Source: Candidatus Muproteobacteria bacterium
GTDB taxonomy: Bacteria > Pseudomonadota > Gammaproteobacteria > Acidiferrobacterales > SPGG2
Direction of reading: 5' to 3'
DNA length: 64,000 bases
NCBI GenBank assembly: GCA_003251795.1
Contig: QKEI01000055.1
Span: 8,593-72,592, forward strand
The notes below the pieces were generated by a model. The model was not told the DNA's origin, ran no database searches, and was given only the letters and a program-made list of their open reading frames with translations. The translations under genes and the position numbers were made by a program. Shown one piece after another: positions 1-64,000 of this stretch. How positions within the stretch are numbered: position 1 is the stretch's first letter; each line of letters begins with the position of its first letter.

Positions 1-1
1 C

Positions 2-1078
2 ATCGCTGTACCCAAGGGTGTGGTCGCGTCCACGGCCGAGCAGGCGTTACGCGGCGCGCAAATGCTTGGTGCAGTCGTGATCAAGGCCCAAGTACCGACC
101 GGCAAGCGCGGCAAGGCGGGCGGCGTGCGTGCGGTCGACACGCCAGAGCGAGCCGCCGCGGCCGCACGCGAAATCCTCGGCATGGCGATCGGTGGTCACA
201 ATGTCGAGCGCGTGCTGATCGAGCAGCGCGCCGATATCAAACAAGAGCTGTACGCGGCGGTGTTGAACGATTCCGTGTCGAAGGGACCGCTAGTGCTATT
301 CTCCACACTCGGCGGCATGGATATCGAGGAAGCAGCCGCGACCAAGCCCGATGCCGTGCGTCGCGGCCTAGTCGATATCCGCAGCGGATTTGATCGCGCG
401 GCGGCTGATAGATTGCTCGCGGGCATGGATCTCGCCGGCGCCGAGGGCAAGATCGGTGACGTGTTGGCGCGATTGTATGAGGTCTACCGCGAGCACGACG
501 CCGAGCTGGTCGAGATCAATCCACTGGCGTTGACGGCAACGGGCGAGCTCATCGCACTCGACTGCAAGTTCGTGCTCGATGATTCTGCCGTAGCCCGCCA
601 GCAGGCATTGGCGCAGCGCGGCGTACCCGAACGTCTGACTGACGCCGAGCGTCGTGGTCGCGAGCTAGGCCTTCGCTACATCGAGCTCGAGGGCAATGTC
701 GGCGTGCTAGCCAATGGCGCCGGTCTTACCATGACGACTATGGATGCCGTGCGGCACTACGGCGGGCAGCCCGCTAATTTCTTGGAGATTGGCGGCGAGG
801 CCTACACGCTTGCCAAGCCGGCGCTCGAGCTGGTACTGGACAATCCCAGAGTAAAGACCCTGGTGATCAACTTCTGCGGCGCGTTCGCGCGCACCGATGT
901 CATGATGGAGGGCGTACTCAGCGCCTGGCAGGAGCTCAAACCGAAGATCCCGGCTTTTTTCTCGGTGCACGGCACCGGCGAGGACGAGGCCGTGCAACTA
1001 CTGCGCGAGCGATTGCAAATGGAACCGTTTGACCTGATGGATGACGCGGTCAAGGCGGCGGTGGAGGCGGCACGATGA
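2..1078 (+). CDS. sucC: Succinyl-CoA ligase (ADP-forming) beta-subunit-like ATP-grasp protein, 5' partial
   Basis: The reading frame is open to the window edge, so roughly 20 N-terminal aa are missing. SucC-like motifs are present: VIKAQV..GKRGKAGGV, EINPL, ANGAGL.M.TMD. The stop overlaps the next start (ATGA at 1075-1078). The acid substrate (succinate vs malate or other) is not decidable. Confidence 0.85.
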   Translation: MAVPKGVVASTAEQALRGAQMLGAVVIKAQVPTGKRGKAGGVRAVDTPERAAAAAREILGMAIGGHNVERVLIEQRADIKQELYAAVLNDSVSKGPLVLFSTLGGMDIEEAAATKPDAVRRGLVDIRSGFDRAAADRLLAGMDLAGAEGKIGDVLARLYEVYREHDAELVEINPLALTATGELIALDCKFVLDDSAVARQQALAQRGVPERLTDAERRGRELGLRYIELEGNVGVLANGAGLTMTTMDAVRHYGGQPANFLEIGGEAYTLAKPALELVLDNPRVKTLVINFCGAFARTDVMMEGVLSAWQELKPKIPAFFSVHGTGEDEAVQLLRERLQMEPFDLMDDAVKAAVEAAR

Positions 1079-1947
1079 TCGTGCGCGGCAGCGAACGCGT
1101 GCTGGTTCAAGGTATCACTGGCCGCCAAGGCAGCTTCTGGACGGAGCGCATGCAGGCCTATGGCACAAGCATCATGGGTGGCGTCAATCCGAAGAAGGCC
1201 GGTAGCACTCACTGTGGTGTACCGGTCTATGGCAGTGCGCATGCGGCCATGGATGCCGAAGGCTTCGATGTTTCCGTGTTATTCATACCGCCGCTTGGCG
1301 TGCGCGATGCTGCGCTCGATGCGATTGAGGCCGGCGTGAAAAAGCTCGTGGTCCTAACCGAGCACGTACCGGTGCAGGATGTCATGTATTTTCTTGCGGC
1401 GGCGCGCGAACGCAGCATCGAGGTAATCGGCCCCAATACCGCCGGCTTGGTGACGCCGGGAGAATGCTTTGTCGGTTTCATGCCTGCCTTCAATGAGCGC
1501 ATTTTTCGCCGAGGAAGGATCGGCGTTATCTCGCGCAGCGGCAGTCTCGGTACGTTGGTCTGTTTGAATCTGGTGCGTGCCGGGTTCGGCGAGTCGGCGT
1601 TTATTGGGATCGGCGGCGACCCTATTCTCGGTACCACGACGCGCGACGCCTTGGTTACGCTCGACCGTGATGCGCAGACCGATGCCGTGGTGATTGTCGG
1701 TGAAATCGGCGGGGCGCTTGAAGAGGAGGCCGCGGAGTACGCCCATACCATGCGCAAGCCGGTGGTTGCGTTCATCGCCGGTCGCGCCTCACCGCCCGGC
1801 AAGCGCATGGGTCATGCCGGCGCCATCGTTATGGGCGCGCGCGGCTCTTACGATTCCAAGCGCACAGCGCTTGAGCGCGCAGGTGTTACCGTACTCGATA
1901 CACCCTCGTATGTGGCCCGCGCCGTCAGTGATGCTTTGGGCCGCTGA
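1075..1947 (+). CDS. sucD: Succinyl-CoA ligase alpha subunit
   Basis: CoA-binding GITGRQG, the SRSGSLG loop and the phosphohistidine loop MGHAGAIV are present. It is translationally coupled to the beta subunit. Confidence 0.9.
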   Translation: MIVRGSERVLVQGITGRQGSFWTERMQAYGTSIMGGVNPKKAGSTHCGVPVYGSAHAAMDAEGFDVSVLFIPPLGVRDAALDAIEAGVKKLVVLTEHVPVQDVMYFLAAARERSIEVIGPNTAGLVTPGECFVGFMPAFNERIFRRGRIGVISRSGSLGTLVCLNLVRAGFGESAFIGIGGDPILGTTTRDALVTLDRDAQTDAVVIVGEIGGALEEEAAEYAHTMRKPVVAFIAGRASPPGKRMGHAGAIVMGARGSYDSKRTALERAGVTVLDTPSYVARAVSDALGR

Positions 1948-1985
1948 AGTCACATCGCCGCTGTCACGATAGCGAGACAACTCTT

Positions 1986-2981
1986 ATGCAAGCTGTGCAG
2001 ATCGGGGATTACGGCGGGAGACAGCAACTGCGTGTCGCCGATGTGTCCGTGCCCGAGCCTGGCAAGGGAGAAGCACTCGTGCAGCTGGCGTATGCCGGCG
2101 TTAACTTCATCGATGTCTACATGCGCGAGGGCCACTATCGGCACTCGGCCACCTACGGGACGCCTTTGCCATTTACGCTGGGCATGGAAGGGGGCGGTAC
2201 GGTTGCAGCGATCGGGTCTGAAGTGAAGGGCATCAAAACCGGAGATCGAGTCGCCTATTGTCTGAGCCGCGGCAGTTATGCCCAGTACGCCGTGGTGCCG
2301 GAATGGAAGCTCGTTAAGGTTCCGCAACGCGTACCGCTCGACGTTGCGACTACCCTGATGCTGCAGGGTTGCACCGCACACTATCTATCGCATTCGTTGT
2401 TTCCACTTCAACCGGGGCACAGCTGCCTGGTGCATGCCGGCGCCGGTGGCGTCGGCCAGCTGCTAATTCAGTTGGCACGATTGCGCGGTGCGCGCGTCTT
2501 GGCCACGGTCGGCAACGACGAAAAGGCCGATATCGTCAAGCGCCTTGGCGCGGAGCCGATTCTTTATAGAGAGGTGGATTTTCGCGAGGCTGTGATGGCG
2601 GCCACCGCCGGCGAGGGGGTGAATGTTGTTTACGACGCCGTCGGCAAGGAGACCATTGATCGCAGCCTACGCTCGCTCAAGCGTCGCGGCACCTGCGTCA
2701 ACTACGGCGGTAGCTCGGGTCTGGTGGAGAGCATCCGTCCATTGGATCTGGCAGAAGCCGGTTCGGTGTTTTTTACCCGTCCGCATCTGGCCCATTACAT
2801 GGCCGATAGCACTGAGATCGACACACGCGCCGCCGATCTATTTGCCGCGTTTCTTAACGGACAGATCAAGGTCGCTATCGATCGCACGTTGCCCCTGGCG
2901 CACGCAGCCGAGGCGCACGCCATCATCGAGGGCAGACAGACCAAGGGCAAGCTCTTGCTCGAAGTGCCGGAATCGACGTGA
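1986..2981 (+). CDS. NADPH:quinone oxidoreductase / zeta-crystallin-type medium-chain dehydrogenase
   Basis: MDR-family layout with a GroES-like N-terminus, an AGAGGVG dinucleotide motif and a typical Qor C-terminal ..GKLLL. Confidence 0.8.
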   Translation: MQAVQIGDYGGRQQLRVADVSVPEPGKGEALVQLAYAGVNFIDVYMREGHYRHSATYGTPLPFTLGMEGGGTVAAIGSEVKGIKTGDRVAYCLSRGSYAQYAVVPEWKLVKVPQRVPLDVATTLMLQGCTAHYLSHSLFPLQPGHSCLVHAGAGGVGQLLIQLARLRGARVLATVGNDEKADIVKRLGAEPILYREVDFREAVMAATAGEGVNVVYDAVGKETIDRSLRSLKRRGTCVNYGGSSGLVESIRPLDLAEAGSVFFTRPHLAHYMADSTEIDTRAADLFAAFLNGQIKVAIDRTLPLAHAAEAHAIIEGRQTKGKLLLEVPEST

Positions 2982-2994
2982 GTCGCAGTTCACG

Positions 2995-3759
2995 GTGAGC
3001 TCGATCTTGACTGAGCCCAGCCTAATCGTCATTGTTTGGTGCGCGCTGGTACTGGCGCTGGCTGGCGCCGTCAAAGGCATACTCGGTATCGGTTTGCCGA
3101 TCATCTCTATCCCGTTGCTCGCGCTGGTGATGCCGGTGCCGCAAGCGGTGGCGCTGATGCCACTGCCTATTTTGTTTTCCAATATCTGGCAGTCCTTCCA
3201 TGGCGGCTATTTCCTAAAGACACTGCGTCGTTTTTGGGCTTTGCTGCTGGGGTTAATTATCGGGACGGTCATCGGTACAAAGGTGCTTTCCACCGTGCAT
3301 CCGCACATGCTCTACGTGTTGGTCGGTGTGGTGGTCGTTATCTTTTCGCTCACGAGTTACTTGCAGCCGCAGTTGCGTGTGGCTCCGCACCATGAACGCT
3401 GGCTGGCGCCCACGGCAGGGTTGATCGGCGGACTGCTGGGTGGTCTGTCGACCATCTTCGGTCCACCGCTCATCATTTTCCTCGTGGCGCTGCATTTACA
3501 GAAGGACGAATTCGTCGGCACCATCTCGACGTTCTATCTGATCGGTGTGCTGCCGCTGATACTAGCACTCGGCGCTTTCCATATGATGGGCCAGAGAGAG
3601 CTGGTAGCTTCGTCGCTGGCGACCATTCCGTTACTGGCCGGTGTGGGAATTGGCCAAATATTGCGAACGCGCATTGCGCAGGAAGGTTTTCGCCGGGTGT
3701 TGCTGGTGATGCTGACATTGCTGGGGTGTGGTCTGGTGGTGCGGACGCTGCTGGCCTAA
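2995..3759 (+). CDS. TauE/SafE (DUF81) family anion-exporter-like membrane protein
   Basis: The polytopic hydrophobic protein begins VSSILTEPSLIVIVWCALVLALAGAVKGILGIG. The ORF-track N-terminal extension (2623-2994) overlaps the qor-like gene in another frame and is Arg/Pro-rich junk. A GTG at 2995 (or TTG at 3007) is the plausible start. Confidence 0.7.
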   Translation: MSSILTEPSLIVIVWCALVLALAGAVKGILGIGLPIISIPLLALVMPVPQAVALMPLPILFSNIWQSFHGGYFLKTLRRFWALLLGLIIGTVIGTKVLSTVHPHMLYVLVGVVVVIFSLTSYLQPQLRVAPHHERWLAPTAGLIGGLLGGLSTIFGPPLIIFLVALHLQKDEFVGTISTFYLIGVLPLILALGAFHMMGQRELVASSLATIPLLAGVGIGQILRTRIAQEGFRRVLLVMLTLLGCGLVVRTLLA

Positions 3760-4436
3760 AGCAGATCTTTCATATCGCGATGGCGACGGGAGATGTAGTC
3801 TTTCATCGCCGCCTCCGCCGCTTCCGGTTGACGGCGACTGATGGCATTAACGACGGAATCGGTCATCTCGTCATGCGCGTGCGCGGTGCCGTGCCAATCG
3901 CCGGTTTTTTTGGCGATGTAGAACCACAGACGCAGGTGCTGATTAAAGATCCGTGGAACAACCTCTTCCAGGTAGCTGTTGCGTGACGCCCGTGCCAACA
4001 GTTGGTGGAAGCGGTAGTCCAGCGATACGTAGTGGTCGATATCGTTTTCCGCTGTCGCTTGCGCCAGTTGTGAATGCAGCCGATAGAGCTCGGCGATTTC
4101 CTTTTCCGAGCCGCGCGTTGCCGCCAATTTTGCCGTGAATCCTTCGATCAGACCGCGGAACTCGTAGATCTGTTGCACGCTGGTGGCGCTGACCTCGGCG
4201 ACAAACATGCCACGATTGGGCAAGTGACTGACAAGTCCCTCGATGGCCAGTCGTTGCAGGGCCTCGCGTATCGGTGTGCGACCGATACCCAGATCCGCCA
4301 TCAATACCTTCTCTGCCAATAGCGCGCCTGGCGCCAACTCCAGGCGGGTGATCTTTCTTACCAGAATCTGATAGGCCTTCTCGGCCAGTGACACGCTGGC
4401 GCTGTGACCGGCTTCGCTGACTTGCGCCTGGCTCAT
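3756..4436 (-). CDS. GntR-family transcriptional regulator (FadR/FCD subfamily)
   Basis: N-terminal winged helix (LAEKVLMADLGIGRTPIREALQRLAIEGLV) plus a helical FCD-like C-terminal domain. Its ATG overlaps the stop of the upstream COG0523 gene (ATGA at 4433-4436). Confidence 0.85.
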   Translation of the reverse strand: MSQAQVSEAGHSASVSLAEKAYQILVRKITRLELAPGALLAEKVLMADLGIGRTPIREALQRLAIEGLVSHLPNRGMFVAEVSATSVQQIYEFRGLIEGFTAKLAATRGSEKEIAELYRLHSQLAQATAENDIDHYVSLDYRFHQLLARASRNSYLEEVVPRIFNQHLRLWFYIAKKTGDWHGTAHAHDEMTDSVVNAISRRQPEAAEAAMKDYISRRHRDMKDLL

Positions 4437-5398
4437 TGCGACCTTGCTGTGGAGGCGTGTTCCTTTCCTCGACGGACCGAGGCAAAACGGGCCTCGACCG
4501 CATCGCGATCAAGACCGCTGCCGATAAAGACCATCTGCTGTTTGTGCTGTACGTCGCTCACTGTGATGTCAAGTTGCCCGGAGGCGAACTGTACCAGTGC
4601 GGGTTTGCCGTCGATCAGCATGAACCCCTTGGCGCGCCACACATTGTCCGGTAGCTCGGCAAAAAACCGCTCGACTTCGCTGCGCTCGGCATTGCCGTTG
4701 GCCTCGAGGACGAACGATTCGACCGGCGGATGGGTAGTGTGCCCATGGTCATGTCCGTGGGCATCATCCGCGTGGCCGTGTGCGGCCGGCAGCGGGCGCC
4801 CGAGCAACGCACTTTCATCGCCATCGAGCAGAAACCCGAGATCAGCCTCACACTGTTCGGTGAACAACACGGTCGCCTTGGGGTTGAGCTGCTGCACCTG
4901 CTCGCGCACCGATTCCAGCTCAGCGGGCGTGGCAAGATCTATCTTATTCAACAGCAGCACATCGGCGTTGGCGATTTGGGCGCTGTAGAAATCGCCGAGT
5001 CCGTCAAGCAGCCGCGAAAACTTGGGGGCGTTGACCACGGTAACCAGCGGGCCGATATCGACGTTGGAGCGAAAGTCCGGGTCAGCGAGCGTTTCCAGCA
5101 TATCTTCGGGTTGCGCAACACCCGTTGCTTCCACCACGACGCGGTCGACGCCGCTCACCTCGTGCAGCTCCTCGATCGCGTTCAGCAGCGAACCCTTGAG
5201 AGTGCAGCACAAACAGCCGGAGGTAAGCTCGACCACATCGATGTTGCGCCCCTCGATAATGGCACCATCGATGCCGACCTCACCGAACTCGTTGACGATT
5301 ACCGCCAGTCGCTGCTGCTGCGCGCGTTCGGCCAGGATATGACGCACCAGCGTGGTCTTGCCGGAGCCGAGGAAACCGAACAGCAGATTCACTCTCAC
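4433..5398 (-). CDS. COG0523 / CobW-family G3E GTPase metallochaperone with His-rich insert
   Basis: P-loop GFLGSGKTTL, the CxCC metal motif (SGCLCCT) and a His-rich stretch AAHGHADDAHGHDHGHTTHP. The GTG start overlaps the stop of the activase gene by 1 nt. Confidence 0.85.
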   Translation of the reverse strand: MRVNLLFGFLGSGKTTLVRHILAERAQQQRLAVIVNEFGEVGIDGAIIEGRNIDVVELTSGCLCCTLKGSLLNAIEELHEVSGVDRVVVEATGVAQPEDMLETLADPDFRSNVDIGPLVTVVNAPKFSRLLDGLGDFYSAQIANADVLLLNKIDLATPAELESVREQVQQLNPKATVLFTEQCEADLGFLLDGDESALLGRPLPAAHGHADDAHGHDHGHTTHPPVESFVLEANGNAERSEVERFFAELPDNVWRAKGFMLIDGKPALVQFASGQLDITVSDVQHKQQMVFIGSGLDRDAVEARFASVRRGKEHASTARSQ

Positions 5399-7302
5399 TA
5401 CTGCGCCCCTGCGGCCGCGGAGGCCTGGGCAGTTGCCGGACTCGAGAACGTGATGGCGTCGACGAACACGTCCTGAAACTCGGGGCGAGTTGCCAAAGCG
5501 ACGTGTTCGATGCGCTGCGCGATCGTATACGTGCGCGCGCGCTCGGTCTCGGACAACAACGCCAGCTGCGCACCCAGGTGCGCGGCATTGCCAAAATAAG
5601 TAATCTTGTGCAACGGCAACGGCGGCAGCAAGCGAATGCGCACCGCGCTCTCGATATTGATGTAGTTACCGAAGCCGCCGCAGAGCATGATCTCTTCGAT
5701 CTGTTGATCGGTGACGCCCATCACCTTCTGCAGCATCATAATGCCGGAGTAGATCGCGCCCTTGGCCAGTTGCAGCTGGCGGATGTCGGTCTGCGTCAGC
5801 GTAACGGCCTCATCCTTGCCGGCATCAGTCGCCTTTACCAACATAAACTCACAGCCATGTGGGTTGTCGATCAGACGTTCGCGTATCGCTGGAGGCAGCG
5901 CCTCGCGGTCACGCCGGCGCAGCAATCCACTGCTATTCACCACCTCGGCGTCGAGCATCTTGGCCACCGCGTCGATCAGGCCCGAACCGCAAATGCCGAT
6001 GGCCGGGGCATTGCCGATGACCTGACAGTGCACATCGGTGTCGATTTGGACCTTTTCGATAGCGCCGACGGCACCACGCATGCCATGGCGGATCTGTGCA
6101 CCTTCGAGCGCCGGACCGGCTGGTGCCGAGCAAGCCATGAGCTTGTCCTTCGAGCCCATCACCACCTCGCCGTTAGTACCGATGTCGACCATTACGCGAA
6201 TCTTGTCGCTATCGTAGATGCGCGTGGCCAGCACGGCGCCCATGGTGTCGGCACCGACAAAACCGGCCACGATCGGCAACAGGCAAACGCGGGCATTGGG
6301 TGCCGCCTTTAGCGGCAGTTCTTTCGCCGCCAGTACCAGCGGGTCGCGTACCACCGGGGCATAGGGCGCGAGCCCGACGTAGCTGACGTCGATGCCTAAG
6401 AAGATATGATGCATGCAGGTGTTACCGACTACCACGATCTTGTAGATGTGCTCCGGTGCTACCTTCGCCTGTTCGCAGGCTTCCTTTATGAAGTCATTGA
6501 TAGCATTGAGCGCACGGACACGCAGAGTCGTAAGTTTCTTTTCGTCGAACTGCGCATAAGCGATGCGCGACATCAGGTCGCCGCCGTAGGTCGCTTGAGG
6601 ATTGACGTTGCCCACTGACGCCAGCTCCTCACCGGTCACGAGATCGAGCAGGGTGCCGACGATACTAGTGGTGCCGATATCGAACGCCATACCGTATTTG
6701 TGTGCGCTGGTATCGCCAGCTTCCACGTCGATAACGTTTTGGTTGAACGTCGTAACGGTGAGCAATCCCTTCTGTGCGCGTAGCACGGCTGGCAGCTTGC
6801 GCATGATTTCTAACGGGATCTCGCGGGACACGTCGACGGCGAGCGCCGTCAGCATCTCTTCCACGTCGGAGGTCTGGTGATGCTCGTCGGCAGGTGCCTT
6901 GGCGACGATCACACGCTTTTCCACGCCAGAATCGAGGGCGACGCCAGCGCTATCCAGAGCACGCCCGGAAGCGAGAATCTGGTGTCCGACCTCGGTCTTC
7001 GGCGGCGCTACCAGCACGGTGCAATCGGAGACGATTCTGGTTTGACAGGAGAGCCGGAACTGCTCGTGCACCTCTTCGTGACCGAGCTGAATCGTGTCCT
7101 GCACGGTCGGCGGCGGTACGTCGCCCTTCAGCACCTTCACCCGGCAACTACGACAGCGGCCACGTCCGCCACAGGTAGCAGCGATGTCGACACCGGCCGC
7201 TTGCGCCGCCTGCAACACCGTTTCGCTGAGTGCGGCCCGCGCAGTCCGGCCACGGGTTTGTGCGTTCGGACCGACGAAGGTCACCTCGACGCTGCTGGTC
7301 AT
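5398..7302 (-). CDS. Corrinoid reductive activase (RACo-type): N-terminal plant-type [2Fe-2S] ferredoxin + ASKHA ATPase domain
   Basis: N-terminus CGGRGRCRSCRV...C (2Fe-2S) is followed by a large ASKHA/DUF4445-like body (DIGTTS, DIGTNGE, GFGNY motifs). It lies directly downstream of the corrinoid protein gene. Confidence 0.85.
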   Translation of the reverse strand: MTSSVEVTFVGPNAQTRGRTARAALSETVLQAAQAAGVDIAATCGGRGRCRSCRVKVLKGDVPPPTVQDTIQLGHEEVHEQFRLSCQTRIVSDCTVLVAPPKTEVGHQILASGRALDSAGVALDSGVEKRVIVAKAPADEHHQTSDVEEMLTALAVDVSREIPLEIMRKLPAVLRAQKGLLTVTTFNQNVIDVEAGDTSAHKYGMAFDIGTTSIVGTLLDLVTGEELASVGNVNPQATYGGDLMSRIAYAQFDEKKLTTLRVRALNAINDFIKEACEQAKVAPEHIYKIVVVGNTCMHHIFLGIDVSYVGLAPYAPVVRDPLVLAAKELPLKAAPNARVCLLPIVAGFVGADTMGAVLATRIYDSDKIRVMVDIGTNGEVVMGSKDKLMACSAPAGPALEGAQIRHGMRGAVGAIEKVQIDTDVHCQVIGNAPAIGICGSGLIDAVAKMLDAEVVNSSGLLRRRDREALPPAIRERLIDNPHGCEFMLVKATDAGKDEAVTLTQTDIRQLQLAKGAIYSGIMMLQKVMGVTDQQIEEIMLCGGFGNYINIESAVRIRLLPPLPLHKITYFGNAAHLGAQLALLSETERARTYTIAQRIEHVALATRPEFQDVFVDAITFSSPATAQASAAAGAQ

Positions 7303-7303
7303 A

Positions 7304-8011
7304 CTATCCCCACGGTTCGCGCGGCTGCTTCACCCGATCCAGCGCCAGCTTCACCGCTTCCATCGCGTCTTTACCCCAGCCATCGGCGCCGCACTCGTCC
7401 GCCCAATCCTGGGTCGTGGGCGCGCCACCGATCAGTATCTTAACCTTGTTGCGAAAACCCGCCTTCTCAAACTCCTCGATGGTCACCTTCTGATAATACA
7501 CGGTGGTCGACAGCAATGCCGAGAAACCGACAAGATCAGCCTTTTCCTTTTGTGCGGTTTCAATGAAGCGATCCGGGTGCACGTCGGTACCTAGGTTGAT
7601 GACGTTGAAGCCGGCGTTCTCCAGCATGATCGTTACTATAGATTGGCCGATATCGTGCATATCGCCGAGCACGGTACCCATGACAAAAGTGCCGACGGGT
7701 TTTTCAGCCTGTGCCGCCAGCAGCGGGCGGATCAGCGCCAGCCCCGCTTTCATGGCACGTGCCGTAATTAGCATTTCAGGAATGAAGATAATCTGCGCGC
7801 TGAAACGGTCGCCCTGCAGGTTGAACCCTGGAAATAGCCCGTCATCCAGAATGATCCGCGGGTTGATCCCGACATCAATGGCCTTGCGCACGAACTCATC
7901 GGTATAGGTGTGATTGCCGTTTTCGACCGCTTCCCATAAGGAGCTCCACTCCCAGCCATCGGGGGCACGCCCCTGCCAACCCTCTGGAATCTGTAATACT
8001 GGTTCTGTCAT
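7304..8011 (-). CDS. Corrinoid (B12-binding) protein
   Basis: DxHxxG base-off/His-on motif (GDMHDIGQSIV), SALLSTT and a GGAP loop, with an N-terminal helical cap. I chose the ATG at 8011 (GGGAGG upstream) over the TTG at 8032. Confidence 0.85.
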   Translation of the reverse strand: MTEPVLQIPEGWQGRAPDGWEWSSLWEAVENGNHTYTDEFVRKAIDVGINPRIILDDGLFPGFNLQGDRFSAQIIFIPEMLITARAMKAGLALIRPLLAAQAEKPVGTFVMGTVLGDMHDIGQSIVTIMLENAGFNVINLGTDVHPDRFIETAQKEKADLVGFSALLSTTVYYQKVTIEEFEKAGFRNKVKILIGGAPTTQDWADECGADGWGKDAMEAVKLALDRVKQPREPWG

Positions 8012-8038
8012 TCTATTTCTTTCGCCTCCCAAGGGTGT

Positions 8039-9208
8039 TCAATTAAGGGGATACTTGCCGTACACGCCATAGTCTTTTTGCGCTTCGATCATGGCGTAGA
8101 TGTTCTGGATCGGCACATCCGCGAGTATGTAATGCGAGGGCGAGAAGATATAACCGCTGCCCGGGGCCAGATTTTTCATGACTTCGAGCACGCCTTTTCT
8201 GACATCTTCTACCTGGCCGCGCGGCAGCAAGCGCTGCACGTCGAAGCCGCCGACAAAGGCGATCTTATCGCCATATTTTTGCTTGATGCCGGCCTGGTCC
8301 TTGTTGCCACCGGTCGGCTGCATCAAGCCGGAGAGATGCACGCCGAGCTCGACTTCGTCCGGAATGATCGGCGAGTAATCACCGCAGGAGTGCAGCTTGA
8401 TGAATATCTCTGGATTTTCCTTCTTGAACTCACTAAACATGTGCTGAAAACGCGGTTTCGCCAGCTCCCGCCATTGCACCGGCGATAGCATCATCGATTG
8501 CTGGGCACCGACATCGTCACCTACTCGGATCATGTCGACACCGAGCTTGACGGCATTTTTGCCGAGCGCCGTATAGTATTCGGTCAGGCCATCGAGCACG
8601 CCGTGGATAAGCTCGGGCTGATCGAACAAATACAAGAAGAAGTTTTGCGTGCCGACCAGATGCGCGTAGGCGGCTTCGATCAACGTCGAAGAAAGATCGA
8701 CGATAATGAAGTAATCGTCTTGATACGCCTTGCAAATGTCTTTGATCGGGTCCAGCAGGGCAGGGTCATTGGGGTCCGGCCACTTGTAGTTTTTCAGGTC
8801 CTCCAACGACGTGATCGGATGCGATTTAGGAAAGTTCTCCGGCACCACCTTGGCCGGTCCCCAGAACTCCTGAGTCTTTATGAATTGATGATGTTCTTCT
8901 TCCGTGCGCCCTTTCAGACCGCTCTTTCCGTAGCCCACGCCGAAATGGTTGGTCCAGGTCTCGCCGATAGGAATGGGGCGATGCGAGAACTCGGCGTTGA
9001 TGCCGATTTGGTAAATGATGGCGTCATTACCGAGTCGCAGCTCGAGCTCGGGGTTGTGCTTGAGCCCAGTGCCGGTCTTGGTGACGCCGTAGACACGGGC
9101 GATCTTTTCTTTGGCCTCGCTCTTCATACGATACAGCACCGGTACCCGGTCGACCTTTTCGTGACGCAGGACGCGGATAAAGCGCTCGCGGGGTTTCAGT
9201 TCTTTCAT
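8039..9208 (-). CDS. URO-D-family (MtaA/CmuA/MtvB-like) methyltransferase, candidate substrate:corrinoid MT-I
   Basis: URO-D TIM-barrel fold signature. The N-terminus RERF..L..EKVDRVPV and the HxC zinc motif (KLHSCGD) are present. I chose the ATG at 9208, which is preceded by GGAGG; the ORF-track N-terminal 50 aa is unlikely coding. Confidence 0.8.
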   Translation of the reverse strand: MKELKPRERFIRVLRHEKVDRVPVLYRMKSEAKEKIARVYGVTKTGTGLKHNPELELRLGNDAIIYQIGINAEFSHRPIPIGETWTNHFGVGYGKSGLKGRTEEEHHQFIKTQEFWGPAKVVPENFPKSHPITSLEDLKNYKWPDPNDPALLDPIKDICKAYQDDYFIIVDLSSTLIEAAYAHLVGTQNFFLYLFDQPELIHGVLDGLTEYYTALGKNAVKLGVDMIRVGDDVGAQQSMMLSPVQWRELAKPRFQHMFSEFKKENPEIFIKLHSCGDYSPIIPDEVELGVHLSGLMQPTGGNKDQAGIKQKYGDKIAFVGGFDVQRLLPRGQVEDVRKGVLEVMKNLAPGSGYIFSPSHYILADVPIQNIYAMIEAQKDYGVYGKYPLN

Positions 9209-9248
9209 GGGATTGCCTCCGGCCGTTGCGGGTGGTGTCCTAGGCCTA

Positions 9249-9269
9249 TAATATATTTTTGATATATTA
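9249..9269. promoter_or_regulatory. AT-rich palindrome TAATATAT-TTTTG-ATATATTA between the MT-II and MT-I genes
   Basis: Perfect 8-bp arms, read directly. It is the only AT-rich island in the 116-nt MT-II/MT-I gap. Confidence 0.4.
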
Positions 9270-9324
9270 CCGGCTTCGGCCGCCCCGTCAACCTGGGAAC
9301 GCGCCAAGTTATTGGCGTTTGGGC

Positions 9325-10320
9325 CTAGGACGTGGTCCGGGCTTTTTCGGCCCGGCAATACTTCAAGTAGCGCAAGGCGTACTCGTCCTTGGCGGTCAGT
9401 GCGTCGGCAGCATAACGGAATTCCTCGAAGACTTTCGGGGGATTCATGATGGGGTCTACCATCAGGGCATCGCAGCCCGCCAGGATCGCCAGCGTGACGA
9501 AGGCATGGTTGAGCAATTTGCGCCGTGGCAACCCGAAGGACACATTGCTATGCCCACCGAAAATATGAACCTCCGGGTACATCTGCCGGAGCGTCCGCAC
9601 CGCGTCGAGATAGTGATTACCGTAATCAGGTCCGGCTCCGATCGGAAACACCAATGGATCGAGAAAACGGTCGGTGATGGCAATGTTGCCCTTATCCATC
9701 ATCTCCATGCACTGAGTTAGATTGGCTACACGTTCCTCGGCATTCTGCGGCATGCCTGAGCGCCCACTGGCATTGGCGATGAGGATGGCATTCTTTTCGG
9801 TCGCCATTTCCACCAGCACTTGGCGACCCTCTTCCAGATTCACCGAGTTGATAGCCGGCCGGCTTTTGCTGGCGTCGTGCGCCTCGAGTCCGGCATGTAT
9901 GGTCTTGGAATCGGAGGAGTCGATGGCGACGACCGAGTCAGTAATAGATTGCGCAGTTTTGACTAACCACTGCATCCATTCGAAACGTTCCTCCGGGTAG
10001 ACCGACATCTCGTCCACGCAAAGGTCGATAATGTGCGCGCCCGCTTTCTCCTGCGCGCGAATCGCCCAAGTGATGTAATTCAGGTCTTTCTTGCGCAGCG
10101 CCTGGGCGATATGCGGAATCATAAAGCTTTTTTGTTCCGCCGGGTTTTCCGGGAATATATCTGTGCAGTCAAGCATACGTTTGCTGCCGTCGAGATCGGT
10201 ATAGGCGATTCCCACCTTGCCGTCTTCGCGCACCACACGCGGGCTACTGGCCTTGATCTTGCGTGTGGCGTTGAAGTTCTCGCCAATAATTATCAGGCCG
10301 CCCTTGTTGTTGATGCTCAT
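9325..10320 (-). CDS. Pterin-binding methyltetrahydrofolate:corrinoid methyltransferase (MT-II; MetH module-2/AcsE-like)
   Basis: Motifs align with the MetH pterin module: IIGENFNATRK, IIDLCVDE, AIDSSD, INSVN, DPLVFP, GGHSNVSFG. A strong GAGGAGG RBS precedes the start. Confidence 0.8.
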   Translation of the reverse strand: MSINNKGGLIIIGENFNATRKIKASSPRVVREDGKVGIAYTDLDGSKRMLDCTDIFPENPAEQKSFMIPHIAQALRKKDLNYITWAIRAQEKAGAHIIDLCVDEMSVYPEERFEWMQWLVKTAQSITDSVVAIDSSDSKTIHAGLEAHDASKSRPAINSVNLEEGRQVLVEMATEKNAILIANASGRSGMPQNAEERVANLTQCMEMMDKGNIAITDRFLDPLVFPIGAGPDYGNHYLDAVRTLRQMYPEVHIFGGHSNVSFGLPRRKLLNHAFVTLAILAGCDALMVDPIMNPPKVFEEFRYAADALTAKDEYALRYLKYCRAEKARTTS

Positions 10321-10439
10321 TACCCCTCCTCGAAACTCAGATTTGTAAAGGATTGCGCGATGATTGACATCGTTACGTGTGAACCGGCAAATTAATCGAG
10401 ATATTTGTGGTCATCTTGCATAGACGTTTGGCCGGCATC

Positions 10440-10730
10440 TTACGCTTTTGATTTTTGCAGCGCCGTAGCCTTGATCGTGTCGTACTGCGCCTCCAGCTCA
10501 TCCTTAACCGTTTGTGCCACCCCCTGCGCCGTGCCCTCGCGCTCCACGGGTGCACCCCTATTAAAACCTTCGAGATAGGCATCAGTCCCAGCCAGCCCGC
10601 GCTTCATCGCGATCAGATCGATCAATTCTTGGAAGCGACTGCTCAGCTGTTGTTTGCTGGTGCCCGTAGCATCAGTGGCTTCTACCACCGAGGGGATCTC
10701 TTGCCAGTAGAGAATCGAGTATTTGGCCAT
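10440..10730 (-). CDS. Small conserved protein (resembles the 'virulence factor' domain family seen beside corrinoid/THF methyltransferase genes)
   Basis: 96 aa. The pattern YWQEIPSVV...RF..LID..AM..G...TDAYLEGFNRG matches my recollection of that family. AAGGAG RBS 8 nt upstream of the ATG at 10730. Confidence 0.5.
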   Translation of the reverse strand: MAKYSILYWQEIPSVVEATDATGTSKQQLSSRFQELIDLIAMKRGLAGTDAYLEGFNRGAPVEREGTAQGVAQTVKDELEAQYDTIKATALQKSKA

Positions 10731-10861
10731 CAATTATGCTCCTTTTCTAAGCGGCTTGCGGGAACAGCACATTCACATCGGCAATATCGACCTCGCCGGC
10801 GTGGACGCCGACATGGGCATGGTAAAGAATAAGCGATACCGCATCTCAATGGTGATGTCCG

Positions 10862-11533
10862 ATGCTGCAGAGTGAGATCAGCGCCTTCATTCGCGCGCAC
10901 ACAACGGTCGATGCGCCGCCCTTGTGCCCCGAGATCACACTGCATCTGGCGTCGGCGCTTATGCCGATTTGGGAGGCGAGAGAAGCTATGGGTAGCGCTA
11001 CACCACCACCCTATTGGGCCACAGCGTGGGCGGGTGGCCAGGCATTGGCCCGCTATGTGCTGGATCACCGGAGGCTGGTTCTGCATAAGCGCGTTTTGGA
11101 TTTTGGCTCCGGATCCGGGGTTTGCGCTATCGCCGCGGCAAAAGCCGGTGCCGCCAAGGTTCAGGCGGCGGAGCTTGACCCATTCGGTCTGCGAGCTATT
11201 GCTATGAATGCGGCGCTGAATACGGTGATCGTTCATACGATCTCTATCGATATGACTGTCGTCACCAGATGCAACTGGGACGTCGTACTGGCAGGTGATC
11301 TCTGGTACGAGCGCTTGTTCGCCGAGCGCGCTACTGCGTGGCTACGAAACCTGGCAACAAACGGTTGTATTGTCTTGTTAGGTGACATGCGACGTAACTA
11401 CTTTCCAAAACAGGGTATAGAAGAGTTGGCGCGATACTCTGTCGCCACACCCGTTGAGATCGAGCGCGAGCCGATTTCGACCGGCGTTGTTTGGCGCATG
11501 CTGCCCGATGGCATGAGGGCAGCTGTCAGCTGA
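10862..11533 (+). CDS. Class I SAM-dependent methyltransferase (COG3897 / Methyltransf_16-like)
   Basis: SAM motif I VLDFGSGSGVCAIAAAKAGA, then the acidic E of motif II (AAELD) and GDLWYE. It converges on metF with an 8-nt overlap. Confidence 0.7.
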   Translation: MLQSEISAFIRAHTTVDAPPLCPEITLHLASALMPIWEAREAMGSATPPPYWATAWAGGQALARYVLDHRRLVLHKRVLDFGSGSGVCAIAAAKAGAAKVQAAELDPFGLRAIAMNAALNTVIVHTISIDMTVVTRCNWDVVLAGDLWYERLFAERATAWLRNLATNGCIVLLGDMRRNYFPKQGIEELARYSVATPVEIEREPISTGVVWRMLPDGMRAAVS

Positions 11534-12461
11534 TATCGGCGTCGACGCTGAAGCCTTTGCCGTCCTTGGCGAGCGTAAACTCGCCGTCGATTACTGCATA
11601 GCTCCATTTTGCCGACTTGCGCAACCCGCCCAATGGGTACATGTGCACGCCGGCGATGCCGCAGTTGCCGTCGCTGGCGCGATAACGAGCGAGCTCCGTC
11701 AGCAGTCGGTCCGGCGCGGATACGGTCATGAGCTTAGCGAGGTTGCGAGCCTGCTTGGTCAGAAATCGCATGGACGGCCCGATGCCACAGGCTTTCGCGT
11801 GGTTCAATAGTGTCTTCAACGTCGCCAATCCGGGTATGCCGATATAAACAGGCAGCCGGTTGCCCTCCGCCTGAATCTTCCGGTCCCAGTCGATGATCGG
11901 CTGCGCGTCGAAACAGAACTGGGTAACGACATAAAGTCGCGCACCCGTGCGTTCGGCGAAATCGTTCTTCCACTTGAGCGCCTGTTTAATAGCCTCGTCG
12001 GCGATATCTGGGCTCCCCTCGGGATGGCCGGCCACCCCGATCTTGTTGATGCCATATCGATCGAACAGTCCGGTTTCCAGGAGCTGCATGGAGTCGCTGA
12101 ATTCACCCAGCGGCTTATCGATCGCGCCCGCGATCACCAGTGCCTGTGTCAATCCAACCTCCTGCTGCAAGCGCAGTAGACTGCGCTCAAGGAACGCCCT
12201 TGTGGGAATGCTGCGCGCGGCGAGGTGCGGCACCGGGTTGAAGCCTTCTTGCTGCAGGCGCTTAGCGACGGCGATGGTCTGGTCGAAATCCGACCCTGGC
12301 AGAAAAGTGATGTAGACGGTGGTGCCCGGACGCAGATGCTGGCGATAATCGGCGATCTTGGCGGCCGCCCCCGGGGTCGTTTCGGCGGTAAAGCCCGACA
12401 TCAAGTCGATGATTTGTTGCTTCACGTTGCCGCCGGCCGCGGCCTCGTTCGCCAGTGACAT
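11526..12461 (-). CDS. metF: Methylenetetrahydrofolate reductase (MetF-family, copy 1)
   Basis: MTHFR-fold motifs: TPGAA.., YITFLPG, VPHLAARS, GVAGHPEGSP, VTQFCFD. The start is ambiguous (ATG 12461 vs GTG 12482). Confidence 0.8.
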   Translation of the reverse strand: MSLANEAAAGGNVKQQIIDLMSGFTAETTPGAAAKIADYRQHLRPGTTVYITFLPGSDFDQTIAVAKRLQQEGFNPVPHLAARSIPTRAFLERSLLRLQQEVGLTQALVIAGAIDKPLGEFSDSMQLLETGLFDRYGINKIGVAGHPEGSPDIADEAIKQALKWKNDFAERTGARLYVVTQFCFDAQPIIDWDRKIQAEGNRLPVYIGIPGLATLKTLLNHAKACGIGPSMRFLTKQARNLAKLMTVSAPDRLLTELARYRASDGNCGIAGVHMYPLGGLRKSAKWSYAVIDGEFTLAKDGKGFSVDADIS

Positions 12462-12558
12462 GATTAACCCTGCAGCCTGCACGGAATAAGGCGTAAGGAA
12501 TCATCTTAGCATTCACCTCGCGCGCAGAGCTATGCATGCGGATCATATCTGACCAGCG

Positions 12559-13542
12559 TCAGGCGCGCGCTTCAGCAAGCTCTACCGTAATCTTTACCGG
12601 TCCCAGCAGGCGTTCGATCTCGCTGTATGACGGCGCTGCGGCCTTCGCGCGCGCACCCAGGGCCTCGCTCATGGCGCGCAGGTGCACCGGCGTGGTGCCG
12701 CAACAACCGCCGATGATACGCGCACCGGCATCACGCGCGAGGCAGGCGTAATCCGCCATAATCTGCGGGGTGCCGTCATACTCGATCTTGCCCCCCTTGC
12801 CGATATGCGGCACGCCACAGTTACTCTTGGCGACAATCACTTGATCGGCGCTGGCGCCTTTCTTGAGGCCGATCACCGAGTCGAGCAGCTGCGCCGGACC
12901 CACGCCGCAATTGGCGCCGAAGGCGATCGGTTTCACGTCGAGATCATGCGTAAGGCGTATCGCATCATGCGGCTTCATGCCCATCATGGTGCGCCCGCCG
13001 GTATCGAACGTCATGGTGGCCACGTACGGCAAACCGGCGCGCACGACACCTCGGATTGCTGCAAACAGCTCGTCATGCGAGTACATGGTTTCGATCCAGG
13101 CGATGTCGGCGCCGCCTTCTTTCAACGCAGCAGCTTGCTCGGCGAAGGCGTCTTCGGCTTCCTGCGCAGTGCGCTCCCCTAGCGGTTCCAATAGATCGCC
13201 CGTAGGTCCAATGTCGCCAGCGACGATGACGGTACGACCGGCCGCATCGGCAACCTCCCGTGCCAGTGTGGCGGCGGCACGATTGACTTCGTGCACGCGG
13301 CCTTCGATGCGATGCAGTTTGAAGCGGTAGCGGTTAGCGGTAAATGAATTGGTCAAAATGATGTCGGCACCCGCGTCGATGAAGCCCTGATGGATAGAGC
13401 ACACACGGTCCGGGTGGTCTATGCACCAGACCTCGCCGGCGGCGCCATTCGCGAGGCCGAGATCGAATAGGTTGGTTCCCATGGCGCCATCGGCCAAAAC
13501 GACATCTTTCTTTGCCAGTAGCTGGCTCAACGGGTTTGACAT
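12559..13542 (-). CDS. Homocysteine S-methyltransferase domain protein (MetH module-1-like, Zn-dependent)
   Basis: DGAMGT, GADIILTNSF, ANCGVGP and GGCCGTTP (the Zn Cys triad is intact). I chose the ATG at 13542 with GGAG upstream; the ORF-track extension is Arg-rich and overlaps the regulator gene. Confidence 0.85.
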   Translation of the reverse strand: MSNPLSQLLAKKDVVLADGAMGTNLFDLGLANGAAGEVWCIDHPDRVCSIHQGFIDAGADIILTNSFTANRYRFKLHRIEGRVHEVNRAAATLAREVADAAGRTVIVAGDIGPTGDLLEPLGERTAQEAEDAFAEQAAALKEGGADIAWIETMYSHDELFAAIRGVVRAGLPYVATMTFDTGGRTMMGMKPHDAIRLTHDLDVKPIAFGANCGVGPAQLLDSVIGLKKGASADQVIVAKSNCGVPHIGKGGKIEYDGTPQIMADYACLARDAGARIIGGCCGTTPVHLRAMSEALGARAKAAAPSYSEIERLLGPVKITVELAEARA

Positions 13543-13564
13543 AACTGCTCTCCTTGGACGGCTG

Positions 13565-14590
13565 TCAGGCCGCTTCCGATCGGCGGCGAGAAGGCGCACG
13601 CCTGCTTTGTATGCTTGTCCACAGCGACACCGTGAGTTTATCGCTTCTTGATTTGGCGGATGCGCTGAGGTGTCGGACGTTCGCATCGACCAGGCCCGCA
13701 GCGCGGCACCAGCCCATCACCTCATCATCCGCGAATCCGAGACGGCGATGTGCAAATTCGGTGCGCAAGAACTCCAGCTGGTGGCGCGCGAAGTCTACTA
13801 TCAACAGACGTCCCTCTGGTTTTAGCGTGCGCGCCGCCTCCGCCACGGCGGCGCCAGGGTTGTCGAGAAAGTGCAAGACGTGGTGAATCGTCACGGCGTC
13901 GAACGATGCATCGGGCACCGGCAGGTTGTAGATGTCGCCATGGCGCACTTGGCAATGGCGCAGGTTCAGCGCCTCCAGGTTCGCGCGCGCGACGGCAAGC
14001 ATCTCACGACTGCTGTCGATCCCGAGACCGCGCTTGATACGAGGCGCGAACACCTGCAGGATGCGCCCGGTACCCGTGCCAAGATCGAGCAGCTCCGCGA
14101 TGGGTTTGTCACTTAATGCCTCGAGCATAGCCTGTTCGACTTTCGCCTCGGCCACGTACAAGGAGCGAATCGAGTCCCAATCCGCAGCATTGCGTCGGAA
14201 GTATTCCGCTGCGGCTGCTGCATGTTCCTTAATAATGGTATCGAGTCGTTGCAGGTCACGACCAAGCTGGGGATCATTGGCCGGTACCAGCTCAAGTAGG
14301 TTGTGCGCCAGAAGTGCGCCCAAGCCGCGATCCGCCACGCGGTAAAACACCCATGCACCCTCCGGCGAACGCTCTACCAAACCGGCGTCGCACAGTAGCT
14401 TCAGATGGCGGCTTACGCGTGGCTGACTCTGACCGAGGATACGCGTGAGCTCTGATACCGTGAGCTCGGCGCGCCCCAGTAATGCCAACAGGCGCAATCG
14501 CGTATGCTCACCAGCTGCGCGTAAGGCTGTTAATAGCGGTTCCACGGATAGTGCGGCGGGTTTATTAAGAGTCGATACGTATATAAACAT
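13565..14590 (-). CDS. sahR: ArsR-type HTH fused to a SAM-methyltransferase-fold domain (SahR-like SAH-responsive regulator of the methionine/C1 cycle)
   Basis: The N-terminal ArsR wHTH (EHTRLRLLALL..LTVSELTRILGQSQPRVSRHLKLL) is followed by LDLGTGTGRIL and an acidic loop of a class I MT fold. It lies immediately upstream of the Hcy-MT and metF genes. The start is uncertain (ATG 14590 or GTG 14545). Confidence 0.7.
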   Translation of the reverse strand: MFIYVSTLNKPAALSVEPLLTALRAAGEHTRLRLLALLGRAELTVSELTRILGQSQPRVSRHLKLLCDAGLVERSPEGAWVFYRVADRGLGALLAHNLLELVPANDPQLGRDLQRLDTIIKEHAAAAAEYFRRNAADWDSIRSLYVAEAKVEQAMLEALSDKPIAELLDLGTGTGRILQVFAPRIKRGLGIDSSREMLAVARANLEALNLRHCQVRHGDIYNLPVPDASFDAVTIHHVLHFLDNPGAAVAEAARTLKPEGRLLIVDFARHQLEFLRTEFAHRRLGFADDEVMGWCRAAGLVDANVRHLSASAKSRSDKLTVSLWTSIQSRRAPSRRRSEAA

Positions 14591-14600
14591 ATCTTTATAT
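14581..14600. promoter_or_regulatory. Operator candidate ATATAA-ACATATCT-TTATAT
   Basis: Same arms and spacing. It overlaps the annotated ATG of the SahR-like regulator. Confidence 0.6.
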
Positions 14601-14802
14601 AACCCGTCAACCGACGGAACCCTTGCCCGTTAGCAGTTCAGCGCATCGCCGCTGTTCTGCGTGGTGGCACAGCAACGCGGAAGATGCATGCATGGTATGC
14701 GCTAGGCGCCGGCAATTCGTTTGCGCCATTGCAGTGCGTTGCTAAAATGCGGCAGGTTGTTGCTATCACAATGTCCGCCGCAGCTCGAAGGAGTGCGCAA
14801 AC

Positions 14803-15378
14803 ATGTACGCCAAACGCTTCCCGATTCCGGAGTTTAACCGTGACGAGCTCAAGGATTTGTCGTGGAGCGAGCCGAGCTTTCTCTCCAAAGACGAGATCGC
14901 TCAACTCATCGCCCGACAGAAGTCGGCAGACACTAACGCCTACGGCGGCTATGCGGTCAGCCCCGACGATGCGCTTTTTGCAAAGCTCAAGGTAGAGGGG
15001 AGTCACAGGCACGCAGTGATGTGCGTGTTGCCCGATAAACCGGTGAGCCTGCTCGGACGTTCGTGCGCTTGGGCGTTGCAGCGTGCCATTGTGCTCGATA
15101 GCCTCGACCCTGACCGTTGCCAAGCCATCGTCGATTGGCGTACACCGCGGCCGATGAACACCCGTTTGGGGCCCGAGGACGGTGTGTCCATAGCTGGCGG
15201 TATTATCTATGCTATCTGCGGCCACAAGGTCGGCGACCACTGGGTAGGCAACCGTACCCGCCTAGAGCGGACATGGCGCGGACTACCGGCAGGTGAAGGT
15301 CTAGCAGTGCTTTCGAGTTATAACCCGGAGATCAACGATTTTCACGACTGCAACCTCTACTTCTCCTGGGCAGCCTAG
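14803..15378 (+). CDS. Hypothetical protein
   Basis: 191-aa ORF with a coding-like composition and no motif I recognise. Confidence 0.4.
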   Translation: MYAKRFPIPEFNRDELKDLSWSEPSFLSKDEIAQLIARQKSADTNAYGGYAVSPDDALFAKLKVEGSHRHAVMCVLPDKPVSLLGRSCAWALQRAIVLDSLDPDRCQAIVDWRTPRPMNTRLGPEDGVSIAGGIIYAICGHKVGDHWVGNRTRLERTWRGLPAGEGLAVLSSYNPEINDFHDCNLYFSWAA

Positions 15379-15466
15379 CCCGGTTTTGGCGGGGGCCGCA
15401 ACACGACGCCGACGGGGAGCACCAGGTTCCGGCCCGAGGCCACGCTAAGCGGCCGCTAATACACCT

Positions 15467-16678
15467 ATGCCTGAGGTCTTCGCCGTCGTCGGAGCTGGCC
15501 ACTGTGCGGGGCAAGCGGCCGCCAGCCTGCGTCAGCAAGGCTTCGCGGGTGACATCGTGATCATCGGCGAAGAGCCGCATGTCCCCTATCAACGACCGCC
15601 TTTGTCGAAGAAATTTCTCATCGGCGAGCTGCCGCTCGAGCGCGTGTACCTGCGCCCGCCAAAATTTTACCGGGACAACAATATCGAACTCTTGCTCGAT
15701 ACCCGGGTAGTGGCGTTGCGTCGGCGCGAGCATGAAATCGTCCTCGCGGACGGCAGGCGGCGGCACTACGATAAGCTGCTGTTGGCGACCGGCAGCAGCC
15801 CAAGACGCTTGCAGGTTACCGGCGTAGATTTGCCAGGCATCTGCTACTTGCGAACGATCGCCGATGCGCAACGCATACAACCGCACTTGCGGGCCGAGAA
15901 GAACCTGGTTGTTATTGGCGGAGGCTACATCGGCTTGGAAGTGAGCGCAGTGGCCGCACAACGCCGGATGCGAGTCACCCTGCTCGAAGTTGACGGTCGT
16001 ATTCTCAATCGTGTTGCTGCGCCGGTGATCTCGGATTTCTTTGTGCAACTGCATCGCCAGCACGGTGTCGACATCCGTTGTAACGCGCGCGTGCTGCGTT
16101 TCGAGGGCAGCGAACGGGTGACCGGTGTGATCTGTGAGGATGGTCGCATAGAGGCGGACTTGGTCGTTATCGGCATAGGAATTGCGCCCAATACCGAGTT
16201 AGCACAATCCGCTGGTTTGCCGTGCGGCAATGGCATTATTGTTGACGAGTACTGTCAGACCGCCGATGCCGCTATCTTCGCCGCCGGTGACTGTAGCAAC
16301 CACCCTAATCCATTGTTGCAGCGCCGCCTGCGTCTGGAGTCGGTACACAATGCCGTCGAGCAGGGTAAGACGGCGGCCGCCAATATGTGTGCCAAAGGGC
16401 AGCGCTATGCGGAAATACCGTGGTTTTGGTCTGACCAGTACGACGTCAAGTTGCAGATCGTTGGCCTGGCAGCCGGTTACGATCAGTTGGTGCAGCGCGG
16501 CCGTATGGAGGAAGGTGGGTTCGCGCTGTTTTACCTGAAGGACGGTGTGCTTATCGCGGTCGATGCTATCAACAACCCTAGAGAATACATGGCTTGCAAA
16601 AAATTGATCCCGCAGCGGCTACGCATCGCCCCTGAACGCTTGGCCGATCCGACCGTTGCGATGCAGGACATGGCCTAG
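15467..16678 (+). CDS. NAD(P)H:ferredoxin reductase (putidaredoxin/rubredoxin-reductase-type FAD oxidoreductase)
   Basis: Two Rossmann motifs (VVGAGHCAG, VIGGGYIGLE), the PPLSK motif and a C-terminal reductase dimerisation-domain pattern WFWSDQYD. Confidence 0.85.
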   Translation: MPEVFAVVGAGHCAGQAAASLRQQGFAGDIVIIGEEPHVPYQRPPLSKKFLIGELPLERVYLRPPKFYRDNNIELLLDTRVVALRRREHEIVLADGRRRHYDKLLLATGSSPRRLQVTGVDLPGICYLRTIADAQRIQPHLRAEKNLVVIGGGYIGLEVSAVAAQRRMRVTLLEVDGRILNRVAAPVISDFFVQLHRQHGVDIRCNARVLRFEGSERVTGVICEDGRIEADLVVIGIGIAPNTELAQSAGLPCGNGIIVDEYCQTADAAIFAAGDCSNHPNPLLQRRLRLESVHNAVEQGKTAAANMCAKGQRYAEIPWFWSDQYDVKLQIVGLAAGYDQLVQRGRMEEGGFALFYLKDGVLIAVDAINNPREYMACKKLIPQRLRIAPERLADPTVAMQDMA

Positions 16679-16681
16679 GTG

Positions 16682-17002
16682 ATGGCCAAGGTTACGTTCA
16701 TTCAGCCAGATCATCGTCGGCGAACGGTGGAAATCGAAAACGGTTATACGGTCATGCAGGGGGCGACCGCGAACAACATAGCAGGTATTAAAGCGGAATG
16801 CGGTGGGGCTTGTTCCTGTTCGACCTGCCATTGTTATGTCGAGACCACGTGGTTTGATCGGCTACCGCCGGTGGAGGACGAAGAAGCCGGTCTACTTGAG
16901 TTCGCGTGGGAGCCGAAGCCAACGAGCCGTCTCACCTGTCAGCTCGTCGTGACCGACGAGCTTGATGGGTTGATCCTGTATGTACCGGAGCAGCAGCTGT
17001 AG
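16682..17002 (+). CDS. [2Fe-2S] ferredoxin, adrenodoxin/putidaredoxin type
   Basis: The cluster motif CGGACSCSTCHC...C (TCQ) is present. It abuts the reductase stop codon. Confidence 0.85.
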   Translation: MAKVTFIQPDHRRRTVEIENGYTVMQGATANNIAGIKAECGGACSCSTCHCYVETTWFDRLPPVEDEEAGLLEFAWEPKPTSRLTCQLVVTDELDGLILYVPEQQL

Positions 17003-17099
17003 CGTAGCCCAAGCTTGGAGAAGTGACGCCCTCAAGTGACACGGCGATCATGTGTTTCGCTTTCGCGCATGAAGTTCGATAAGATCGAACGAGCCAATT

Positions 17100-17124
17100 C
17101 CCGAGAATAGTCGGGGTGTTTTTT
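17100..17124 (+). terminator. Weak rho-independent terminator candidate after the ferredoxin gene
   Basis: 5-bp stem CCCGA/TCGGG, a 6-nt loop, then GTGTTTTTTG. Confidence 0.3.
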
Positions 17125-17138
17125 GTGGGGAGCAAGAC

Positions 17139-17456
17139 ATGAGTGAGACCGGAATCAATTGGTATCGGGTAGCGGATTTGGACGAGTTGGCGGAGGGTGC
17201 GGTAAAGAAGGTCATCGCTGGCGAGCGAACCATTGCGCTTACGCATTTTGAAGGAAAATACGGCGCGCTCGACAACACCTGTCCTCATATGGGTGGTCCG
17301 CTGGCGGAGGGAACCATCGATTTCGGCGTCCTGATTTGTCCATGGCATGGCCGCGAGTATCATCCGCTCACGGGCGAGTGCGAAGCCTACGGTGAAGCAG
17401 TAACCACTTTTCCGGTAGAGGTGCGTAGCGACGGTATCTACATCGGTGTTTCATAG
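17139..17456 (+). CDS. Small soluble Rieske [2Fe-2S] protein (NirD/ferredoxin-like)
   Basis: CPHMGGPL ... CPWHGREY Rieske motifs. 105 aa with no signal peptide. Confidence 0.8.
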   Translation: MSETGINWYRVADLDELAEGAVKKVIAGERTIALTHFEGKYGALDNTCPHMGGPLAEGTIDFGVLICPWHGREYHPLTGECEAYGEAVTTFPVEVRSDGIYIGVS

Positions 17457-17550
17457 CAGTCGGTGACCACACGCTTGACAGTGTCAGTAGGCGTGATGCA
17501 AGGTCTGCGCGGACTGTGTGCTGTCTCTTTTCGTGCAAGTGAGGTGGTGA

Positions 17551-18042
17551 ATGGTTAATAGGCGTGGTTTCATAAAGGTTAGTTGTACCGGCGTTGCCGG
17601 ACTTGTGGTTGCTCGACATGGCATGCATTCTGTGGCGGCGCAGTCGCCTCAGACATCGGTCTACCCGATTGTCGATATTGCGCCGTTGTCGTCCATTGCC
17701 CGCGGTGCTGCCATTCCGTTCAGTTATCCCGACGAGCGCTCGCCGGCGCTGCTGCTACGGGTCAACGAACCCGCTGCCGCAGGCGTCGGTCCGAACAACG
17801 AAATCGTTGCCTATTCCACCCTGTGCACCCATAAGGGATGTCCCGTCAGTTACAAGCCTGAGCGCAAGCTGTTCATCTGTCCATGCCACTGGAGCACCTT
17901 CGATCCCGTGAAGTCGGGCACGCTCGTGATCGGCCAGGCGAGCGAAGCGCTGCCGCAGATTAATCTGCGCGTGCTCGCGGGCATGGTGCAGGCGCAGGGT
18001 GTGAGCGGCCTGATTTACGGCCGTTACACAAATATCGTTTAG
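17551..18042 (+). CDS. aioB: Arsenite oxidase small (Rieske) subunit with Tat signal
   Basis: Twin-arginine NRRGFIK, Rieske CTHKGCP...CPCHWSTFD and the C-terminal GLIYGR..N.. are typical of AioB. Confidence 0.85.
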   Translation: MVNRRGFIKVSCTGVAGLVVARHGMHSVAAQSPQTSVYPIVDIAPLSSIARGAAIPFSYPDERSPALLLRVNEPAAAGVGPNNEIVAYSTLCTHKGCPVSYKPERKLFICPCHWSTFDPVKSGTLVIGQASEALPQINLRVLAGMVQAQGVSGLIYGRYTNIV

Positions 18043-18055
18043 CTGGGATGCGCTA

Positions 18056-20545
18056 ATGGCCACGGTTCCGCTGCCGCCGCCGGATGCCCAGCGGTTCAAT
18101 ACGGTCTGTCAATTCTGCATCGTCGGTTGCGGTTATCAGGTCTATAAGTGGCCGCTGGGTCGTGACGGCGGCCCGGCGCCCGCCGACAACGCCCTCGGCG
18201 TTGACTACCGACAGCCGTTGCCGGCCCTGAGCGATTGGATCTCGCCTTTGATGCACTCACAAATCACCGGACGCGACGGGCGACGTTACAACGTTGTCAT
18301 CGTGCCGGATCATACCTGCGCGGTGAATGAGGGGTTGGCGTCGGTGCGCGGTGGCGGGTTGGCACAAACGCTCTACTCGCCCGAGCGGCCGACCAAGGCA
18401 CGGCTGTCGGAACCACTGATCGCTGTCGGCGACACACATACGCCGCTCGGCTGGGACCAGGCGACCGATCTCGGCGCGCGGGTGATCAAAGCGGTAGTGG
18501 ATCGCTGGGGTGCCGACGCCGTCGGCATGAAGTTCTATGACCATGGCGGTGGCGGTGGTGGCTTCGAGAATAACTGGGCGATCGGCCGCTTTTTCTTTTC
18601 CGGGCTTGGCACGCGCACCGCATCAATCCACAACCGTCCGGCTTACAACAGCGAGATCCATGCCGCCGGCGACGCCGGCCTGGCGGCGCTGACCAATGCG
18701 TATCTGGACGCGCAGCTAGCCGATACCATAGTCATTGTCGGTGCCAACCCCTACGAGACGCAAAGTAACTACTACCTCACCCATATGATTCCGAACCTGA
18801 ACGGGGCGACGCTCAAACGCAAGCGCGCCATGTTCGGCGCTGAAGCGGTTGAGCGGGCGCGCATGATCATCATCGATCCAAGGCGAACCATGACGGTCGC
18901 AACCGCTGAGGCGGCGGGCGGCAAGGATCGTGTATTGCATTTGCAAATTGAGCCAGGCGCTGACATCGCATTACTCAATGCTATCGCCCGCGTCGTGCTC
19001 GAGCGGCGCTGGCACGATGTCGCTTTCATCCGCGAACGCACTGAATGGCAGACCTTCGAGTCCTACCAGCGCTCTACATTGGCTGTCGATCGCCCGTTGC
19101 AGGAGGTCGTGAACGAGGCTGCACGCGTAGCCGGCGTACCGGCGTCGCAGATCCGTCAAGCTGCGCAATGGATTGCCGCCCCCAAGCGCGATGGTGCGCG
19201 GCGGCGCACGTTGTTGCACTACGAGAAAGGTTTGATCTGGGGCTTGAAGAATTACGAGAACATCGCTGCTCTGGTTGATCTGGGATTGTTGAGCGGCAAT
19301 GTCGGCAAGCCGGGCACCGGCGTCAGTCGGCTTGGCGGCCACCAGGAGGCCTATGTGCGCCCGCCATACCCAGGTGGTCGACCCGCACTCAATGTTGACG
19401 AGGCCGTACGTCGGGGTGAGGTCAAGTGTTACTGGATCGGTGGCTGCAATCCCGTGCTGACGACGTTACGGGCAGAGGCGATGGAGGCGGCGCTGCGCGA
19501 GCGCGGCGCTGTCGTGCGCGAAGTGCTGTTGCAGACACAGGGTAAGCCAGTGGGAGAGCGTGTCACACGCATTGTCGAGGCGTTGAAGGCGGGCGGCATG
19601 TTTATTCTAACCCAGGATATTTATATGACCGCGAGCGCACGCTACGCACATCTGGTGTTGCCCGCGGCGCAATGGGGCGAGATGAATCTGACGTCGATCA
19701 ATGGTGAACGGCGCTTGCGTCTATATCAACGTTTCATGGACCCGCCAGGTGCGGCGATTCCGGACTGGATGATCATGGCGCGTTTCGCGCGGCGTTTGCG
19801 CGCGCTCTACCTGCAAGACCGCAATCCGCTAAAGGCCAATCGCTTCCTTGATTTTGACTGGAAGGGAGACGAAGACGTGTTTATCCATGCGCGCTATCAG
19901 TTCAAGGGCGACGGGAGCGATGCAATGGAGGGCTACGCAGGTGTCACTTATGACCTTTTGCGCAGGCTTGGCAACAACGGCATTCAGACGCCAACACAGA
20001 TCGTAAACGGCGTGCCTGTCGGTAGCGTGCGCCTGCACGAGGACGGACGCTTCTTCACCGCTTCGGGGCGGGCACGTTTTATCCCTGCACCGCAACCCTG
20101 GCCGGGTTATGCCGCCCAAGTAACGCGCCAACGCGCGCGTTACCCTTTCTGGGTGAATAACGGCCGTAGCAACCACATTTGGCAAACGTTGTACCATCAC
20201 CAGTTGATACCGTTCTACAGTGAGCACAACCCGATGCCGTTTCTCGAGATCCACGCGCAGGACGCGAAGCGTCTGGGTGTGGCTTCTGGTGATCTGGTCG
20301 AGCTCAGTAACGACGTCGGCAAGGTGCGGGCGTTGGCCTATCTGTCGGACGCCGTGAAGCCCGGTCACACCTTCATGATATTCGGCCAACCGCGCGGTGC
20401 AGTAGGTGATTTGGTATCGGATCATGTCGATCCGACGACAACCATTCCTTATTATAAAGGTGCCTGGGCAGCAATTCGCCGCATCAGTGGCGCGCCCGAG
20501 ATCGCCAAGACCGTGTCATTCCTGCCACAGAACGTCGCCCAATGA
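18056..20545 (+). CDS. aioA: Arsenite oxidase large (Mo-bisPGD, [3Fe-4S]) subunit
   Basis: N-terminal CQFCIVGCGY (C-x2-C-x3-C), plus DHGGGGGGFEN, IHNRPAYNSE, LHLQIEPG, HYEKGLIWG, GGHQEAYVRPPYPG, LPAAQWGEMNLTSINGERR and IPYYKGAW. All of these match AioA as I recall it. Confidence 0.9.
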   Translation: MATVPLPPPDAQRFNTVCQFCIVGCGYQVYKWPLGRDGGPAPADNALGVDYRQPLPALSDWISPLMHSQITGRDGRRYNVVIVPDHTCAVNEGLASVRGGGLAQTLYSPERPTKARLSEPLIAVGDTHTPLGWDQATDLGARVIKAVVDRWGADAVGMKFYDHGGGGGGFENNWAIGRFFFSGLGTRTASIHNRPAYNSEIHAAGDAGLAALTNAYLDAQLADTIVIVGANPYETQSNYYLTHMIPNLNGATLKRKRAMFGAEAVERARMIIIDPRRTMTVATAEAAGGKDRVLHLQIEPGADIALLNAIARVVLERRWHDVAFIRERTEWQTFESYQRSTLAVDRPLQEVVNEAARVAGVPASQIRQAAQWIAAPKRDGARRRTLLHYEKGLIWGLKNYENIAALVDLGLLSGNVGKPGTGVSRLGGHQEAYVRPPYPGGRPALNVDEAVRRGEVKCYWIGGCNPVLTTLRAEAMEAALRERGAVVREVLLQTQGKPVGERVTRIVEALKAGGMFILTQDIYMTASARYAHLVLPAAQWGEMNLTSINGERRLRLYQRFMDPPGAAIPDWMIMARFARRLRALYLQDRNPLKANRFLDFDWKGDEDVFIHARYQFKGDGSDAMEGYAGVTYDLLRRLGNNGIQTPTQIVNGVPVGSVRLHEDGRFFTASGRARFIPAPQPWPGYAAQVTRQRARYPFWVNNGRSNHIWQTLYHHQLIPFYSEHNPMPFLEIHAQDAKRLGVASGDLVELSNDVGKVRALAYLSDAVKPGHTFMIFGQPRGAVGDLVSDHVDPTTTIPYYKGAWAAIRRISGAPEIAKTVSFLPQNVAQ

Positions 20546-21537
20546 TGCCACTGGACAAATTCGTTCGAGCCTGCTTAGTCGTCTGCGCGGTGTGTGCGAG
20601 CGCAGTGGTACAAGAGACACTCGCTGCGCAGGCCACGAATCGACCGCAGTTTGCCGAGCGTAATCAGGCGGGCGCCGATCTGCGCGGCGCCAACCTCGCC
20701 TACGCCAATCTCGACGGTGTCGTATTGACCGGCGCTACACTCGTCGGAGCGGACCTGCGCGGCGCAAGCTTGCGCGGCGCCGATCTACGCGAGGCGTATT
20801 TGCGCGAGGTACGCGCGCGCGGAGCAGATTTCTCGGGCGCGCAGCTCGGCGGCAGTGACCTCACGCGTGCCGACCTGCGCGAGGCCAAGTTTGAATCAGC
20901 CAGTTTGGTGCGGGCTGTGCTCGATAGTGCGCGCCTGGACAATGCTGTACTGCGCAAGGCGTTTCTGCCGGGCGCGCGTCTGATCAAAGCGCAGCTACCG
21001 CAGGCCGACCTCGAGGCAGCCGTGTTATCGGCGGCCGATTTGACGCAGGCGACACTGACCGGTACGAACTTTCGATATGCCGATCTCGGCGCGAGTGGAC
21101 TCGGGCAGCCGGCACCGCGGGGAGCCAGCCTGGTCGGCGCCGATCTGCGCGAAGCCGATCTCACCGGCGCAAACCTACGCAGTGTCAATTTGCGCGAGGC
21201 CATCCTTACGGGTGCGGTATTTAGGCAGGCGCAACTGGGGCAAGCCGATCTGATATGGGTACGCGCTCAGGGTGCGGATTTCTCGGAGGCCGTGCTTTCC
21301 TGGGCGCTTGGTTACGGTGGTGACTTTCGTTCAGCTATCTTTCGCAACGCGCGTCTGATATTGGCACAGTTTACTGGAGCGAATCTCACTGGTGCCGACC
21401 TGCGCGGTGCCACACTCGATGGCACCGATTTCAATCAGGCGAACCTCGCTAATGTGGACGTAACAGGCGCCGACATTCGTCGAGTCCTGACCAATGCCAC
21501 ACGTAATCTACCTACCGTGTTTCTAAGGGGCCAGTAG
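20542..21537 (+). CDS. Secreted pentapeptide-repeat protein
   Basis: An N-terminal hydrophobic signal-like segment ends LAAQA. It is followed by about 55 tandem A(D/N)LxG-type pentapeptides (ADLRGANLAYANLDGVVLTGATL...). The start overlaps the aioA stop (ATGA). Confidence 0.8.
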   Translation: MMPLDKFVRACLVVCAVCASAVVQETLAAQATNRPQFAERNQAGADLRGANLAYANLDGVVLTGATLVGADLRGASLRGADLREAYLREVRARGADFSGAQLGGSDLTRADLREAKFESASLVRAVLDSARLDNAVLRKAFLPGARLIKAQLPQADLEAAVLSAADLTQATLTGTNFRYADLGASGLGQPAPRGASLVGADLREADLTGANLRSVNLREAILTGAVFRQAQLGQADLIWVRAQGADFSEAVLSWALGYGGDFRSAIFRNARLILAQFTGANLTGADLRGATLDGTDFNQANLANVDVTGADIRRVLTNATRNLPTVFLRGQ

Positions 21538-21540
21538 ACC

Positions 21541-22446
21541 ATGAATGATCCCGCCAACAGTGAATCGAGCGTTACCGTCGACGAGGGATTTGGTGCCAAG
21601 GCGCAGACGAAAAAGGTGGAGGTGGCGATAACGCGTCTCTGGGCTGCACTGGTCGGTGAGTACTTCGGCACTTTCATCCTCGTATTCTTTGGCGTTGGTG
21701 CGGTTAATGCAGCGGTGCTGACCGGCGCGCAGGCGGGGCTCTGGCAGGTCGCAGTTGTTTGGGCCGTCGGCGTGAGCGTGGCGATCTATACGGTCGCCGG
21801 ACTCTCCGGCGCCCACATCAATCCCGCCATCACTCTGGCGGCCGCGCTCTACGATCGCTTTCCCTGGCCGCGCGTGCTGCCTTATTGGATTGCGCAGACG
21901 GCCGGCGCGGCCTGCGCATCGCTCGTGCTCTACGGTATGTTCGCCGAAGCGATCATCGAGTTTGAACGTCACCACGGGTTGTTGCGCGGGGGCCCGGGTA
22001 GTGAGTTGAGTGCCATGGTGTTTGGCGAATACTTTCCTAATCCAGCGTTGTACGGCACCGCCGAGGAGGCCTGGCGTGTGGTTAGCCCGGCGGCGGCGTT
22101 TTTCGCCGAAATGGTGGGCACGGCAATGCTTGCCTTTATCGTCTGGTCGGTGACGAATGTACGCAATCCGGCACGACCGGGCGCAGCCGCGGCTGCGGTC
22201 GTCATCGGCGTTGGTGTCGCCGCCATCATTTCCGTGATCGCGCCGCTTACGCAGGCGGCCCTCAATCCGGCACGTGATCTCGGACCGCGGCTGGTGTCTT
22301 ATTTCCTTGGCTGGGGCGAGATTGCCATTCCCGGCCCGCGTGGCGGCTGGCTCACGGTTTACGTGCTCGGCCCGCTGGTCGGCGGCGTTATCGGTGCCGG
22401 TTTGTATCGCATCGTCGCCTGGCATCTGCCGCGTGCCCATGAGTGA
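21541..22446 (+). CDS. MIP-family channel (aquaglyceroporin, possible As(III) conduit)
   Basis: Two NPA boxes (SGAHINPAITLA; LNPARDLGPRL) and a six-TM pattern. Confidence 0.85.
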   Translation: MNDPANSESSVTVDEGFGAKAQTKKVEVAITRLWAALVGEYFGTFILVFFGVGAVNAAVLTGAQAGLWQVAVVWAVGVSVAIYTVAGLSGAHINPAITLAAALYDRFPWPRVLPYWIAQTAGAACASLVLYGMFAEAIIEFERHHGLLRGGPGSELSAMVFGEYFPNPALYGTAEEAWRVVSPAAAFFAEMVGTAMLAFIVWSVTNVRNPARPGAAAAAVVIGVGVAAIISVIAPLTQAALNPARDLGPRLVSYFLGWGEIAIPGPRGGWLTVYVLGPLVGGVIGAGLYRIVAWHLPRAHE

Positions 22447-22481
22447 ACGCAAACCGAGATGCGGACAACGGAGTAACAGCT

Positions 22482-23324
22482 ATGTCACCTGAAGAGCTGC
22501 CGCTGCAGACCTTGTTGTTTGAACGGAGTGAGGGCGTGGCACTGGTGACGCTCAATCGACCCGAGCGTCTCAATGCCATCAGTCGACGCATGATTGGCGA
22601 GATGCATCAGTTGTTAGATGCGATCGTTGCGGACGATGACCTCGGTGCGGTGGTGATTAGCGGTGCCGGCCGAGCGTTCTCCGCGGGCATGGATCTGAAG
22701 GATGACGCTGCCGTGGGCCCGTCCGACGTCGGCGGGTGGCGCAAAGCCTTGCAGGAGGATCTGGATTTTCTCTTGCGCTTTTGGGATTTCGAGAAGCCCA
22801 CCATTGCCGCCGTGCACGGTTACTGCCTAGCGGCTGCGTGCGAGCTGGCCATGTGTTGCGACGTGACCATCGCCGCCGAAGGCACATACTTGGGTGAACC
22901 CGAGCTCAAGTTCGGTAGCGTCATCACGGCCATGATCATGCCATGGCTGACGGGACCGAAGTTGGCAAAGGAGCTGTTGCTGTCGGCCGACGACCGCATC
23001 CCGGCCGAACGCGCTGAACGTATTGGCTTGGTCAATCAGATGGTGCCGCAAGGCACCCACGTTGAAGCAGCGTTCAACCTAGCCCGCAAGATGGCAACCA
23101 TGGATCGCGCAGCAGTCTCCATGACCAAAGAGGCCATTAACCGCAGCTTCGATGGCATGGGTTTTCGCGAGGTCATGCGCGCTAACCTCGACATTGCCGT
23201 GCAGCTTGAAAGTTTGGAAACGCCTTCGCGCAAGCAGTTTAAGGAAATCACCCGACGAGAGGGTTTGAAGGCAGCCATTGCCTGGCGCGATCAGCGCCTG
23301 CAGGATGGAGGCAAGGCGCGCTAA
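22482..23324 (+). CDS. Enoyl-CoA hydratase/isomerase (crotonase) family protein
   Basis: VALVTLNRPERLNA, GAGRAFSAGMDL and the oxyanion-hole pattern. I chose the ATG at 22482 with GGAG upstream; the GTG at 22443 is possible. Confidence 0.8.
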   Translation: MSPEELPLQTLLFERSEGVALVTLNRPERLNAISRRMIGEMHQLLDAIVADDDLGAVVISGAGRAFSAGMDLKDDAAVGPSDVGGWRKALQEDLDFLLRFWDFEKPTIAAVHGYCLAAACELAMCCDVTIAAEGTYLGEPELKFGSVITAMIMPWLTGPKLAKELLLSADDRIPAERAERIGLVNQMVPQGTHVEAAFNLARKMATMDRAAVSMTKEAINRSFDGMGFREVMRANLDIAVQLESLETPSRKQFKEITRREGLKAAIAWRDQRLQDGGKAR

Positions 23325-23335
23325 CCGCGTAACAC

Positions 23336-23920
23336 ATGCAGACTTGGGGTGAGGTTAAGGCCTGGCGTAAGCAGATGCGTAGGCAGTTGCTCGAGCGACG
23401 CACACGTATTGGCGCCGAGCACTTCTTTCACTGTTGTGCCGCTATCGAGCGCCACCTGAAAGAGCTACTGCAAAACTTTCAGGGCAAAACTCTGGGGTTC
23501 TATTGGCCGTTTTTCAAAGGCGAATTCGACGCCCTGCCGCTGGCGGGCGAATTCCTCGGCCAGGGCGGACGCAGCGCCTTGCCGGTGTTTGGCAAGCCGT
23601 TTACGCCCATGCAGTTCTGCAGTTGGGCGCCCGGACAGGAGCTTGTTCCTGGCCGTTTTCAGATACCGATGCCGAAAGAACGAAACGTCGTGATACCGGA
23701 TATCGTGCTGGTGCCATTTCTTGGTTTCGATCACTGCTGTCATCGCTTGGGCTTCGGTATGGCTTACTATGACATTACGCTCGCCGCGCTCGAACCGCGA
23801 CCCTTTGCTGTCGGTGTGGGTTACGAGTTTCAGCGACTGGAGACGATCTATCCACAGTCGTTCGATGTACCGATGAATCTTATCGTTACCGAAACCGGGC
23901 GGCACGAACCGTCGTCTTGA
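23336..23920 (+). CDS. 5-formyltetrahydrofolate cyclo-ligase family protein
   Basis: Conserved C-terminal pattern: D..LVP.LGFD....RLG.G.GYYD. Confidence 0.7.
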   Translation: MQTWGEVKAWRKQMRRQLLERRTRIGAEHFFHCCAAIERHLKELLQNFQGKTLGFYWPFFKGEFDALPLAGEFLGQGGRSALPVFGKPFTPMQFCSWAPGQELVPGRFQIPMPKERNVVIPDIVLVPFLGFDHCCHRLGFGMAYYDITLAALEPRPFAVGVGYEFQRLETIYPQSFDVPMNLIVTETGRHEPSS

Positions 23921-23940
23921 ACAGACTCAGCGCGGTGCTG

Positions 23941-25608
23941 TCAGTGTGGCGTCGACGCGAGCAGGCGCGCGCGCAGCTCCGCGCGACGGATCTTGCCAGA
24001 GCTCGTCAGCGGAAAGGAATCGACGAACTCGATCTCGCGCGGATATTTGTACGCCGCGAGATTGTCCTTGACGAATTGCTGCAATTCACGTTTTAACTGG
24101 GCGCTTGGTTGCGCGCTTTGCACGAGGCGTACGAAGGCGACTACGACCGCGCCGCGTTCGGCATCGGGTCGACCAACTACCGCTGCCTCGGCGACCTGCG
24201 GGTGTTTAACCAGTGCATCTTCCACCTCCGCCGGACCAATGCGGTAGCCGGCACTTTTGATCAGATCGTCGTTGCGTCCCTGGTACCAGAAATAGCCGTG
24301 TTCATCGCGCAGCGCGAGATCGCCCGAGCGCAACCAACCTCCGATACGCATGTGTTCCGGCACCCCCGGGTTTCCCCAGTAACCCATAAACAACGTCGGA
24401 TCGTACGCCCGCCAGGAAGCGATTTCGCCTACCACACCGTCGCCTTGTTCGTTGCCATGCTCATCAATGATCGCTACGCGCCGTCCGGGAAAGGCCCGCC
24501 CCATGGAACCAGGGACGATCGGATACAACGCCCGGCAGTTACCGACCATGTGGTTAAATTCGGTGAGCCCGTAAAACTCATTGCAGACGATGCCCAGATC
24601 GCGCTCGGCCCAGCGCACGGTCTCGCCCGGCAGGCTCTCCCCGCCGGTGCAAACGACGCGCAATTGCAGTCGCCAGCGCTCGCGCGGTTGCTTGATCTCA
24701 GCAAGACGTTTGAGGGCGGTCGGCGTCATGAACGAGTGCGTTACGCCGTGACGTGCCATGAAATCAAACGCCCACTCGGCCTCGAAACGATGGCGCGTAG
24801 CGACTACCGTTTGTCCGTGTTGCCAGGCCGGTAGCACCGCGTCGAGCAGGCCGCCGACCCATGCCCAGTCGGCCGGGCTCCAGAAGACCTGTCCAGGTTT
24901 GTCGAGCTCCAGGTTATAGACCATCGTCAGACTCGGCCGGTAGGCGTGAATGATGCGGTGGGCGTGTAACATGCCCTTCGGCATTCCGGTGGAGCCCGAC
25001 GTATACATCAACAGCGCCGACTCATCGGCATTGGTCTCAACCGGTGTTAGCTCAGAGGCGTCGTCAATCAAACATTGTGCAAACGACATTTCGCCGGCGA
25101 CGGTGTTGCCGGTGACGATGCAGTGTTCGAGCGAGGTGAAACGCGCACGATGGGGGCGCAGGTTGCCCCAGGCACTGTCGTCAGTGATGACGACCCGCGC
25201 TTTCGAATCGTTGAGGATATATGCAACGGTATCCGGCCCGTACAGTTGCGACAGCGTCAGCACAATGGCACCGAGCTTGTAGATGGCCATATGGGCGATG
25301 GCTGTCTGCGGCGATTGGCCAGTGTGTACCACCACCGGTTCGCCGCGCCGCACGGCAAGCGTGCGCAATCCCTTGGCCAGTTGGTCGGAAAGCCGATCCA
25401 GCTCTGTGAAGCTGTAGCGATGAGTTTTACCCTGAGCATCCTCAAACAGCAGCGCCGTGTGCCCGCCGGCATCGCCTTTGGCGTAACGCACGATGGTATC
25501 GAGGGCGATGTTCGCCTTGACAGGCAGCTCGACCTTGAGACGTTGCTCCTGTTCGTTGTAGCGCAGATTGGTCTTGGCGACGACCTGGGCATAAAGCTCG
25601 CTGTTCAT
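23941..25608 (-). CDS. AMP-forming acyl-CoA synthetase/ligase
   Basis: AMP-binding signature YTSGSTGMPKG, plus GYWG..., GDL..RDE.GY.W..GR.DD.IK and the terminal SGKI.R. Confidence 0.85.
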   Translation of the reverse strand: MNSELYAQVVAKTNLRYNEQEQRLKVELPVKANIALDTIVRYAKGDAGGHTALLFEDAQGKTHRYSFTELDRLSDQLAKGLRTLAVRRGEPVVVHTGQSPQTAIAHMAIYKLGAIVLTLSQLYGPDTVAYILNDSKARVVITDDSAWGNLRPHRARFTSLEHCIVTGNTVAGEMSFAQCLIDDASELTPVETNADESALLMYTSGSTGMPKGMLHAHRIIHAYRPSLTMVYNLELDKPGQVFWSPADWAWVGGLLDAVLPAWQHGQTVVATRHRFEAEWAFDFMARHGVTHSFMTPTALKRLAEIKQPRERWRLQLRVVCTGGESLPGETVRWAERDLGIVCNEFYGLTEFNHMVGNCRALYPIVPGSMGRAFPGRRVAIIDEHGNEQGDGVVGEIASWRAYDPTLFMGYWGNPGVPEHMRIGGWLRSGDLALRDEHGYFWYQGRNDDLIKSAGYRIGPAEVEDALVKHPQVAEAAVVGRPDAERGAVVVAFVRLVQSAQPSAQLKRELQQFVKDNLAAYKYPREIEFVDSFPLTSSGKIRRAELRARLLASTPH

Positions 25609-25621
25609 GATCTATCGCTTC

Positions 25622-26074
25622 CTATTTATCATCTACCACAAAACACGCGCTCTGCGCCGGATGCGGTGTCGCTGCCGCTGCCGCACTGAGACGCACACGT
25701 GCGCCCTTTTGAAGCACGCGTTCATCGCCGATAACGCGCGCGAAGCTCGCGTTATCGGCACCGTCGAGCGCTAGCAGGGCGAAGCAGTGATGGCTCGAGG
25801 TCTGTGCCAGCGGCAAGCGGCTGGTGCCACACGTGACACTAATGATACGCCCACGCCCGCTGAGCCTAACCCACTCGGTGGTAGACCGGTCATACGAGCA
25901 CAGCAGGCGCGGTGGGAACCAAATGCGCTGGCACTGCGGGCAGCGGCTGGCTAACGCCTGCCCCTGTTGCAGGGCCTCGAAGTAAGGTCGCAACCCGCCC
26001 GGCGTATAGGCGTAGCGCAGCTGCAGCTCGAGAGTCAGCGGCCCAGCGGTAACGGGTTTGCGCGGGTGTGCCAT
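25622..26074 (-). CDS. DUF35 OB-fold / rubredoxin-like Zn-ribbon protein (thiolase partner)
   Basis: CPQCQRIWFPPRLLC Zn-ribbon followed by an OB-fold region. Its ATG overlaps the thiolase stop (ATGA at 26072-26076). The ORF-track 90-aa N-terminal extension is Arg-rich junk. Confidence 0.75.
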   Translation of the reverse strand: MAHPRKPVTAGPLTLELQLRYAYTPGGLRPYFEALQQGQALASRCPQCQRIWFPPRLLCSYDRSTTEWVRLSGRGRIISVTCGTSRLPLAQTSSHHCFALLALDGADNASFARVIGDERVLQKGARVRLSAAAAATPHPAQSACFVVDDK

Positions 26075-27279
26075 CAGTCGAGTCGTCGCAACACGTGGGT
26101 GATGCTGACCGCGCAAATGCCGCCGTGGGCATCGGCCAAGCCGACGCGCAGGTCTCGTGCCGGCTGCGCCTCTGGCCAATAGCGCCCTGTGAGCAAGCGT
26201 TGGATGGTCAGCGCCTGCAGAACACCGGTGGCGCCGGGCGCTCCACCCTGCCCAATCAGCCCCCCCGACAGATTCACTGGCAGACGGCCGTCGGCGGCGA
26301 ATTCCCCGTCGCCGCACGCCACACCGCCGCGACCCTCCGCGCACAAACCGAGTGCCTCAACGCCCTGAATCTCGGCGCCGCTGAAGGCATCATAGATCTC
26401 GGCGACATCGATCTCGCTGGCAGGGTCAGTAATTCCGGCCATAGCATACGCTGCTTGGGATGATTGCACCTTGGCGGTAAAGCGATAGCGCGCGCTGCGG
26501 TCACCGAGGCGTACGTAATCCGAGGCGCAGCCGCTACCTGCGATACAGACGCGCGGGCGCGAGGATGCCGGCACGTATTGCGGATCGGACAATACCACGG
26601 CGGCCGCCGCGTCGCTGATCGTCGAGCAATCGAGCAAGTGATAGGGCGTGCTTACCATGGGCGAGGCAAGCACCTGTTCTATAGTCAAAGCCATCGGTCG
26701 ATGTGCCCATGGGTTGTGGCCTGCATTAGCGTGATTCTTTACTGAGACCTGCGCCAGTTGTTCGGCAGTGGTGCCGAACTGTTGCATATGTTCCTGTATC
26801 GATAATGCGTACAGATTTACTGCGGTGGCACCCGCCATGCCTTCCAAGTCAGCGTCGAAGGACAACCCGTAGATCATGCGCACTTCGTCGCTGCTGAGCC
26901 GACTGGCTGTTTGTTCGAAGCCGATCACCAGCACTGTACGCGCCTGGCGTGCGGCGATCTGCATAAAGCCGGTGCGCAGGGCCGCGGCGCCGCTGGCGCC
27001 TCCGCTTTCCACGCGCATCACCGGACACGGTACCAGCCCGATATCGTCGACGATTACCGAACCCGGTGCGACTTGCAGGGAAAAGAAGTCACTCTCGGAG
27101 GCGACAATGACGGCGTCGATGTCGTGCGCTTCCACACCGGCATCGGCAAGCGCGTCTGTCGATGCGATACGCACCCAATCACGCCACGACGAGCCGTCGT
27201 CATAGCGACGCAAAGGTACGGCGCCCCCTCCTAGAAGCAGCGCTCGGGTTAGCCCGCTATCATCTTCTTGGGCAGCCAC
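26074..27279 (-). CDS. Thiolase-fold protein, SCP-x / lipid-transfer-type
   Basis: Thiolase-like core (VESGGASGAAA, GFE) and a glycine-rich C-terminus, with the usual pairing to a DUF35 gene. The start overlaps the dctM end by 31 nt and is uncertain. Confidence 0.8.
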   Translation of the reverse strand: MAAQEDDSGLTRALLLGGGAVPLRRYDDGSSWRDWVRIASTDALADAGVEAHDIDAVIVASESDFFSLQVAPGSVIVDDIGLVPCPVMRVESGGASGAAALRTGFMQIAARQARTVLVIGFEQTASRLSSDEVRMIYGLSFDADLEGMAGATAVNLYALSIQEHMQQFGTTAEQLAQVSVKNHANAGHNPWAHRPMALTIEQVLASPMVSTPYHLLDCSTISDAAAAVVLSDPQYVPASSRPRVCIAGSGCASDYVRLGDRSARYRFTAKVQSSQAAYAMAGITDPASEIDVAEIYDAFSGAEIQGVEALGLCAEGRGGVACGDGEFAADGRLPVNLSGGLIGQGGAPGATGVLQALTIQRLLTGRYWPEAQPARDLRVGLADAHGGICAVSITHVLRRLD

Positions 27280-28562
27280 GTGGCTATCTCCGGATAGGTG
27301 ATGAGCAACGCCAGTACGATCATATCGAACAGGATGAAAGGGATAACACCTTTCACGACATGACGGAAGTCCGTGTACTTGTCGACAGCGCTCATCACCG
27401 CAAACAAGTTAATACCGACGGGTGGTGTGATCACCGATATTTCGATTAACTTGACCAGCACGATACCGAACCAGATGGGGTCGATCTGCAATGCCACGAC
27501 CACCGGGAACAAGAATGGCAGCGTCACGACCATCATGGAAGTGGTATCAAGGAAGCAGCCCAGCACGATATAGAGAATCGAGGCAAAAATCATGAACTTC
27601 AGCGGCGTGTCGGCCACATGCGTGATGGCCAGCACAAGCTCATCAATTACGCCGACCACCACAAGCATGCGTGACAGCAACAACCCGCCGATGAGAATGA
27701 CGAAGATGATGCAGCTGATCGAGGCCGCATCTTGCAATGCTGGCGGCAGCCAACCTCTGAGTGTGCGCTTGTGTCCGAGCGCCAGGCAGAACGCCCCGAA
27801 GGCGCCGGCCGCACCGGCCGCCGACGGCGGGAACAGGCCCGAGTAGATCCCGCCCAGCACCAGCGTCATAAGCACCACCACCGGCCAAACGTAGACGGCC
27901 GCACGCCACTTTTCGCGCAGGCTGGCATCGATGGTGATCGGCGGGGCAAGCGCGGGTTTGAAACGCACCAGTAGGTACACACCCACGAGATAGATAAAAG
28001 CAGTGAGGATACCGGGGATGACACCGGCAATTAGCAGCTGACCGACCGATTGCTCGGTCATGATCGCGTAGATCACCATGGTGATGGATGGCGGGATCAT
28101 CGCGGCGAAGCTGCCAGAACCGGCGATGGCGCCGATCGAGAGGCTGCGCGAGTAGCCGAACTTCATCATCTGCGGGAAGGCTATACGCGTGAACACCACA
28201 GCATTGACAATGGTCGAGCCGGAGATAGCAGCGAAGATTGCGGAACCGACGATGACTGCCTGATAGAGTCCGCCGCGGAAGCGGCGCAACCACAGATCCG
28301 CGGCGTAAAACACACGGTCGGTGATGCCCGAGGTCTCCGCCAGTACCCCCATCAACACGAACATGGGCAACACCGCGAAGGCATAGTTGTTCACTACCCA
28401 GAAGGGCAGGACCGTCAGCTGCCCGGCAGTCAGCGCCGGCCCCGCCGCCAGATACATGCCGGCGATACCGATGGTGCCCATGGCAACGCCCACCGGTATA
28501 CCAGCTGCCAGGAACACAAATAACAGTATCGCGCCGCCGTAACCGATGTAGAGGGGGTCCAT
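27249..28562 (-). CDS. dctM: TRAP transporter large permease
   Basis: A 437-aa polytopic protein with typical DctM sequence character, in dctPQM order. Confidence 0.9.
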   Translation of the reverse strand: MDPLYIGYGGAILLFVFLAAGIPVGVAMGTIGIAGMYLAAGPALTAGQLTVLPFWVVNNYAFAVLPMFVLMGVLAETSGITDRVFYAADLWLRRFRGGLYQAVIVGSAIFAAISGSTIVNAVVFTRIAFPQMMKFGYSRSLSIGAIAGSGSFAAMIPPSITMVIYAIMTEQSVGQLLIAGVIPGILTAFIYLVGVYLLVRFKPALAPPITIDASLREKWRAAVYVWPVVVLMTLVLGGIYSGLFPPSAAGAAGAFGAFCLALGHKRTLRGWLPPALQDAASISCIIFVILIGGLLLSRMLVVVGVIDELVLAITHVADTPLKFMIFASILYIVLGCFLDTTSMMVVTLPFLFPVVVALQIDPIWFGIVLVKLIEISVITPPVGINLFAVMSAVDKYTDFRHVVKGVIPFILFDMIVLALLITYPEIATWLPKKMIAG

Positions 28563-28578
28563 GCGCGCTCAGCTTCTC

Positions 28579-29130
28579 TTAGGAGTCCGTCGTTCCGGGG
28601 TAGCGCGAGTCAGTGCAGCGGTAGCGTTGAGCAAACAATCCGACAATGTCGAAGCAGCATTGGATGCTCAAAAGTGTGGCACCAAAGGCGAGAATGAACC
28701 GTGCAGGCCAGATCGGAAAGTTGATGAGCCCCGGCGCGTACTCGCCGACATTGAAACTGTGCACCGCAGCTGGCCAGGCGAACCAGGCGATCAGTCCAAA
28801 AAACGCTACAGCTAGAACATACTGTGCGACATCAGCCACTCGTTGCAGTATTCTCGGCAAGCGATTGACCAGCACTTCAACGCGTATGTGCTGGCGCCGC
28901 ACCTGGCCAAGCGAGACCGCGAGAAATACGTTGACCACCATCATCGTCGCCATGAACTCAAACGCCGCTGGGATCGGCGAACTCGGTAGCTTGAGCAAAT
29001 CGAGATTGGTGCCGATCACATCGGCCGCCCCAGCGAGCATCATCAGGAGCAGCGCTACGCCTGAGAGGAAGGCGCAAGCTAAGTTGATTCGTAGTAACCA
29101 GTGAGCGATGGCCGCGCGATCCGAATTCAT
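28579..29130 (-). CDS. dctQ: TRAP transporter small permease
   Basis: A four-TM small subunit between dctP and dctM. The ATG at 29130 is preceded by GGAGG. Confidence 0.75.
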   Translation of the reverse strand: MNSDRAAIAHWLLRINLACAFLSGVALLLMMLAGAADVIGTNLDLLKLPSSPIPAAFEFMATMMVVNVFLAVSLGQVRRQHIRVEVLVNRLPRILQRVADVAQYVLAVAFFGLIAWFAWPAAVHSFNVGEYAPGLINFPIWPARFILAFGATLLSIQCCFDIVGLFAQRYRCTDSRYPGTTDS

Positions 29131-29212
29131 GACCAGGCCTCCGGGGTGAGTGCTGGCACAGCAGAACTCCCGGCACGGCCGCAGGCCGTACCGGGAGTGG
29201 ATCAACTAACGT

Positions 29213-30250
29213 CTAGCTACCGACGACCTCGCGCCAGATTGTGATGGTCTTGCGCGCGGCATCACCGCGGCCAAGCTTTTCCTGCTCGGCGATGAAGTCA
29301 GCAAAAAAGTCAGGGTTGGCGGTCTTCCATTGCTTCTTGTCGGCCTCCGGGAATTCATGGAACTGCACACCCTTGGCCTTGAGCGTTGCCACTGCCGTCT
29401 CACCGGCGGCGACCACTTGATCGCGGTCGCGCTTGGCGGCTTCGAACGACACCTGCTGCACTACTTTTTGATGATCCGGCCGCATGTCATTCCAGACAGT
29501 GCGCGAGATCCACACGGCATTGGTCGGACCCTCCCAGAGCGTGATGTCATGCACGTGCTTGGCGACCTCGTAGATCTTGTAGTTGACCATCAGATCAACT
29601 GAGAAGGGAATGCAATCGACGGTGCCGCGGGACAGTCCTTCATAGAGTTCCGGTAATCCCAGTGTCACCGGCACACCGCCCGCAGCCTGCACCATGCGCG
29701 GCATGTCTTTGCCCCAGGTGCGCACCTTTTTACCCTTCATGTCAGACAGTCCGCTTATTTGCTCTTTGCACACGAGCTTATAGGGATTGAGGTGATGGAA
29801 GAACAGGGATTTCATGCCGTTGCGTGCTGCCTCCTGGTCAAACTCGGGCACCTCGGTCAGCAATCGTTCCATGAGTGTGGTGGCTTGTGACACCTCCGAC
29901 ATGGCCATGGGGATCGAGTTCGGAGCCGCATGAAACGGCAGCTCCGCTGGGAAGTAACCGGGCGACATGGCGGCGAGATCGATCGCGCCTTTTTGTATCA
30001 ACCCCAGATTCTCCTTGGCCTTGCCGAGCGCACCTTCCCAGAAGATCTTTATGTTCACTGTGCCGTCCGTGCGCTGGCGGATCTCCTCGGCCCACCATTT
30101 GTCTACCTGCGCGCCGGCGGTGGTTTCCGTCCACTGACTGCTCATGCGCAGCTTGACCAGGCTATCGAGCGCGCGCGCCGGCGATGCAGTGAATACCAGT
30201 GTTGCCGCTGCCAACAATGCGGCTACGATGCCGAATGAACGCGTATACAT
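29213..30250 (-). CDS. dctP: TRAP transporter solute-binding protein
   Basis: A signal peptide followed by a DctP-family periplasmic domain. It is the first gene of the dctPQM operon. Confidence 0.85.
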   Translation of the reverse strand: MYTRSFGIVAALLAAATLVFTASPARALDSLVKLRMSSQWTETTAGAQVDKWWAEEIRQRTDGTVNIKIFWEGALGKAKENLGLIQKGAIDLAAMSPGYFPAELPFHAAPNSIPMAMSEVSQATTLMERLLTEVPEFDQEAARNGMKSLFFHHLNPYKLVCKEQISGLSDMKGKKVRTWGKDMPRMVQAAGGVPVTLGLPELYEGLSRGTVDCIPFSVDLMVNYKIYEVAKHVHDITLWEGPTNAVWISRTVWNDMRPDHQKVVQQVSFEAAKRDRDQVVAAGETAVATLKAKGVQFHEFPEADKKQWKTANPDFFADFIAEQEKLGRGDAARKTITIWREVVGS

Positions 30251-30396
30251 ATTCCCCTCCTAGTTATTTGGTGTGTTAGACCAAAACGATATTGACAAAT
30301 AGCCGGCTTCAATTCAATCTTCTAGAACTATGGAGGAGTCATCTGGCTGCGCGTTTTGGCGCAGTGCAGCGTGCGCACAACAACGAGGACCCCACC

Positions 30397-32508
30397 ATGA
30401 CTAGCGGCACGCCAGACCTCGGTTCACAGCTCGCCAAGATTAAAGGGGCCAAGGTTATCAAGAGCTTTTGCTATACCTGTCCCTGGCAATGTCCGACCGA
30501 GGTCTTTGTCAGAGACGGCAAGGTTGTTTATCACAAAGGTAATCCGGAATCGCCTAACAATATTGGCTCACGCTGCGCCAAGGGTATGGCGAGCTGGTAC
30601 GTCACCCAGGACCCGGACCGGCTCAAATTTCCGCTGCTGCGCACCAACGCCAAAGGCGGGCCGGGCCAGTTCAAACGCGTCTCCTGGGACGAGGCATTCG
30701 CCTTCATCGCCGATAAGCTCAAGCACATAAAAGACAAGTGGGGTCCGGAGGCGGTCGCCTTTACGTGCCACCACGATCCCAACTCCCATTTCTACTGGCA
30801 CCTGTTGCGCGATCTCTACGGCAGCCCGAACATGTACACGCACACCTCGGGCTGCGAGCAGGACCGACGCGCGGCTTGCCTGACGTTGTTCGGGCACGTG
30901 TTTCCCATGCATGACTTTGCCAACTCGCGCTATGTGATGCTGTGGGGCATGAACATGCTCGGCGCCAATCAGGGGCTGTGGGAAAGCCGGGCGCTGATGG
31001 AGGCCAAGAACAAGGGCTGCAAGCTCGTGGTGGTCGATCCCAACTTCACCGAGACGGCACAGAAGGCGGACGAGTGGGTACCGATTCAGCCCGGCACCGA
31101 TGGCGCGATGGCGCTGGCGATGTGCCGCGTGATCATCGACGATAACCTGTACGACAGCGATTTCGTCAATAAGTACTGCGAGGGTTTCGCCGGATTCCGT
31201 GATCATGTGCGTGACAAGGGCTACACGCCGCAGTGGGCCGAACCTATTTGCGGCATTCCGGCGGCGACCATCACACGCCTGGCGCGCGAGTTCGCTAGCA
31301 CCAAACCGGCGATGTCCGCCATCTTCAAGGGCTCCGGCTACTACACCAACGGCGCCGATGCCGGTCGCGCCTGCTATATCCTCGACGCCATTACCGGCGA
31401 GCTCGATAAGCCCGGCAACCTGCACTTGAAAGACTGGGCACCGCTCGCGCCCGCGGTAAACATCCCGGAGGACGCCAAGGGCAAGGCGACCAAGCCGCCA
31501 CTGCACATTGCCATGGGCTATCCATTGGCGCCCGATCTGCCCAATGCGCGCCTGCCGAACGCTGTCATCAACGCCGACCCCTATCCGGTGAAGGCGCTGT
31601 TCGTGCAGTCCACCAACCCGGTGATGAGTGACCCGAATCGCGATGCCGTGCAAGAAATGTTCAAGCAACTGGAGCTGGCAGTGACCTGCGAAATCTACAT
31701 GAGCGAGACGGCGCTCGAGTCCGACATCGTGTTGCCCGAGACTTCGTTTTATGAACATGCCGAGATTCGCCAGGGCATGTGGTTGGGGCCGGAGGTGGTG
31801 TTGTGCCAGCCCGCGGTAGCGCCCCCGGGAGAGGCTAAGCCAGCGTACGAGATCGTCAAGGGCATCGCCCAGAAGATGGGCTGGGGCCAGTACTTTCCCT
31901 ACGAGAAGTGGGAGGACTGGGGTGAGCTCATGATGAAGGATATACCCATGTCGCTCGCCGAGCTCAAACAAAAGGGTTTCTGGGCTGGTCCGATCCGCTA
32001 CCACCGCGTACCCGAAGGCTTGGCAACTCCTTCGACCAAGGTGGAGATCTATTCCAAGGCCTATGCCGATGCCGGTTTCGACCCGTATCCGGTATACCGC
32101 GAGCGCAGCGTCAAGCCCGATGCGCAGTACCCATTACAGGTCACGCATTCCAAGTTCAGCATGCACTGCAATATTGTCACGCAGAACAACCCTTATCTGA
32201 TGGAGATCTGCGGCGAGAACTGGGTGGAGATCAATACGCTCGACGCGCAGAAGTACGGCATCCAGGACGACAGCTATGTCGTCGTCGAATCACCCAAGGA
32301 CCAGATCAAGATCAAGGCCAAGGTGGTCGAGGGTTTGGTGCCCGGTTGCGTCAGTATCCGCCACGGTCACGGTTTCGGCCACTGGGCCATGGGAACGCAT
32401 GCTAAAGGCAAGGGCGCGCACTCCAATAACCTCATGGACAGCTATACCAATCCGATCACCGGCGCCAACTGTTACAACGAGTGCAAGGTGCGAGTGCGTC
32501 CGGCTTAG
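30397..32508 (+). CDS. Molybdopterin (Mo/W-bisPGD) oxidoreductase catalytic subunit, PsrA/PhsA/ArrA-like, no Tat signal
   Basis: N-terminal FS0 motif CYTCPWQC-x27-C, a candidate Mo-ligand Cys in HTSGCEQD, and MGD-binding segments. The ATG at 30397 has GAGGA upstream. No RR motif is present in either possible N-terminus. Confidence 0.85.
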   Translation: MTSGTPDLGSQLAKIKGAKVIKSFCYTCPWQCPTEVFVRDGKVVYHKGNPESPNNIGSRCAKGMASWYVTQDPDRLKFPLLRTNAKGGPGQFKRVSWDEAFAFIADKLKHIKDKWGPEAVAFTCHHDPNSHFYWHLLRDLYGSPNMYTHTSGCEQDRRAACLTLFGHVFPMHDFANSRYVMLWGMNMLGANQGLWESRALMEAKNKGCKLVVVDPNFTETAQKADEWVPIQPGTDGAMALAMCRVIIDDNLYDSDFVNKYCEGFAGFRDHVRDKGYTPQWAEPICGIPAATITRLAREFASTKPAMSAIFKGSGYYTNGADAGRACYILDAITGELDKPGNLHLKDWAPLAPAVNIPEDAKGKATKPPLHIAMGYPLAPDLPNARLPNAVINADPYPVKALFVQSTNPVMSDPNRDAVQEMFKQLELAVTCEIYMSETALESDIVLPETSFYEHAEIRQGMWLGPEVVLCQPAVAPPGEAKPAYEIVKGIAQKMGWGQYFPYEKWEDWGELMMKDIPMSLAELKQKGFWAGPIRYHRVPEGLATPSTKVEIYSKAYADAGFDPYPVYRERSVKPDAQYPLQVTHSKFSMHCNIVTQNNPYLMEICGENWVEINTLDAQKYGIQDDSYVVVESPKDQIKIKAKVVEGLVPGCVSIRHGHGFGHWAMGTHAKGKGAHSNNLMDSYTNPITGANCYNECKVRVRPA

Positions 32509-32519
32509 GGGGGGCGACC

Positions 32520-33080
32520 ATGCAATACGGTTTCTACTTCGATCATAAGCGCTGCGTGAAATGTCACGCGTGCGAGATTGCCTGCAAGACGTGGAACGAG
32601 GTCGAGATCGGCCCGCGTTGGCGCGAAGTCGTCAAGATTACCTCCGGCACCTTCCCAAACGTGACGGCAATGAATGTGTCGATGGCCTGTATGCATTGCG
32701 GCGATGCGCCATGCCGAAACGCCTGCCCGGTGAACGCGATCAGCAAGCGCACCGAGGATGGCATCGTCCTCGTCGATCAAAACAAATGCATCGGTTGCGG
32801 CTTCTGCACATGGGCGTGCCCATTTAATGCACCGCAGCTCTCGGCCATGGCCGGCAAGATGGAAAAATGTAACTTCTGCCAGACGCCCGGCAAGGAACGG
32901 CCACTCGGCATGCCGCGGGCGTGCGAGGAGATCTGTCCGACCGGTGCCATACGCTCAGGTTCGATGACGGAGCTGGCCAGCAGCGGCCGCGAACGTGCCG
33001 CCGAGCGCCTCGCCGCGCAGGGCCTGCCCGGGTTGATTCTGGATGCGCAGCAGCGCTTTGGCGTTGCCGGCGGTGACTAG
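32520..33080 (+). CDS. 4x[4Fe-4S] ferredoxin-type electron-transfer subunit (PsrB/DmsB-like)
   Basis: CVKCHACEIAC, CMHCGDAPC, CIGCGFCTWAC and CNFC...C cluster motifs. Its ATG lies 12 nt after the alpha-subunit stop. Confidence 0.85.
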   Translation: MQYGFYFDHKRCVKCHACEIACKTWNEVEIGPRWREVVKITSGTFPNVTAMNVSMACMHCGDAPCRNACPVNAISKRTEDGIVLVDQNKCIGCGFCTWACPFNAPQLSAMAGKMEKCNFCQTPGKERPLGMPRACEEICPTGAIRSGSMTELASSGRERAAERLAAQGLPGLILDAQQRFGVAGGD

Positions 33081-33123
33081 GTGACAACGGCGTTTGAGAT
33101 TTTGGGTGAAGAGGGGGGTCAGC

Positions 33124-33468
33124 ATGAACAAGATGAGCAAACCAGAGGTCATCGACGCGCTGTGTGCACTCGCTCACGAAAGCCGTCTCGATATTTTTCG
33201 CTACCTTATTCAGAAAGGCTTCACCGGCGCAGCCGCCGGCCAGATCGCTGGGAAACTTCGTCTGCCGTCGGCGACGCTTTCGTTTCACTTGAGTGCGCTC
33301 AAGCAAGCCGGTCTGGTCGTCGCCCGACGCGAGAGTCGTTCCATCATTTACAGCGCCAGCTTCGACAGCATGAATGCATTAGTGGCTTATCTGCTGTCGA
33401 ATTGCTGTGGCGGTGTGCCGGAGGCGTGTGCCGAGTTGATCTCATTAGACGCAGCGAAAGGCCGCTAG
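33124..33468 (+). CDS. arsR: ArsR/SmtB-family metalloregulator with a C-terminal Cys triad
   Basis: wHTH ESRLDIFRYL...LSFHLSALKQAGLV. The C-terminal SNCCGGVPEAC (a vicinal Cys pair plus a third Cys) is reminiscent of the Acidithiobacillus-type As(III) site. Confidence 0.8.
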   Translation: MNKMSKPEVIDALCALAHESRLDIFRYLIQKGFTGAAAGQIAGKLRLPSATLSFHLSALKQAGLVVARRESRSIIYSASFDSMNALVAYLLSNCCGGVPEACAELISLDAAKGR

Positions 33469-33539
33469 CGATGTAGCCACGCGTCACGCTCAGGATCGCC
33501 TCAACGCGACCCAATGATCATAAAAGAGGGTGGAGAGGA

Positions 33540-34409
33540 ATGTTAGGCCAACAGATCATGAGTGGTTTAGCCACCGGCAGTCTCTATGCTTTGACTGCCG
33601 TGGCGGTGGTCGTGGTCTTCCGCAATACCCGCACTATTAACCTCGCGCAGGGTGATTTCTCGATGATGGGCGCGTTTATCGCCATCATTCTGCTGAAGAC
33701 TTACGGACTCAACTACTATGCGACCATTGTCTTGTGCGTGCTCGCGATCATGGCATTGGGCGTGCTTACCGAGCGCCTGGTCATGCGTCCGATTGCCGAC
33801 TCCGACTGGTTAACGCTGTTTACTGCCACGCTCGGTGTCTACTACATCTTGCACGGCGTTGCCGGTTGGATCTGGGGGCGCGACACCAAGGCATTTCCGG
33901 TTACGTTCGATCCGACGCCGGTGCATATCTTCGGCACAGTCGTCAGTCACGGACACCTAATCAACATGGGTTGGGCGGCGGCCATCGGCGTCGTGTTGTA
34001 CGTATTTTTCAAGTACACCAAACAGGGCATCGCCATGCGCGCTGTTACTGACGACCCGGAAACCGCCAAGCTCATGGGCATCCCCGTCCGGTTCATTGTC
34101 ACACTGACGTGGGCGATGGCGGGATTTCTCGCGGCGTTCATTGGCATCCTGATCGCGCCCATCATCTATGTGGCGCCGGAAATGATGGACGAGGTGTTGA
34201 TCAAGGGTTACGTCGCCGCGGTTTTCGGTGGGCTCTATTCGATCCCAGGGGCGATCATCGGCGCGCTCATGATCGGCGTGGCGGAAAATCTGGCCGGTGG
34301 TTATCTGGGGTCACATTACAAGACGGCCACCGCGTTTGCCATGATTGTGGTCTTGCTTACGTTCAGGCCGCAGGGGCTGTTCGGTATTCAGAAGCGCCGT
34401 GAGATCTAA
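33540..34409 (+). CDS. livH: Branched-chain-amino-acid-type (HAAT) ABC transporter permease
   Basis: LivH-like membrane protein, first gene of a five-gene HAAT cassette. Confidence 0.85.
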   Translation: MLGQQIMSGLATGSLYALTAVAVVVVFRNTRTINLAQGDFSMMGAFIAIILLKTYGLNYYATIVLCVLAIMALGVLTERLVMRPIADSDWLTLFTATLGVYYILHGVAGWIWGRDTKAFPVTFDPTPVHIFGTVVSHGHLINMGWAAAIGVVLYVFFKYTKQGIAMRAVTDDPETAKLMGIPVRFIVTLTWAMAGFLAAFIGILIAPIIYVAPEMMDEVLIKGYVAAVFGGLYSIPGAIIGALMIGVAENLAGGYLGSHYKTATAFAMIVVLLTFRPQGLFGIQKRREI

Positions 34410-34427
34410 GCGCCACGGGAGTAGCGA

Positions 34428-35519
34428 GTGAACGAGATGGTTGCGGCGGCGCGAACGTCTGCGCCGATAGCAAATCGACAGGCTGTTGCCGCGCTGAAAG
34501 CGAGATTCGCGCAACAGAACTGGATCTTCGCCGGTGTCTTGTTTGCATTGCTGGCGCTAGTGCCACTGCTGCCGGTGGTCGAAGGCTGGATGGCGACACA
34601 GGCGGCGCTGGTGATCATCTATATCCTGGCAGCGCAAGGCGTAAGCGTGTTGACCGGCCACACGGGTTTGGTAACCGTAGGTCACGGCGGTTTCCTCGCC
34701 ATTGGTGCCTATACTTCGGCGCTGATGAGCCACTATCTGGGTGCGGATCTGCTGAGCGGTATGATTTGCGGCGGCCTCATGGCCGCGCTTATCGGCTGCC
34801 TTTTGGGTCTGATCTTTCTCAGGCTTGCCGGCGCTTTCATGGCCATCGGTACCTTGGGTTTCGCCTTCTTCATCGGCACCATCGTCAACAACGTGCCGAT
34901 CTTCAATGGACGCACGGGTTTCTCGTTACCGCCGAATAATCTCTTCGGTGTCATCGATATCGGCGATTTCGGGTTCTACTACGTGTGCCTCGTGACCTTG
35001 GCATTAATGACGTTATTCATGTACAGCCTAGTGCGGTCCGGCGTCGGTCGCGCGTTTAAAGCGCTGCGCGATGCCGAGAAGGCGGCACAAAGCAGCGGCG
35101 TAAACCGCCTCTTCTACCGGACTTTGGCCTTTACCATCAGCGCCTTTATCACCGGCGTTGCCGGCGCCTTGAATGGCCACATCGTGAGCTTCGTGTCTGC
35201 CGAGGTCTACGCCGACATCTGGTACTCGGTAGACATTCTGGTCGCAGCCATCGTCGGCGGTTCGGCCATGTTGTTCGGCCCGTTCATCGGTGGTGTCTTT
35301 ATCGTCATGGTGCCGTTCTTCTTCGAGGAGCTGGCAGATTTCTCCTTTATCCTCAAGGGCATCGTCTTGATTGGTGTGCTCATGTTGGCACCAGCAGGCG
35401 TGGCCGACGTCGCGGCCAGACCGTTTCGTGCGATGCGGCAACGCGCGCTCGCTCAGGCGGGCGGCGCGACAGCTCGTGAGCACGGCAGAACAGGTGGATC
35501 GCCTGGGGGCGCGGAATGA
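34428..35519 (+). CDS. livM: HAAT ABC transporter permease
   Basis: LivM-like membrane protein. Confidence 0.85.
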   Translation: MNEMVAAARTSAPIANRQAVAALKARFAQQNWIFAGVLFALLALVPLLPVVEGWMATQAALVIIYILAAQGVSVLTGHTGLVTVGHGGFLAIGAYTSALMSHYLGADLLSGMICGGLMAALIGCLLGLIFLRLAGAFMAIGTLGFAFFIGTIVNNVPIFNGRTGFSLPPNNLFGVIDIGDFGFYYVCLVTLALMTLFMYSLVRSGVGRAFKALRDAEKAAQSSGVNRLFYRTLAFTISAFITGVAGALNGHIVSFVSAEVYADIWYSVDILVAAIVGGSAMLFGPFIGGVFIVMVPFFFEELADFSFILKGIVLIGVLMLAPAGVADVAARPFRAMRQRALAQAGGATAREHGRTGGSPGGAE

Positions 35520-36289
35520 CTCAGCTGCGCTGCGAAAACATTACGGTGAGCTTTGGCGGTGTTGTTGCTTGCAACAACATCAGTCTGGAAGTGCCGACGG
35601 GCAAGATCGTCGGTCTGATCGGTCCTAATGGCGCCGGTAAGACAACGCTATTCAACGTGCTCAGCCGATTCCAGGATCATGATAGCGGCCATATCTATTA
35701 TCGCGATCAAGACATCGACCGCAAAAAGCCGCACCAGATGGTCGAGCTCGGTATGGCGCGCACCTTTCAAAACATCAATCTTTTCGGTGAGCAATCCACG
35801 CTCGATAACATCCTTATTGGTGCGCACCATCTCATCGGCAATCCCTTCGCCGACATGTTCTCGCTGCCGGCGGCGCGCCGCACAGAGCGCTCGTTGGTGC
35901 AGCGGGCAAACGAGATCGCGGAGATGCTGCACATGCAAGACGAACTCGACACCCTCGTCAAGAATCTGCCCTATGGCTATCGCAAGCGCGTTGAGCTGGC
36001 GCGCGCGCTGGCATCGCAGCCCGAGTTGATCCTGCTCGACGAACCGGTGGCCGGTTGCAACGATGAAGAGACCGATGAGCTCAGGGGCATCGTGCAACGC
36101 TTAAATCGCGAGCTCGGCATCACGATTTTTCTGGTTGAGCACGATATGTCGATGGTAATGAATGTGTGCGACTACATTTACGTGATCAACTTCGGCTCCA
36201 ATCTTGCCGATGGCACGCCGGCGGAAGTGCAGGCGAACGCGGATGTCATCAGCGCTTATTTAGGTGAGGAGCACGATGACGCTGCTTAG
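35516..36289 (+). CDS. livG: HAAT ABC transporter ATP-binding protein
   Basis: Walker A GPNGAGKTT, the signature LPYGYRKRVE.. and Walker B LILLDEP. Confidence 0.9.
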   Translation: MTQLRCENITVSFGGVVACNNISLEVPTGKIVGLIGPNGAGKTTLFNVLSRFQDHDSGHIYYRDQDIDRKKPHQMVELGMARTFQNINLFGEQSTLDNILIGAHHLIGNPFADMFSLPAARRTERSLVQRANEIAEMLHMQDELDTLVKNLPYGYRKRVELARALASQPELILLDEPVAGCNDEETDELRGIVQRLNRELGITIFLVEHDMSMVMNVCDYIYVINFGSNLADGTPAEVQANADVISAYLGEEHDDAA

Positions 36290-36995
36290 GCTGGAAAACG
36301 TGGTGGCGAGTTACGGTGCCGTACGCGCGCTGCAAGGTATCTCGATTGATGTGCAGAGTGGCGCAATCGTTGCCCTGCTCGGCGCCAACGGTGCCGGCAA
36401 GTCGACCACGCTAAAGACGATCTCGGGCATGGTGCGACCGGCCTCGGGTTTCGTCGAGTACGACGGGCAGCGCCTCGAGGGCAAGACCCCGAATCAGATC
36501 GTCCGTCTGGGTATCGCCCAGATACCTGAAGGCCGCAAGATCTTCAAGGACTTGACGGTGTCGGAAAATCTGCGCATGGGCGCCTATACGCGCAAGGACA
36601 AGGCGGGCATCGAACAAGACCAGGAGCTGGTGTTTGTGCTGTTCCCGATCCTCAAGGAACGGGCCAGGCAGCTCGGCGGCTCCTTAAGTGGCGGCGAGCA
36701 GCAGATGTTGGCGATCGGCAGGGGCCTGATGGCGCGACCGCGGTTGCTGCTGCTAGATGAGCCGTCGCTGGGATTGGCGCCGCTGCTGGTCGCGGACATC
36801 TTCCAGGCCCTGCGCAGAATCAATAAGGAGCGCGGTACCACATTGCTGATCGTCGAGCAGAACGCACATGTGGCGTTGAAGAACGCTAATTTCGGTTATG
36901 TGCTACAAGTCGGCAGAGTGGCCACTGAGGGTACGTCGGAGGAGCTACAACGTAACAGGGAGGTAGTCGAGTCGTATATGGGAACACAGCAGTAG
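36276..36995 (+). CDS. livF: HAAT ABC transporter ATP-binding protein
   Basis: Walker A GANGAGKST, LSGGEQQML and LLLLDEPS. Confidence 0.9.
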   Translation: MTLLRLENVVASYGAVRALQGISIDVQSGAIVALLGANGAGKSTTLKTISGMVRPASGFVEYDGQRLEGKTPNQIVRLGIAQIPEGRKIFKDLTVSENLRMGAYTRKDKAGIEQDQELVFVLFPILKERARQLGGSLSGGEQQMLAIGRGLMARPRLLLLDEPSLGLAPLLVADIFQALRRINKERGTTLLIVEQNAHVALKNANFGYVLQVGRVATEGTSEELQRNREVVESYMGTQQ

Positions 36996-37071
36996 TGCAA
37001 GAGTGCCATGGAACGGTGTGCTGTAAATGGGGTCAAGAAGTCTTAATTAGGAGGCTCAACTGGAGGTCGAT

Positions 37072-38259
37072 ATGAAACGTCTGATGAAGTTAGTGTTAAC
37101 GCTTGTGAGCAGCGGTGTGCTCGCCTTGCTCTCGGTTCATGCGTCAGCCGCGAATGATCCGGGGGTTAGTGCCAAGGAGATACTTATCTGCTCTTACCAA
37201 CCCATGACCGGCAAGATATCGAGTTACTTCCGCATGGGAAAGGGGGCAGATGCGTGGTTCAAGTATGTCAACGATCAGGGTGGAATCAACGGCCGCAAGA
37301 TCGATTACAAAATGGTTGATGACAAGTACGAGCCGGCACGGACCATGACAGTAGTCAAGCGCTTTATTGAGAGAGACAAGTGTTTTGCCATTGTCTCACC
37401 GCTGGGTTCCGCGCCTACAGCCGCTGTTATCGATTACATCACATCCAAGGACGTGCCGTTGATCGGTGCCGGTACCGGTGCGGAAAAGAACCTGACCTAT
37501 CCAAGTAAGTGGGTATTCCCGCTGTATCCGAGTTATTTCACCGAAGGGCAGCAGCTGGTGCGTTTTGCCAAGGAAGTATTTGGTGCCAAGACAGTGGCCT
37601 TGCTCTACCAGAATGACCCATCCGGCAAGACCCATATCAAGGGCATCGAGTCGGTGCTCGATAAATATGGCGTCAAGCTGGTGGCCCAGGAGGGTTACGA
37701 GCAGAAGGAAGTGGACGTCAGCGCGCAGGTGATTGCCATGAAGAACGCCAATCCAGACGCGGTTATTTGTTCTTGCGCGCCGGAGCCGGCGGCCAAGTTC
37801 TACACCGAGCGCAAGAAGCTCGGCTGGAACGTGCCGGTGGTCAACGTGTTCTTCGGCAAGAGCCCCAAGGTTCCCGAGCTGGCCGGCAAGGACGCGGTCG
37901 AGGGCGTGTACTTCTCTACCATCTTCCGTGACTTCAACTCGCCGGCACCGCAGATTCAACAGGCCAAGGAGTTGCTGAAGAAGTACTATCCGGAGGAGCA
38001 ACCTGACGCGATCCATCTCTGGGGTTTCGCCGGTGCGCAGGTGTTCACCGAGGCCCTGCGCCGCATGGGGCCGGACAACATCACGCGCGCGCGATTGGTG
38101 GAAACCCTGGAAAGCATCCAGGACTGGAAGGGTAGCGTGGTGCCGTCGGTCTCCATCGGTCACGGCAACGCCCCCGAGCACTTCATCGTCAAAGACATGG
38201 CCTGGGTGGTTTATAAGAACGGCGAATTCCAGGACTTCAAGCCACCCTGGGGCGGGTAG
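37072..38259 (+). CDS. HAAT-family periplasmic solute-binding protein (type I PBP)
   Basis: A signal peptide followed by a LivK-like domain. The ligand is unknown. Confidence 0.85.
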   Translation: MKRLMKLVLTLVSSGVLALLSVHASAANDPGVSAKEILICSYQPMTGKISSYFRMGKGADAWFKYVNDQGGINGRKIDYKMVDDKYEPARTMTVVKRFIERDKCFAIVSPLGSAPTAAVIDYITSKDVPLIGAGTGAEKNLTYPSKWVFPLYPSYFTEGQQLVRFAKEVFGAKTVALLYQNDPSGKTHIKGIESVLDKYGVKLVAQEGYEQKEVDVSAQVIAMKNANPDAVICSCAPEPAAKFYTERKKLGWNVPVVNVFFGKSPKVPELAGKDAVEGVYFSTIFRDFNSPAPQIQQAKELLKKYYPEEQPDAIHLWGFAGAQVFTEALRRMGPDNITRARLVETLESIQDWKGSVVPSVSIGHGNAPEHFIVKDMAWVVYKNGEFQDFKPPWGG

Positions 38260-38325
38260 TGTAGCGAGGCGGGGCAGGTCGCCGCTCGCTTGCTCGTCGG
38301 TCGGCGGGGAGCGCACCGTTGCAGT

Positions 38326-38356
38326 GAGGGGATATGCATGCTATGCATATCCCCTC
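38326..38356 (+). terminator. Perfect 14-bp-stem hairpin (GAGGGGATATGCAT-GCT-ATGCATATCCCCTC): terminator or operator
   Basis: Read directly from the sequence. It lies 67 nt after the binding-protein stop and 154 nt before the MT-I gene, and is followed by TGTTTG. Confidence 0.45.
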
Positions 38357-38509
38357 TGTTTGCCAAGCAGGTCGACAGCCTCCCGGCACTGCGGTAGGGT
38401 CTTTTGGCTTGAGGAAGCCAGGGTTGCGCATGGAGCATGCCTCACGTCAAACAGGCATGGCGCAGCCAGGCGGTTCCGTCGAATTTGTCAGTAATCGCGG
38501 AGGAGCGCG

Positions 38510-39856
38510 ATGGCAGAAATTATCGGTAAGGCGATTCCGCCTGAGCGGAAGCGGGTGATCGATACCCTGCACTTGCGGGAACCCGACAAGGTACCCGTGG
38601 GCCTGTGGGGCACGATCGAAGGCTATCAAAATCTGCGGCGTGGCCTGGGCATGGACTACAAGGCCGACGCGCGCGATTACCGTACGGGCTCGACCAGCTG
38701 GACCACGGATGTGGCCTTTGAACTCGATCTGGCGGAAAAACTGGGTTTGGACTTTGTGCGCATATCGATGGGTCCCCCCGGGGGCTCGCCGGGGTTTCGC
38801 GACATCAGGTTCGAGGAGGTGCCGTTCGACATGGGCATTCCGCCACCCGACGTCGACATCAACGTGGACGAGTGGGGCGTGGTGCGCAAGTGGACGCCGC
38901 ATGAACAGGGCGGCTACTACGAGATGATCGGCTATCCGCTGTATCACGCGACCAGCGCGCCGTTGGAAGAGGGGCTCAAGATCCTCGAGGAGTTTCCATG
39001 GCCGGACCACACGGATGAGTCCTGTTGGAACGACGCGCCGATTCCCGGCATGACGCTGCGTCAATATTGCAAGTACATCCGGGAGGAGACCCCCTTTGCG
39101 GTCATGGGTCAGGGCGGGCGCGGCGGCTTGTTCGAACAGGCAAAGTACATGGTGGGCTACGCCAAGATCTTCTCCGATTTTATCGAGTCGCCCGAATTTC
39201 TCGACGCGATGCTGACCAAGTTGACCGATCTTGAAATCGAAGCCAACAAGGCCTTCCTCGATCAGGTCGGCGAGTACATCGATTGGTTACGCATGAGCCC
39301 AGAGGATCTGGCGAGCGAGAAGACTGCGTTTATCTCGCTGAAGATGTTCAATAAACAGCTGAAGCCGCATTACATGCGCGCGATCCAGGAAACTAAGGAG
39401 TACTACTTGAAGAAAAACCCGCTTGGCCGTATTCAGTTTCATAGCTGCGGCGCCATCCCCGAGGTGTTCATGCGCGGGCTCATCGACTGCGGCGTTGATG
39501 GTTATGATAGCCTGCCCCCAAAGGTGGCGCGTCACTCCAATCCGGCCGCAAAGAAACGCCAGCTTGGCAGGGAGATGTTCTTCTACGGTGGCATCGACGT
39601 GCAGGAGACTCTGCCTTGGGGCAAGCCGGAGGACGTGCGTGCCGAGGTGCGTGCCAGGATCTGGGAGATGGGTCACGGTGGTGGTTACCTATTGAGCTCG
39701 TCGCATCGTCTCGAGCATGACGTGCCGATTGAGAACACACTCGCCATGATCGAGGAGGCACGTGAGTATGGCGTTTATCCGTTGCCCAAGGATCCTCCAC
39801 CCGGGGCCGATATCGGCGAGGAAACGGAAGAATGGGGTGGTCTGAAGAAGGATTGA
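38510..39856 (+). CDS. URO-D-family methyltransferase, second MT-I candidate
   Basis: URO-D-like TIM-barrel pattern with HxC (QFHSCGA) and the N-terminal REPDKVPV motif. It shares the ..EEAREYGVYPL / ..EAQKDYGVYGKYPL C-terminal motif with the 8039-9208 paralogue. Confidence 0.8.
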   Translation: MAEIIGKAIPPERKRVIDTLHLREPDKVPVGLWGTIEGYQNLRRGLGMDYKADARDYRTGSTSWTTDVAFELDLAEKLGLDFVRISMGPPGGSPGFRDIRFEEVPFDMGIPPPDVDINVDEWGVVRKWTPHEQGGYYEMIGYPLYHATSAPLEEGLKILEEFPWPDHTDESCWNDAPIPGMTLRQYCKYIREETPFAVMGQGGRGGLFEQAKYMVGYAKIFSDFIESPEFLDAMLTKLTDLEIEANKAFLDQVGEYIDWLRMSPEDLASEKTAFISLKMFNKQLKPHYMRAIQETKEYYLKKNPLGRIQFHSCGAIPEVFMRGLIDCGVDGYDSLPPKVARHSNPAAKKRQLGREMFFYGGIDVQETLPWGKPEDVRAEVRARIWEMGHGGGYLLSSSHRLEHDVPIENTLAMIEEAREYGVYPLPKDPPPGADIGEETEEWGGLKKD

Positions 39857-39902
39857 ATGCCCCAGCCAGTATTGTCGTCGATTGGCTGTCCGAGGGATAA
39901 GC

Positions 39903-40739
39903 ATGCCGCTGCAAATCGAAACTGAGAAAGAGTTTGATATCGAAGATCTGAAGCACGATATCGACGCGACGCGCAAGACTGACCGTTGGAGCGAGGCGCC
40001 GGCGGACGTCAAAGACCTGTTTCATCAGATCGAGTGGAATATTATCGACGGGGAACACGCTGAAACGCCCAGCCTCATCAATCCCGCGCTGGAAAAGGAT
40101 GTGTCGGCGCGTACGCTCATCGCCGGTCCGATGGCGACTGGCATCGCTGAGGTAGGCCGGCGTTTCAAGATGGATGAGTATTTCCTGCCTGAAGTGATGA
40201 TGTCGGCCAAATGCATGCATGCGGCACTGGCGATATTGAAACCGTTGATCATCGCTGAGAAAACGGAAGAGATCGGTACCGTGGTCGTCGGTACGGTGCA
40301 GGGCGACTTGCACGACATCGGCAAGAAAATCGTCGCCATGATGTTGGAGGCAGCGGGTTTTACCGTGTTCGATCTCGGTGTGACCGTACCACCGGAAGAT
40401 TTCATCGCCGCCATCAAGGAGCACAAACCGCAGATCGTCGGCTTCTCCGCTCTGCTAACCACCACCATGAACATGCAATGGGAGACTATCAAAGCAATCC
40501 AAGCGGAGGGTCTGCGTGAACAGGTTAAGGTATTCGTCGGCGGCGCGCCCATCAGCCAGGGGTGGTGCGACAAAATCGGTGCCGATGCCTATGCCGCCGA
40601 TGCACTGATTGCCGTGGAAAAAGCCAAGGCCTGCGTGCAAGAATTCCGTGATCTTAAGGGAGGCGATCCGGCGCTGCATGCCGCCATGTTGGCGCTGGAT
40701 GCCGAACGCATGGCGCAGAAGGCCGCCGTCGCGGGCTGA
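39903..40739 (+). CDS. Corrinoid (B12-binding) protein, second copy
   Basis: GDLHDIGKKIV (DxHxxG), SALLTTTM and a GGAP loop, with an N-terminal cap domain. Confidence 0.85.
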   Translation: MPLQIETEKEFDIEDLKHDIDATRKTDRWSEAPADVKDLFHQIEWNIIDGEHAETPSLINPALEKDVSARTLIAGPMATGIAEVGRRFKMDEYFLPEVMMSAKCMHAALAILKPLIIAEKTEEIGTVVVGTVQGDLHDIGKKIVAMMLEAAGFTVFDLGVTVPPEDFIAAIKEHKPQIVGFSALLTTTMNMQWETIKAIQAEGLREQVKVFVGGAPISQGWCDKIGADAYAADALIAVEKAKACVQEFRDLKGGDPALHAAMLALDAERMAQKAAVAG

Positions 40740-40778
40740 TTCGCAAGCAAACGTGCCATAACCGTAACTAACGCCGCC

Positions 40779-41888
40779 ATGCCTTTACCGGCGCTGACAA
40801 GACCGTCGCTCTGGGGCCCCGCAATAATCGGCGCCGTAGTGTTTCTTGCAGGTCTTTTCGGCACGCTCAACGCGGCCTGGGGTTACGGCCTGTTTCTCGT
40901 CGCCGGTGCGCTGCTGTTCGCAGGTCTGCTGGTATTTGGCGTGTTCGTGCTTTCGCGAAGTTTCGACAGCGACACACTGCGCTGGAGTTACACTTGGCTG
41001 TTCACGCTTGGTGCCTGGTGTTATGTCTATTGCGTGTGCGCTTTTGCCGGATATTTTACCTACGAGACCCTACAGGGACGCATGGAGCTGCGCTGGATAC
41101 TGTTCGGACCAGCGGTGTTGGCAGCGCTCATCGTGCTCGACACGGGTATCTATCGCATGATCGTGCGCAAGAACGCGCCGACCTACGAGCGCTACCGGCG
41201 CTACATATCGCGCGAAGCCAGCGACCCGGCCGCCATGCGCCGCACGTTGGTGGATGACGTGCTGTTGCAGAAGGCGCTGTACTCCGTGAGTGGTGTGCGC
41301 TGGCTGCGGCATACGTTGATTTTCTGGGGATTCATATTGATGTTCCTGGTCGAGCTGGCGGCGATTGTGTTTCGTGAGGCGTTGCCGGCATTTGGTCTTG
41401 CCGACGTCTGGCGCGAACCAGGGAGTTTGCTGCGCCTGGCATTTGACTTCGCGTTCGACTTTTTCGGTTTGATGGTGCTGATCGGCGCGAGCATGGCGCT
41501 ACTGTGGCGCCTCACGGTTAACGGCACTGAGCAACAAAAGTACGCCGATACGCCGACGGCGGTATTCCTGTTGTTTGTGGTCGTCAGCGGTTTTCTGGTG
41601 GAAGCGATACGTCTCGGCGCCGCGCCAGCAGCACCTTATGCCACAACAGAGTTCGTTGGTTATGCGATGGCGGCGTTGTTACCGCACAGCGACAGACTTG
41701 TGGGCGCGTACGAACCGCTCTGGTTGATCCACGTCCTCGGTGCTTGTCTGTTCATCGCCTACGTGCCGCTCATGCGCCTGGTGCATTCGTGTGCCACACC
41801 GGTGGGCCGACTGGCGAATTCGCAGAAACAATTGTTGGCGGCCAAGAAGCAGGCCATGTTGAGCGGTCTACTAACGCGTCGGCCATAA
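40779..41888 (+). CDS. Polytopic membrane protein with a NarI/DsrM/HdrE-like cytochrome-b C-terminal half
   Basis: About 9 predicted TM helices. The C-terminal helix carries IHVLGACLFIAYVPLMRLVH, two His 18 residues apart as in NarI helix V. An earlier helix carries WLRHTLIFWGF. The N-terminal ~120 aa add extra helices of unknown family. Confidence 0.55.
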   Translation: MPLPALTRPSLWGPAIIGAVVFLAGLFGTLNAAWGYGLFLVAGALLFAGLLVFGVFVLSRSFDSDTLRWSYTWLFTLGAWCYVYCVCAFAGYFTYETLQGRMELRWILFGPAVLAALIVLDTGIYRMIVRKNAPTYERYRRYISREASDPAAMRRTLVDDVLLQKALYSVSGVRWLRHTLIFWGFILMFLVELAAIVFREALPAFGLADVWREPGSLLRLAFDFAFDFFGLMVLIGASMALLWRLTVNGTEQQKYADTPTAVFLLFVVVSGFLVEAIRLGAAPAAPYATTEFVGYAMAALLPHSDRLVGAYEPLWLIHVLGACLFIAYVPLMRLVHSCATPVGRLANSQKQLLAAKKQAMLSGLLTRRP

Positions 41889-41931
41889 GTGCGACAGCGA
41901 GGAAATGGCATAGCGCCAACGGTATCGGGTC

Positions 41932-42753
41932 ATGACTAAAGTTATCGCCATCTACGGTAAGACGTGCTCGCTCAAATCGGATGTCGCCCGTGGCATCTCG
42001 CGATTGACCGGCTACAAGGTGAAACATCCGGGCGAGGCCGCCACCACCTACGCCAAGGTCGCCAAGCTCGACTCTGCCCTCAAGTTGTCTGAGGAGCGAC
42101 ACCGGGCGATTGACGAAGATACGCTTGCCTGGATCAAAACGACTCGCGATCCCGTCATCATCATCGAGAGCACGCTATTGGACGCCGTGCTCAAGGATGT
42201 GGGCGATGTGTTCCGGGTGCATTTACATTCGCGCGATGAGGTTCGCCAGCAACGTTGGCACCGACGCAAAGAAGAGGGCGGCGGCCGCACACGCCAGATA
42301 GGCGATAGTGTCGAGCGCCGCGACCATGACGACGCTGAGTTGCGCGCAAAGCTTTACGGTGCGGACTCCGGGAGCCGCGCTCCGGATCTGGAGCTCGAGA
42401 CTTCAGAACGCTCAGCCGAGGATTGCGCGCGCGCGATTTGGGCGGCGTTTCAGGGCGAGGACGCACTGGCGCGCGGGACTGCTTCGGTAGGCAAGCCGGC
42501 GATGGACAAGAGTCAGCGCAAGGGCATTCGCCCCGGAGCAAGCAGCGGAACCGTGAAAGTATACAGCGCCAACCGCAATCCCTTCGGCGGTTATATCACG
42601 GACGATCACAGCAAACGCGATGTCTTCGTGCATAAGTCGGCGGTGGATGAGGCCGGCTTGGAGAGGTTACAAAAGGGTCAACGCGTAAGCTTCGATATAG
42701 TCGAGGACGGTTTTGGCGGCTTCAAGGCCGTCAAGGTCAGGCCATCCGCCTAA
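41932..42753 (+). CDS. Fusion protein: cytidylate-kinase-like P-loop-fold N-domain (degenerate Walker A) + C-terminal cold-shock domain
   Basis: The N-terminus IAIYGKTCSLKS has no canonical GK[ST]. The C-terminus GTVKVYSANRNPFGGYITDD..DVFVHKSAV....L..GQRVSFDIV aligns with the CspA fold. Confidence 0.55.
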   Translation: MTKVIAIYGKTCSLKSDVARGISRLTGYKVKHPGEAATTYAKVAKLDSALKLSEERHRAIDEDTLAWIKTTRDPVIIIESTLLDAVLKDVGDVFRVHLHSRDEVRQQRWHRRKEEGGGRTRQIGDSVERRDHDDAELRAKLYGADSGSRAPDLELETSERSAEDCARAIWAAFQGEDALARGTASVGKPAMDKSQRKGIRPGASSGTVKVYSANRNPFGGYITDDHSKRDVFVHKSAVDEAGLERLQKGQRVSFDIVEDGFGGFKAVKVRPSA

Positions 42754-42776
42754 CATGACGGCGCTGGCGATCGAAC

Positions 42777-43052
42777 ATGCCCAAGTTGAAGCAGGTTCTT
42801 CCCGAGCAGTTTCTCGCAGGCGCTTACGACGATACGCCAGCGTACTCGTTGCGTGATACGGAAGTGATAGCGCGCAAGTTGACGACCGGCGCGCCCTGTG
42901 ACAGCGCTAGCAAGAACGATCTTTTCCAGGCCTGGCCCGGCCCGCACGAGCATGTAGGCTATTGGTTCATTCTTGATAACGGCAAGGCCGTCGGTGTCAA
43001 CGAGGACCCGAAAAAGGGCTTCTCCTTTCCTGTGGTTGATTATCAGGCGTGA
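42777..43052 (+). CDS. Hypothetical small protein
   Basis: 91-aa ORF whose stop overlaps the LysR start (GTGA). No motif recognised. Confidence 0.35.
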   Translation: MPKLKQVLPEQFLAGAYDDTPAYSLRDTEVIARKLTTGAPCDSASKNDLFQAWPGPHEHVGYWFILDNGKAVGVNEDPKKGFSFPVVDYQA

Positions 43053-43984
43053 CGATGGATTGGGATCGTTTGCGCACCTTCCATGCGGTAGCCGAGGCGG
43101 GAAGTTTCACCCGAGCCGGTAAGGCGCTGGGTCTTAGCCAGTCGGCGGTGAGTCGGCAGATCGCCGTGCTTGAGCGCGCCTTAAAGGTCTCGCTGTTTCA
43201 TCGCCATGCGCGGGGGCTGGTATTGACCGAGCAAGGCGAAGAGATCTACCGCACGGTGCAGGAGATGGCCGCCAAGCTTGCCTTGGCGCAAGCGCGTATC
43301 AACGAAAGTCGAGAGCAACCCGAAGGACCAGTGAAGATCACGACCTCGGTCGCCTTCGGGTCGGCGTGGTTGACGTCACGCATGAATACCTTCCATGCGC
43401 TCTATCCCGACATCCGCGTGACCCTGCTGTTGGTCGACAATTTGGAGCTTGATCTGTCGTTGCGCCAGGCCGACGTGGCGATTCGCTTCGCTCAGCAACG
43501 TCAGGCCAATCTGATTCAGCGCCATCTGATGACCATCCATTACCAGGTGTTTGCCACGCAGGAGTATCTGAAAAAAAACGGCACACCGCTCACGCCGCAG
43601 GACCTGGATGACCATGAAATCATCGTCTATGGTGAGGATGTGCCGGCACCTGTCGCGGACATGAACTGGCTGTTACAGGCGGGAGCAACGCCCGGTAAAC
43701 CACGCGAGCCGGCGTTGCGGGTGAACAGCGTCTACGGTATCTATCGGGCCGTGCGCAGCGGGTTCGGCGTCGCCGCACTACCTTACTATATGAGCAGCGA
43801 ATCCCCCGAGCTGGTACACATCTTACCGGCATTACATGGACCCAGCATCGACGCCTACTTTGTTTACCCCGAGGAGTTACGTCACTCGAAACGCATCGCC
43901 GTTGTGCGTGATTTCTTGCTGCGTCAGGTAGCGGAAGACGAGCTGGCGGATAGCCGGCCGAGTCAGCGCCGCGTCGGCGAATAA
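43049..43984 (+). CDS. LysR-family transcriptional regulator
   Basis: N-terminal HTH (LRTFHAVAEAGSFTRAGKALGLSQSAVSRQI) plus a LysR substrate-binding domain. Confidence 0.85.
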   Translation: MTMDWDRLRTFHAVAEAGSFTRAGKALGLSQSAVSRQIAVLERALKVSLFHRHARGLVLTEQGEEIYRTVQEMAAKLALAQARINESREQPEGPVKITTSVAFGSAWLTSRMNTFHALYPDIRVTLLLVDNLELDLSLRQADVAIRFAQQRQANLIQRHLMTIHYQVFATQEYLKKNGTPLTPQDLDDHEIIVYGEDVPAPVADMNWLLQAGATPGKPREPALRVNSVYGIYRAVRSGFGVAALPYYMSSESPELVHILPALHGPSIDAYFVYPEELRHSKRIAVVRDFLLRQVAEDELADSRPSQRRVGE

Positions 43985-44042
43985 CCATGTGCCTTGCCAT
44001 CCCGCCTCACCCCGAAAAGACTCTGCGTTTGACCATCGCATC

Positions 44043-44300
44043 ATGAGTAAACCGATCTCGCCGCAAATAGGTCCGTACGCGGTCAGGGTGGAGCAGGGCA
44101 AGCGTTATCGCTGGTGCAGGTGCGGACGCAGCATCACGCAACCGTGGTGTGACGGCTCGCACGAGGGTACCGGTCTCGAGCCCATCGAATTCGAGGCGCC
44201 GATCAGCGAGATTTTCTACATGTGCGGATGCAAGAGATCCGATAATCCTCCGTACTGTTTCGGTAACTGCACAGGTAATGCCCGTTCGCGCAACGGCTAG
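44043..44300 (+). CDS. CDGSH-type iron-sulfur domain protein
   Basis: CRCGRS..QPWCDGSH plus a second degenerate repeat CGCKRS..PPYCFGNC. I chose the ATG at 44043. Confidence 0.7.
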   Translation: MSKPISPQIGPYAVRVEQGKRYRWCRCGRSITQPWCDGSHEGTGLEPIEFEAPISEIFYMCGCKRSDNPPYCFGNCTGNARSRNG

Positions 44301-44349
44301 TGCGCTGCTAGCGAAGCTGCGATGGCGGTAGCACCAGGGAGAAGGCACT

Positions 44350-44664
44350 ATGGCGCGTGGGCAATTATATAAGGTGGTCATCAAGCACAACATCGTTTGC
44401 GCTATTCAGCGCATCGATGAACCTTCGCTAGTGGACGTCCCGCAAAGCAAGTTAGAGGTGAGTGCGCAGCTGGCGACAAACAACCAGATCAATGGCTGTA
44501 TCGACGGCGACTATTACTTCCAGGACGCGACGCTGGCCAAGAACTTCGCGGTGCTAGCGTTGGATTTTGTCAAACGTCTGACCGAGAAGACGCTGGAGCA
44601 GATCGAGAACCGCCATTTCGGCGGTGAGTTCGACTGGCGTAATCCGCACCAGGGCTCCAACTAA
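44350..44664 (+). CDS. Hypothetical protein
   Basis: 104-aa ORF, noticeably less GC-rich than its neighbours. No motif recognised. Confidence 0.35.
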   Translation: MARGQLYKVVIKHNIVCAIQRIDEPSLVDVPQSKLEVSAQLATNNQINGCIDGDYYFQDATLAKNFAVLALDFVKRLTEKTLEQIENRHFGGEFDWRNPHQGSN

Positions 44665-44679
44665 TTGCCGAATGTCCCG

Positions 44680-45117
44680 CTAACCTGCACCGAAATGCTT
44701 CTTTAAATTGTCGAGACCGCTGATGAACACGCCGCTGATCATGCCGACGAACTGCGCTTCGTCGGCGGGCGCGACGTCGAATTCCGAGGTCCACTCGACG
44801 TAAGTGCGGTTGCCGTCGGTGATGGGTCGCAGGCGCAACGTGCCATTGTAATTTTTTACTGGCAGCGGCCCTTCTATGATGGTGTACTTGTACATATAGT
44901 CATCGTAGGAGAGCGTCACCAGCTTCTCGCGAATCTTGGCGCCATCGGGCATAGTTAGATTGCGAGTAGCGCCGACGGTATCGCAGGACACAAAGTTTTC
45001 GATACTGCACTCCTTGATATCAGGATGCCATTCGGGTACCGCATCGAACTCACCGATAACCTTCCACACCTCCTCGACCGGTGCGTTGAGTACCGAGCTC
45101 ACAAATACTTTCGCCAT
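44680..45117 (-). CDS. SRPBCC (Bet v1 / polyketide-cyclase-like) ligand-binding protein
   Basis: Pattern ..APVEEVWKVIGEFDAVPEWHP... and a length typical of SRPBCC. Confidence 0.65.
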   Translation of the reverse strand: MAKVFVSSVLNAPVEEVWKVIGEFDAVPEWHPDIKECSIENFVSCDTVGATRNLTMPDGAKIREKLVTLSYDDYMYKYTIIEGPLPVKNYNGTLRLRPITDGNRTYVEWTSEFDVAPADEAQFVGMISGVFISGLDNLKKHFGAG

Positions 45118-45412
45118 AACACGAACCCCCTAGGAAGATGAACCCAGATGGACACGCCGTGTTTCTCCCGTCAGTGTTATGTTACCCCTCAAGGTAAGTG
45201 TAAAGAAGCGTTTCGGTATACAATGGCCCCACATGTACAACCATGCTTGGCGAGCAAGGCTCTAGGCAGCAAATGGGTAACAATCTGGACAGCAAACGCT
45301 AGTGTCTCGCTGACAAGAAACAGCAGTTGCTGTAGCCCATGGACGGCAAGGACTGCAAGAGCAGCCCGGTAATACGCTGGCGATGAACTGAATCGACTTA
45401 CAGTGGGGGGCC

Positions 45413-46270
45413 CTAGGATACCTTACCGAGCGTAGGCTCGAGATAGAGTACGCTTGAAGCGGGTTCGATCTCATCAACAGCAAGATCCTGATACCACTGC
45501 GTGACTGGTCGCAAATTGTCTTCTGCTAGCGCCCGTAGCTGTTGGTCACGCGCACGGGTCTCAGCTGGGGATCTACCCCCGTCGATCAGGTTGATCTGTT
45601 GCACACGGATGGCAGTTTTCAGTGCATTGGTACCGGCTTGCAACTCTTGGTAGTAACAGATGACCGCATCGGCCAGCGGATTTTTTGGGCCACACAGTTC
45701 CGGCGTCGTGCAGGCGCGCTGCAAGAAGATCGGCACCTGCGAATACAGGCGCTGCTTTACTCTGCGGGCGGCACGCAGCACCATAGCCGCCCTCGTGGGA
45801 GCCTTGGTAAGATCGATGGCGATACCGTCCACACCTCCGGCGATCAGGCCTTCGACCTGGATAGCGAACGCACGTTCGACAATCGTGGAGGAAGCGAGCC
45901 AGCCCTCGTCATTGACGATGCCGAGTACGAATCGACGGCGGCCGTACCCGGGCACGCTATCGACCGCTTTGCAAGCATTTTGGGCAGCCGAGTAGTTGAT
46001 ATAAAAGGCCTCGTCCGCCATGCCAAAACGTTGCAGTGACAGGGGCGAAGCCTGCGCGGACTGTGTTCGAATCACATCGGCGCCAGCCTCGAGATAAGCA
46101 ACGTGTGCATCACGCACTAGGCGAGGACGTGTAAGATTCAGCACGTCCAGGCAATCCGTCGCGCCATAGAGGTCACGATTCAAGTCGAGCCTGTGCCCTT
46201 GGAGGAGGGCGCTGGTCGAGCCGTCAGCTAGGAGGACACGTTGGTCTAGCGCTTCAGTCAATGTTCGCAT
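45413..46270 (-). CDS. Degenerate homocysteine-S-methyltransferase-fold protein (Zn-Cys triad lost)
   Basis: It aligns to the MetH module-1 N-terminus (VLLADGSTSALLQ; VAYLEAGADVIRTQS; LIAGGVDGIAIDL). The GGCCGT motif is replaced by DGGRSPAET and no NCG motif is present. The ATG at 46270 lies 2 nt after the metF stop, with GGAGG inside the metF 3' end. Confidence 0.7.
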   Translation of the reverse strand: MRTLTEALDQRVLLADGSTSALLQGHRLDLNRDLYGATDCLDVLNLTRPRLVRDAHVAYLEAGADVIRTQSAQASPLSLQRFGMADEAFYINYSAAQNACKAVDSVPGYGRRRFVLGIVNDEGWLASSTIVERAFAIQVEGLIAGGVDGIAIDLTKAPTRAAMVLRAARRVKQRLYSQVPIFLQRACTTPELCGPKNPLADAVICYYQELQAGTNALKTAIRVQQINLIDGGRSPAETRARDQQLRALAEDNLRPVTQWYQDLAVDEIEPASSVLYLEPTLGKVS

Positions 46271-46272
46271 GA

Positions 46273-47169
46273 TTAAGCTGCCTCCGTACAATACGGCCGC
46301 ACGTTTAGCTTGCGGCAAATGGCATAGGTGAGTGCGGCGCGGTTGAGTGTGTAGAAATGAAGAGCGGTAACACCTTCGGCAATAAGGTCTCGGGATAGGC
46401 GACACGCGGTCGATAGGGCGACTATGGCCCGCATTTCTGGTTCATGATCAAGACCGTGAAACCGTTCGGCGAGCCACGAGGGTACCGTAGCGCTGCAACG
46501 CTTGCTGAATTGCAGGACCTTCGCAAAATTTGTGATCGGGAGGATACCGGGAATAATCGGCACGTTGATACCCGCCTGCACAGCGCGGTCGCGAAAACGA
46601 AGAAAGGTTTCGACGTCAAAGAAATATTGCGTGATGAACCTACTCGCACCTGCATCGACCTTCCGCTTGAGATTGTCGAGATCTGCGCCCAGTGATTTCG
46701 AATCTGGGTGACCTTCCGGATACGCGGCGGCGGAAATGTCAAAGTCCGCAATGCGGCGCAATCCGGCAATCAAATCCGCGGCGTCGCGATAACCTTTGGG
46801 GTGTGGTACGAATGGCGCGCCCGGAACCGACATGTCGCCGCGCAGCGCCACTATACGACTAACGCCCGCACCCGCCCAGGCGCGGGCCAACTGATCGATT
46901 TCTGAGCGGGACGCGCCAACGCAGGTCAGATGGGTTGCCAGCGGGATATCTCGGCGGGCAAGCAAGGCACCTACTAAACGATGGCTACTGTCGCGTGTGC
47001 TACCACCAGCGCCATAGGTGAGCGACACGAACTGCGGCTCGAGCGGCACGAGACGGTTGATAGCATTCCAGAAAAACTGCTCGTTGACCGCGGGCGGAAA
47101 GAATTCGAACGAAACGGCAAGCGGCGCCGACGACGCCGGGTTTGGCAATGATCTGGGATGCTGGCGCAT
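46273..47169 (-). CDS. metF: Methylenetetrahydrofolate reductase (canonical MetF, copy 2)
   Basis: SFEFFPP, SLTYGAGGSTR, THLTCVG, ALRGD, AAYPEGHP, ITQYFFD and PGILPI. Confidence 0.9.
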   Translation of the reverse strand: MRQHPRSLPNPASSAPLAVSFEFFPPAVNEQFFWNAINRLVPLEPQFVSLTYGAGGSTRDSSHRLVGALLARRDIPLATHLTCVGASRSEIDQLARAWAGAGVSRIVALRGDMSVPGAPFVPHPKGYRDAADLIAGLRRIADFDISAAAYPEGHPDSKSLGADLDNLKRKVDAGASRFITQYFFDVETFLRFRDRAVQAGINVPIIPGILPITNFAKVLQFSKRCSATVPSWLAERFHGLDHEPEMRAIVALSTACRLSRDLIAEGVTALHFYTLNRAALTYAICRKLNVRPYCTEAA

Positions 47170-47194
47170 GGGTCGCTGATTTGCTTATATAACC

Positions 47195-47214
47195 ATATAA
47201 AGATCTTTTTATAT
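47195..47214. promoter_or_regulatory. Operator candidate ATATAA-AGATCTTT-TTATAT
   Basis: Perfect 6-bp inverted arms with an 8-bp spacer. One of three identical-architecture sites in the window. Confidence 0.6.
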
Positions 47215-47235
47215 CATCACCTGCAAGCAAGTCAA
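47208..47235 (-). promoter_or_regulatory. Sigma70-type promoter candidate for the metF (copy 2) operon
   Basis: On the minus strand it reads TTGACT-N16-TATAAA. The -10 element overlaps the ATATAA-N8-TTATAT operator, about 40 nt upstream of the metF ATG. Confidence 0.55.
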
Positions 47236-47535
47236 CCCCCGTTGCTTCCTCCCCAAGGTATCCGTCACTCTTTACACACATAAGGCACTGAAACGGTTAG
47301 GGTTTTCCGTCTACGTCGACTCCCTGCGCGTATTTTTGGGCGCCTGACTTGACCGTGACCGTACACTGGGCGTCGCTTTTGACACATCTACCAGGGTTTT
47401 ACGCCTGCCCGGGACATGGAAGCAGGACCCGCGCGGTCGTGCTGGATAACAGTGAGGATCTCCTGGCTATCGCCGCAGCTCAGATGATGGCGCCACCCAT
47501 CGACCATCAGCGGCGCGAGGGCCGCAGGACTGCGA

Positions 47536-48216
47536 TCAGCCGCAGAGCTTATCAGCCAGCGCCGCTAAATCGGTTACGACCAGATCAGGTTGTGGACCGA
47601 GCTCATCGAGTGGCTCGCCGGTGCGATTGATCCAAAATGTGGGGTAACCGTAATATTTGCCGCCCATCACATCGAATGAGTTGCCGGACACGAAACCGAT
47701 TTGTTCCTTTGTTAAGCCGAGGCGCTGGACCGCCAGATCGTAGGCGTCCCGACTGGGCTTGTAGACTTTGTACGGTTCGGCGCTGATGATCTCCTTGAAG
47801 TATTGTTGTACTCCGGCATGTTTTTGCGACGCTTCCACCATCCAACCCGACGCCATAGTCAATACGACAAGCGTATACTTGGCTGCCAACCGCTTCAGCG
47901 CCGCTGGCACCTCCGGAAACGGCGGCAGCACGAGGTCTGCCTTGATTAGCTGCTCGTGCAGCTCGGATGTGACCGCCAGCGAAAGAGATTTGCCGGCATA
48001 ACCTAGAGCGCGCTTGGTGAGCTCATCCCAGGTGACATAACGTTCCATCATGCCGCTCAAGAAACAATATTGCTTGAGAGTACTGAACCAAAGCCTGGCC
48101 AGCTCCTGACCGCGGCCCGGAAAGTGTTGTTCCATCACCTCGCCGACAGCGTGCTTATCGAACAGTGTGCCGTAGTGGTCGAAGGCGAGCGCCTTGATGT
48201 TGTTGTATGTCGTCAT
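47536..48216 (-). CDS. HAD-superfamily type II haloacid dehalogenase-like hydrolase
   Basis: Nucleophile motif FDHYGTLFD, the cap-region pattern and the C-terminal SGNSFDVMG. Confidence 0.75.
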   Translation of the reverse strand: MTTYNNIKALAFDHYGTLFDKHAVGEVMEQHFPGRGQELARLWFSTLKQYCFLSGMMERYVTWDELTKRALGYAGKSLSLAVTSELHEQLIKADLVLPPFPEVPAALKRLAAKYTLVVLTMASGWMVEASQKHAGVQQYFKEIISAEPYKVYKPSRDAYDLAVQRLGLTKEQIGFVSGNSFDVMGGKYYGYPTFWINRTGEPLDELGPQPDLVVTDLAALADKLCG

Positions 48217-48434
48217 TGCTATTACTCCTCCACCGTGGTCTACAGTCTACAGTGCACCTGTGCACGTCTCAAATAAGCCAATAACGTGTCTCGTTGACGT
48301 CGCATTTCGCCAATTCTGCGACGGCTCGTTGGATCATTTTTGAACATGGAGCTTATTGGAAATTTGAATTGGACTGACAAGACATTCTTTACGAATAATT
48401 CAGTCTGATGTCGTTCTCGCGGAGGACCTTGCAA

Positions 48435-48857
48435 ATGAAATCAATCAACCTATGGGCCAACGCAAACCGAGTCGTTACCGGTATGTACCGTAAGTGGCGC
48501 CAGCAAAGAGAGCAGCAACAGTCGCGAGATAAACTCGTGGGTCGCCCCGAGACAGCGGCTGATCAGCTCGCGGCGCAGGCTGGCAGGGCACCGGGATTGA
48601 GCGAGGTCATGCTCAGGCTTGGGTCGAATACCCGGCGCATGTTGAACGTTGCCGGTGTTAAGGCGTCGTCGAACCCCCAAGCCGTTACCCTGCTCGCAGA
48701 GATAGGTCAGGCGTGTGCGCATTGCCCCGATTGGGAACGCTGCAAACGCTGGCTCGAAGCAGGTGCAAGGGGTAAGGGCTACCTCGAGTTTTGTCCGAAT
48801 GCGGCAAGGTTCGCTCAGCTCAAGGCCGACGCGACGCGCAGCCAATCTACGGGCTGA
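48435..48857 (+). CDS. Small Cys-motif protein (DUF6455-like by recollection)
   Basis: CAHCPDWERCKRWL....FCPNAARFAQL pattern. GGAGG lies 9 nt upstream of the ATG at 48435. Confidence 0.45.
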   Translation: MKSINLWANANRVVTGMYRKWRQQREQQQSRDKLVGRPETAADQLAAQAGRAPGLSEVMLRLGSNTRRMLNVAGVKASSNPQAVTLLAEIGQACAHCPDWERCKRWLEAGARGKGYLEFCPNAARFAQLKADATRSQSTG

Positions 48858-48910
48858 GCTGGGTTTCGCGCAGGCCATCCTGTTGCCCCACCGCGGCACG
48901 CTAGCGAATG

Positions 48911-49810
48911 CTAAGAGCCGACACGCAGGCTAACACTCTCCTCTGCACCCTGTTGAAACGAGTCACCCCGGATGAAGCGCTCGCGGATCCGTTTCGAGAA
49001 GAAGTCGATAAAATAGACCACGATAATAATCATGATGATGATCAGACAGGCTCGGTCGAATTCGAACGCCCGTAAGGCATCGGACAGCTCAAAGCCGATG
49101 CCGCCGGCGCCGACGATGCCGAGGATGGTGGCGGCGCGGGTGTTAGACTCGAACATGTATAAAGCATTGCTTAACATCACCGGCAGCACCTGCGGCAGCA
49201 CACCGAAACGCACGACCTGATACCAGTTGCCGCCTGAGGCCCTGATTCCCTCGATCTGCCTGCGGTCGATGTTCTCAATCGCCTCCGAGTAGAGTTTGGT
49301 TAGCGTACCGGTGTCGACGATGGCGATCGCCATGATGCCGGGCAGCGGACCGAGCCCAATGGCGCGCACGAAAATCAGCGCCCAGATCAGGTAATCGGCG
49401 CTGCGCAGCACGTCGGAAAAACGGCGAAAACCGAACTGTAGTACCCGCACCGGAAACATATTCTTTGACGCGAGAAATCCCAACGGTATCGCGAACGTGG
49501 CACCGATGAGCGTGCCGAGGAAGGCCATCGCGAGCGTTTCCGCCATCGAGTGCAGGAACTGCGGCATGTATTGCCATCCCGCCGGTGGAAACAGTTGCCC
49601 CGCCATCACGCTGAGCTTGGTGAAGCCGTGAATGAAGCGCTGCGAGAAAAAGCCGAAGTGATACAAACCGTACAGCAAGATCAATGCCGTGCTACCCCAG
49701 ACCAGCCAACGCAGGGCCAGCTCGCGCGGCGTCGCCGAGAAAACGCGCGGGAAGCGTTCGCGCTCGACGCGCACGTCATCGGCAGTCAGATTTTCTAGTC
49801 TTACAGACAT
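48911..49810 (-). CDS. phnE: Phosphonate ABC transporter permease
   Basis: PhnE-like, six TM helices with an EAA-type loop (..EAIENID..QIEGIRASGG). Confidence 0.85.
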   Translation of the reverse strand: MSVRLENLTADDVRVERERFPRVFSATPRELALRWLVWGSTALILLYGLYHFGFFSQRFIHGFTKLSVMAGQLFPPAGWQYMPQFLHSMAETLAMAFLGTLIGATFAIPLGFLASKNMFPVRVLQFGFRRFSDVLRSADYLIWALIFVRAIGLGPLPGIMAIAIVDTGTLTKLYSEAIENIDRRQIEGIRASGGNWYQVVRFGVLPQVLPVMLSNALYMFESNTRAATILGIVGAGGIGFELSDALRAFEFDRACLIIIMIIIVVYFIDFFSKRIRERFIRGDSFQQGAEESVSLRVGS

Positions 49811-49821
49811 ACTTTTTCCTG

Positions 49822-50718
49822 TTACGAAACCAAGGTCTCTTTGCCGATCATGTAATGCCGTAGCCGCTCGCTCGCCATATCGATCAAGACCACCGCGGCA
49901 ATGACCATCAGCAGGATCGCGCCGACATCCTGGAAATACAGCAGCTTGACCGCATTGATCAGCTCGAAACCGATGCCACCGGCGCCAACGAAGCCGACCA
50001 CGGTGGCGCTACGCACGTTCAGCTCGAGACGCCAGAAGGTGTAGGAGATGAAGTTCGGCATCACTTGCGGCACGACGCCGAAGCGCATCTCCTCGAACCA
50101 GTTACCGCCGGCGGCGCGCACGCCCTCCAGCGGCTTGTCATCGATATTTTCATTGACTTCCGCAAACAGCTTGCCTGTCGCTCCGAGCGTATGGATGGTG
50201 ATGGCGAGCACGCCGGCTATCGGTCCCACGCCAAAGGGAAAGATGAAAAGCAACGCCCAAACGATGTCCGGCACCGTGCGCGCGATCTCAAGCACCCGGC
50301 GTGTAATAAAGTACACCCAATAGTTCTTCGCGAGATTCCGCGAGGCCATGAAGCTGAGCGCGCCGCCGATCACCGTGCCCATGAAGGTGGCGACGAAGGC
50401 CATCAGCACGCTGGTAAAAAGCTCCCGTAGCCACTTGCCGAATCCCCAATACCAGTCGGCGATATCGGCCCACAGGTTGGCCCAGGTGAGCGGCGGGAAC
50501 ATCTTGATGATGAAGCCCGAGGTTCGCGGAAAGCCACCGATCAGCACGGCGATATCGAAGCGGGTGGTGATGATCGACATGACGAGACAAGCAAGGAAGA
50601 CTACCCAGAAGACAACGACATACAGGCGCTTGCCGCGCAGATAGCGCGCACGCACCGCCTCAAAGCGGGCGACGACATCCTGGTTCGGTGATGTAAGTGC
50701 TTGCTGCGGTGTGCTCAA
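49822..50718 (-). CDS. phnE: Phosphonate ABC transporter permease
   Basis: Paralogue of the downstream permease (..EVNENIDDKPLEGVRAAGG). Confidence 0.85.
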   Translation of the reverse strand: MSTPQQALTSPNQDVVARFEAVRARYLRGKRLYVVVFWVVFLACLVMSIITTRFDIAVLIGGFPRTSGFIIKMFPPLTWANLWADIADWYWGFGKWLRELFTSVLMAFVATFMGTVIGGALSFMASRNLAKNYWVYFITRRVLEIARTVPDIVWALLFIFPFGVGPIAGVLAITIHTLGATGKLFAEVNENIDDKPLEGVRAAGGNWFEEMRFGVVPQVMPNFISYTFWRLELNVRSATVVGFVGAGGIGFELINAVKLLYFQDVGAILLMVIAAVVLIDMASERLRHYMIGKETLVS

Positions 50719-50835
50719 GTGCGTTTGTTGCCCGTGAACTTCAACCTATGCCACCACTCGACGGTCTGCCGCATGGATCAAAATAATGAAGCGAAGGCGC
50801 TGTGTCAGCGCCTTCGCTTCCAGTGCCACGACCCT

Positions 50836-51759
50836 TTAGCCCCCTTTCTTGCGTTGTTGTTTAAGCCACTGCTTGGCCTTGATGATGGGGATGTAGTCTT
50901 CGTGATAGACACGCTGCAAGCCTAGTGTCTTGCCCTGGGCCACTGCGTCGGCCGCTGCCTCGTTGACTCGTACCAGGCGGATGAACATCTTCTCGAGATC
51001 GGCCTTCATCTGCGGCGGCAGATCCGAGCGGATCACCACCGGTGGCGTCGGGATCATCGGTGAGGTCCAGATGACGCGGATCTGATCCCGTTTCAGCAGA
51101 CCCTTGTCGATCATCTTGCGGATGGCGCCGAAGCCGTCGCCTGGGGTGGTCCAGGTGAAACCACCGTCATAAGTACCGTTCAACACGCCGACGATGGTCT
51201 GCTGATGCCCGCCAGACAAAGGCGAATTGAAGTACTTGTCGACCGGCTTGCCCATCTCGGCGAATTCCACCGTGGGAACCGTGAAACCCGAGGTCGAGTG
51301 CGGGTCATTACGTGCCACCGTCTTTCCCTTCAAGTCCTCATAGCTCTTGTACGGGCTGTCGGCCTTGACAATCAGCACTGAGTTGTAACCCATGGCACCC
51401 TTGACATCCTGGGCGCCGACCAGCGGCTCCACGCACTTGCAATCGAGCCAGGTGGTGGCGTAGCTACTGGCACCCAACCAGCCGAGCTGTATCTGGCCGG
51501 TCGCGAGCGCGTTGACGATGCCGGCATACTCGGTCGCAGTGAATAGCTCCACCGGTACGCCGAGCTCCTTTTTGGCCTCTTTGAGGAAGACGTCCTGATT
51601 CTTCATCGTGTCGACCTGGGTCTCGACCGAGATGATGCCGTACTTGATCGTCGGAAACTTCTTGCGCCAGTCATCGGCTTTGGCCGTGAGTGCGCTTAAG
51701 GTCAGTACGGCGACCAGTGCAGCCAGCGGTACGGAAACAAACAAACGTCTAGTCAACAT
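50836..51759 (-). CDS. phnD: Phosphonate/phosphite-type periplasmic binding protein
   Basis: A signal peptide followed by the PhnD-family pattern (IKYGIISVE..., GQIQLGWLG). The ATG at 51759 has AAGGAGG upstream. Confidence 0.85.
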   Translation of the reverse strand: MLTRRLFVSVPLAALVAVLTLSALTAKADDWRKKFPTIKYGIISVETQVDTMKNQDVFLKEAKKELGVPVELFTATEYAGIVNALATGQIQLGWLGASSYATTWLDCKCVEPLVGAQDVKGAMGYNSVLIVKADSPYKSYEDLKGKTVARNDPHSTSGFTVPTVEFAEMGKPVDKYFNSPLSGGHQQTIVGVLNGTYDGGFTWTTPGDGFGAIRKMIDKGLLKRDQIRVIWTSPMIPTPPVVIRSDLPPQMKADLEKMFIRLVRVNEAAADAVAQGKTLGLQRVYHEDYIPIIKAKQWLKQQRKKGG

Positions 51760-51833
51760 AACATCCTCCTTCTCCACGTGGGTTGAGACTTATTTTATTT
51801 TCGCAAGACCTTGGAACCTCGCGTTCGTGCGCG

Positions 51834-52673
51834 CTACTGTCGCATTCTGCGTACATTGGTTGCTGTGTTCTTCTGCCCCAGCGAGGTCGAAGTGACGGCG
51901 ACGGAGAACTCCTCATCCTCGCCACCCTCGCCGACGCCATAGATGTCGCGTGCCAGCTCGTCCGTCAGTGCCATCGGATCGCCGTCGTAGACGACCTTAC
52001 CCATCTTCATGCCCACGAGGCGATCGCAGTATTTCTTGGCTGTGTCGAGCGTATGCAGGTTGCAGATTACGGTGATGCCGTCCTCCCGATTGATCCGGCG
52101 CAGCGCATCCATGACGATGCCGGCATTGCGCGGGTCGAGCGAGGCGATCGGCTCATCGGCCAGCATGATTTTGGGTTCCTGCACCAACGCGCGGGCGATG
52201 GCGACCCGTTGCTGCTGACCGCCGGAGAGCGTGTCCGCACGTTGCAGCGCCTGTGCGCTGACGTCAAGACGGTCGAGAGCGCGAATCGCGAGTGCGCGTT
52301 CTTCAGGGGAGAACAAAGTGAATAGGGACTTCAGCGTAGAATTGTAATTGATGCGCCCCATGAGCACGTTGCTGATGACGTTCAAGCGCGGTATCAAATT
52401 GAACTGCTGAAAGATCATCGCGCAGTGGGTGCGCCAATTAAGTAGCGCCCTTCCCTTCAATGCGTTGACGTCGACCGCGTCACCGTTCTCCTCAAACAAA
52501 ATGCTGCCGCTGGTCGCATCGCCAAGGCGGTTGATCATTCGCAACAAGGTGGATTTGCCGGCGCCGGAGCGGCCGATGATGCCCAGCATCTGCCCGGTCG
52601 GGACGTCGAGGGTGACATCGTCCACGGCGGTCAATACGCCGAACGTTTTGGTCAGGTTTTGCAGCCTTAGCAT
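51834..52673 (-). CDS. phnC: Phosphonate ABC transporter ATP-binding protein
   Basis: [27 protein letters not shown] and MLADEP. Confidence 0.9.
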
Positions 52674-52890
52674 TCGTCTCCCCGGTGGCTCCGATGTTTC
52701 ATTATTGTTATTGCTGCCATGGCTTCAATGCAGCCGTCATTGTAATTTAACTGTTCCACAGTTGTGGAAGAGTCACAACACTTTCACGACCTACGCTCAG
52801 GTGGTCAAGTGAAGCCTACTCATGCCTATTATGAGAAAAAGGTCATGTCCGACCAAGCCTTTGCGAGCATCGTGACATACGCTTGACCAT

Positions 52891-52910
52891 ATATAATAAC
52901 TTACTTATAT
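52891..52910. promoter_or_regulatory. Operator candidate ATATAA-TAACTTAC-TTATAT
   Basis: Same arms and spacing, ending 10 nt before the GTG of the ArsR-ArsC fusion. A TTGACC lies 16 nt upstream of the TTATAT arm, a possible -35/-10 pair. Confidence 0.55.
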
Positions 52911-52919
52911 TCGATCGTC

Positions 52920-53708
52920 GTGGCCCTGCTCCCACAGCAACTGTTTCCGATCTTGTCCGATAACACGCGGTTGCGCGTCTTGCTTCTCTTGGTGCGCGAA
53001 GGTGAGCTAACCGTGGGCGAGCTGGCGCACGCTCTGCGACTGGTCCAACCGAAAATATCGCGTCACCTTGCCGTGCTCAGGGAAAGCGGCATCATCGACG
53101 ATCGTCGCCACGGGCCGTGGGTGTTCTATCAGCTGTCGGCGAAACTGCCGCCCTGGGTGATGACCGTGCTCACCGCGGCGGCGGAGGCGACCACGGGTCA
53201 CCAGCAGCTACGCACGGACCGGACCACGCTGGCTGCGATGCACAACCGTCCCGGGGCCCGTTACCGCGTGTCGCGTCTGCTATTCCTGTGCTTCGGCAAC
53301 TCGTGTCGCTCACAAATGGCGGAAGGGTGGGCACGTCATCTCGGCAGCGAGCTGTTGGACGTACGGTCCGCCGGCATCGAGGCGCACGGCGTGAATCCGC
53401 GGACACTTGCGGTGATGCAGGAAGCCGGCATCGACATTTCGCGCCAGCAATGCACGCGCCTGACGCCACGGCAACTCACCTGGCCAGATATGGTGGTGAC
53501 GGTGTGTGACCACGCCGATGAGCACTTACTGTGGCTGCCGGTGCGGGCGCGCAAGGAGCATTGGCGGATCCGAGACCCGGCGGCAGCAAGCGGTTCGGAA
53601 GAAGTGATTATGAAAGCGTTTCGCGCGGCCCGCGACGACATTGGCAAGCGCGTGCACCACCTGCTCGGACGCATACAAAGCGCCAGTTCTGTGACAGAGT
53701 TACATTGA
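52920..53708 (+). CDS. ArsR HTH fused to an LMW-PTPase-type arsenate reductase (ArsC)
   Basis: N-terminal wHTH DNTRLRVLLLL...LTVGELAHALRLVQPKISRHLAVL. The C-terminal domain has the CX5R P-loop LFLCFGNSCRSQMAEGW. GTG start. Confidence 0.8.
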   Translation: MALLPQQLFPILSDNTRLRVLLLLVREGELTVGELAHALRLVQPKISRHLAVLRESGIIDDRRHGPWVFYQLSAKLPPWVMTVLTAAAEATTGHQQLRTDRTTLAAMHNRPGARYRVSRLLFLCFGNSCRSQMAEGWARHLGSELLDVRSAGIEAHGVNPRTLAVMQEAGIDISRQQCTRLTPRQLTWPDMVVTVCDHADEHLLWLPVRARKEHWRIRDPAAASGSEEVIMKAFRAARDDIGKRVHHLLGRIQSASSVTELH

Positions 53709-53743
53709 GCATCGGCAGTCTTATGTGCACGCCAGCCCGTGAC

Positions 53744-54316
53744 TCAATTGCGCATCAGGCGTTGCAAGAGCGCGCGGTAGTGCTCCCCAGGCGGGTTTTT
53801 CATTCCTGGCACCGTCGCTTGTTCGTCCCAGCGGCGTAGCGTTACCGCTTGCGCCGCGTAGGCTGTGGCCTCGAACGCCACTACCTCACTCGCCGTCATT
53901 GGCCCACCCTGCAGTGCCAGCGTATGCCGGGTGGTGGACGATAACTTGTCAAAATACTTCGGCTCGACCGCGCACAGGTAGCGCTTGGCGGCCACGTGCA
54001 AGCGTATCGGCTCGGTGATTTCCGGAGCAAAATAGGGCTGCAATAGCTGCGCGCCGGCCTGCTCGTGATGGCGATCGATGCGTCGTCTCAGCATTTGGCG
54101 GTGCTCGCTGGACGTGCGATGCCAGGGAAAGTCCGTGCCGAAGTGGCCGATATCATGCAGCAGCGCTGCCGCCACTAGCGTGTCCGCAGCTTGGGCATGC
54201 TCAGCCAGTGCCGCCGTTTGCAGCATATGCTCGACCATGGTGACGCCTGCGCTGCCATACGCTCGGCTACTAAGACGAGCAAACGCGTCAAACAGGAAAT
54301 CGATAATCGCTACCAT
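53744..54316 (-). CDS. phnZ: PhnZ-family HD-domain (mixed-valent di-iron) oxygenase
   Basis: VEHMLQTAALAE, AALLHDIGH, HEQAGA, IRLHVAAKRYLCAVEP and LRRWDE..., matching the phosphonate-operon-associated HD family as I recall it. The ATG at 54316 gives about 190 aa. Confidence 0.7.
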   Translation of the reverse strand: MVAIIDFLFDAFARLSSRAYGSAGVTMVEHMLQTAALAEHAQAADTLVAAALLHDIGHFGTDFPWHRTSSEHRQMLRRRIDRHHEQAGAQLLQPYFAPEITEPIRLHVAAKRYLCAVEPKYFDKLSSTTRHTLALQGGPMTASEVVAFEATAYAAQAVTLRRWDEQATVPGMKNPPGEHYRALLQRLMRN

Positions 54317-54330
54317 GCCGAACGTACAAC

Positions 54331-55314
54331 CTACAGGTCCAGCACCAGCATACGACTCTTGGCGCGTGAGCAACAGATCGTTAAATACTGGCTGTGCTCC
54401 TCGTCGTCCAATACCAGGTCGCGATGATCAGGTTCACCCGTCAGGTAGCGCGTCTTACAGGTCGCACACAGCCCCGCTTCGCAGGAGGTTTCGACTTCTA
54501 TGCCCTGTTCGCGCAATACCTCGACGATGCTCTTGTCATTGGGCACGTAATAGACCGCACCCGTGCTGGCAATCTTGATTTGAAACCCCAGGCCAACGGC
54601 ATCGTCGCCGACGTCGGCGGCCTCGTCTTTGGTGAGCGTTGCCTTAGGTGAAGCCGCCGCCGTGAAGTACTCGCAATGCACGCTACCCTTCGGCCAATGT
54701 GCCGAGGCCGCTTCTGTCGCCCGCATGAAGCCGACGGGACCGCAATAGTAGAGATGCGTGCCCGGTTCGTACGATTTCAGCAGTGCGGCGATATCGAGGC
54801 CCCTGCGTGGATCACCGCCGTCGTGATGCAGCAGCACTCTGCCTTCACTTGCCAGCGCAGCAAGCTCGGGGCGAAATGCCGTATGTTCCGGGGATTTGGT
54901 GCAATAATGCATGGTAAAGTCGGCGCCGATGCTCTGCAAGCGATACAGCATGGCCATCATCGGCGTGACACCGATGCCACCGGCCAGTAACAGGTGGTGC
55001 GTTGCCTCTTCATGCAATGGAAAGTTGTTGCGCGGTTGCCGCCCCACGGACACCGTTCGTTGGGTATGAACACGCTCGAACAAGGCCTGCGAGCCACCGC
55101 GGCCGTATTCTTCGCGCAGCACTGCGATCAGGTACCGATGGCGTTCGCTCGGGTCATTGCACAGCGAGTACTGCCGTACGCTGCCATCGCGGAAGTGGAA
55201 ATCGATGTGCGCACCTGCGGTAAATGTCGGCAGCGGCTTGCCTTCCGGGTGAACCAACTCATAGGAATTGATGTCGCGCGCCTGGTAGGTGACTTGGCGC
55301 ACCTGCAGGCGCAT
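54331..55314 (-). CDS. Phthalate-dioxygenase-reductase-type oxidoreductase (FNR-like flavin/NAD domains + C-terminal plant-type [2Fe-2S])
   Basis: RQYSL flavin motif, LLAGGIGVTPM NAD motif and C-terminal CEAGLCATCKT...C. The start is uncertain (ATG 55314 preferred). Confidence 0.8.
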   Translation of the reverse strand: MRLQVRQVTYQARDINSYELVHPEGKPLPTFTAGAHIDFHFRDGSVRQYSLCNDPSERHRYLIAVLREEYGRGGSQALFERVHTQRTVSVGRQPRNNFPLHEEATHHLLLAGGIGVTPMMAMLYRLQSIGADFTMHYCTKSPEHTAFRPELAALASEGRVLLHHDGGDPRRGLDIAALLKSYEPGTHLYYCGPVGFMRATEAASAHWPKGSVHCEYFTAAASPKATLTKDEAADVGDDAVGLGFQIKIASTGAVYYVPNDKSIVEVLREQGIEVETSCEAGLCATCKTRYLTGEPDHRDLVLDDEEHSQYLTICCSRAKSRMLVLDL

Positions 55315-55521
55315 GCCGGATTTCGGGTATCGCGTTTGTTCAGTCACTTTGTTGGATTGGTCAACGACAAGGGAGGGGGATTGTTTGGCAAGGCGGATTA
55401 AGCACCATCCGCAACGATGGTACACCAGGTCTAAAATGCGTCAAATTCATTTATCATATGAAAGTCATATGGATTCGGGATGTATTCGTACCCCTGTCTC
55501 TAAGCTGCCGGGACCAATGCG

Positions 55522-56412
55522 ATGAACGAGAAGCAGCTGATCAACTTCAAGCAATTACGGTGCTTTCACGCCGTGGCACAAGAAGGTAGTTTCACCCAGG
55601 CAGCGCGCTCCCTGTCGGTGGGGCAGCCGAGCATCACGACGCACGTGAGGGCTTTGGAAAACCACTTCGGCGTCGAGTTGTTTTGTCGTCACGGCCACAG
55701 CGTCGAGCTCACGGACCTCGGACGTTGGTTACTGGAGATCACAAAACGCATCTTCACCCTGGAAAAAGAGGCGGCCGAGCTGTTGCTTGCTGCTAGCGGG
55801 CTCAAAATCGGTCATCTGAAGATCGGCGTGATCGGGCCGTTTCAGGTGACGCAAATGATCGTTGCCTTCAACCAGAGATACCCGGACGTGGAGTTGTCTG
55901 TCTCCATCGGTAATTCTCAGGAGATCCTCGAAAGCTTACTCGACTTCAGTGCCGATGTGGCAGTGTTGGCGCAGTTCGAGGATGACCCGCGATTTTTTTC
56001 CGTGCCATATAGTCGTAACCGCGTGATTGTGGTTGTGAGCTCAACCCATCCCTGGAGCTCGCGTGGCGATATACAGTTGCAGGAGCTCGATGGTCAACGC
56101 ATGGTTTTTCGTGAGCAAGGCTCAGCAACCCGGCGCGCCTTCGAAAAGGCGCTGGCGCTCGCCAAGGTCAACGTGCGCAAGGTGCTGGAGATCGAGAGTC
56201 GCGAGGCCGTACGTGAGCTTGTGGCAAATGGTGTCGGCATCGGCATCGCTCTGGAGGATGAGTTTGTCCCGCACAAGCGCTTGCACCCTCTGCAAATTGC
56301 CGACGCCGAGGTTTACATACACCCTCACGTGGTATGCCTGCTGGAACGCCGTAATGCGCCGTTGATCCAGGCCTTTCTCACAGTGGTCAAAGATCTGTTG
56401 CAGGCACGCTGA
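55522..56412 (+). CDS. LysR-family transcriptional regulator
   Basis: HTH LRCFHAVAQEGSFTQAARSLSVGQPSITTHV. It is divergent from the reductase-phnZ unit and upstream of the Rieske oxygenase. Confidence 0.85.
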   Translation: MNEKQLINFKQLRCFHAVAQEGSFTQAARSLSVGQPSITTHVRALENHFGVELFCRHGHSVELTDLGRWLLEITKRIFTLEKEAAELLLAASGLKIGHLKIGVIGPFQVTQMIVAFNQRYPDVELSVSIGNSQEILESLLDFSADVAVLAQFEDDPRFFSVPYSRNRVIVVVSSTHPWSSRGDIQLQELDGQRMVFREQGSATRRAFEKALALAKVNVRKVLEIESREAVRELVANGVGIGIALEDEFVPHKRLHPLQIADAEVYIHPHVVCLLERRNAPLIQAFLTVVKDLLQAR

Positions 56413-56569
56413 GCTCGACACGAGGTAAGCGCGTAGCCGCCGCTCGCATTACCTAATCTAATGAGCTCAATACGATAAATGAATTGGACAAGGCTTTGCT
56501 TTTGAGAGATTTTGCTCAGACGTGCCCGCAGTGGGCGAACCTTGGTTCGGAACCTCACGGAGACAGTCG

Positions 56570-58087
56570 ATGGATGTGAAGGCAAAAAAGCTCGATAGGA
56601 GCGGGGCACCGGCGACCCAGCGTAAGTTTGTGCCCTATGGTGGCTATTACAGCAACCAGGTACCGACCTACGACCCCGAGATCACGGAAACCGGGCCGGG
56701 CACACCGACCGGTGAGTACATGCGCCGCTTCTGGCACCCCGTGTGTCTGTCCGAGGAGCTGACCGACGTACCGCGCTACATCAAAATCATGGGTGAGGAG
56801 CTGGTCGCTTTTCGCGATAAGAGTGGTCGCGTGGGCGTGATGCACCTACACTGCCCACACCGCGGCGCGTCGCTCGAGTACGGCATGATCCAGGAAAGAG
56901 GCATCATGTGTTCGTACCACGGTTTTGTTTTTGACGTAGACGGTAGCTGCCTCGAGGTGCCGTTCCCCAAGGGCGAGGAGAAGGAAGGGGAAAAAGCCAA
57001 AGAGAAGATTTGTCAGGGAGCGTACAAGGCTTTTGAACGCCACGGTCTGGTGTTCGCCTATATGGGTCCGCCGGAAGAAGAGCCCCCGTTTCCCGATTGG
57101 GAGGGCGGTTTCACCGTTTATCCTGGTGACGAGCCGGTCGCATATAGCAACTTCCAGACTTGTAACTGGTTGCAAGTGCAGGACAACTCCGCCGACCAGT
57201 ACCACCACATCCCGCTGCACACCACCGCCGTCATTCCAGGGCACGAGCAAGGGACGACCTTCGGCGAGGCCGGGGCCGCACCCTATCTGGTGCGACCGGA
57301 TCTGCAGTTTTTCACCGTTCATGAGGGGCGAGGCGTGGCGTGGACTTCGTCGCGTCGCGTCGATGAAAGCAAGATCTTCATTCGCGTCAATCATCAGATC
57401 CTGCCGAACATTAGCTTCCACTCATATCTGTTCGAGGACGGTGCCAAAGCGAAGCACTTCAGCCGCATCCACATGATGCGTTGGACGGTGCCGGTGGATG
57501 ATGAGAACAGCAAGATGATCGGCTGGCGCGTCTTCGGCCCGCACATCGACCCACGTAATGTGGGCAAGCGCGAATATGTCGGCTACGAGAAGATGGATTT
57601 TCTCGAAGGTCAGACCGGTATGCGCCGCCCCGAGCGCATGAAGTACGGCGCGGGCGAGTTGCCACCGGTGCCCAAGGACCACCGTGATCGTACCTGGTAC
57701 AAGGAGGGACAGTACGCACCCGGGGATTACGAAGTGGTCTGCAGCCAGCGCCGGATTGCCGTGCACGCGCTGGAGAACCCGATGAAGTTCGATGGGGGGG
57801 TCTATCTATTTCGCAAGCTGCTGCGTGACGCCATACGCGGTAAGAATCCGGCCGCTTCGCCCGAGGCCTGGCGCCGCTGGCTACAGCAAGGCATGCCCAA
57901 CAGCTACTGCTCGGGCAACGTGCTGGCGATTGCGCAGGCGCCGACGCCGGAGGAAGAGGTGCAGAAACGGCGTCGCGTCGCGCAACAGGTGATCGAAGCC
58001 ACCACCGCGAGCGACAAGCTCAAGGGTGACGAGCGAGACCGTTTTATGAAGCAAAAGCTTGCCGAGCTCGAGCACAGCATGGGCTAA
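56570..58087 (+). CDS. Rieske non-haem-iron oxygenase alpha subunit (class IA-type, large ~505 aa)
   Basis: Rieske CPHRGASL...CSYHGF and the mononuclear-Fe motif DNSADQYHHIPLH (D-x2-H-x4-H). No beta-subunit gene is present. Confidence 0.85.
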   Translation: MDVKAKKLDRSGAPATQRKFVPYGGYYSNQVPTYDPEITETGPGTPTGEYMRRFWHPVCLSEELTDVPRYIKIMGEELVAFRDKSGRVGVMHLHCPHRGASLEYGMIQERGIMCSYHGFVFDVDGSCLEVPFPKGEEKEGEKAKEKICQGAYKAFERHGLVFAYMGPPEEEPPFPDWEGGFTVYPGDEPVAYSNFQTCNWLQVQDNSADQYHHIPLHTTAVIPGHEQGTTFGEAGAAPYLVRPDLQFFTVHEGRGVAWTSSRRVDESKIFIRVNHQILPNISFHSYLFEDGAKAKHFSRIHMMRWTVPVDDENSKMIGWRVFGPHIDPRNVGKREYVGYEKMDFLEGQTGMRRPERMKYGAGELPPVPKDHRDRTWYKEGQYAPGDYEVVCSQRRIAVHALENPMKFDGGVYLFRKLLRDAIRGKNPAASPEAWRRWLQQGMPNSYCSGNVLAIAQAPTPEEEVQKRRRVAQQVIEATTASDKLKGDERDRFMKQKLAELEHSMG

Positions 58088-58304
58088 CGCCCACGCCTCT
58101 CGGCGAATTGTGGTATTCTGCAATACGCCGCGCGGCTGGGCCCTGCCAAGGGAAGCCCGGACAAACTAGCGGAACCGCGGGCAAAGAAACACAAGCAACC
58201 CAGGTTCCATCTGCACGACAACAATGTCCCGCGAGCGGCCCAACGAACGGCTTAGCAAGGTCGCTGCGCGATGATCGTGCGTGCCCCCTGATGTTAGCGG
58301 TCCC

Positions 58305-59174
58305 ATGGATCTGATTGTTGCCGTACTCGTTCTAAGCTCGGCGGCGCTGCATCCACTGCGTGAGTTTTGGATCAAGGACGATATTTACCCCGAAGGCCTT
58401 ACGTTCGCGGTCATCATTCAATTCGGGCTGTACGCGGCGCTCCATAGCCTAGTCCTCGGTGTCGATCCGACGACCGCGCTGGCGGTGTGGCCGCTGGTGC
58501 TGCTGTCCGCGTTCGGGCTGTTCCTGTACTTTTTTAGCGTAGTGGCGACGCTGCGGCACGGCGATTTCTCGATCTACTACCCAATCATGCGTTCCTCCCC
58601 GCTGTACGTGGTCGTAGTCAGCGCGCTGCTCTTGGGCGAAAGCTATTCTGTCAGCATGCTCGCGGGTATCGCGTTGGTGCTGCTAGCCGCATTCTTCCTC
58701 CAGTACCGACGCGGCGCCCGGTTGCTCGCCGATCCGCGTACCTTGGCGATGGCGGTGCTCGCCATGGTTGGTCATGGCACGCTCACCGTAGCCGACGCAC
58801 AGGCCATGCGCAGCGTCGAGCCCATGGCCTTCCTGCTGTTGCTGTATCTCTTGTTTACCCCCTGCAGCGCAGTGTTTTTTACGGTGATGCGCCCGCGAGG
58901 ACGCCCACCACTACAGCACCTTTTTGCCGGTTGGCGCATCACCCCAGTGCGCTATTTTCTCGCCGGGATTACGTCCTACGTGTCGTACTACCTAATCCTC
59001 ACAGCCTTTCAGTTGGGAGGGAATGTCGCGGCCGTCAGCGCCGTGCGCCAGGTATCGATCCCGCTGTCGGTAGTGCTCGGCGGCATGTACCTGAAGGAAG
59101 CGAGCATGATGGTGCGGCTGGCATGGTCGATGGTGCTAGCCTTGGGTGTTGTCATTATCTTCTTCTCGCGCTAG
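58305..59174 (+). CDS. DMT-superfamily (EamA-like) transporter
   Basis: A ten-TM-like hydrophobic profile with an internally duplicated architecture. Confidence 0.7.
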   Translation: MDLIVAVLVLSSAALHPLREFWIKDDIYPEGLTFAVIIQFGLYAALHSLVLGVDPTTALAVWPLVLLSAFGLFLYFFSVVATLRHGDFSIYYPIMRSSPLYVVVVSALLLGESYSVSMLAGIALVLLAAFFLQYRRGARLLADPRTLAMAVLAMVGHGTLTVADAQAMRSVEPMAFLLLLYLLFTPCSAVFFTVMRPRGRPPLQHLFAGWRITPVRYFLAGITSYVSYYLILTAFQLGGNVAAVSAVRQVSIPLSVVLGGMYLKEASMMVRLAWSMVLALGVVIIFFSR

Positions 59175-59393
59175 CCCGCGGCCGCAACGTTGAACCTAGC
59201 CTCCTGCTGGAAAGGCCGCTGTCGGCCGTATGAGTTCGCGCTCATATGGCGCATGAGTAGGTTTCGTTTGACCGTTCATCCCGATCCGAGTTATCTGTCT
59301 TGGCTAAGAAGGTTAGCTTGCCTTTTATGTCCGCGACGGTGCGCGCGGGCACGTACATGAACCAACTCCTGAATCAGACACGAGGATAGGGCG

Positions 59394-60347
59394 ATGCCAG
59401 CGCTAAAAGTTTCGATCGTTACCAACGCCAAAGAGGACACGGCCCGTTATACCGACGGCATATTTCCCGCTGGTTGCGAGGTATTGTTACAAACGGAGCA
59501 AGAGCTCTACGAACAGATCGGCGATATCGATATCCTGATTCCCGGCCACATCAGCGTGGGTAAGGATCTGATCGAACGCGCGGCCAAGCTCAAGCTCATC
59601 CATTGCGGCACCGGTTATAACAACGTGGATCTGGACGCGGCCAGTCAGCGCGGTGCCTACGTGGCGGTCACCCCGAACGTGGCGGCGCAGTCCGTCGCCG
59701 AGCTCGTGTTTGCCTCCATTCTGACGTTGGCCAAGAAGATCCACACATTTGACGCCACCATGAAGAGCGGCGGCTGGAAGAGCACCGATTTTATCGATGT
59801 GCCCGAGCTCAAGGGCAAGACCATGGGGATCATTGGTTACGGCAACATCGGCAAGGCCGCCGCGCGCATTGCCCGCGGCTTTCAGATGAAGTTGCTGGCG
59901 CACGATCCCAACATCAAAGTGGACGAGTCGGACGTCAAGCAGGTTGGACTCGATCAGCTGTTGCGGGACTCCGATTTCATTACCTTGCACGTGTTATTGA
60001 ATGCCGACACAAAGCACATGATGAGCGAGAAGCAACTTGGCATGATGAAGCCCAAGGCGATCCTCGTTAATGCCTCGCGCGGCCCGGTGGTCGATGAAAC
60101 GGCCTTGATCGCGGCGTTGAAGCAACGCAAGATCGGCGGCGCCTGCCTCGACGTATTCGAAAAGGAGCCGCTCGCTAAGGACAGCGAGTTGCGCAAGCTC
60201 GACAATATCCTGCTGACGCCGCACATCGCCTATTGCGCCAACGAGGCGCTGGCCGGTCGCTATCAATTCTTCGCCGACAACTGCAAGCTTGTAGCCAACG
60301 GTAGCGCGCCGAAGATGGCGGTAAACGCAGATAAGGTGAAGCGCTGA
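59394..60347 (+). CDS. D-isomer-specific 2-hydroxyacid dehydrogenase
   Basis: GIIGYGNIGKAAA NAD motif, NASRG, the DVFE.EP pattern and LTPHIA. Confidence 0.85.
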   Translation: MPALKVSIVTNAKEDTARYTDGIFPAGCEVLLQTEQELYEQIGDIDILIPGHISVGKDLIERAAKLKLIHCGTGYNNVDLDAASQRGAYVAVTPNVAAQSVAELVFASILTLAKKIHTFDATMKSGGWKSTDFIDVPELKGKTMGIIGYGNIGKAAARIARGFQMKLLAHDPNIKVDESDVKQVGLDQLLRDSDFITLHVLLNADTKHMMSEKQLGMMKPKAILVNASRGPVVDETALIAALKQRKIGGACLDVFEKEPLAKDSELRKLDNILLTPHIAYCANEALAGRYQFFADNCKLVANGSAPKMAVNADKVKR

Positions 60348-60399
60348 TCGACGATCCGGTCGGTTCAGAGTACTACAGATAGATAAAGAAGGAGGGCAT

Positions 60400-61830
60400 A
60401 TGCATGCCGTAACCAAACCCGAAGTCGAACACATGCAGTGCTTCGTGGCGGGCGAATGGATCGACTCGAAAGAACGCCTGGAAGTTTATAACCCGTACAC
60501 CAAGCAGCTGGTCGGTACCGTACCGATCCTAACTGCGCAACAGGTGCAACAGGCGGTCGATGCGCTAGCCGCCTACCAGCCGAAACTGTCGGCGCATCAA
60601 AGATCGGAAATACTGGCCAAGGCCGCCGCAGAGATCAAGGCGCATAAGGATAAGCTGGCCATGGGGATTTCCATGGAGTCGGGCATGTCGCTCGCAAACG
60701 CCCAGACCGAGGTGTCGCGCAGCGTCGGTCTCATGCTAACGGCGTCGGAGGAGGCCAAGCGTATCATGGGTGAGCAGCTCCCGAGTGACACCGATTCTGC
60801 TGGGCGTGACAAGATTATCCTGGGCATGCGTTTCCCGGTCGGTGTGGTGACCGCCATCGTGCCGTTTAATCGGCCGCTGAATCAGGTGGTGGTCAAGGTC
60901 GCGCCCTCATTCGCCGCCGGCAATAAGACCATCATCAAGCCAACGGAAAAAGCGCCGCTATCGGCATTCCGATACGTCAAGATCCTGTTGAACAGCGGCA
61001 TGCCACCGGAGATGATTAGCATCGTCAGCGGGCGACCAAGCGAGATCGGTGAGGTGCTCGTCGGCAGCAAGAACGTCGATATGGTGACGTTTACCGGTAG
61101 CACCGCCACCGGCCGCCGACTCGCCAACATGGCTGGCATCAAAAAGCTTACCATCGAGGCTGGGGGCAACGATCCGCTTATCCTCTGCGAGGATGGCGAC
61201 ATCGATAAAGCAGTCAGTCTGGCGGTCGCTGGGGCTTTCGGCAATGCCGGCCAGTCGTGTCGCGGCATCAAGCGCATCCTGGCGATGGAATCGGTGGCTG
61301 ATGAGTTCGCGAGCAAGTTCACCAAGAAAGTGAAGGCGATGAAATGCGGCGATCCGTTCGATCCTGAGACCGAGATCGGCACGCTGATCGACGAGGAAGC
61401 GGCGATGCGCGTGGAGGCCGCGGTCAACGCAGCGGTCAAGCAAGGCGCCAAGGTGTTATGTGGCCACAAGCGCGAGGGCGCGCTTTATCCGCCGACGGTA
61501 GTCGATTTTGTTCCGCCGGATGCGGACATGGTGGTCAATGAGTGCTTCGGTCCGACGGCGCCGATCGTGCGGGTCAAGAACCTGCAGCAAGCGGTGGAGA
61601 TCGCTAACTCGACGGACTACGGACTGCAGTCGGGTGTGATGACCAAGAATCTCGATAACATTCGTTACTGCATCAATCATCTGAAAGTCGGCGCGGTCAA
61701 CATCAACGAGGGCCCCCAGTTTGATATGCCGAACATCCCATTCGGTGGCGTCAAGCAGAGCGGTATCGGGCGCGAGGGCATCCGCTACGCCATCCAGGAG
61801 ATGACTTACGTCAAGACCGTCGTGATGTAG
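60400..61830 (+). CDS. NAD(P)+ aldehyde dehydrogenase (candidate phosphonoacetaldehyde dehydrogenase by context)
   Basis: ALDH motifs FTGST.TG, EAGGNDP, catalytic Cys in GQSCRG and the PFGG.K.SG pattern. The functional guess rests only on adjacency to the PhnA-like gene. Confidence 0.8.
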   Translation: MHAVTKPEVEHMQCFVAGEWIDSKERLEVYNPYTKQLVGTVPILTAQQVQQAVDALAAYQPKLSAHQRSEILAKAAAEIKAHKDKLAMGISMESGMSLANAQTEVSRSVGLMLTASEEAKRIMGEQLPSDTDSAGRDKIILGMRFPVGVVTAIVPFNRPLNQVVVKVAPSFAAGNKTIIKPTEKAPLSAFRYVKILLNSGMPPEMISIVSGRPSEIGEVLVGSKNVDMVTFTGSTATGRRLANMAGIKKLTIEAGGNDPLILCEDGDIDKAVSLAVAGAFGNAGQSCRGIKRILAMESVADEFASKFTKKVKAMKCGDPFDPETEIGTLIDEEAAMRVEAAVNAAVKQGAKVLCGHKREGALYPPTVVDFVPPDADMVVNECFGPTAPIVRVKNLQQAVEIANSTDYGLQSGVMTKNLDNIRYCINHLKVGAVNINEGPQFDMPNIPFGGVKQSGIGREGIRYAIQEMTYVKTVVM

Positions 61831-61856
61831 CAGATTACAAGCCTCCGTGGTTGGGT

Positions 61857-61885
61857 GCCGGGTCAGACGACCCGGCGCGTTTTTT
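61857..61885 (+). terminator. Rho-independent terminator
   Basis: GCCGGGTC-AGAC-GACCCGGC stem-loop followed by GCGTTTTTT, 27 nt after the ALDH stop. Confidence 0.7.
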
Positions 61886-61940
61886 CGTGTTGGCATATGG
61901 CAAGCAGCAACGATCGCAGCAATCGAGGAAAGTGCCCAGT

Positions 61941-63080
61941 ATGAGCAAGAAGCGCAAGATCCTGATCGTCATGATGGATGGCTTTGACCCGGCCTACCTG
62001 CAGGCCAGTGATATGCCCAACACCAAGCAAATGATCGCCCGGGGTTTCTACAAGACCGTAAAAGGTGTGATGCCGAGCGTCACCAACGTCAATAACACCG
62101 GCATCTGCTGCGGCGGTCCACCGAAGCTACATGGTATTACCGCCAACTCCTATTTCGATCTGCAAACCCGCAAGGAAGAGTACATGGACAAGGCGGCGAT
62201 GGTGCTGGCGCCGACGGTATTCGAGCGTGCGGACAAGGTCGGTCTCAAATCGGCGTTGATGACCGCCAAGAAGAAGACTCAGTCACTATTACGTACCGGC
62301 GCCAGCATACGTCTGGCAGCAGAAGCGCCGCAGGAAGCGGAGGGCGGTCAGATCGATTGGGTCGCTCGCCTGGGTCCGGCGCCGGATATCTACTCGCCCG
62401 AGATCAATCACTGGTTATTCCGTGCCACCCAGATTGTGCTCAACGAGACCGACACCGATCTCGCCTACTTTCACACCACCGACTACCCGATGCATATGGA
62501 GCCGCCGTGGGGCGAAATGTCGCAGTTCCATTTGAGCGAATGGGATCGTTTGCTCGGCGAGACCTTGAACGAGCATACCGATCTCGAGGTCTATATGTCG
62601 GCCGATCACGGCATGAACTTCAAGTCGCTGTGCTACGACCTAAATAAGGTGTTACCGAAACGCGGTGTCGAGATCTTCTTCGCCATGTCGGCAGAGCGCG
62701 ATCCCTACGTCAAGCATCACCGTACCTACGGCGGCACGGCCTTCGTCTGGCTCAAGGAACCGGGTGACTTCGAACGGGTCGCAGACGCTTGTCGTCGGCT
62801 CGAGGGTGTGGAGGCTGTATACGACCGCTATACGGCTGCCGCAAGATTCGAGTTGCATCCCGATCGCATCGGCGACATGCTCGTTACCGGCGACATCAAC
62901 ACGGTGTTTGGGCCGGTGGATAAAGACGAAGGAATCGAGCAGTTGCCGCAGGGCTTCCGCACCCATGGCGGTAGCGACGAGGCCAACGTGCCGCTCATCG
63001 TCTATAACCGCGAAGTCGACCCGCGCAACTGGCACGGTTACCGTATGAACTACGACCTCATCAAGTCCATCGGTTTCTAA
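61941..63080 (+). CDS. phnA: Alkaline-phosphatase-superfamily phosphonoacetate hydrolase (PhnA)-like enzyme
   Basis: MDGFDP..., PSVTNVNNTGICCGGPPKLHGITANSYFD parallels the PhnA nucleophile region as I recall it, plus the SADHGM metal site. The ATG at 61941 has GAGGA upstream. Confidence 0.7.
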   Translation: MSKKRKILIVMMDGFDPAYLQASDMPNTKQMIARGFYKTVKGVMPSVTNVNNTGICCGGPPKLHGITANSYFDLQTRKEEYMDKAAMVLAPTVFERADKVGLKSALMTAKKKTQSLLRTGASIRLAAEAPQEAEGGQIDWVARLGPAPDIYSPEINHWLFRATQIVLNETDTDLAYFHTTDYPMHMEPPWGEMSQFHLSEWDRLLGETLNEHTDLEVYMSADHGMNFKSLCYDLNKVLPKRGVEIFFAMSAERDPYVKHHRTYGGTAFVWLKEPGDFERVADACRRLEGVEAVYDRYTAAARFELHPDRIGDMLVTGDINTVFGPVDKDEGIEQLPQGFRTHGGSDEANVPLIVYNREVDPRNWHGYRMNYDLIKSIGF

Positions 63081-63336
63081 CGTATTACGCGGGGCGCTCG
63101 CTCGCTTGACGCCCCGTAGCTTATCTGCGACGCTTACTCGCGGTTGTTGAGATTCGGTTCAGACACAACCGCGACGTTAGCCAAAACGCAGTGGGCTCTT
63201 CCAAGACGGCGCCACCGTTCCAGCCCTTCGTGCAAACCAGCCGGTTTTGCCACAATCGGAGACTGTATCGGAGGCCGTTACACGTCCCCCTAACCTTGGT
63301 CATGACAGGCCACAGATGAGGCCTGCACGCAGTGCA

Positions 63337-64000
63337 ATGGAAGCGCAATTGTTACAAATCGGCAGCTTTACTCCGCGACGCATCAGCGTGCGCGTTGATC
63401 CCATGTTGCGTATACACGGCTATAGCGAACCGCGGCGGGTGAAGCCGGCCATTCGCAATGCGGCTGAGACGGTAGCCGCAACGGCGGAACGCGTATTTAC
63501 GCCCGAGGTGTACTATCGGCGTGTGCCGATCAAGAGCTGCACGCATGGGTTACTGTTGCTCGAAACCGGTACCATGTTTCATAGCCTGGCATTCTCACAA
63601 TTCCTTGGCGGCTGCCACCAGGTGATCGTTTTCGTGCTCACGCTCGGCAGCAGGTTCGACCAGGTGGCGCAAAATCTGACGGACAGCGGCCAGACGTTGG
63701 AGGCACTATTTCTCGAGACCGCCGGCTGGCTCGGTGTGGAGGCGGCAACCAAGTCCTTTACCGAGCATCTGCGCGCCGTGCTGCGCAAGCAGGGCTGCGC
63801 TCTTACGCGCCGCTTCGGTCCCGGTTATACCTACCGCTCGCGTGCCGATGATAGCGAGTGGCCGCTGGAGGAACAGAAGTCGCTATTCGCACTGTTCGAA
63901 GGCCAGGCGATTTCGGTCCAATTGTTAGACAGCTGTGCCATGATCCCCAAGATGTCGCGTTCCGGTCTCTACGGTGTGCGGCGCAAGACAGCCGGGCAAT
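63337..64000 (+). CDS. Stand-alone MetH activation-domain-like protein, 3' partial
   Basis: This ORF is not in the supplied track because it runs off the window. My translation gives ...RFGPGYTYRSRADDSEWPLEEQKSLFALFEGQAISVQLLDSCAMIPKMSRSGLYGV, matching the PGY..W...EQ..LF......I.L..S..M.P.KS.SG signature of the B12-dependent methionine synthase activation region. The start is uncertain (ATG 63316 or 63337). Confidence 0.6.
   Translation, partial: MEAQLLQIGSFTPRRISVRVDPMLRIHGYSEPRRVKPAIRNAAETVAATAERVFTPEVYYRRVPIKSCTHGLLLLETGTMFHSLAFSQFLGGCHQVIVFVLTLGSRFDQVAQNLTDSGQTLEALFLETAGWLGVEAATKSFTEHLRAVLRKQGCALTRRFGPGYTYRSRADDSEWPLEEQKSLFALFEGQAISVQLLDSCAMIPKMSRSGLYGVRRKTAGQ

What the first reader, a model, noticed from the sequence alone, without database searches (positions are those of the whole stretch)
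38510..41888. MT-I + corrinoid protein followed by a NarI/DsrM-like cytochrome-b membrane protein: a possible membrane-linked corrinoid redox partner
A second URO-D MT-I and a second DxHxxG corrinoid protein have no adjacent MT-II or ATP-dependent activase. The next gene, 39 nt downstream on the same strand, encodes a ~9-TM protein. Its C-terminal half looks like the nitrate-reductase-gamma/DsrM/HdrE haem-b family, with two His exactly 18 residues apart in one helix, as in NarI helix V. No DsrK/HdrD/NarGH-type partner is nearby.

The hypothesis is that the membrane protein connects the quinone pool or membrane potential to the corrinoid protein. That could mean reductive reactivation of Co(II), or disposal of electrons.

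A five-gene HAAT ABC importer and an ArsR regulator lie immediately upstream and could supply the methylated substrate.
Basis: inference. Interest (0 to 1): 0.8.

Follow-up and report, generated by a model that had tools for sequence, protein, structure and literature searches.

The report
Membrane anchor of a corrinoid-linked molybdoenzyme
The membrane protein next to the vitamin-B12 carrier is most likely the quinone-linked anchor of a molybdenum enzyme encoded 7.7 kb upstream, part of an undescribed gene cluster, found in many uncultured bacteria, that joins B12-dependent methyl transfer, this molybdenum enzyme and arsenite oxidase.

Summary
There is a URO-D methyltransferase (38510-39856), a DxHxxG corrinoid protein (39882-40739) and, 39 nt later, a NarI/DsrM-type membrane protein (MEM, 40779-41888) with His318 and His336 18 residues apart.

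Two premises fail.
- A NarGH-like partner is present: a Psr-like, Cys-ligated molybdopterin subunit without a Tat signal (MoA, 30394-32508) and a four-cluster ferredoxin (MoB, 32520-33080), on the same strand.
- The window also holds a RACo activase (5398-7302) and a pterin methyltransferase (9325-10320).

In 20 of 80 genomes the order is MoA-MoB-MT-CP-MEM with nothing between. In Nitrospirota and three distant metagenomic lineages, MEM homologues directly follow MoB orthologues. In 72 of 80 genomes MEM directly follows the corrinoid protein.

Best reading (0.7): MEM is the quinone-linked haem-b gamma subunit of a cytoplasm-facing alpha-beta-gamma molybdoenzyme that works with the corrinoid demethylase, not a corrinoid reductase.

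An arsenite oxidase (AioBA), a pentapeptide-repeat protein and a MIP channel are recurrently fused to the same cluster, and ArsR regulators recur in it. This suggests methylated arsenic as substrate, but that is unproven. No paper in the searched library describes the cluster.

The parts
40779..41888 (+). MEM: 369-aa membrane protein with 8 TM helices. The NarI/DsrM-like core is TM4-8 (about residues 100-369), preceded by a 3-TM N-terminal extension. Proposed gamma subunit.
   Evidence: Pfam Nitrate_red_gam, 30.1 bits. Invariant H178, H318 and H336; M188 at least 90% conserved. These correspond to NarI H56, H187, H205 and H66. Topology. AF2 model pLDDT 81.7.
39882..40739 (+). CP285: corrinoid (B12-binding) protein with DxHxxG. 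The likely start is Met8 (39903).
   Evidence: Pfam B12-binding and B12-binding_2. NCBIfam MtgC/MtbC-like, below cut-off. 71 orthologues aligned.
38510..39856 (+). MT448: URO-D/MtaA-superfamily methyltransferase. Presumed substrate:corrinoid MT-I.
   Evidence: Pfam URO-D. Invariant H311, C313 and H399, at the positions of the MtaA zinc ligands H-x-C...C. This mapping is direct for the paralogue MT439 and by motif analogy for MT448.
30394..32508 (+). MoA: 704-aa Mo-bisPGD catalytic subunit. It is Psr/Phs-like, has an FS0 Cys motif and a Cys Mo-ligand in HTSGC, and has no twin-arginine signal. The ORF opens at 30292.
   Evidence: Pfam Molybdop_Fe4S4, Molybdopterin and Molydop_binding. Best PDB match is PsrA 2vpw, E 2e-88, with Cys173 aligned. 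Orthologues are 702-705 aa. Motifs are invariant.
32520..33080 (+). MoB: 186-aa four-cluster ferredoxin subunit (DmsB/PsrB/NarH type).
   Evidence: Pfam Fer4_11; NCBIfam DmsB-like, 154.6 bits. Four Cys groups read directly. A GGGGGG ribosome-binding site and ATG lie 11 nt after the MoA stop.
33124..33468 (+). ArsR-family regulator with a C-terminal NCC...C motif, inserted between MoB and the importer.
   Evidence: Pfam HTH_20 and HTH_5. Homologues lie next to MoB or MIP in 7 metagenome loci. Motif.
33540..38259 (+). HAAT-family ABC importer: LivH, LivM, LivG and LivF homologues plus a Peripla_BP_6 binding protein.
   Evidence: The same five genes lie between MoB (or its position) and MT448 in many loci.
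41932..44664 (+). Conserved downstream genes: AAA/cytidylate-kinase-like protein with a cold-shock domain, a 91-aa protein, LysR, a CDGSH [2Fe-2S] protein and a 104-aa protein.
   Evidence: Pfam. Conserved order in most loci.
17551..22446 (+). AioB, AioA (arsenite oxidase), a pentapeptide-repeat protein and a MIP channel. This block is recurrently fused to the MoA end of the cluster.
   Evidence: NCBIfam TIGR02694 (153 bits, cut-off 95.7) and TIGR02693 (970 bits, cut-off 359). Synteny.
3756..10320 (-). Module A: GntR, CobW, RACo activase, corrinoid protein CP242, URO-D methyltransferase MT439 (389 aa, 8039-9208) and a pterin-binding methyl-corrinoid:THF methyltransferase.
   Evidence: Pfam. 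NCBIfam. The same module lies beside the cluster in L003, L019, L071, L081, L086, L100, L110, L117 and L147.
15467..17456 (+). Ferredoxin reductase, a [2Fe-2S] ferredoxin and a small Rieske protein. This is a possible electron supply for RACo.
   Evidence: Pfam. ORFs. The ferredoxin and/or Rieske protein, followed by the BHMT-like methyltransferase, lie directly upstream of MoA in L085, L095, L098, L101, L107 and L135.

Best explanation
MEM is the membrane-anchoring gamma subunit of a three-subunit molybdoenzyme, and it interacts with quinone and probably binds haem b. The catalytic subunit (MoA, Psr/Phs-like, Cys-ligated Mo-bisPGD) and the four-cluster ferredoxin subunit (MoB) face the cytoplasm.

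Electrons pass between the quinone pool and the Mo site along this route: MEM haem(s), then the MoB FeS chain, then MoA FS0. The proximal haem site is His178/His336 at the cytoplasmic face. The distal site is His318 plus probably Met188.

This redox module is genetically welded to a conventional corrinoid demethylase. An imported methylated compound would give its methyl to Co(I)-CP285 via MT448. The methyl would then pass to tetrahydrofolate (pterin methyltransferase) or homocysteine (BHMT/MtgE-like protein). Oxidised Co(II) would be re-reduced by the ATP-dependent RACo, not by MEM. The molybdoenzyme would carry out the two-electron step on the heteroatom that carries or carried the methyl group, either before demethylation or between successive demethylations.

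What is shown: family assignments, conserved ligand positions, topology, synteny and co-occurrence.

What is inferred: physical MoAB-MEM assembly, haem binding, direction of electron flow and the substrate.

The ancestral gene order appears to be MoA-MoB-MEM. In Pseudomonadota, MT448-CP285 sits between MoB and MEM. In this window an ArsR and the ABC importer were additionally inserted after MoB.
For: 1. Distant MEM homologues (29-39% identity) directly follow MoB orthologues (56-66% identity), which follow MoA orthologues (52-68% identity) wherever the contig reaches that far. This holds in Nitrospirota L075 and L077 and in metagenomic L088 (CP-MoA-MoB-MEM), L090 and L091.
2. In 20 of 80 genome loci the order is MoA-MoB-MT448-CP285-MEM, contiguous on one strand. 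Another 6 have MoAB further upstream in the same locus and 2 have MoB directly before MEM.
3. Where MoAB is not in the locus it can still be nearby. It lies 12 kb away, divergent, in L085 and 80 kb away, beside module A, in L086.
4. A MoA-centred survey found MEM in 10 of 21 loci that have at least 9.5 kb downstream. No other membrane-subunit gene lies beside MoB in the two loci inspected for this, L095 and L115.
5. MoA has no twin-arginine leader and MoB has four Cys clusters. This is the geometry a NarI-type anchor serves.
6. MEM's wider family consists of DsrM/NarI-like domains fused to CCG/Fer4 proteins or to multihaem cytochromes. These are electron-transfer modules with FeS or haem partners.
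7. The cytoplasmic C-terminal tail (H-x-x-A-x-P-x-G-R-L...SQ) is shared between MEM and the short homologues that sit beside MoB.
8. H178, M188, H318 and H336 match NarI H56, H66, H187 and H205. Charged loops place H178 and H336 at the cytoplasmic side.
9. RACo is in the window, and a second RACo lies in the cluster elsewhere.
Against: - In Pseudomonadota, MEM always stays next to CP285, even when MoAB is 12-80 kb away. A direct MEM-corrinoid protein contact therefore cannot be excluded.
- 42 of 80 genome loci show no MoAB within the fetched flank. I could not scan those genomes, so a lineage with MEM but no MoAB is not ruled out.
- Only three of NarI's four haem ligands are His. In the wider family the fourth position is Leu.
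- Foldseek of the AF2 model against the PDB gave no significant NarI match. The profile search of PDB sequences also missed NarI. hhalign against NarI was weak (E 0.07).
- No structure or interface prediction of a MoB-MEM complex was possible.
Confidence: 0.7

Rival explanations
1. MEM is a direct redox partner of the corrinoid protein. It links quinol or membrane potential to Co(II)-to-Co(I) reactivation, or drains electrons, in place of an ATP-dependent activase.
For: CP285 lies immediately upstream of MEM in 72 of 80 genome loci, and this adjacency holds wherever MoAB sits. No activase lies within the MT448-CP285-MEM operon of this window.
Against: - RACo is in the window, and a cluster-internal RACo paralogue lies between LysR and CDGSH in at least 12 loci.
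- In four distant lineages the homologue follows MoB, not a corrinoid protein.
- No known family member has a non-FeS, non-haem partner.
- There is a gap of about 0.4-0.6 V between quinol and Co(II)/Co(I), and the field opposes inward electron transfer in NarI geometry (established knowledge, not computed here).
Confidence: 0.1
2. A supercomplex. MEM anchors both MoAB and the MT448-CP285 pair at the membrane, so that the product of one enzyme is handed directly to the other. MEM's 3-TM N-terminal extension or its long cytoplasmic loop (128-178) would serve as the docking site.
For: - MEM is linked both to CP285 (72 of 80 loci) and to MoB (distant lineages).
- The cytoplasmic loop is highly conserved and Arg-rich: R138, R145, R154, R174, W175.
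- All five genes are co-linear in 20 genomes.
Against: - No direct evidence of contact.
- Short MEM homologues that lack the N-terminal extension still occur with a corrinoid protein (L088), so the extension is not required for that association.
- Co-regulation alone could explain the gene order.
Confidence: 0.15
3. MEM works with the conserved downstream CDGSH [2Fe-2S] protein (43989-44300), or with RACo, as a quinone-linked electron feed to the activase, independently of MoAB.
For: CDGSH is conserved downstream of MEM in most loci, and it directly follows the second RACo paralogue in Burkholderiales loci. Pfam zf-CDGSH, E 1e-14.
Against: - CDGSH is absent from the distant MoA-MoB-MEM loci that were fetched.
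- The same thermodynamic objection applies.
- A ferredoxin reductase, ferredoxin and Rieske set (15467-17456) is a more ordinary electron source.
Confidence: 0.05

Closest known systems
Respiratory nitrate reductase NarGHI (E. coli), gamma subunit NarI
   Same: - Cytoplasm-facing Mo-bisPGD subunit and four-cluster FeS subunit, with a NarI-family membrane subunit.
- Two His 18 apart on the last helix (NarI H187/H205 = MEM H318/H336), and a His at the cytoplasmic end of helix II (H56 = H178).
- Alpha-beta-gamma gene order in the distant lineages.
   Different: - MoA is Psr/Phs-like with a Cys ligand, not NarG-type (NarG NCBIfam 96.6 bits against a cut-off of 1084).
- The window has no narJ-like chaperone gene next to MoAB.
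- MEM has three extra N-terminal TM helices and Met in place of NarI His66.
- Sequence similarity to NarI is marginal.
- The genes are embedded in a corrinoid methyltransferase cluster.
DsrM/HdrE/QmoC-type membrane cytochromes b (DsrMK, HdrED, Qmo)
   Same: These are the closest relatives by HMMER: 250-285-aa DsrM-like proteins and fusions to CCG/Fer4 (DsrK/HdrD-like) domains. They share H178, H318, H336, E275 and R278. There is a weak QmoC hit.
   Different: The partner here is a DmsB/PsrB-type ferredoxin plus a molybdopterin subunit, not a CCG-domain protein. No CCG domain was found among the window proteins scanned.
Polysulfide/thiosulfate reductase PsrABC/PhsABC
   Same: MoA's best structural relative is PsrA (2vpw, E 2e-88), with the Mo-ligand Cys aligned. 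MoB is a PsrB/DmsB-like four-cluster protein.
   Different: - Psr and Phs are periplasmic (Tat) and use an NrfD-type haem-free anchor.
- Here there is no Tat signal, and the anchor is NarI-type.
- The PhsA NCBIfam score of 436 is below the cut-off of 694.
- The active-site motifs CHHD and HTSGCEQDRR are specific to this clade.
Three-component corrinoid methyltransferase systems: MtsAB/MtaABC, the O-demethylases OdmB/VdmB, CmuAB, and the split MetH/MtgBCDE of Ruegeria pomeroyi (PMC12478193)
   Same: A URO-D MT-I, a DxHxxG corrinoid protein, a pterin-binding MT-II, a RACo/RamA activase, a BHMT/MtgE-like homocysteine methyltransferase and MetF paralogues. The aerobic-bacterial precedent is in PMC12478193.
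   Different: - None of these systems is reported with a molybdoenzyme, a NarI-like protein or arsenite oxidase.
- The putative zinc site of MT448 and MT439 is His-Cys-His. It is not the His-Cys-Cys of S-methyltransferases, nor the carboxylate-containing site of O-demethylases (rule from PMC10418091).
- MtgB-type (MttB family) methyltransferases were not seen among the window proteins scanned.
Arsenite oxidase AioBA clusters
   Same: Bona fide AioB and AioA by NCBIfam equivalog cut-offs. They lie next to a MIP channel and ArsR-type regulators.
   Different: Canonical aio clusters are not known (to me, or in the searched library) to be fused to corrinoid methyltransferases or to a second, cytoplasmic Psr-like molybdoenzyme.

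Membership tests
NarI / Nitrate_red_gam (PF02665) membrane cytochrome b | Profile match above the curated threshold | tested here: met
   30.1 bits against a gathering score of 22.9, but only profile positions 93-208 of 217, matching residues 228-346. Profile search of PDB sequences and Foldseek did not recover NarI.
NarI / Nitrate_red_gam (PF02665) membrane cytochrome b | Four His haem ligands: two 10 apart on helix II and two 18 apart on helix V | tested here: inconclusive
   Helix V pair present and invariant (H318, H336). Helix II has H178, but Met188 sits at +10 (at least 90% conserved in the clade; Leu in distant relatives).
NarI / Nitrate_red_gam (PF02665) membrane cytochrome b | Five-TM core with the C-terminus and the proximal-haem ligands on the cytoplasmic side | tested here: met
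   There are 8 TM helices. K+R count is 21 in even (cytoplasmic) loops against 4 in odd loops. H178 and H336 lie at the cytoplasmic helix ends. AF2 helices.
NarI / Nitrate_red_gam (PF02665) membrane cytochrome b | Binds haem b and reacts with quinol or quinone | not testable with these tools
   Needs expression, pyridine haemochrome or redox titration, and quinol oxidase/reductase assays.
Complex iron-sulfur molybdoenzyme (alpha-beta-gamma) | Mo-bisPGD subunit with an FS0 motif and a four-cluster ferredoxin subunit encoded together | tested here: met
   MoA has three Pfam domains and CxxCxxxC. MoB has four Cys groups. There are 11 nt between the genes. MoB follows MoA in 54 of 58 loci with enough sequence.
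Complex iron-sulfur molybdoenzyme (alpha-beta-gamma) | Membrane subunit gene co-located with the alpha and beta genes | tested here: met
   Directly adjacent in L075, L077, L088, L090 and L091. Separated only by MT448-CP285 in 20 genomes. Separated by 7.7 kb on the same strand in the window.
Complex iron-sulfur molybdoenzyme (alpha-beta-gamma) | Physical assembly of alpha-beta with gamma | not testable with these tools
   No complex prediction or interface metric was available.
DsrMK / HdrED type | CCG-domain (DsrK/HdrD) partner | tested here: not met
   No CCG domain in any window protein scanned. CCG appears only in fused distant relatives.
Arsenate respiratory reductase ArrA (considered for MoA) | NCBIfam equivalog score and the active-site RGRY motif | tested here: not met
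   189.5 bits against a cut-off of 1600. ArrA's RGRY aligns with CHHD in MoA, although H(-4) and the Cys ligand are shared. The RGRY role is recalled from memory.
Methyltransferase-cognate corrinoid protein | B12-binding and cap domains with DxHxxG | tested here: met
   plus direct reading of GDLHDIG. MtgC and MtbC NCBIfam scores are below the cut-offs, so no substrate-specific subfamily is assigned.
UroD-superfamily S-methyltransferase (MtaA/MtsA type) | His-Cys-Cys zinc site | tested here: not met
   In MT439, H and C of the HxC motif are kept, but His replaces the second Cys when aligned to MtaA 4ay7. MT448 has H311, C313 and H399 in the equivalent motifs. The rule is from PMC10418091.

The most novel reading that the evidence does not exclude
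The whole cluster encodes an oxygen-independent pathway for methylated arsenic compounds. The components are AioBA, a pentapeptide protein, MIP, MoAB, an importer, MT448, CP285 and MEM, plus module A.

One direction is stepwise demethylation:
- Co(I)-corrinoid proteins remove methyl groups from pentavalent methyl-arsenic.
- The cytoplasmic MoAB-MEM enzyme resets the arsenic oxidation state against the quinone pool between steps.
- As(OH)3 leaves through the MIP channel and is oxidised by periplasmic AioBA.
- The methyl groups enter tetrahydrofolate.

The mirror image is also possible: a cobalamin-dependent Challenger-type methylation in which MoAB-MEM acts as the reductase.

Either way, MEM would be the energy-coupling link of a new branch of the arsenic cycle.
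Probability: 0.2. Interest if true: 0.9.

Novelty: new variant of a known kind. Interest (0 to 1): 0.72.

Why it matters
- It would define a new architecture among membrane-bound molybdoenzymes: a Psr-like catalytic subunit on the cytoplasmic side, with a NarI/DsrM-type anchor.
- It would be the first case I could find of such a respiratory-type module hard-wired to corrinoid methyl transfer.
- The cluster is widespread. There are 80 species-level genomes, and all 80 records are titled as MAGs. They are mostly Pseudomonadota: Arenicellales, Rhodospirillales, Hyphomicrobiales, Burkholderiales, Acidiferrobacterales. Nitrospirota are also present. A further 69 metagenome loci carry MoA orthologues.
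- It may therefore represent a substantial unrecognised route of methyl-group and possibly arsenic turnover in oceans, sediments and soils.
- The enzymes for several corrinoid-dependent demethylations in aerobes remain unidentified, for example the proposed cobalamin-dependent DMS methyltransferase (PMC6548844). This cluster offers concrete candidate genes to test.

Tried and rejected
- Exact-sequence look-up of MEM found nothing. The 100%-identical cluster representative P0001 gave only a contig that overlaps the window.
- A profile search of PDB sequences with the MEM alignment missed NarI.
- Rfam found no riboswitch or other RNA in the window. The promoter and terminator scan was at background level and gave no reason to split the operon.
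- MoA as formate dehydrogenase was rejected: the ligand Cys is followed by Glu rather than the His that follows the Sec/Cys in formate dehydrogenases (recalled), and the score is below the cut-off.
- MoA as ArrA, PhsA or DmsA was rejected: all are far below the NCBIfam cut-offs.
- The mlp clusters of anaerobes (PMC10418091) were rejected as the same system: they have no molybdoenzyme or membrane protein, a different zinc site, and occur in strict anaerobes.
- The SAM-methyltransferase-fused ArsR at 13565-14590 resembles SahR-type methionine regulators (recalled). I did not count it as arsenic evidence.
- Inferring the substrate from the binding protein failed. The nearest PDB entries are generic branched-chain amino-acid or aromatic-acid binders.
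- Eight literature searches found no description of the cluster.

Full report
**1. What is at the coordinates**

The three ORFs are real and co-directional.
- 38510-39856 is a URO-D-family protein (MT448).
- 39882-40739 is a corrinoid protein with B12-binding and cap domains and GDLHDIG (CP285).
- 40779-41888 (MEM, 369 aa) starts 39 nt after CP285.

MEM hits Pfam Nitrate_red_gam above threshold over residues 228-346 and hits QmoC weakly.

An alignment of 34 orthologues (47-89% identity) shows only three invariant His: 178, 318 and 336. Met188 is at least 90% conserved. His318 and His336 are 18 apart. In an hhalign alignment with E. coli NarI they fall on NarI His187 and His205. The helix-II pattern H-x9-[H/M] places His178 on NarI His56 and Met188 on His66.

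Hydropathy and the positive-inside rule give 8 TM helices, N-in and C-in. The Arg-rich loop 128-178 and the C-terminal tail are cytoplasmic. An AF2 model is confident (pLDDT 81.7), but Foldseek against the PDB gave nothing significant.

**2. The premise that fails**

Upstream on the same strand lie a molybdopterin oxidoreductase and a four-cluster ferredoxin.
- MoA orthologues are 702-705 aa, so its start is about 30394. The N-terminus has no twin-arginine motif.
- MoA's best solved relative is PsrA (E 2e-88), with the Mo-ligand Cys aligned. It fails the NCBIfam cut-offs for PhsA, ArrA, DmsA, NarG and formate dehydrogenase.
- The motifs CHHD and HTSGCEQDRR are invariant in 23 orthologues.
- MoB starts 11 nt after MoA, behind a G-rich ribosome-binding site.

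The window also carries, on the minus strand, GntR-CobW-RACo-CP242-MT439-pterin methyltransferase (3756-10320). An ATP-dependent activase and an MT-II are therefore available.

**3. Neighbourhood evidence**

I surveyed 80 MEM-encoding genomes, one per species.
- 72 loci have CP285 immediately upstream of MEM.
- 6 have no or almost no sequence upstream of MEM.
- 2 (Nitrospirota) have MoB immediately upstream instead.
- 20 have MoA-MoB-MT448-CP285-MEM contiguous.
- 4 have the window's arrangement, with the ABC importer inserted.
- 2 have MoAB further upstream.
- 42 show no MoAB in the fetched flank.

For the loci without MoAB in the flank, MoAB was found 12 kb away and divergent (L085), or 80 kb away beside module A (L086).

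More distant MEM relatives were found by an exhaustive HMMER search. They are 250-285-aa DsrM/NarI-like proteins, or fusions to CCG/Fer4 domains or to multihaem cytochromes c. Three of those I could place on contigs sit directly after MoB orthologues: L088 (CP-MoA-MoB-MEM), L090 and L091. They share MEM's cytoplasmic C-terminal tail motif.

A MoA-centred metagenome survey gave 69 loci with MoA orthologues.
- MoB follows MoA in 54 of 58 loci with enough sequence.
- MEM is present in 10 of 21 loci with at least 9.5 kb downstream.
- No alternative membrane-subunit gene lies beside MoB in the two loci inspected for this.

**4. Interpretation**

The simplest account is that MoA-MoB-MEM is an alpha-beta-gamma enzyme of the complex iron-sulfur molybdoenzyme kind. 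It is oriented like NarGHI but has a Psr-like catalytic subunit. It functions together with a corrinoid demethylase.

The methyl path is ordinary: MT448 to CP285 to the pterin methyltransferase. In several Burkholderiales loci the pterin methyltransferase lies directly upstream of the importer-MT448-CP285-MEM genes on the same strand. A BHMT/MtgE-like homocysteine methyltransferase and MetF paralogues are also present, as in the split MetH/MtgBCDE network of Ruegeria (PMC12478193).

Reactivation is most plausibly by RACo. A second RACo paralogue lies inside the cluster in at least 12 genomes. A ferredoxin reductase, ferredoxin and Rieske set is nearby.

One is this genetic evidence. The other is known redox potentials (my own knowledge, not computed here).

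It is not excluded that MT448 and CP285 dock on the membrane complex. The unbroken CP285-MEM adjacency argues for some intimacy.

**5. An unexpected link**

The window's 17551-22446 encodes AioB, AioA (970 bits against an equivalog cut-off of 359), a pentapeptide-repeat protein and a MIP channel.
- This block lies directly upstream of MoA on the same strand in 17 of 45 MoA-centred loci with enough upstream sequence.
- It lies directly downstream of MoB in three loci and is divergent in three others.
- It occurs in 11 of the 80 MEM-centred loci.
- Long co-linear versions run RACo-CobW-GntR-MTHFR-AioB-AioA-Penta-MIP-MoA-MoB-(importer)-MT448-CP285-MEM-h91-LysR-CDGSH-h104 (L100, L110, L117, L147).
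- ArsR homologues recur beside MoB or MIP. The window also has an ArsR-ArsC-like fusion at 52920-53708.

This points to methylated arsenic as a candidate substrate class. That is inference from gene content only. The putative zinc site of MT448 and MT439 (His-Cys-His) fits neither the S- nor the O-methyltransferase rule given in PMC10418091. MoA lacks ArrA's RGRY motif. The binding protein gives no clue. Methyl-sulfur substrates (sulfoxide reduction followed by thioether demethylation) remain possible; the cobalamin-dependent DMS methyltransferase of aerobes is still unidentified (PMC6548844).

**6. Novelty**

Eight full-text searches found no description of a corrinoid methyltransferase cluster with a molybdoenzyme, a NarI-like protein or arsenite oxidase. 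A review of the DMSO-reductase superfamily does not mention corrinoids or NarI. I rate MEM and its enzyme a new variant of a known kind. If the arsenic reading proved right, the pathway would be categorically new.

**7. Limits**

- There is no biochemical evidence.
- No complex model could be made.
- Haem binding is inferred from ligand positions.
- Several statements rest on my memory and are marked as such: redox potentials, ArrA residue roles, and the Cys motifs of As(III)- and MAs(III)-responsive ArsR proteins.

Noticed in passing
window 17551-22446 (+); also L095-L121, L131-L134, L147, L012-L051: A bona fide arsenite oxidase (AioB with a Tat leader, and AioA), a pentapeptide-repeat protein and a MIP channel form a four-gene block. 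The block is recurrently fused to the MoA end of the cluster in several orders.
   Followed up: yes
window 33124-33468 (+); L045, L081, L095, L096, L098, L136, L137, L141, L156: The in-cluster ArsR has a C-terminal NCC...C motif. Homologues keep the vicinal Cys pair but not always the third Cys. From memory, this resembles As(III)- and MAs(III)-sensing ArsR types. I did not test this.
   Followed up: partly
window 52920-53708 (+) and 48911-52673 (-): An ArsR HTH fused to a low-molecular-weight phosphatase/ArsC-like domain lies divergent from a PhnD-type (phosphonate-binding) ABC transporter. The transporter was found in only one other fetched locus (L001, which overlaps the window).
   Followed up: partly
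window 15467-17456 (+); L085, L095, L098, L101, L107, L135: A ferredoxin reductase, a [2Fe-2S] ferredoxin and a small Rieske protein. In other genomes the ferredoxin and/or Rieske protein plus the BHMT-like methyltransferase sit directly upstream of MoA. This may be the electron supply for RACo.
   Followed up: partly
window 11526-14590 (-): An MTHFR-like protein, a betaine-homocysteine S-methyltransferase equivalog (443.7 bits, cut-off 338) and an ArsR-HTH/SAM-methyltransferase fusion (SahR-like, from memory). Together these are split-MetH-style C1 genes like those in PMC12478193.
   Followed up: partly
L018, L020, L051, L054, L055, L063, L064, L069, L071, L074, L080, L081, L083: A second, divergent RACo paralogue (33-37% identical to the window's RACo) lies between LysR and the CDGSH gene inside the cluster. 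It is absent from the window.
   Followed up: partly
window 38510-39856 and 8039-9208: Both URO-D methyltransferases have His-Cys-His at the MtaA zinc-ligand positions (H311/C313/H399 in MT448). This is an unusual coordination set for corrinoid methyltransferases of this superfamily.
   Followed up: partly
window 23941-30250 (-); L137, L094, L155, L158: An acyl-CoA ligase, an unannotated 240-aa ORF, a thiolase-like protein and a TRAP transporter lie between the MIP channel and MoA. Part or all of the same block accompanies MoA in some other loci.
   Followed up: no
window 54331-58087: A 521-aa Rieske-domain oxygenase, a LysR regulator and a DmmA-like Fer2/NAD-binding reductase. This may be an oxygen-dependent demethylase system in the same region.
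   Followed up: no
window 2623-3759 (+): A TauE/SafE-type sulfite exporter lies next to module A. Its annotated ORF overlaps the preceding alcohol-dehydrogenase ORF (1986-2981) by about 360 nt, so its true start is probably further downstream.
   Followed up: no

Follow-up and report, generated by a model that had tools for sequence, protein, structure and literature searches.

A Rieske oxygenase, its reductase and a PhnZ/TmpB-family HD oxygenase: a putative variant of the oxidative route from phosphonates to phosphate

All four described two-step oxidative pathways for C-P bond cleavage use an Fe/2-oxoglutarate hydroxylase of the TauD family (PMC10574752). The four versions are PhnY*/PhnZ, acting on 2-AEP; TmpA/TmpB, acting on TMAEP; the G. 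maris PhnY*/PhnZ1 pair, acting on methylphosphonate; and the PhoF fusion. In the 64-kb stretch of DNA analysed here (the window), a Rieske oxygenase and an NAD(P)H reductase are instead found in the place of the TauD hydroxylase. The terminal enzyme belongs to the same family of HD diiron oxygenases, with the H...HD...H...H...D ligands and the loop tyrosine, and phosphonate-transporter and LysR genes lie alongside, as in the known systems; the same logic would hold, with C1 hydroxylation followed by four-electron oxidative cleavage of the C-P bond. The trio, which recurs in nine rearranged loci, points to a putative, undescribed variant of the oxidative route from phosphonates to phosphate, and no description of a Rieske and PhnZ-type pairing was found in the searchable literature. 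That the Rieske system replaces the Fe/2OG hydroxylase, making a 1-hydroxyphosphonate that the HD enzyme cleaves, is the reading we favour, at about even odds.

The locus matches its initial annotation, all elements of which are present at 53744-58087, at most a few codons off. The HD gene (53744-54316, minus strand; Pfam HD) lies within an ORF spanning 53744-54373 and encodes 190 amino acids identical to database protein P0121. As had been described, it lies just downstream of a class-IA (PDR-type) reductase gene (54331-55314, minus strand, 327 amino acids), with exactly 14 nt separating the TAG stop of the reductase from the ATG of the HD gene. The divergent LysR gene (55522-56412, plus strand) reaches 327.7 bits (cut-off 341) with TIGR03339, the aminoethylphosphonate-catabolism LysR model. 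The Rieske gene (56570-58087, plus strand) encodes a clade-I, alpha-only Rieske non-heme-iron oxygenase of 505 amino acids, in agreement with the roughly 505 residues and missing beta subunit reported earlier; no beta-subunit gene follows it, the next gene being an EamA/DUF6-type transporter (58281-59174, plus strand; called gene of 289 amino acids, roughly 58305-59174; Pfam EamA) with a TIGR03340 phn_DUF6 score of 79 bits, under the cut-off. The unit was also correctly placed between an importer and a PhnA-like cluster. On one flank is a phosphonate-type ABC importer, phnCDEE (48911-52673, minus strand), consisting of phnE2 (48911-49810), phnE1 (49822-50718), phnD (50836-51777; Pfam Phosphonate-bd; TIGR03431 PhnD 252 bits against a cut-off of 261) and phnC (51834-52673); ABC_tran and BPD_transp_1 domains are found in the called genes of L084. 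On the other flank is a 2-hydroxyacid-dehydrogenase/aldehyde-dehydrogenase/PhnA-like module (59394-63080, plus strand).

Two copies of a 16-nt operator-like motif join the two divergent operons. The first (AATTCATTTATCATAT, 55444-55459, plus strand) lies in the intergenic region between the reductase and LysR genes, where it abuts a sigma-70-like -35 box facing the reductase-HD operon, and it is conserved in loci L087 and L001. The second (AATTCATTTATCGTAT, 56470-56485, minus strand) lies upstream of the Rieske gene and is conserved in L087. These are exactly two matches in 64 kb, one upstream of each operon, where 0.01 would be expected by chance, and the two operons have a putative operator in common. 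A LysR-controlled phosphonate-catabolic regulon is the best explanation of the region.

The HD protein is a PhnZ-family enzyme, as first proposed, by its profile matches, its metal ligands and its position in a tree. Among NCBIfam models it matches TmpB best (197 bits), followed by TIGR03276 Phn-HD (189 bits) and PhnZ1 (158 bits), all three under the curated equivalog cut-offs, and against solved structures it scores 139 bits with TmpB (6NPA) and 84 bits with PhnZ (4MLM). All six diiron ligands are kept (H30, H54, D55, H84, H107 and D164); the YxxE loop retains its tyrosine, but the glutamate is replaced by alanine, a difference from the four described pathways, as is placement in a separate subclade. 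In a neighbour-joining tree without support values, which comprises 120 database homologues and the locus proteins, the sister TmpB clade is TauD-linked, whereas every member of the subclade containing our protein (subclade B) with known context has Rieske and reductase genes nearby (9/9) and none has TauD. Subclade A, the nearest relatives, counts against a Rieske-to-HD sequence of reactions, with Rieske genes nearby in none of three loci with known context and a TauD link in one of them.

The reductase, with its NAD_binding_1 and C-terminal plant-type 2Fe-2S (Fer2) domains, has phthalate dioxygenase reductase (2PIA) as its best solved relative, at 262 bits over the full length. Likewise, the Rieske protein finds its best structural and sequence match in phthalate dioxygenase (7V25/7FJL; Foldseek E = 4e-25 for a phthalate-dioxygenase-like fold). 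Both systems are alpha-only, with a single FMN/2Fe-2S reductase, and the window protein has complete Rieske (C95-x-H97...C114-x2-H117) and mononuclear-iron (D205-x3-D209-x2-H212-x4-H217; 2-His-1-carboxylate) motifs. However, identity is only 22-24%, the sequence match is mainly in the N-terminal half, the window protein is extended at its C terminus by about 90 helical residues, and its genomic neighbourhood suggests small aliphatic anions, not aromatic acids, as substrates. CntA/CntB (carnitine), GbcA/GbcB (glycine betaine) and Stc2 are also two-component Rieske and reductase systems, and their oxidation of sp3 C-H bonds in small polar onium compounds would be a plausible analogy for TMAEP-like substrates, but their sequence relation to the window protein is very weak (16.5 bits for the GbcA model, about 36 bits for CntA structures), and to our knowledge none acts on phosphonates. 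The closest chemical analogy to Rieske hydroxylation of methylphosphonate is methanesulfonate monooxygenase (MsmABCD), a Rieske-type hydroxylase whose target is the carbon that bears the heteroatom acid group in a C1 organosulfonate. It differs in having a beta subunit and a separate ferredoxin, and its product breaks down unaided, but for a hydroxyphosphonate an HD enzyme is needed.

No TauD-type gene was found, in keeping with the initial annotation, which had seen no PhnY*/TmpA partner. The window's large ORFs yielded none in Pfam scans, and tblastn of the window with three TmpA-like proteins gave a best E value of 0.04, inside a succinyl-CoA-ligase gene. Nor was one found within about 10 kb of 80 related Rieske loci. 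A search for the triad elsewhere, suggested earlier as a check, found Rieske, reductase and HD genes together in nine loci (the window, L001, L087, L010, L011, L015, L090, L171 and L172), all with HD proteins of subclade B. Since the trio recurs in five gene orders among these nine loci, including a collinear Rieske-reductase-HD arrangement, its co-location is more than chance. In most loci the HD gene adjoins the reductase gene or overlaps it, by 4 nt in L087. These comparisons support a probable functional link that is conserved and rearranged across lineages and confined to one HD subclade. Genes for a corrinoid methyltransferase, RACo, CobW and MTHFR also recur around the trio.

The Rieske family itself (2825 database hits, with relatives in 580 species genomes) reaches much wider than phosphonate metabolism. 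Clade II, from Burkholderiales, keeps LysR, aldolase II, MFS, GntR, KARI, Rieske and reductase genes together and has no phn genes, and several clade-I orphan loci are likewise free of phosphonate genes. The aliphatic-acid-type neighbours in clade II (KARI and aldolase II) fit hydroxylation of small anionic aliphatic substrates. In clade I the core partners are phnCDEE, LysR and EamA, also in loci without an HD gene; a LysR homologue adjoins the Rieske gene in most phosphonate-linked loci, and a phnCDEE-type transporter accompanies it in L002, L003, L004, L010, L012 and L023. The earlier proposal that the Rieske system feeds the PhnZ-family enzyme is therefore only partly upheld: it gains from the rearranged trio, the single HD subclade, the common operator motif and the lack of an Fe/2OG partner in the window and around the related loci, and loses from the phn-free clade II and from Rieske loci that are phosphonate-linked but have no HD gene within the retrieved flanks, at least five in number (L002, L004, L012, L023 and L025), two of these being short contigs.

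We suggest that PhnCDEE would import a small aliphatic phosphonate, whose phosphorus-bonded carbon the alpha-only Rieske monooxygenase would hydroxylate with electrons that the PDR-type reductase draws from NAD(P)H. The HD diiron oxygenase, as the proposed C-P cleaving enzyme, would then convert the 1-hydroxyphosphonate to a carboxylic acid and phosphate. In this branch the C-P bond appears to be cleaved in two steps, the first by an enzyme non-homologous to the known one. We infer which substrate is used, which carbon is hydroxylated and in what order the steps run; candidate substrates are N-methylated 2-aminoethylphosphonates including TMAEP, 2-AEP, methylphosphonate and 2-hydroxyethylphosphonate, and possible Rieske reactions are C1 hydroxylation, N-demethylation or C2 oxidation to phosphonoacetaldehyde.

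The flanking module resembles the PhnW-PhnY-PhnA pathway with PbfA/PbfF, sharing a pfam02826 enzyme, a PhnY-like dehydrogenase, a PhnA-like hydrolase, LysR and EamA, but in the window cluster neither PhnW nor PbfA is present as a source of phosphonoacetaldehyde, and all members score under equivalog cut-offs. The PhnY-like aldehyde dehydrogenase (60400-61830, plus strand) reaches 497 bits with TIGR03250 (cut-off 636), is 40% identical to annotated PhnY and has PhnY 4I3T as its best solved relative (374 bits). The PhnA-like alkaline-phosphatase-superfamily hydrolase (61941-63080, plus strand) reaches 198 bits with TIGR02335 (cut-off 408) and is 32% identical to annotated PhnA; it keeps the Thr nucleophile motif VTNVNN and the TAKKK lysines, and its solved relatives are only phosphonoacetate hydrolases (1EI6 and 3SZY). 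Together with the D-2-hydroxyacid-dehydrogenase-family enzyme (pfam02826; 59394-60347, plus strand), they could form a parallel hydrolytic branch through phosphonoacetaldehyde and phosphonoacetate. The pfam02826 enzyme, whose gene type also abuts the Rieske gene in L004, is a candidate 1-hydroxyphosphonate dehydrogenase or racemase, or HEP dehydrogenase, and may adjust the stereochemistry or oxidation state of the hydroxyphosphonate; PbfF is a precedent for action on a 1-hydroxyphosphonate (PMC12366243).

In the window, EamA and this module follow the Rieske gene in the same direction, and the HD gene points the other way, which counts against the Rieske-to-HD reading. This arrangement would suit a scheme that we think unlikely, in which the Rieske and reductase oxidise the carbon next to the nitrogen of 2-AEP or N-methylated AEP, in CntA- or PbfD-like fashion, to an amine and phosphonoacetaldehyde. 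The PhnY-like and PhnA-like enzymes, otherwise lacking a PhnW or PbfA source, would process the aldehyde, and the HD enzyme would independently cleave environmental 1-hydroxyphosphonates; it is known that phnZ and phnA can be present together as distinct routes (PMC9381506). L012 and L025 carry Rieske, reductase and PhnA-like genes (L012 also a PhnY-like gene) and no HD gene in range, which fits a Rieske product feeding the hydrolytic branch. However, the tightest and most often conserved adjacency is reductase-HD or Rieske-reductase-HD, while PhnA-like genes mostly stand several kb apart, frequently on the opposite strand beside another LysR gene. L010 and L090 have the trio and no PhnY or PhnA in the retrieved DNA (only 8.2 kb for L090), and HD subclade B is specifically Rieske-linked.

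It is more doubtful still that the Rieske system acts after or beside the HD enzyme, as an N-demethylase of a carboxylate product such as a glycine-betaine-like compound or on a co-metabolised non-phosphonate small acid, with the hydroxylase that feeds HD encoded elsewhere. The corrinoid methyltransferase and its companions suggest that methyl or C1 groups of a methylated substrate or product are handled here, and the HD protein most resembles TmpB, which yields glycine betaine. Some Rieske enzymes demethylate quaternary amines (GbcA and Stc2), and clade II works outside phosphonate metabolism. Against this, no subclade-B HD gene has a TauD-type gene close by, the GbcA match is negligible, and the phnCDEE, LysR and EamA association of clade I holds even without HD.

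We find it very improbable that the reductase, for all its adjacency to HD, mainly keeps the HD diiron site mixed-valent and active beside a Rieske neighbour with a separate role: in 70 of 80 related loci a homologue of it is the gene immediately after the Rieske gene, all of HD-less clade II included. HD oxygenases are also reported to work without an external reductase, regenerating their mixed-valent state (PMC8177086), so that the adjacency is better explained by a common pathway. Incidental clustering in a phosphonate or arsenic genomic island, for which the many unrelated catabolic and arsenic genes in Pfam scans of the window's large ORFs might speak, is scarcely credible given nine loci in five gene orders, a specific HD subclade and an operator motif common to two operons. 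A gene absent from the initial annotation lies between phnC and the HD gene and encodes an ArsR-family HTH and LMW-phosphatase/ArsC fusion (52920-53708, plus strand; Pfam HTH_5 and LMWPc; TIGR02691 arsC 143 bits, under the cut-off). It is possibly a regulator, and it adjoins HD at the same position in L001 and L087.

The reductase gene (54331-55314) ends in a stop codon, exactly 14 nt follow, and then comes the start of the HD oxygenase gene, which is called at 53744-54316 on the (-) strand within a maximal ORF of 53744-54373 and encodes a protein of 190 amino acids, identical to database protein P0121 and with a Pfam HD match. The initial annotation had described just this spacing, and had called the reductase class IA; it does carry an FNR-like NAD domain and a C-terminal plant-type 2Fe-2S domain, and its best solved relative is phthalate dioxygenase reductase (PDR, 2PIA; 262 bits, full-length alignment). 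Divergent from this pair, as had been proposed, and both on the (+) strand, are a LysR regulator (55522-56412; TIGR03339, 328 bits against a cut-off of 341) and the Rieske oxygenase (56570-58087). The unit was said to lie between phnCDEE and a PhnA-like cluster, and so it does: phnCDEE occupies 48911-52673, and the other flank consists, in order, of EamA, a D-2-hydroxyacid-dehydrogenase-family gene (2HADH, 59394-60347), a PhnY-like aldehyde dehydrogenase (ALDH) and a PhnA-like hydrolase, ending at 63080.

Checking the HD protein by HMM and phylogeny upheld its place in the PhnZ/TmpB superfamily but not its identity with a known enzyme. It scored under all three curated NCBIfam equivalog cut-offs (TmpB NF049941, 197.3 against 300; Phn-HD TIGR03276, 188.6 against 214.6; G. 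maris PhnZ1 NF052439, 158.4 against 300), and it fell in a separate subclade B of the HD tree. The diiron ligand set H...HD...H...H...D is complete (H30, H54, D55, H84, H107 and D164), aligns in the same order with H34, H58, D59, H80, H104 and D161 of PhnZ, and is invariant in alignment A2. The protein departs from PhnZ and TmpB in the substrate-gating YxxE loop, where Tyr binds Fe2 and Glu contacts the substrate amino group (PMC8177086): the Tyr (Y20) is invariant, but the Glu is absent, its position being Ala in the window protein (YGSA) and variable across subclade B, whereas the TmpB-like proteins all have YLGE. We dropped the Glu-to-Ala change as a marker of a non-amino substrate because orthologues that are 88% identical carry Glu, and we retain only the variability of the loop in subclade B. 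On its sequence, we file the protein as a divergent PhnZ/TmpB superfamily member that is an equivalog of no characterised enzyme.

The Rieske oxygenase, predicted to be about 505 amino acids long and to lack a beta subunit, is 505 amino acids long, and a small-subunit gene was absent from every locus examined. Its Rieske motif, C95-x-H97...C114-x2-H117, and its iron motif, D205-x3-D209-x2-H212-x4-H217, were invariant in 50 sequences. Among solved structures, phthalate and isophthalate dioxygenases come nearest, with a sequence match in the N-terminal half (E = 1e-40 to 1e-42); when an AF2 model (pLDDT 81.7) was searched with Foldseek, it matched 7V25 (E = 3.7e-25, TM-scores 0.59/0.71, 24% identity), and the matches of the predicted fold to these dioxygenases were at 22-24% identity. 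Compared with phthalate dioxygenase, the window protein has an extra helical C-terminal extension of about 90 amino acids. Both metal motifs, a single FNR-like/2Fe-2S reductase and, in the model, a phthalate-dioxygenase-like catalytic fold mark it as class IA, and the gene context argues for aliphatic anions, rather than an aromatic acid, as substrate. The family is large. Database searches gave 2825 hits, whose identity of 62-77% extends over Gamma-, Alpha- and Betaproteobacteria; relatives occur in 580 species genomes, and among these database relatives we found no characterised or informatively named member.

A PhnZ/TmpB-type HD oxygenase usually acts after a TauD-family Fe/2OG hydroxylase, PhnY* or TmpA, and the apparent lack of such a gene held up: when the window's large ORFs were scanned with Pfam, no TauD or other 2-oxoglutarate oxygenase came up. 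As a tblastn probe we used a TmpA-like TauD-family protein with the motif HTDNPY, the commonest neighbour of TmpB-like HD genes in metagenomic loci. The best hit in the window (1306-1563, E = 0.04) lies in a succinyl-CoA-ligase alpha gene, not a TauD gene. The probe hit none of 80 loci with Rieske relatives, and no TauD-family partner was found in the window or the nine loci that hold all three genes. Among 80 comparison HD loci, many of them short contigs, 32 had a TauD hit; these loci came from a metagenome scan for close HD relatives and, among the matches listed, were mostly TmpB-like at 41-52% identity.

The trio itself recurs in nine loci including the window and in five architectures; the Magnetovibrio loci that we found are MAGs. 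In the window and in the related loci L001 and L087, HD and reductase share a strand and diverge from LysR and Rieske; the order Rieske-reductase-HD-NUDIX occurs in L011, L015 and L172, and Rieske-MetV-MetF-reductase-HD-NUDIX-DLH in L090. In L171, Rieske-reductase is followed at a distance by CmuA-like-HD-NUDIX, and in L010, HD-MFS precedes EamA-Rieske-reductase-FlpD-like Fe-S protein-MetV-like-MetF. The reductase gene lies directly 3' of the Rieske gene in 70 of the 80 Rieske-relative loci.

A neighbour-joining tree built from 120 HD homologues in the database and the proteins of the loci placed all nine trio HD proteins in subclade B, whose members of known context are all found with Rieske and reductase genes and never with TauD. 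In the neighbouring subclade A, no Rieske gene is near the three loci of known context (L178 has TauD; L170 and L177 lack both partners), and the TmpB clade is linked to TauD. The Rieske family tree, also by neighbour-joining, split into clade I and clade II, with 21 distinguishing positions that fall chiefly in the catalytic domain. Clade I, which includes the window, comprises marine and sediment Gamma- and Alphaproteobacteria with a repeated link to phnCDEE, a phn-type LysR and EamA, and a variable link to HD and to the 2HADH/ALDH/PhnA-like module; orphan clade-I Rieske genes also exist, some in MAGs that carry the full cluster as well, and phosphonate-linked clade-I proteins did not differ systematically in their residues from the orphan ones. 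Clade II, from Burkholderiales and Pseudomonas, has a conserved set of LysR, class-II aldolase, MFS, GntR, KARI, Rieske and reductase genes, and phosphonate genes are absent. Both trees lack support values, so they indicate a pattern rather than prove it.

The clade-II cluster, with its class-II aldolase, GntR(FCD) and KARI-like genes, was seen in L081 and L082 (Advenella), L083 (Pseudomonas asiatica) and L175 and L176 (Cupriavidus), the KARI-like gene being missing from Advenella; it could be an uncharacterised small-aliphatic-acid pathway, widespread in Burkholderiales including Polynucleobacter. The 15.7 kb contig of L002 carries two convergent Rieske genes, at 9977-11482 (+) and 11571-13148 (-), beside phnCDEE and a reductase, with no HD gene. 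HD genes with neither TauD nor Rieske nearby occur, besides L170 and L177, in five loci of another HD clade (L116, L121, L128, L129 and L135); their neighbours include an ALDH with a PhnD-type transporter, glyoxalase/VOC, SDR and aminotransferase genes, or MFS transporters, and such HD enzymes may have other partners or rely on direct hydroxyphosphonate uptake.

The two divergent operons share a 16-nt motif, AATTCATTTATCRTAT, of which there are exactly two copies in the 64 kb window, against 0.01 expected by chance. One copy (55444-55459) is found between the reductase and LysR genes, directly next to a sigma-70-like -35 box facing the reductase-HD operon; the second (56470-56485) precedes the Rieske gene and is oriented towards its target in the same way. 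L087 has both copies and L001 has one. The motif would be a common operator, and it supports co-regulation of the two operons.

We suggest, from gene context, that the Rieske oxygenase and its reductase replace the Fe/2OG hydroxylase of the PhnY*/PhnZ and TmpA/TmpB pathways, and we rate the chances of this as roughly even. The pair would make a 1-hydroxyphosphonate, which the HD enzyme would then cleave. We favour this replacement because the trio survives gene rearrangement, the HD subclade is Rieske-specific, the operator-like motif is shared and a TauD partner was not found. The 2HADH gene was also counted in its favour: it has a pfam02826 domain, as does PbfF, a 2-amino-1-hydroxyethylphosphonate racemase that gives a precedent for the family acting on a 1-hydroxyphosphonate (PMC12366243), and in L004, too, a gene of this family lies directly beside Rieske. 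The window cluster has no pbfA. pbfF was absent from two phnWAY plasmid regions (Ensifer pT173d and Ruegeria AD91A), and tblastn against plasmids for PbfF candidates gave generic hits only, at less than 40% identity. Phosphite dehydrogenase (PtxD) was unsupported as an identity for the 2HADH protein, whose NCBIfam matches are generic only (PGDH, glyoxylate reductase).

The main rival has the Rieske enzyme oxidise the carbon next to nitrogen, giving phosphonoacetaldehyde for a hydrolytic branch, here without PhnW and PbfA. The PhnY-like ALDH scored 496.7 with TIGR03250 (cut-off 635.65), is 40% identical to one annotated PhnY and has PhnY (4I3T, 374 bits) as its best solved relative; the PhnA-like protein scored 198.5 with TIGR02335 (cut-off 407.55), is 32% identical to one annotated PhnA, matches only phosphonoacetate hydrolases among solved structures, and retains the Thr nucleophile motif and the TAKKK lysines, the nucleophile and leaving-group-stabilising Lys pair being the features by which PhnA is recognised (PMC10574752). 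The rival draws its weight from the window Rieske gene heading a run that includes this PhnY/PhnA module, and from five phosphonate-linked Rieske loci in whose retrieved flanks there is no HD gene; in its place L012 and L025 have PhnA-like genes, L012 with a PhnY-like gene too. Set against the Rieske-specific HD subclade, we consider it rather unlikely.

Genes of C1 metabolism recur near the trio: an MtaA/CmuA-family methyltransferase fused to a corrinoid domain, RACo, CobW and MTHFR/MetV, together with DUF6455. The corrinoid domain of the L172 copy is matched best by MtgC models, and that of L171 about equally by generic pyl_corrinoid and MtgC models, in both cases below cut-offs. Along with the corrinoid methyl-transfer sets and the MetH-activation-like ORF of the window itself, they point indirectly to a substrate or product with methyl groups, for example glycine betaine from trimethyl-AEP, the example being chosen because aerobic marine bacteria use cobalamin methyltransferases in glycine betaine metabolism (PMC12478193). 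More tentatively, and with the odds clearly against it, the trio could be the core of a marine pathway for methylphosphonate or trimethyl-AEP ('phosphonocholine'), tied to tetrahydrofolate C1 metabolism through the corrinoid methyltransferase, RACo, CobW and MTHFR. That the Rieske enzyme is instead a demethylase acting downstream we regard as improbable. It is most doubtful that the reductase serves the HD enzyme, since HD oxygenases reportedly need no external reductase (PMC8177086), and the adjacency of the two genes is better read as a shared pathway. Coincidental co-location is scarcely credible for a trio that survives rearrangement.

A 2023 review lists four versions of oxidative C-P cleavage, each starting with an Fe/2OG hydroxylase (PMC10574752). 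Our literature searches, pairing Rieske with PhnZ, with phosphonate and 'C-P bond', or with AEP, methylphosphonate or HEP, found no description of such a pathway; an earlier remark on this genomic context is possible. A first step driven by a Rieske enzyme and NAD(P)H would be an independent evolutionary solution relative to the four known versions, would consume no 2-oxoglutarate at the price of a higher demand for iron and iron-sulfur clusters, and would probably have a different substrate range. A large and highly conserved Rieske family would gain a function, and a separate PhnZ subclade would be defined, which marine phosphonate surveys now lump with 2-AEP or TMAEP degradation; the prediction bears on how phnZ is counted in such surveys (PMC9381506). 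If the trio does serve a methyl-bearing phosphonate, the pathway would harvest both phosphorus and methyl or C1 carbon, and metagenomic surveys that take phnZ as a marker of 2-AEP use would misassign the whole HD subclade. Methylphosphonate would then have a sink driven by NAD(P)H and independent of 2-oxoglutarate, from which no methane is released.

Several further features of these loci deserve mention. An ADP-ribose-pyrophosphatase-like NUDIX gene directly follows HD in five of five loci (L011, L015, L090, L171 and L172), with a dienelactone-hydrolase-like esterase next in all but L171; the window has neither, and the two enzymes may release phosphonates from nucleotide or ester conjugates. 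Between phnC and HD in the window lies a gene that the initial annotation did not mention (52920-53708, +), encoding an ArsR-type HTH fused to an LMW-phosphatase/ArsC-like domain; the fusion is in the same place in L001 (around 946) and L087 (10618-11442), whose HD proteins are 62% and 88% identical to that of the window. A possible role for the fusion is to regulate the phn transporter by sensing phosphate, arsenate or redox state. Next to phnE2 in the window (48450-48899, -) is a gene for a small DUF6455 protein, which is found again upstream of Rieske in L171 (287-568) and in L001 (around 13325).

Rfam detected neither a riboswitch nor any other RNA in the window. Corrinoid methyl-transfer sets occupy 4433-13686, 38510-40739, 45413-47169 and 63247-64000, and include CobW, RACo, B12-binding proteins, MtaA/CmuA-family methyltransferases, a methyl-THF:corrinoid methyltransferase, MTHFR-like genes and homocysteine S-methyltransferase domains; an ORF weakly similar to the MetH activation domain directly follows the PhnA-like gene. 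An arsenic set (17551-22446, +, and 13565-14590, -) comprises the small (Rieske) and large (3Fe-4S/molybdopterin) subunits of arsenite oxidase (17551-20545), a pentapeptide-repeat protein, an MIP aquaporin and an ArsR-SAM-methyltransferase fusion (13565-14590). What looks like an unrelated catabolic island occupies 26074-33080, where a TRAP transporter (DctPQM) neighbours a molybdopterin oxidoreductase and its 4Fe-4S subunit, a thiolase-like protein and an acyl-CoA ligase.
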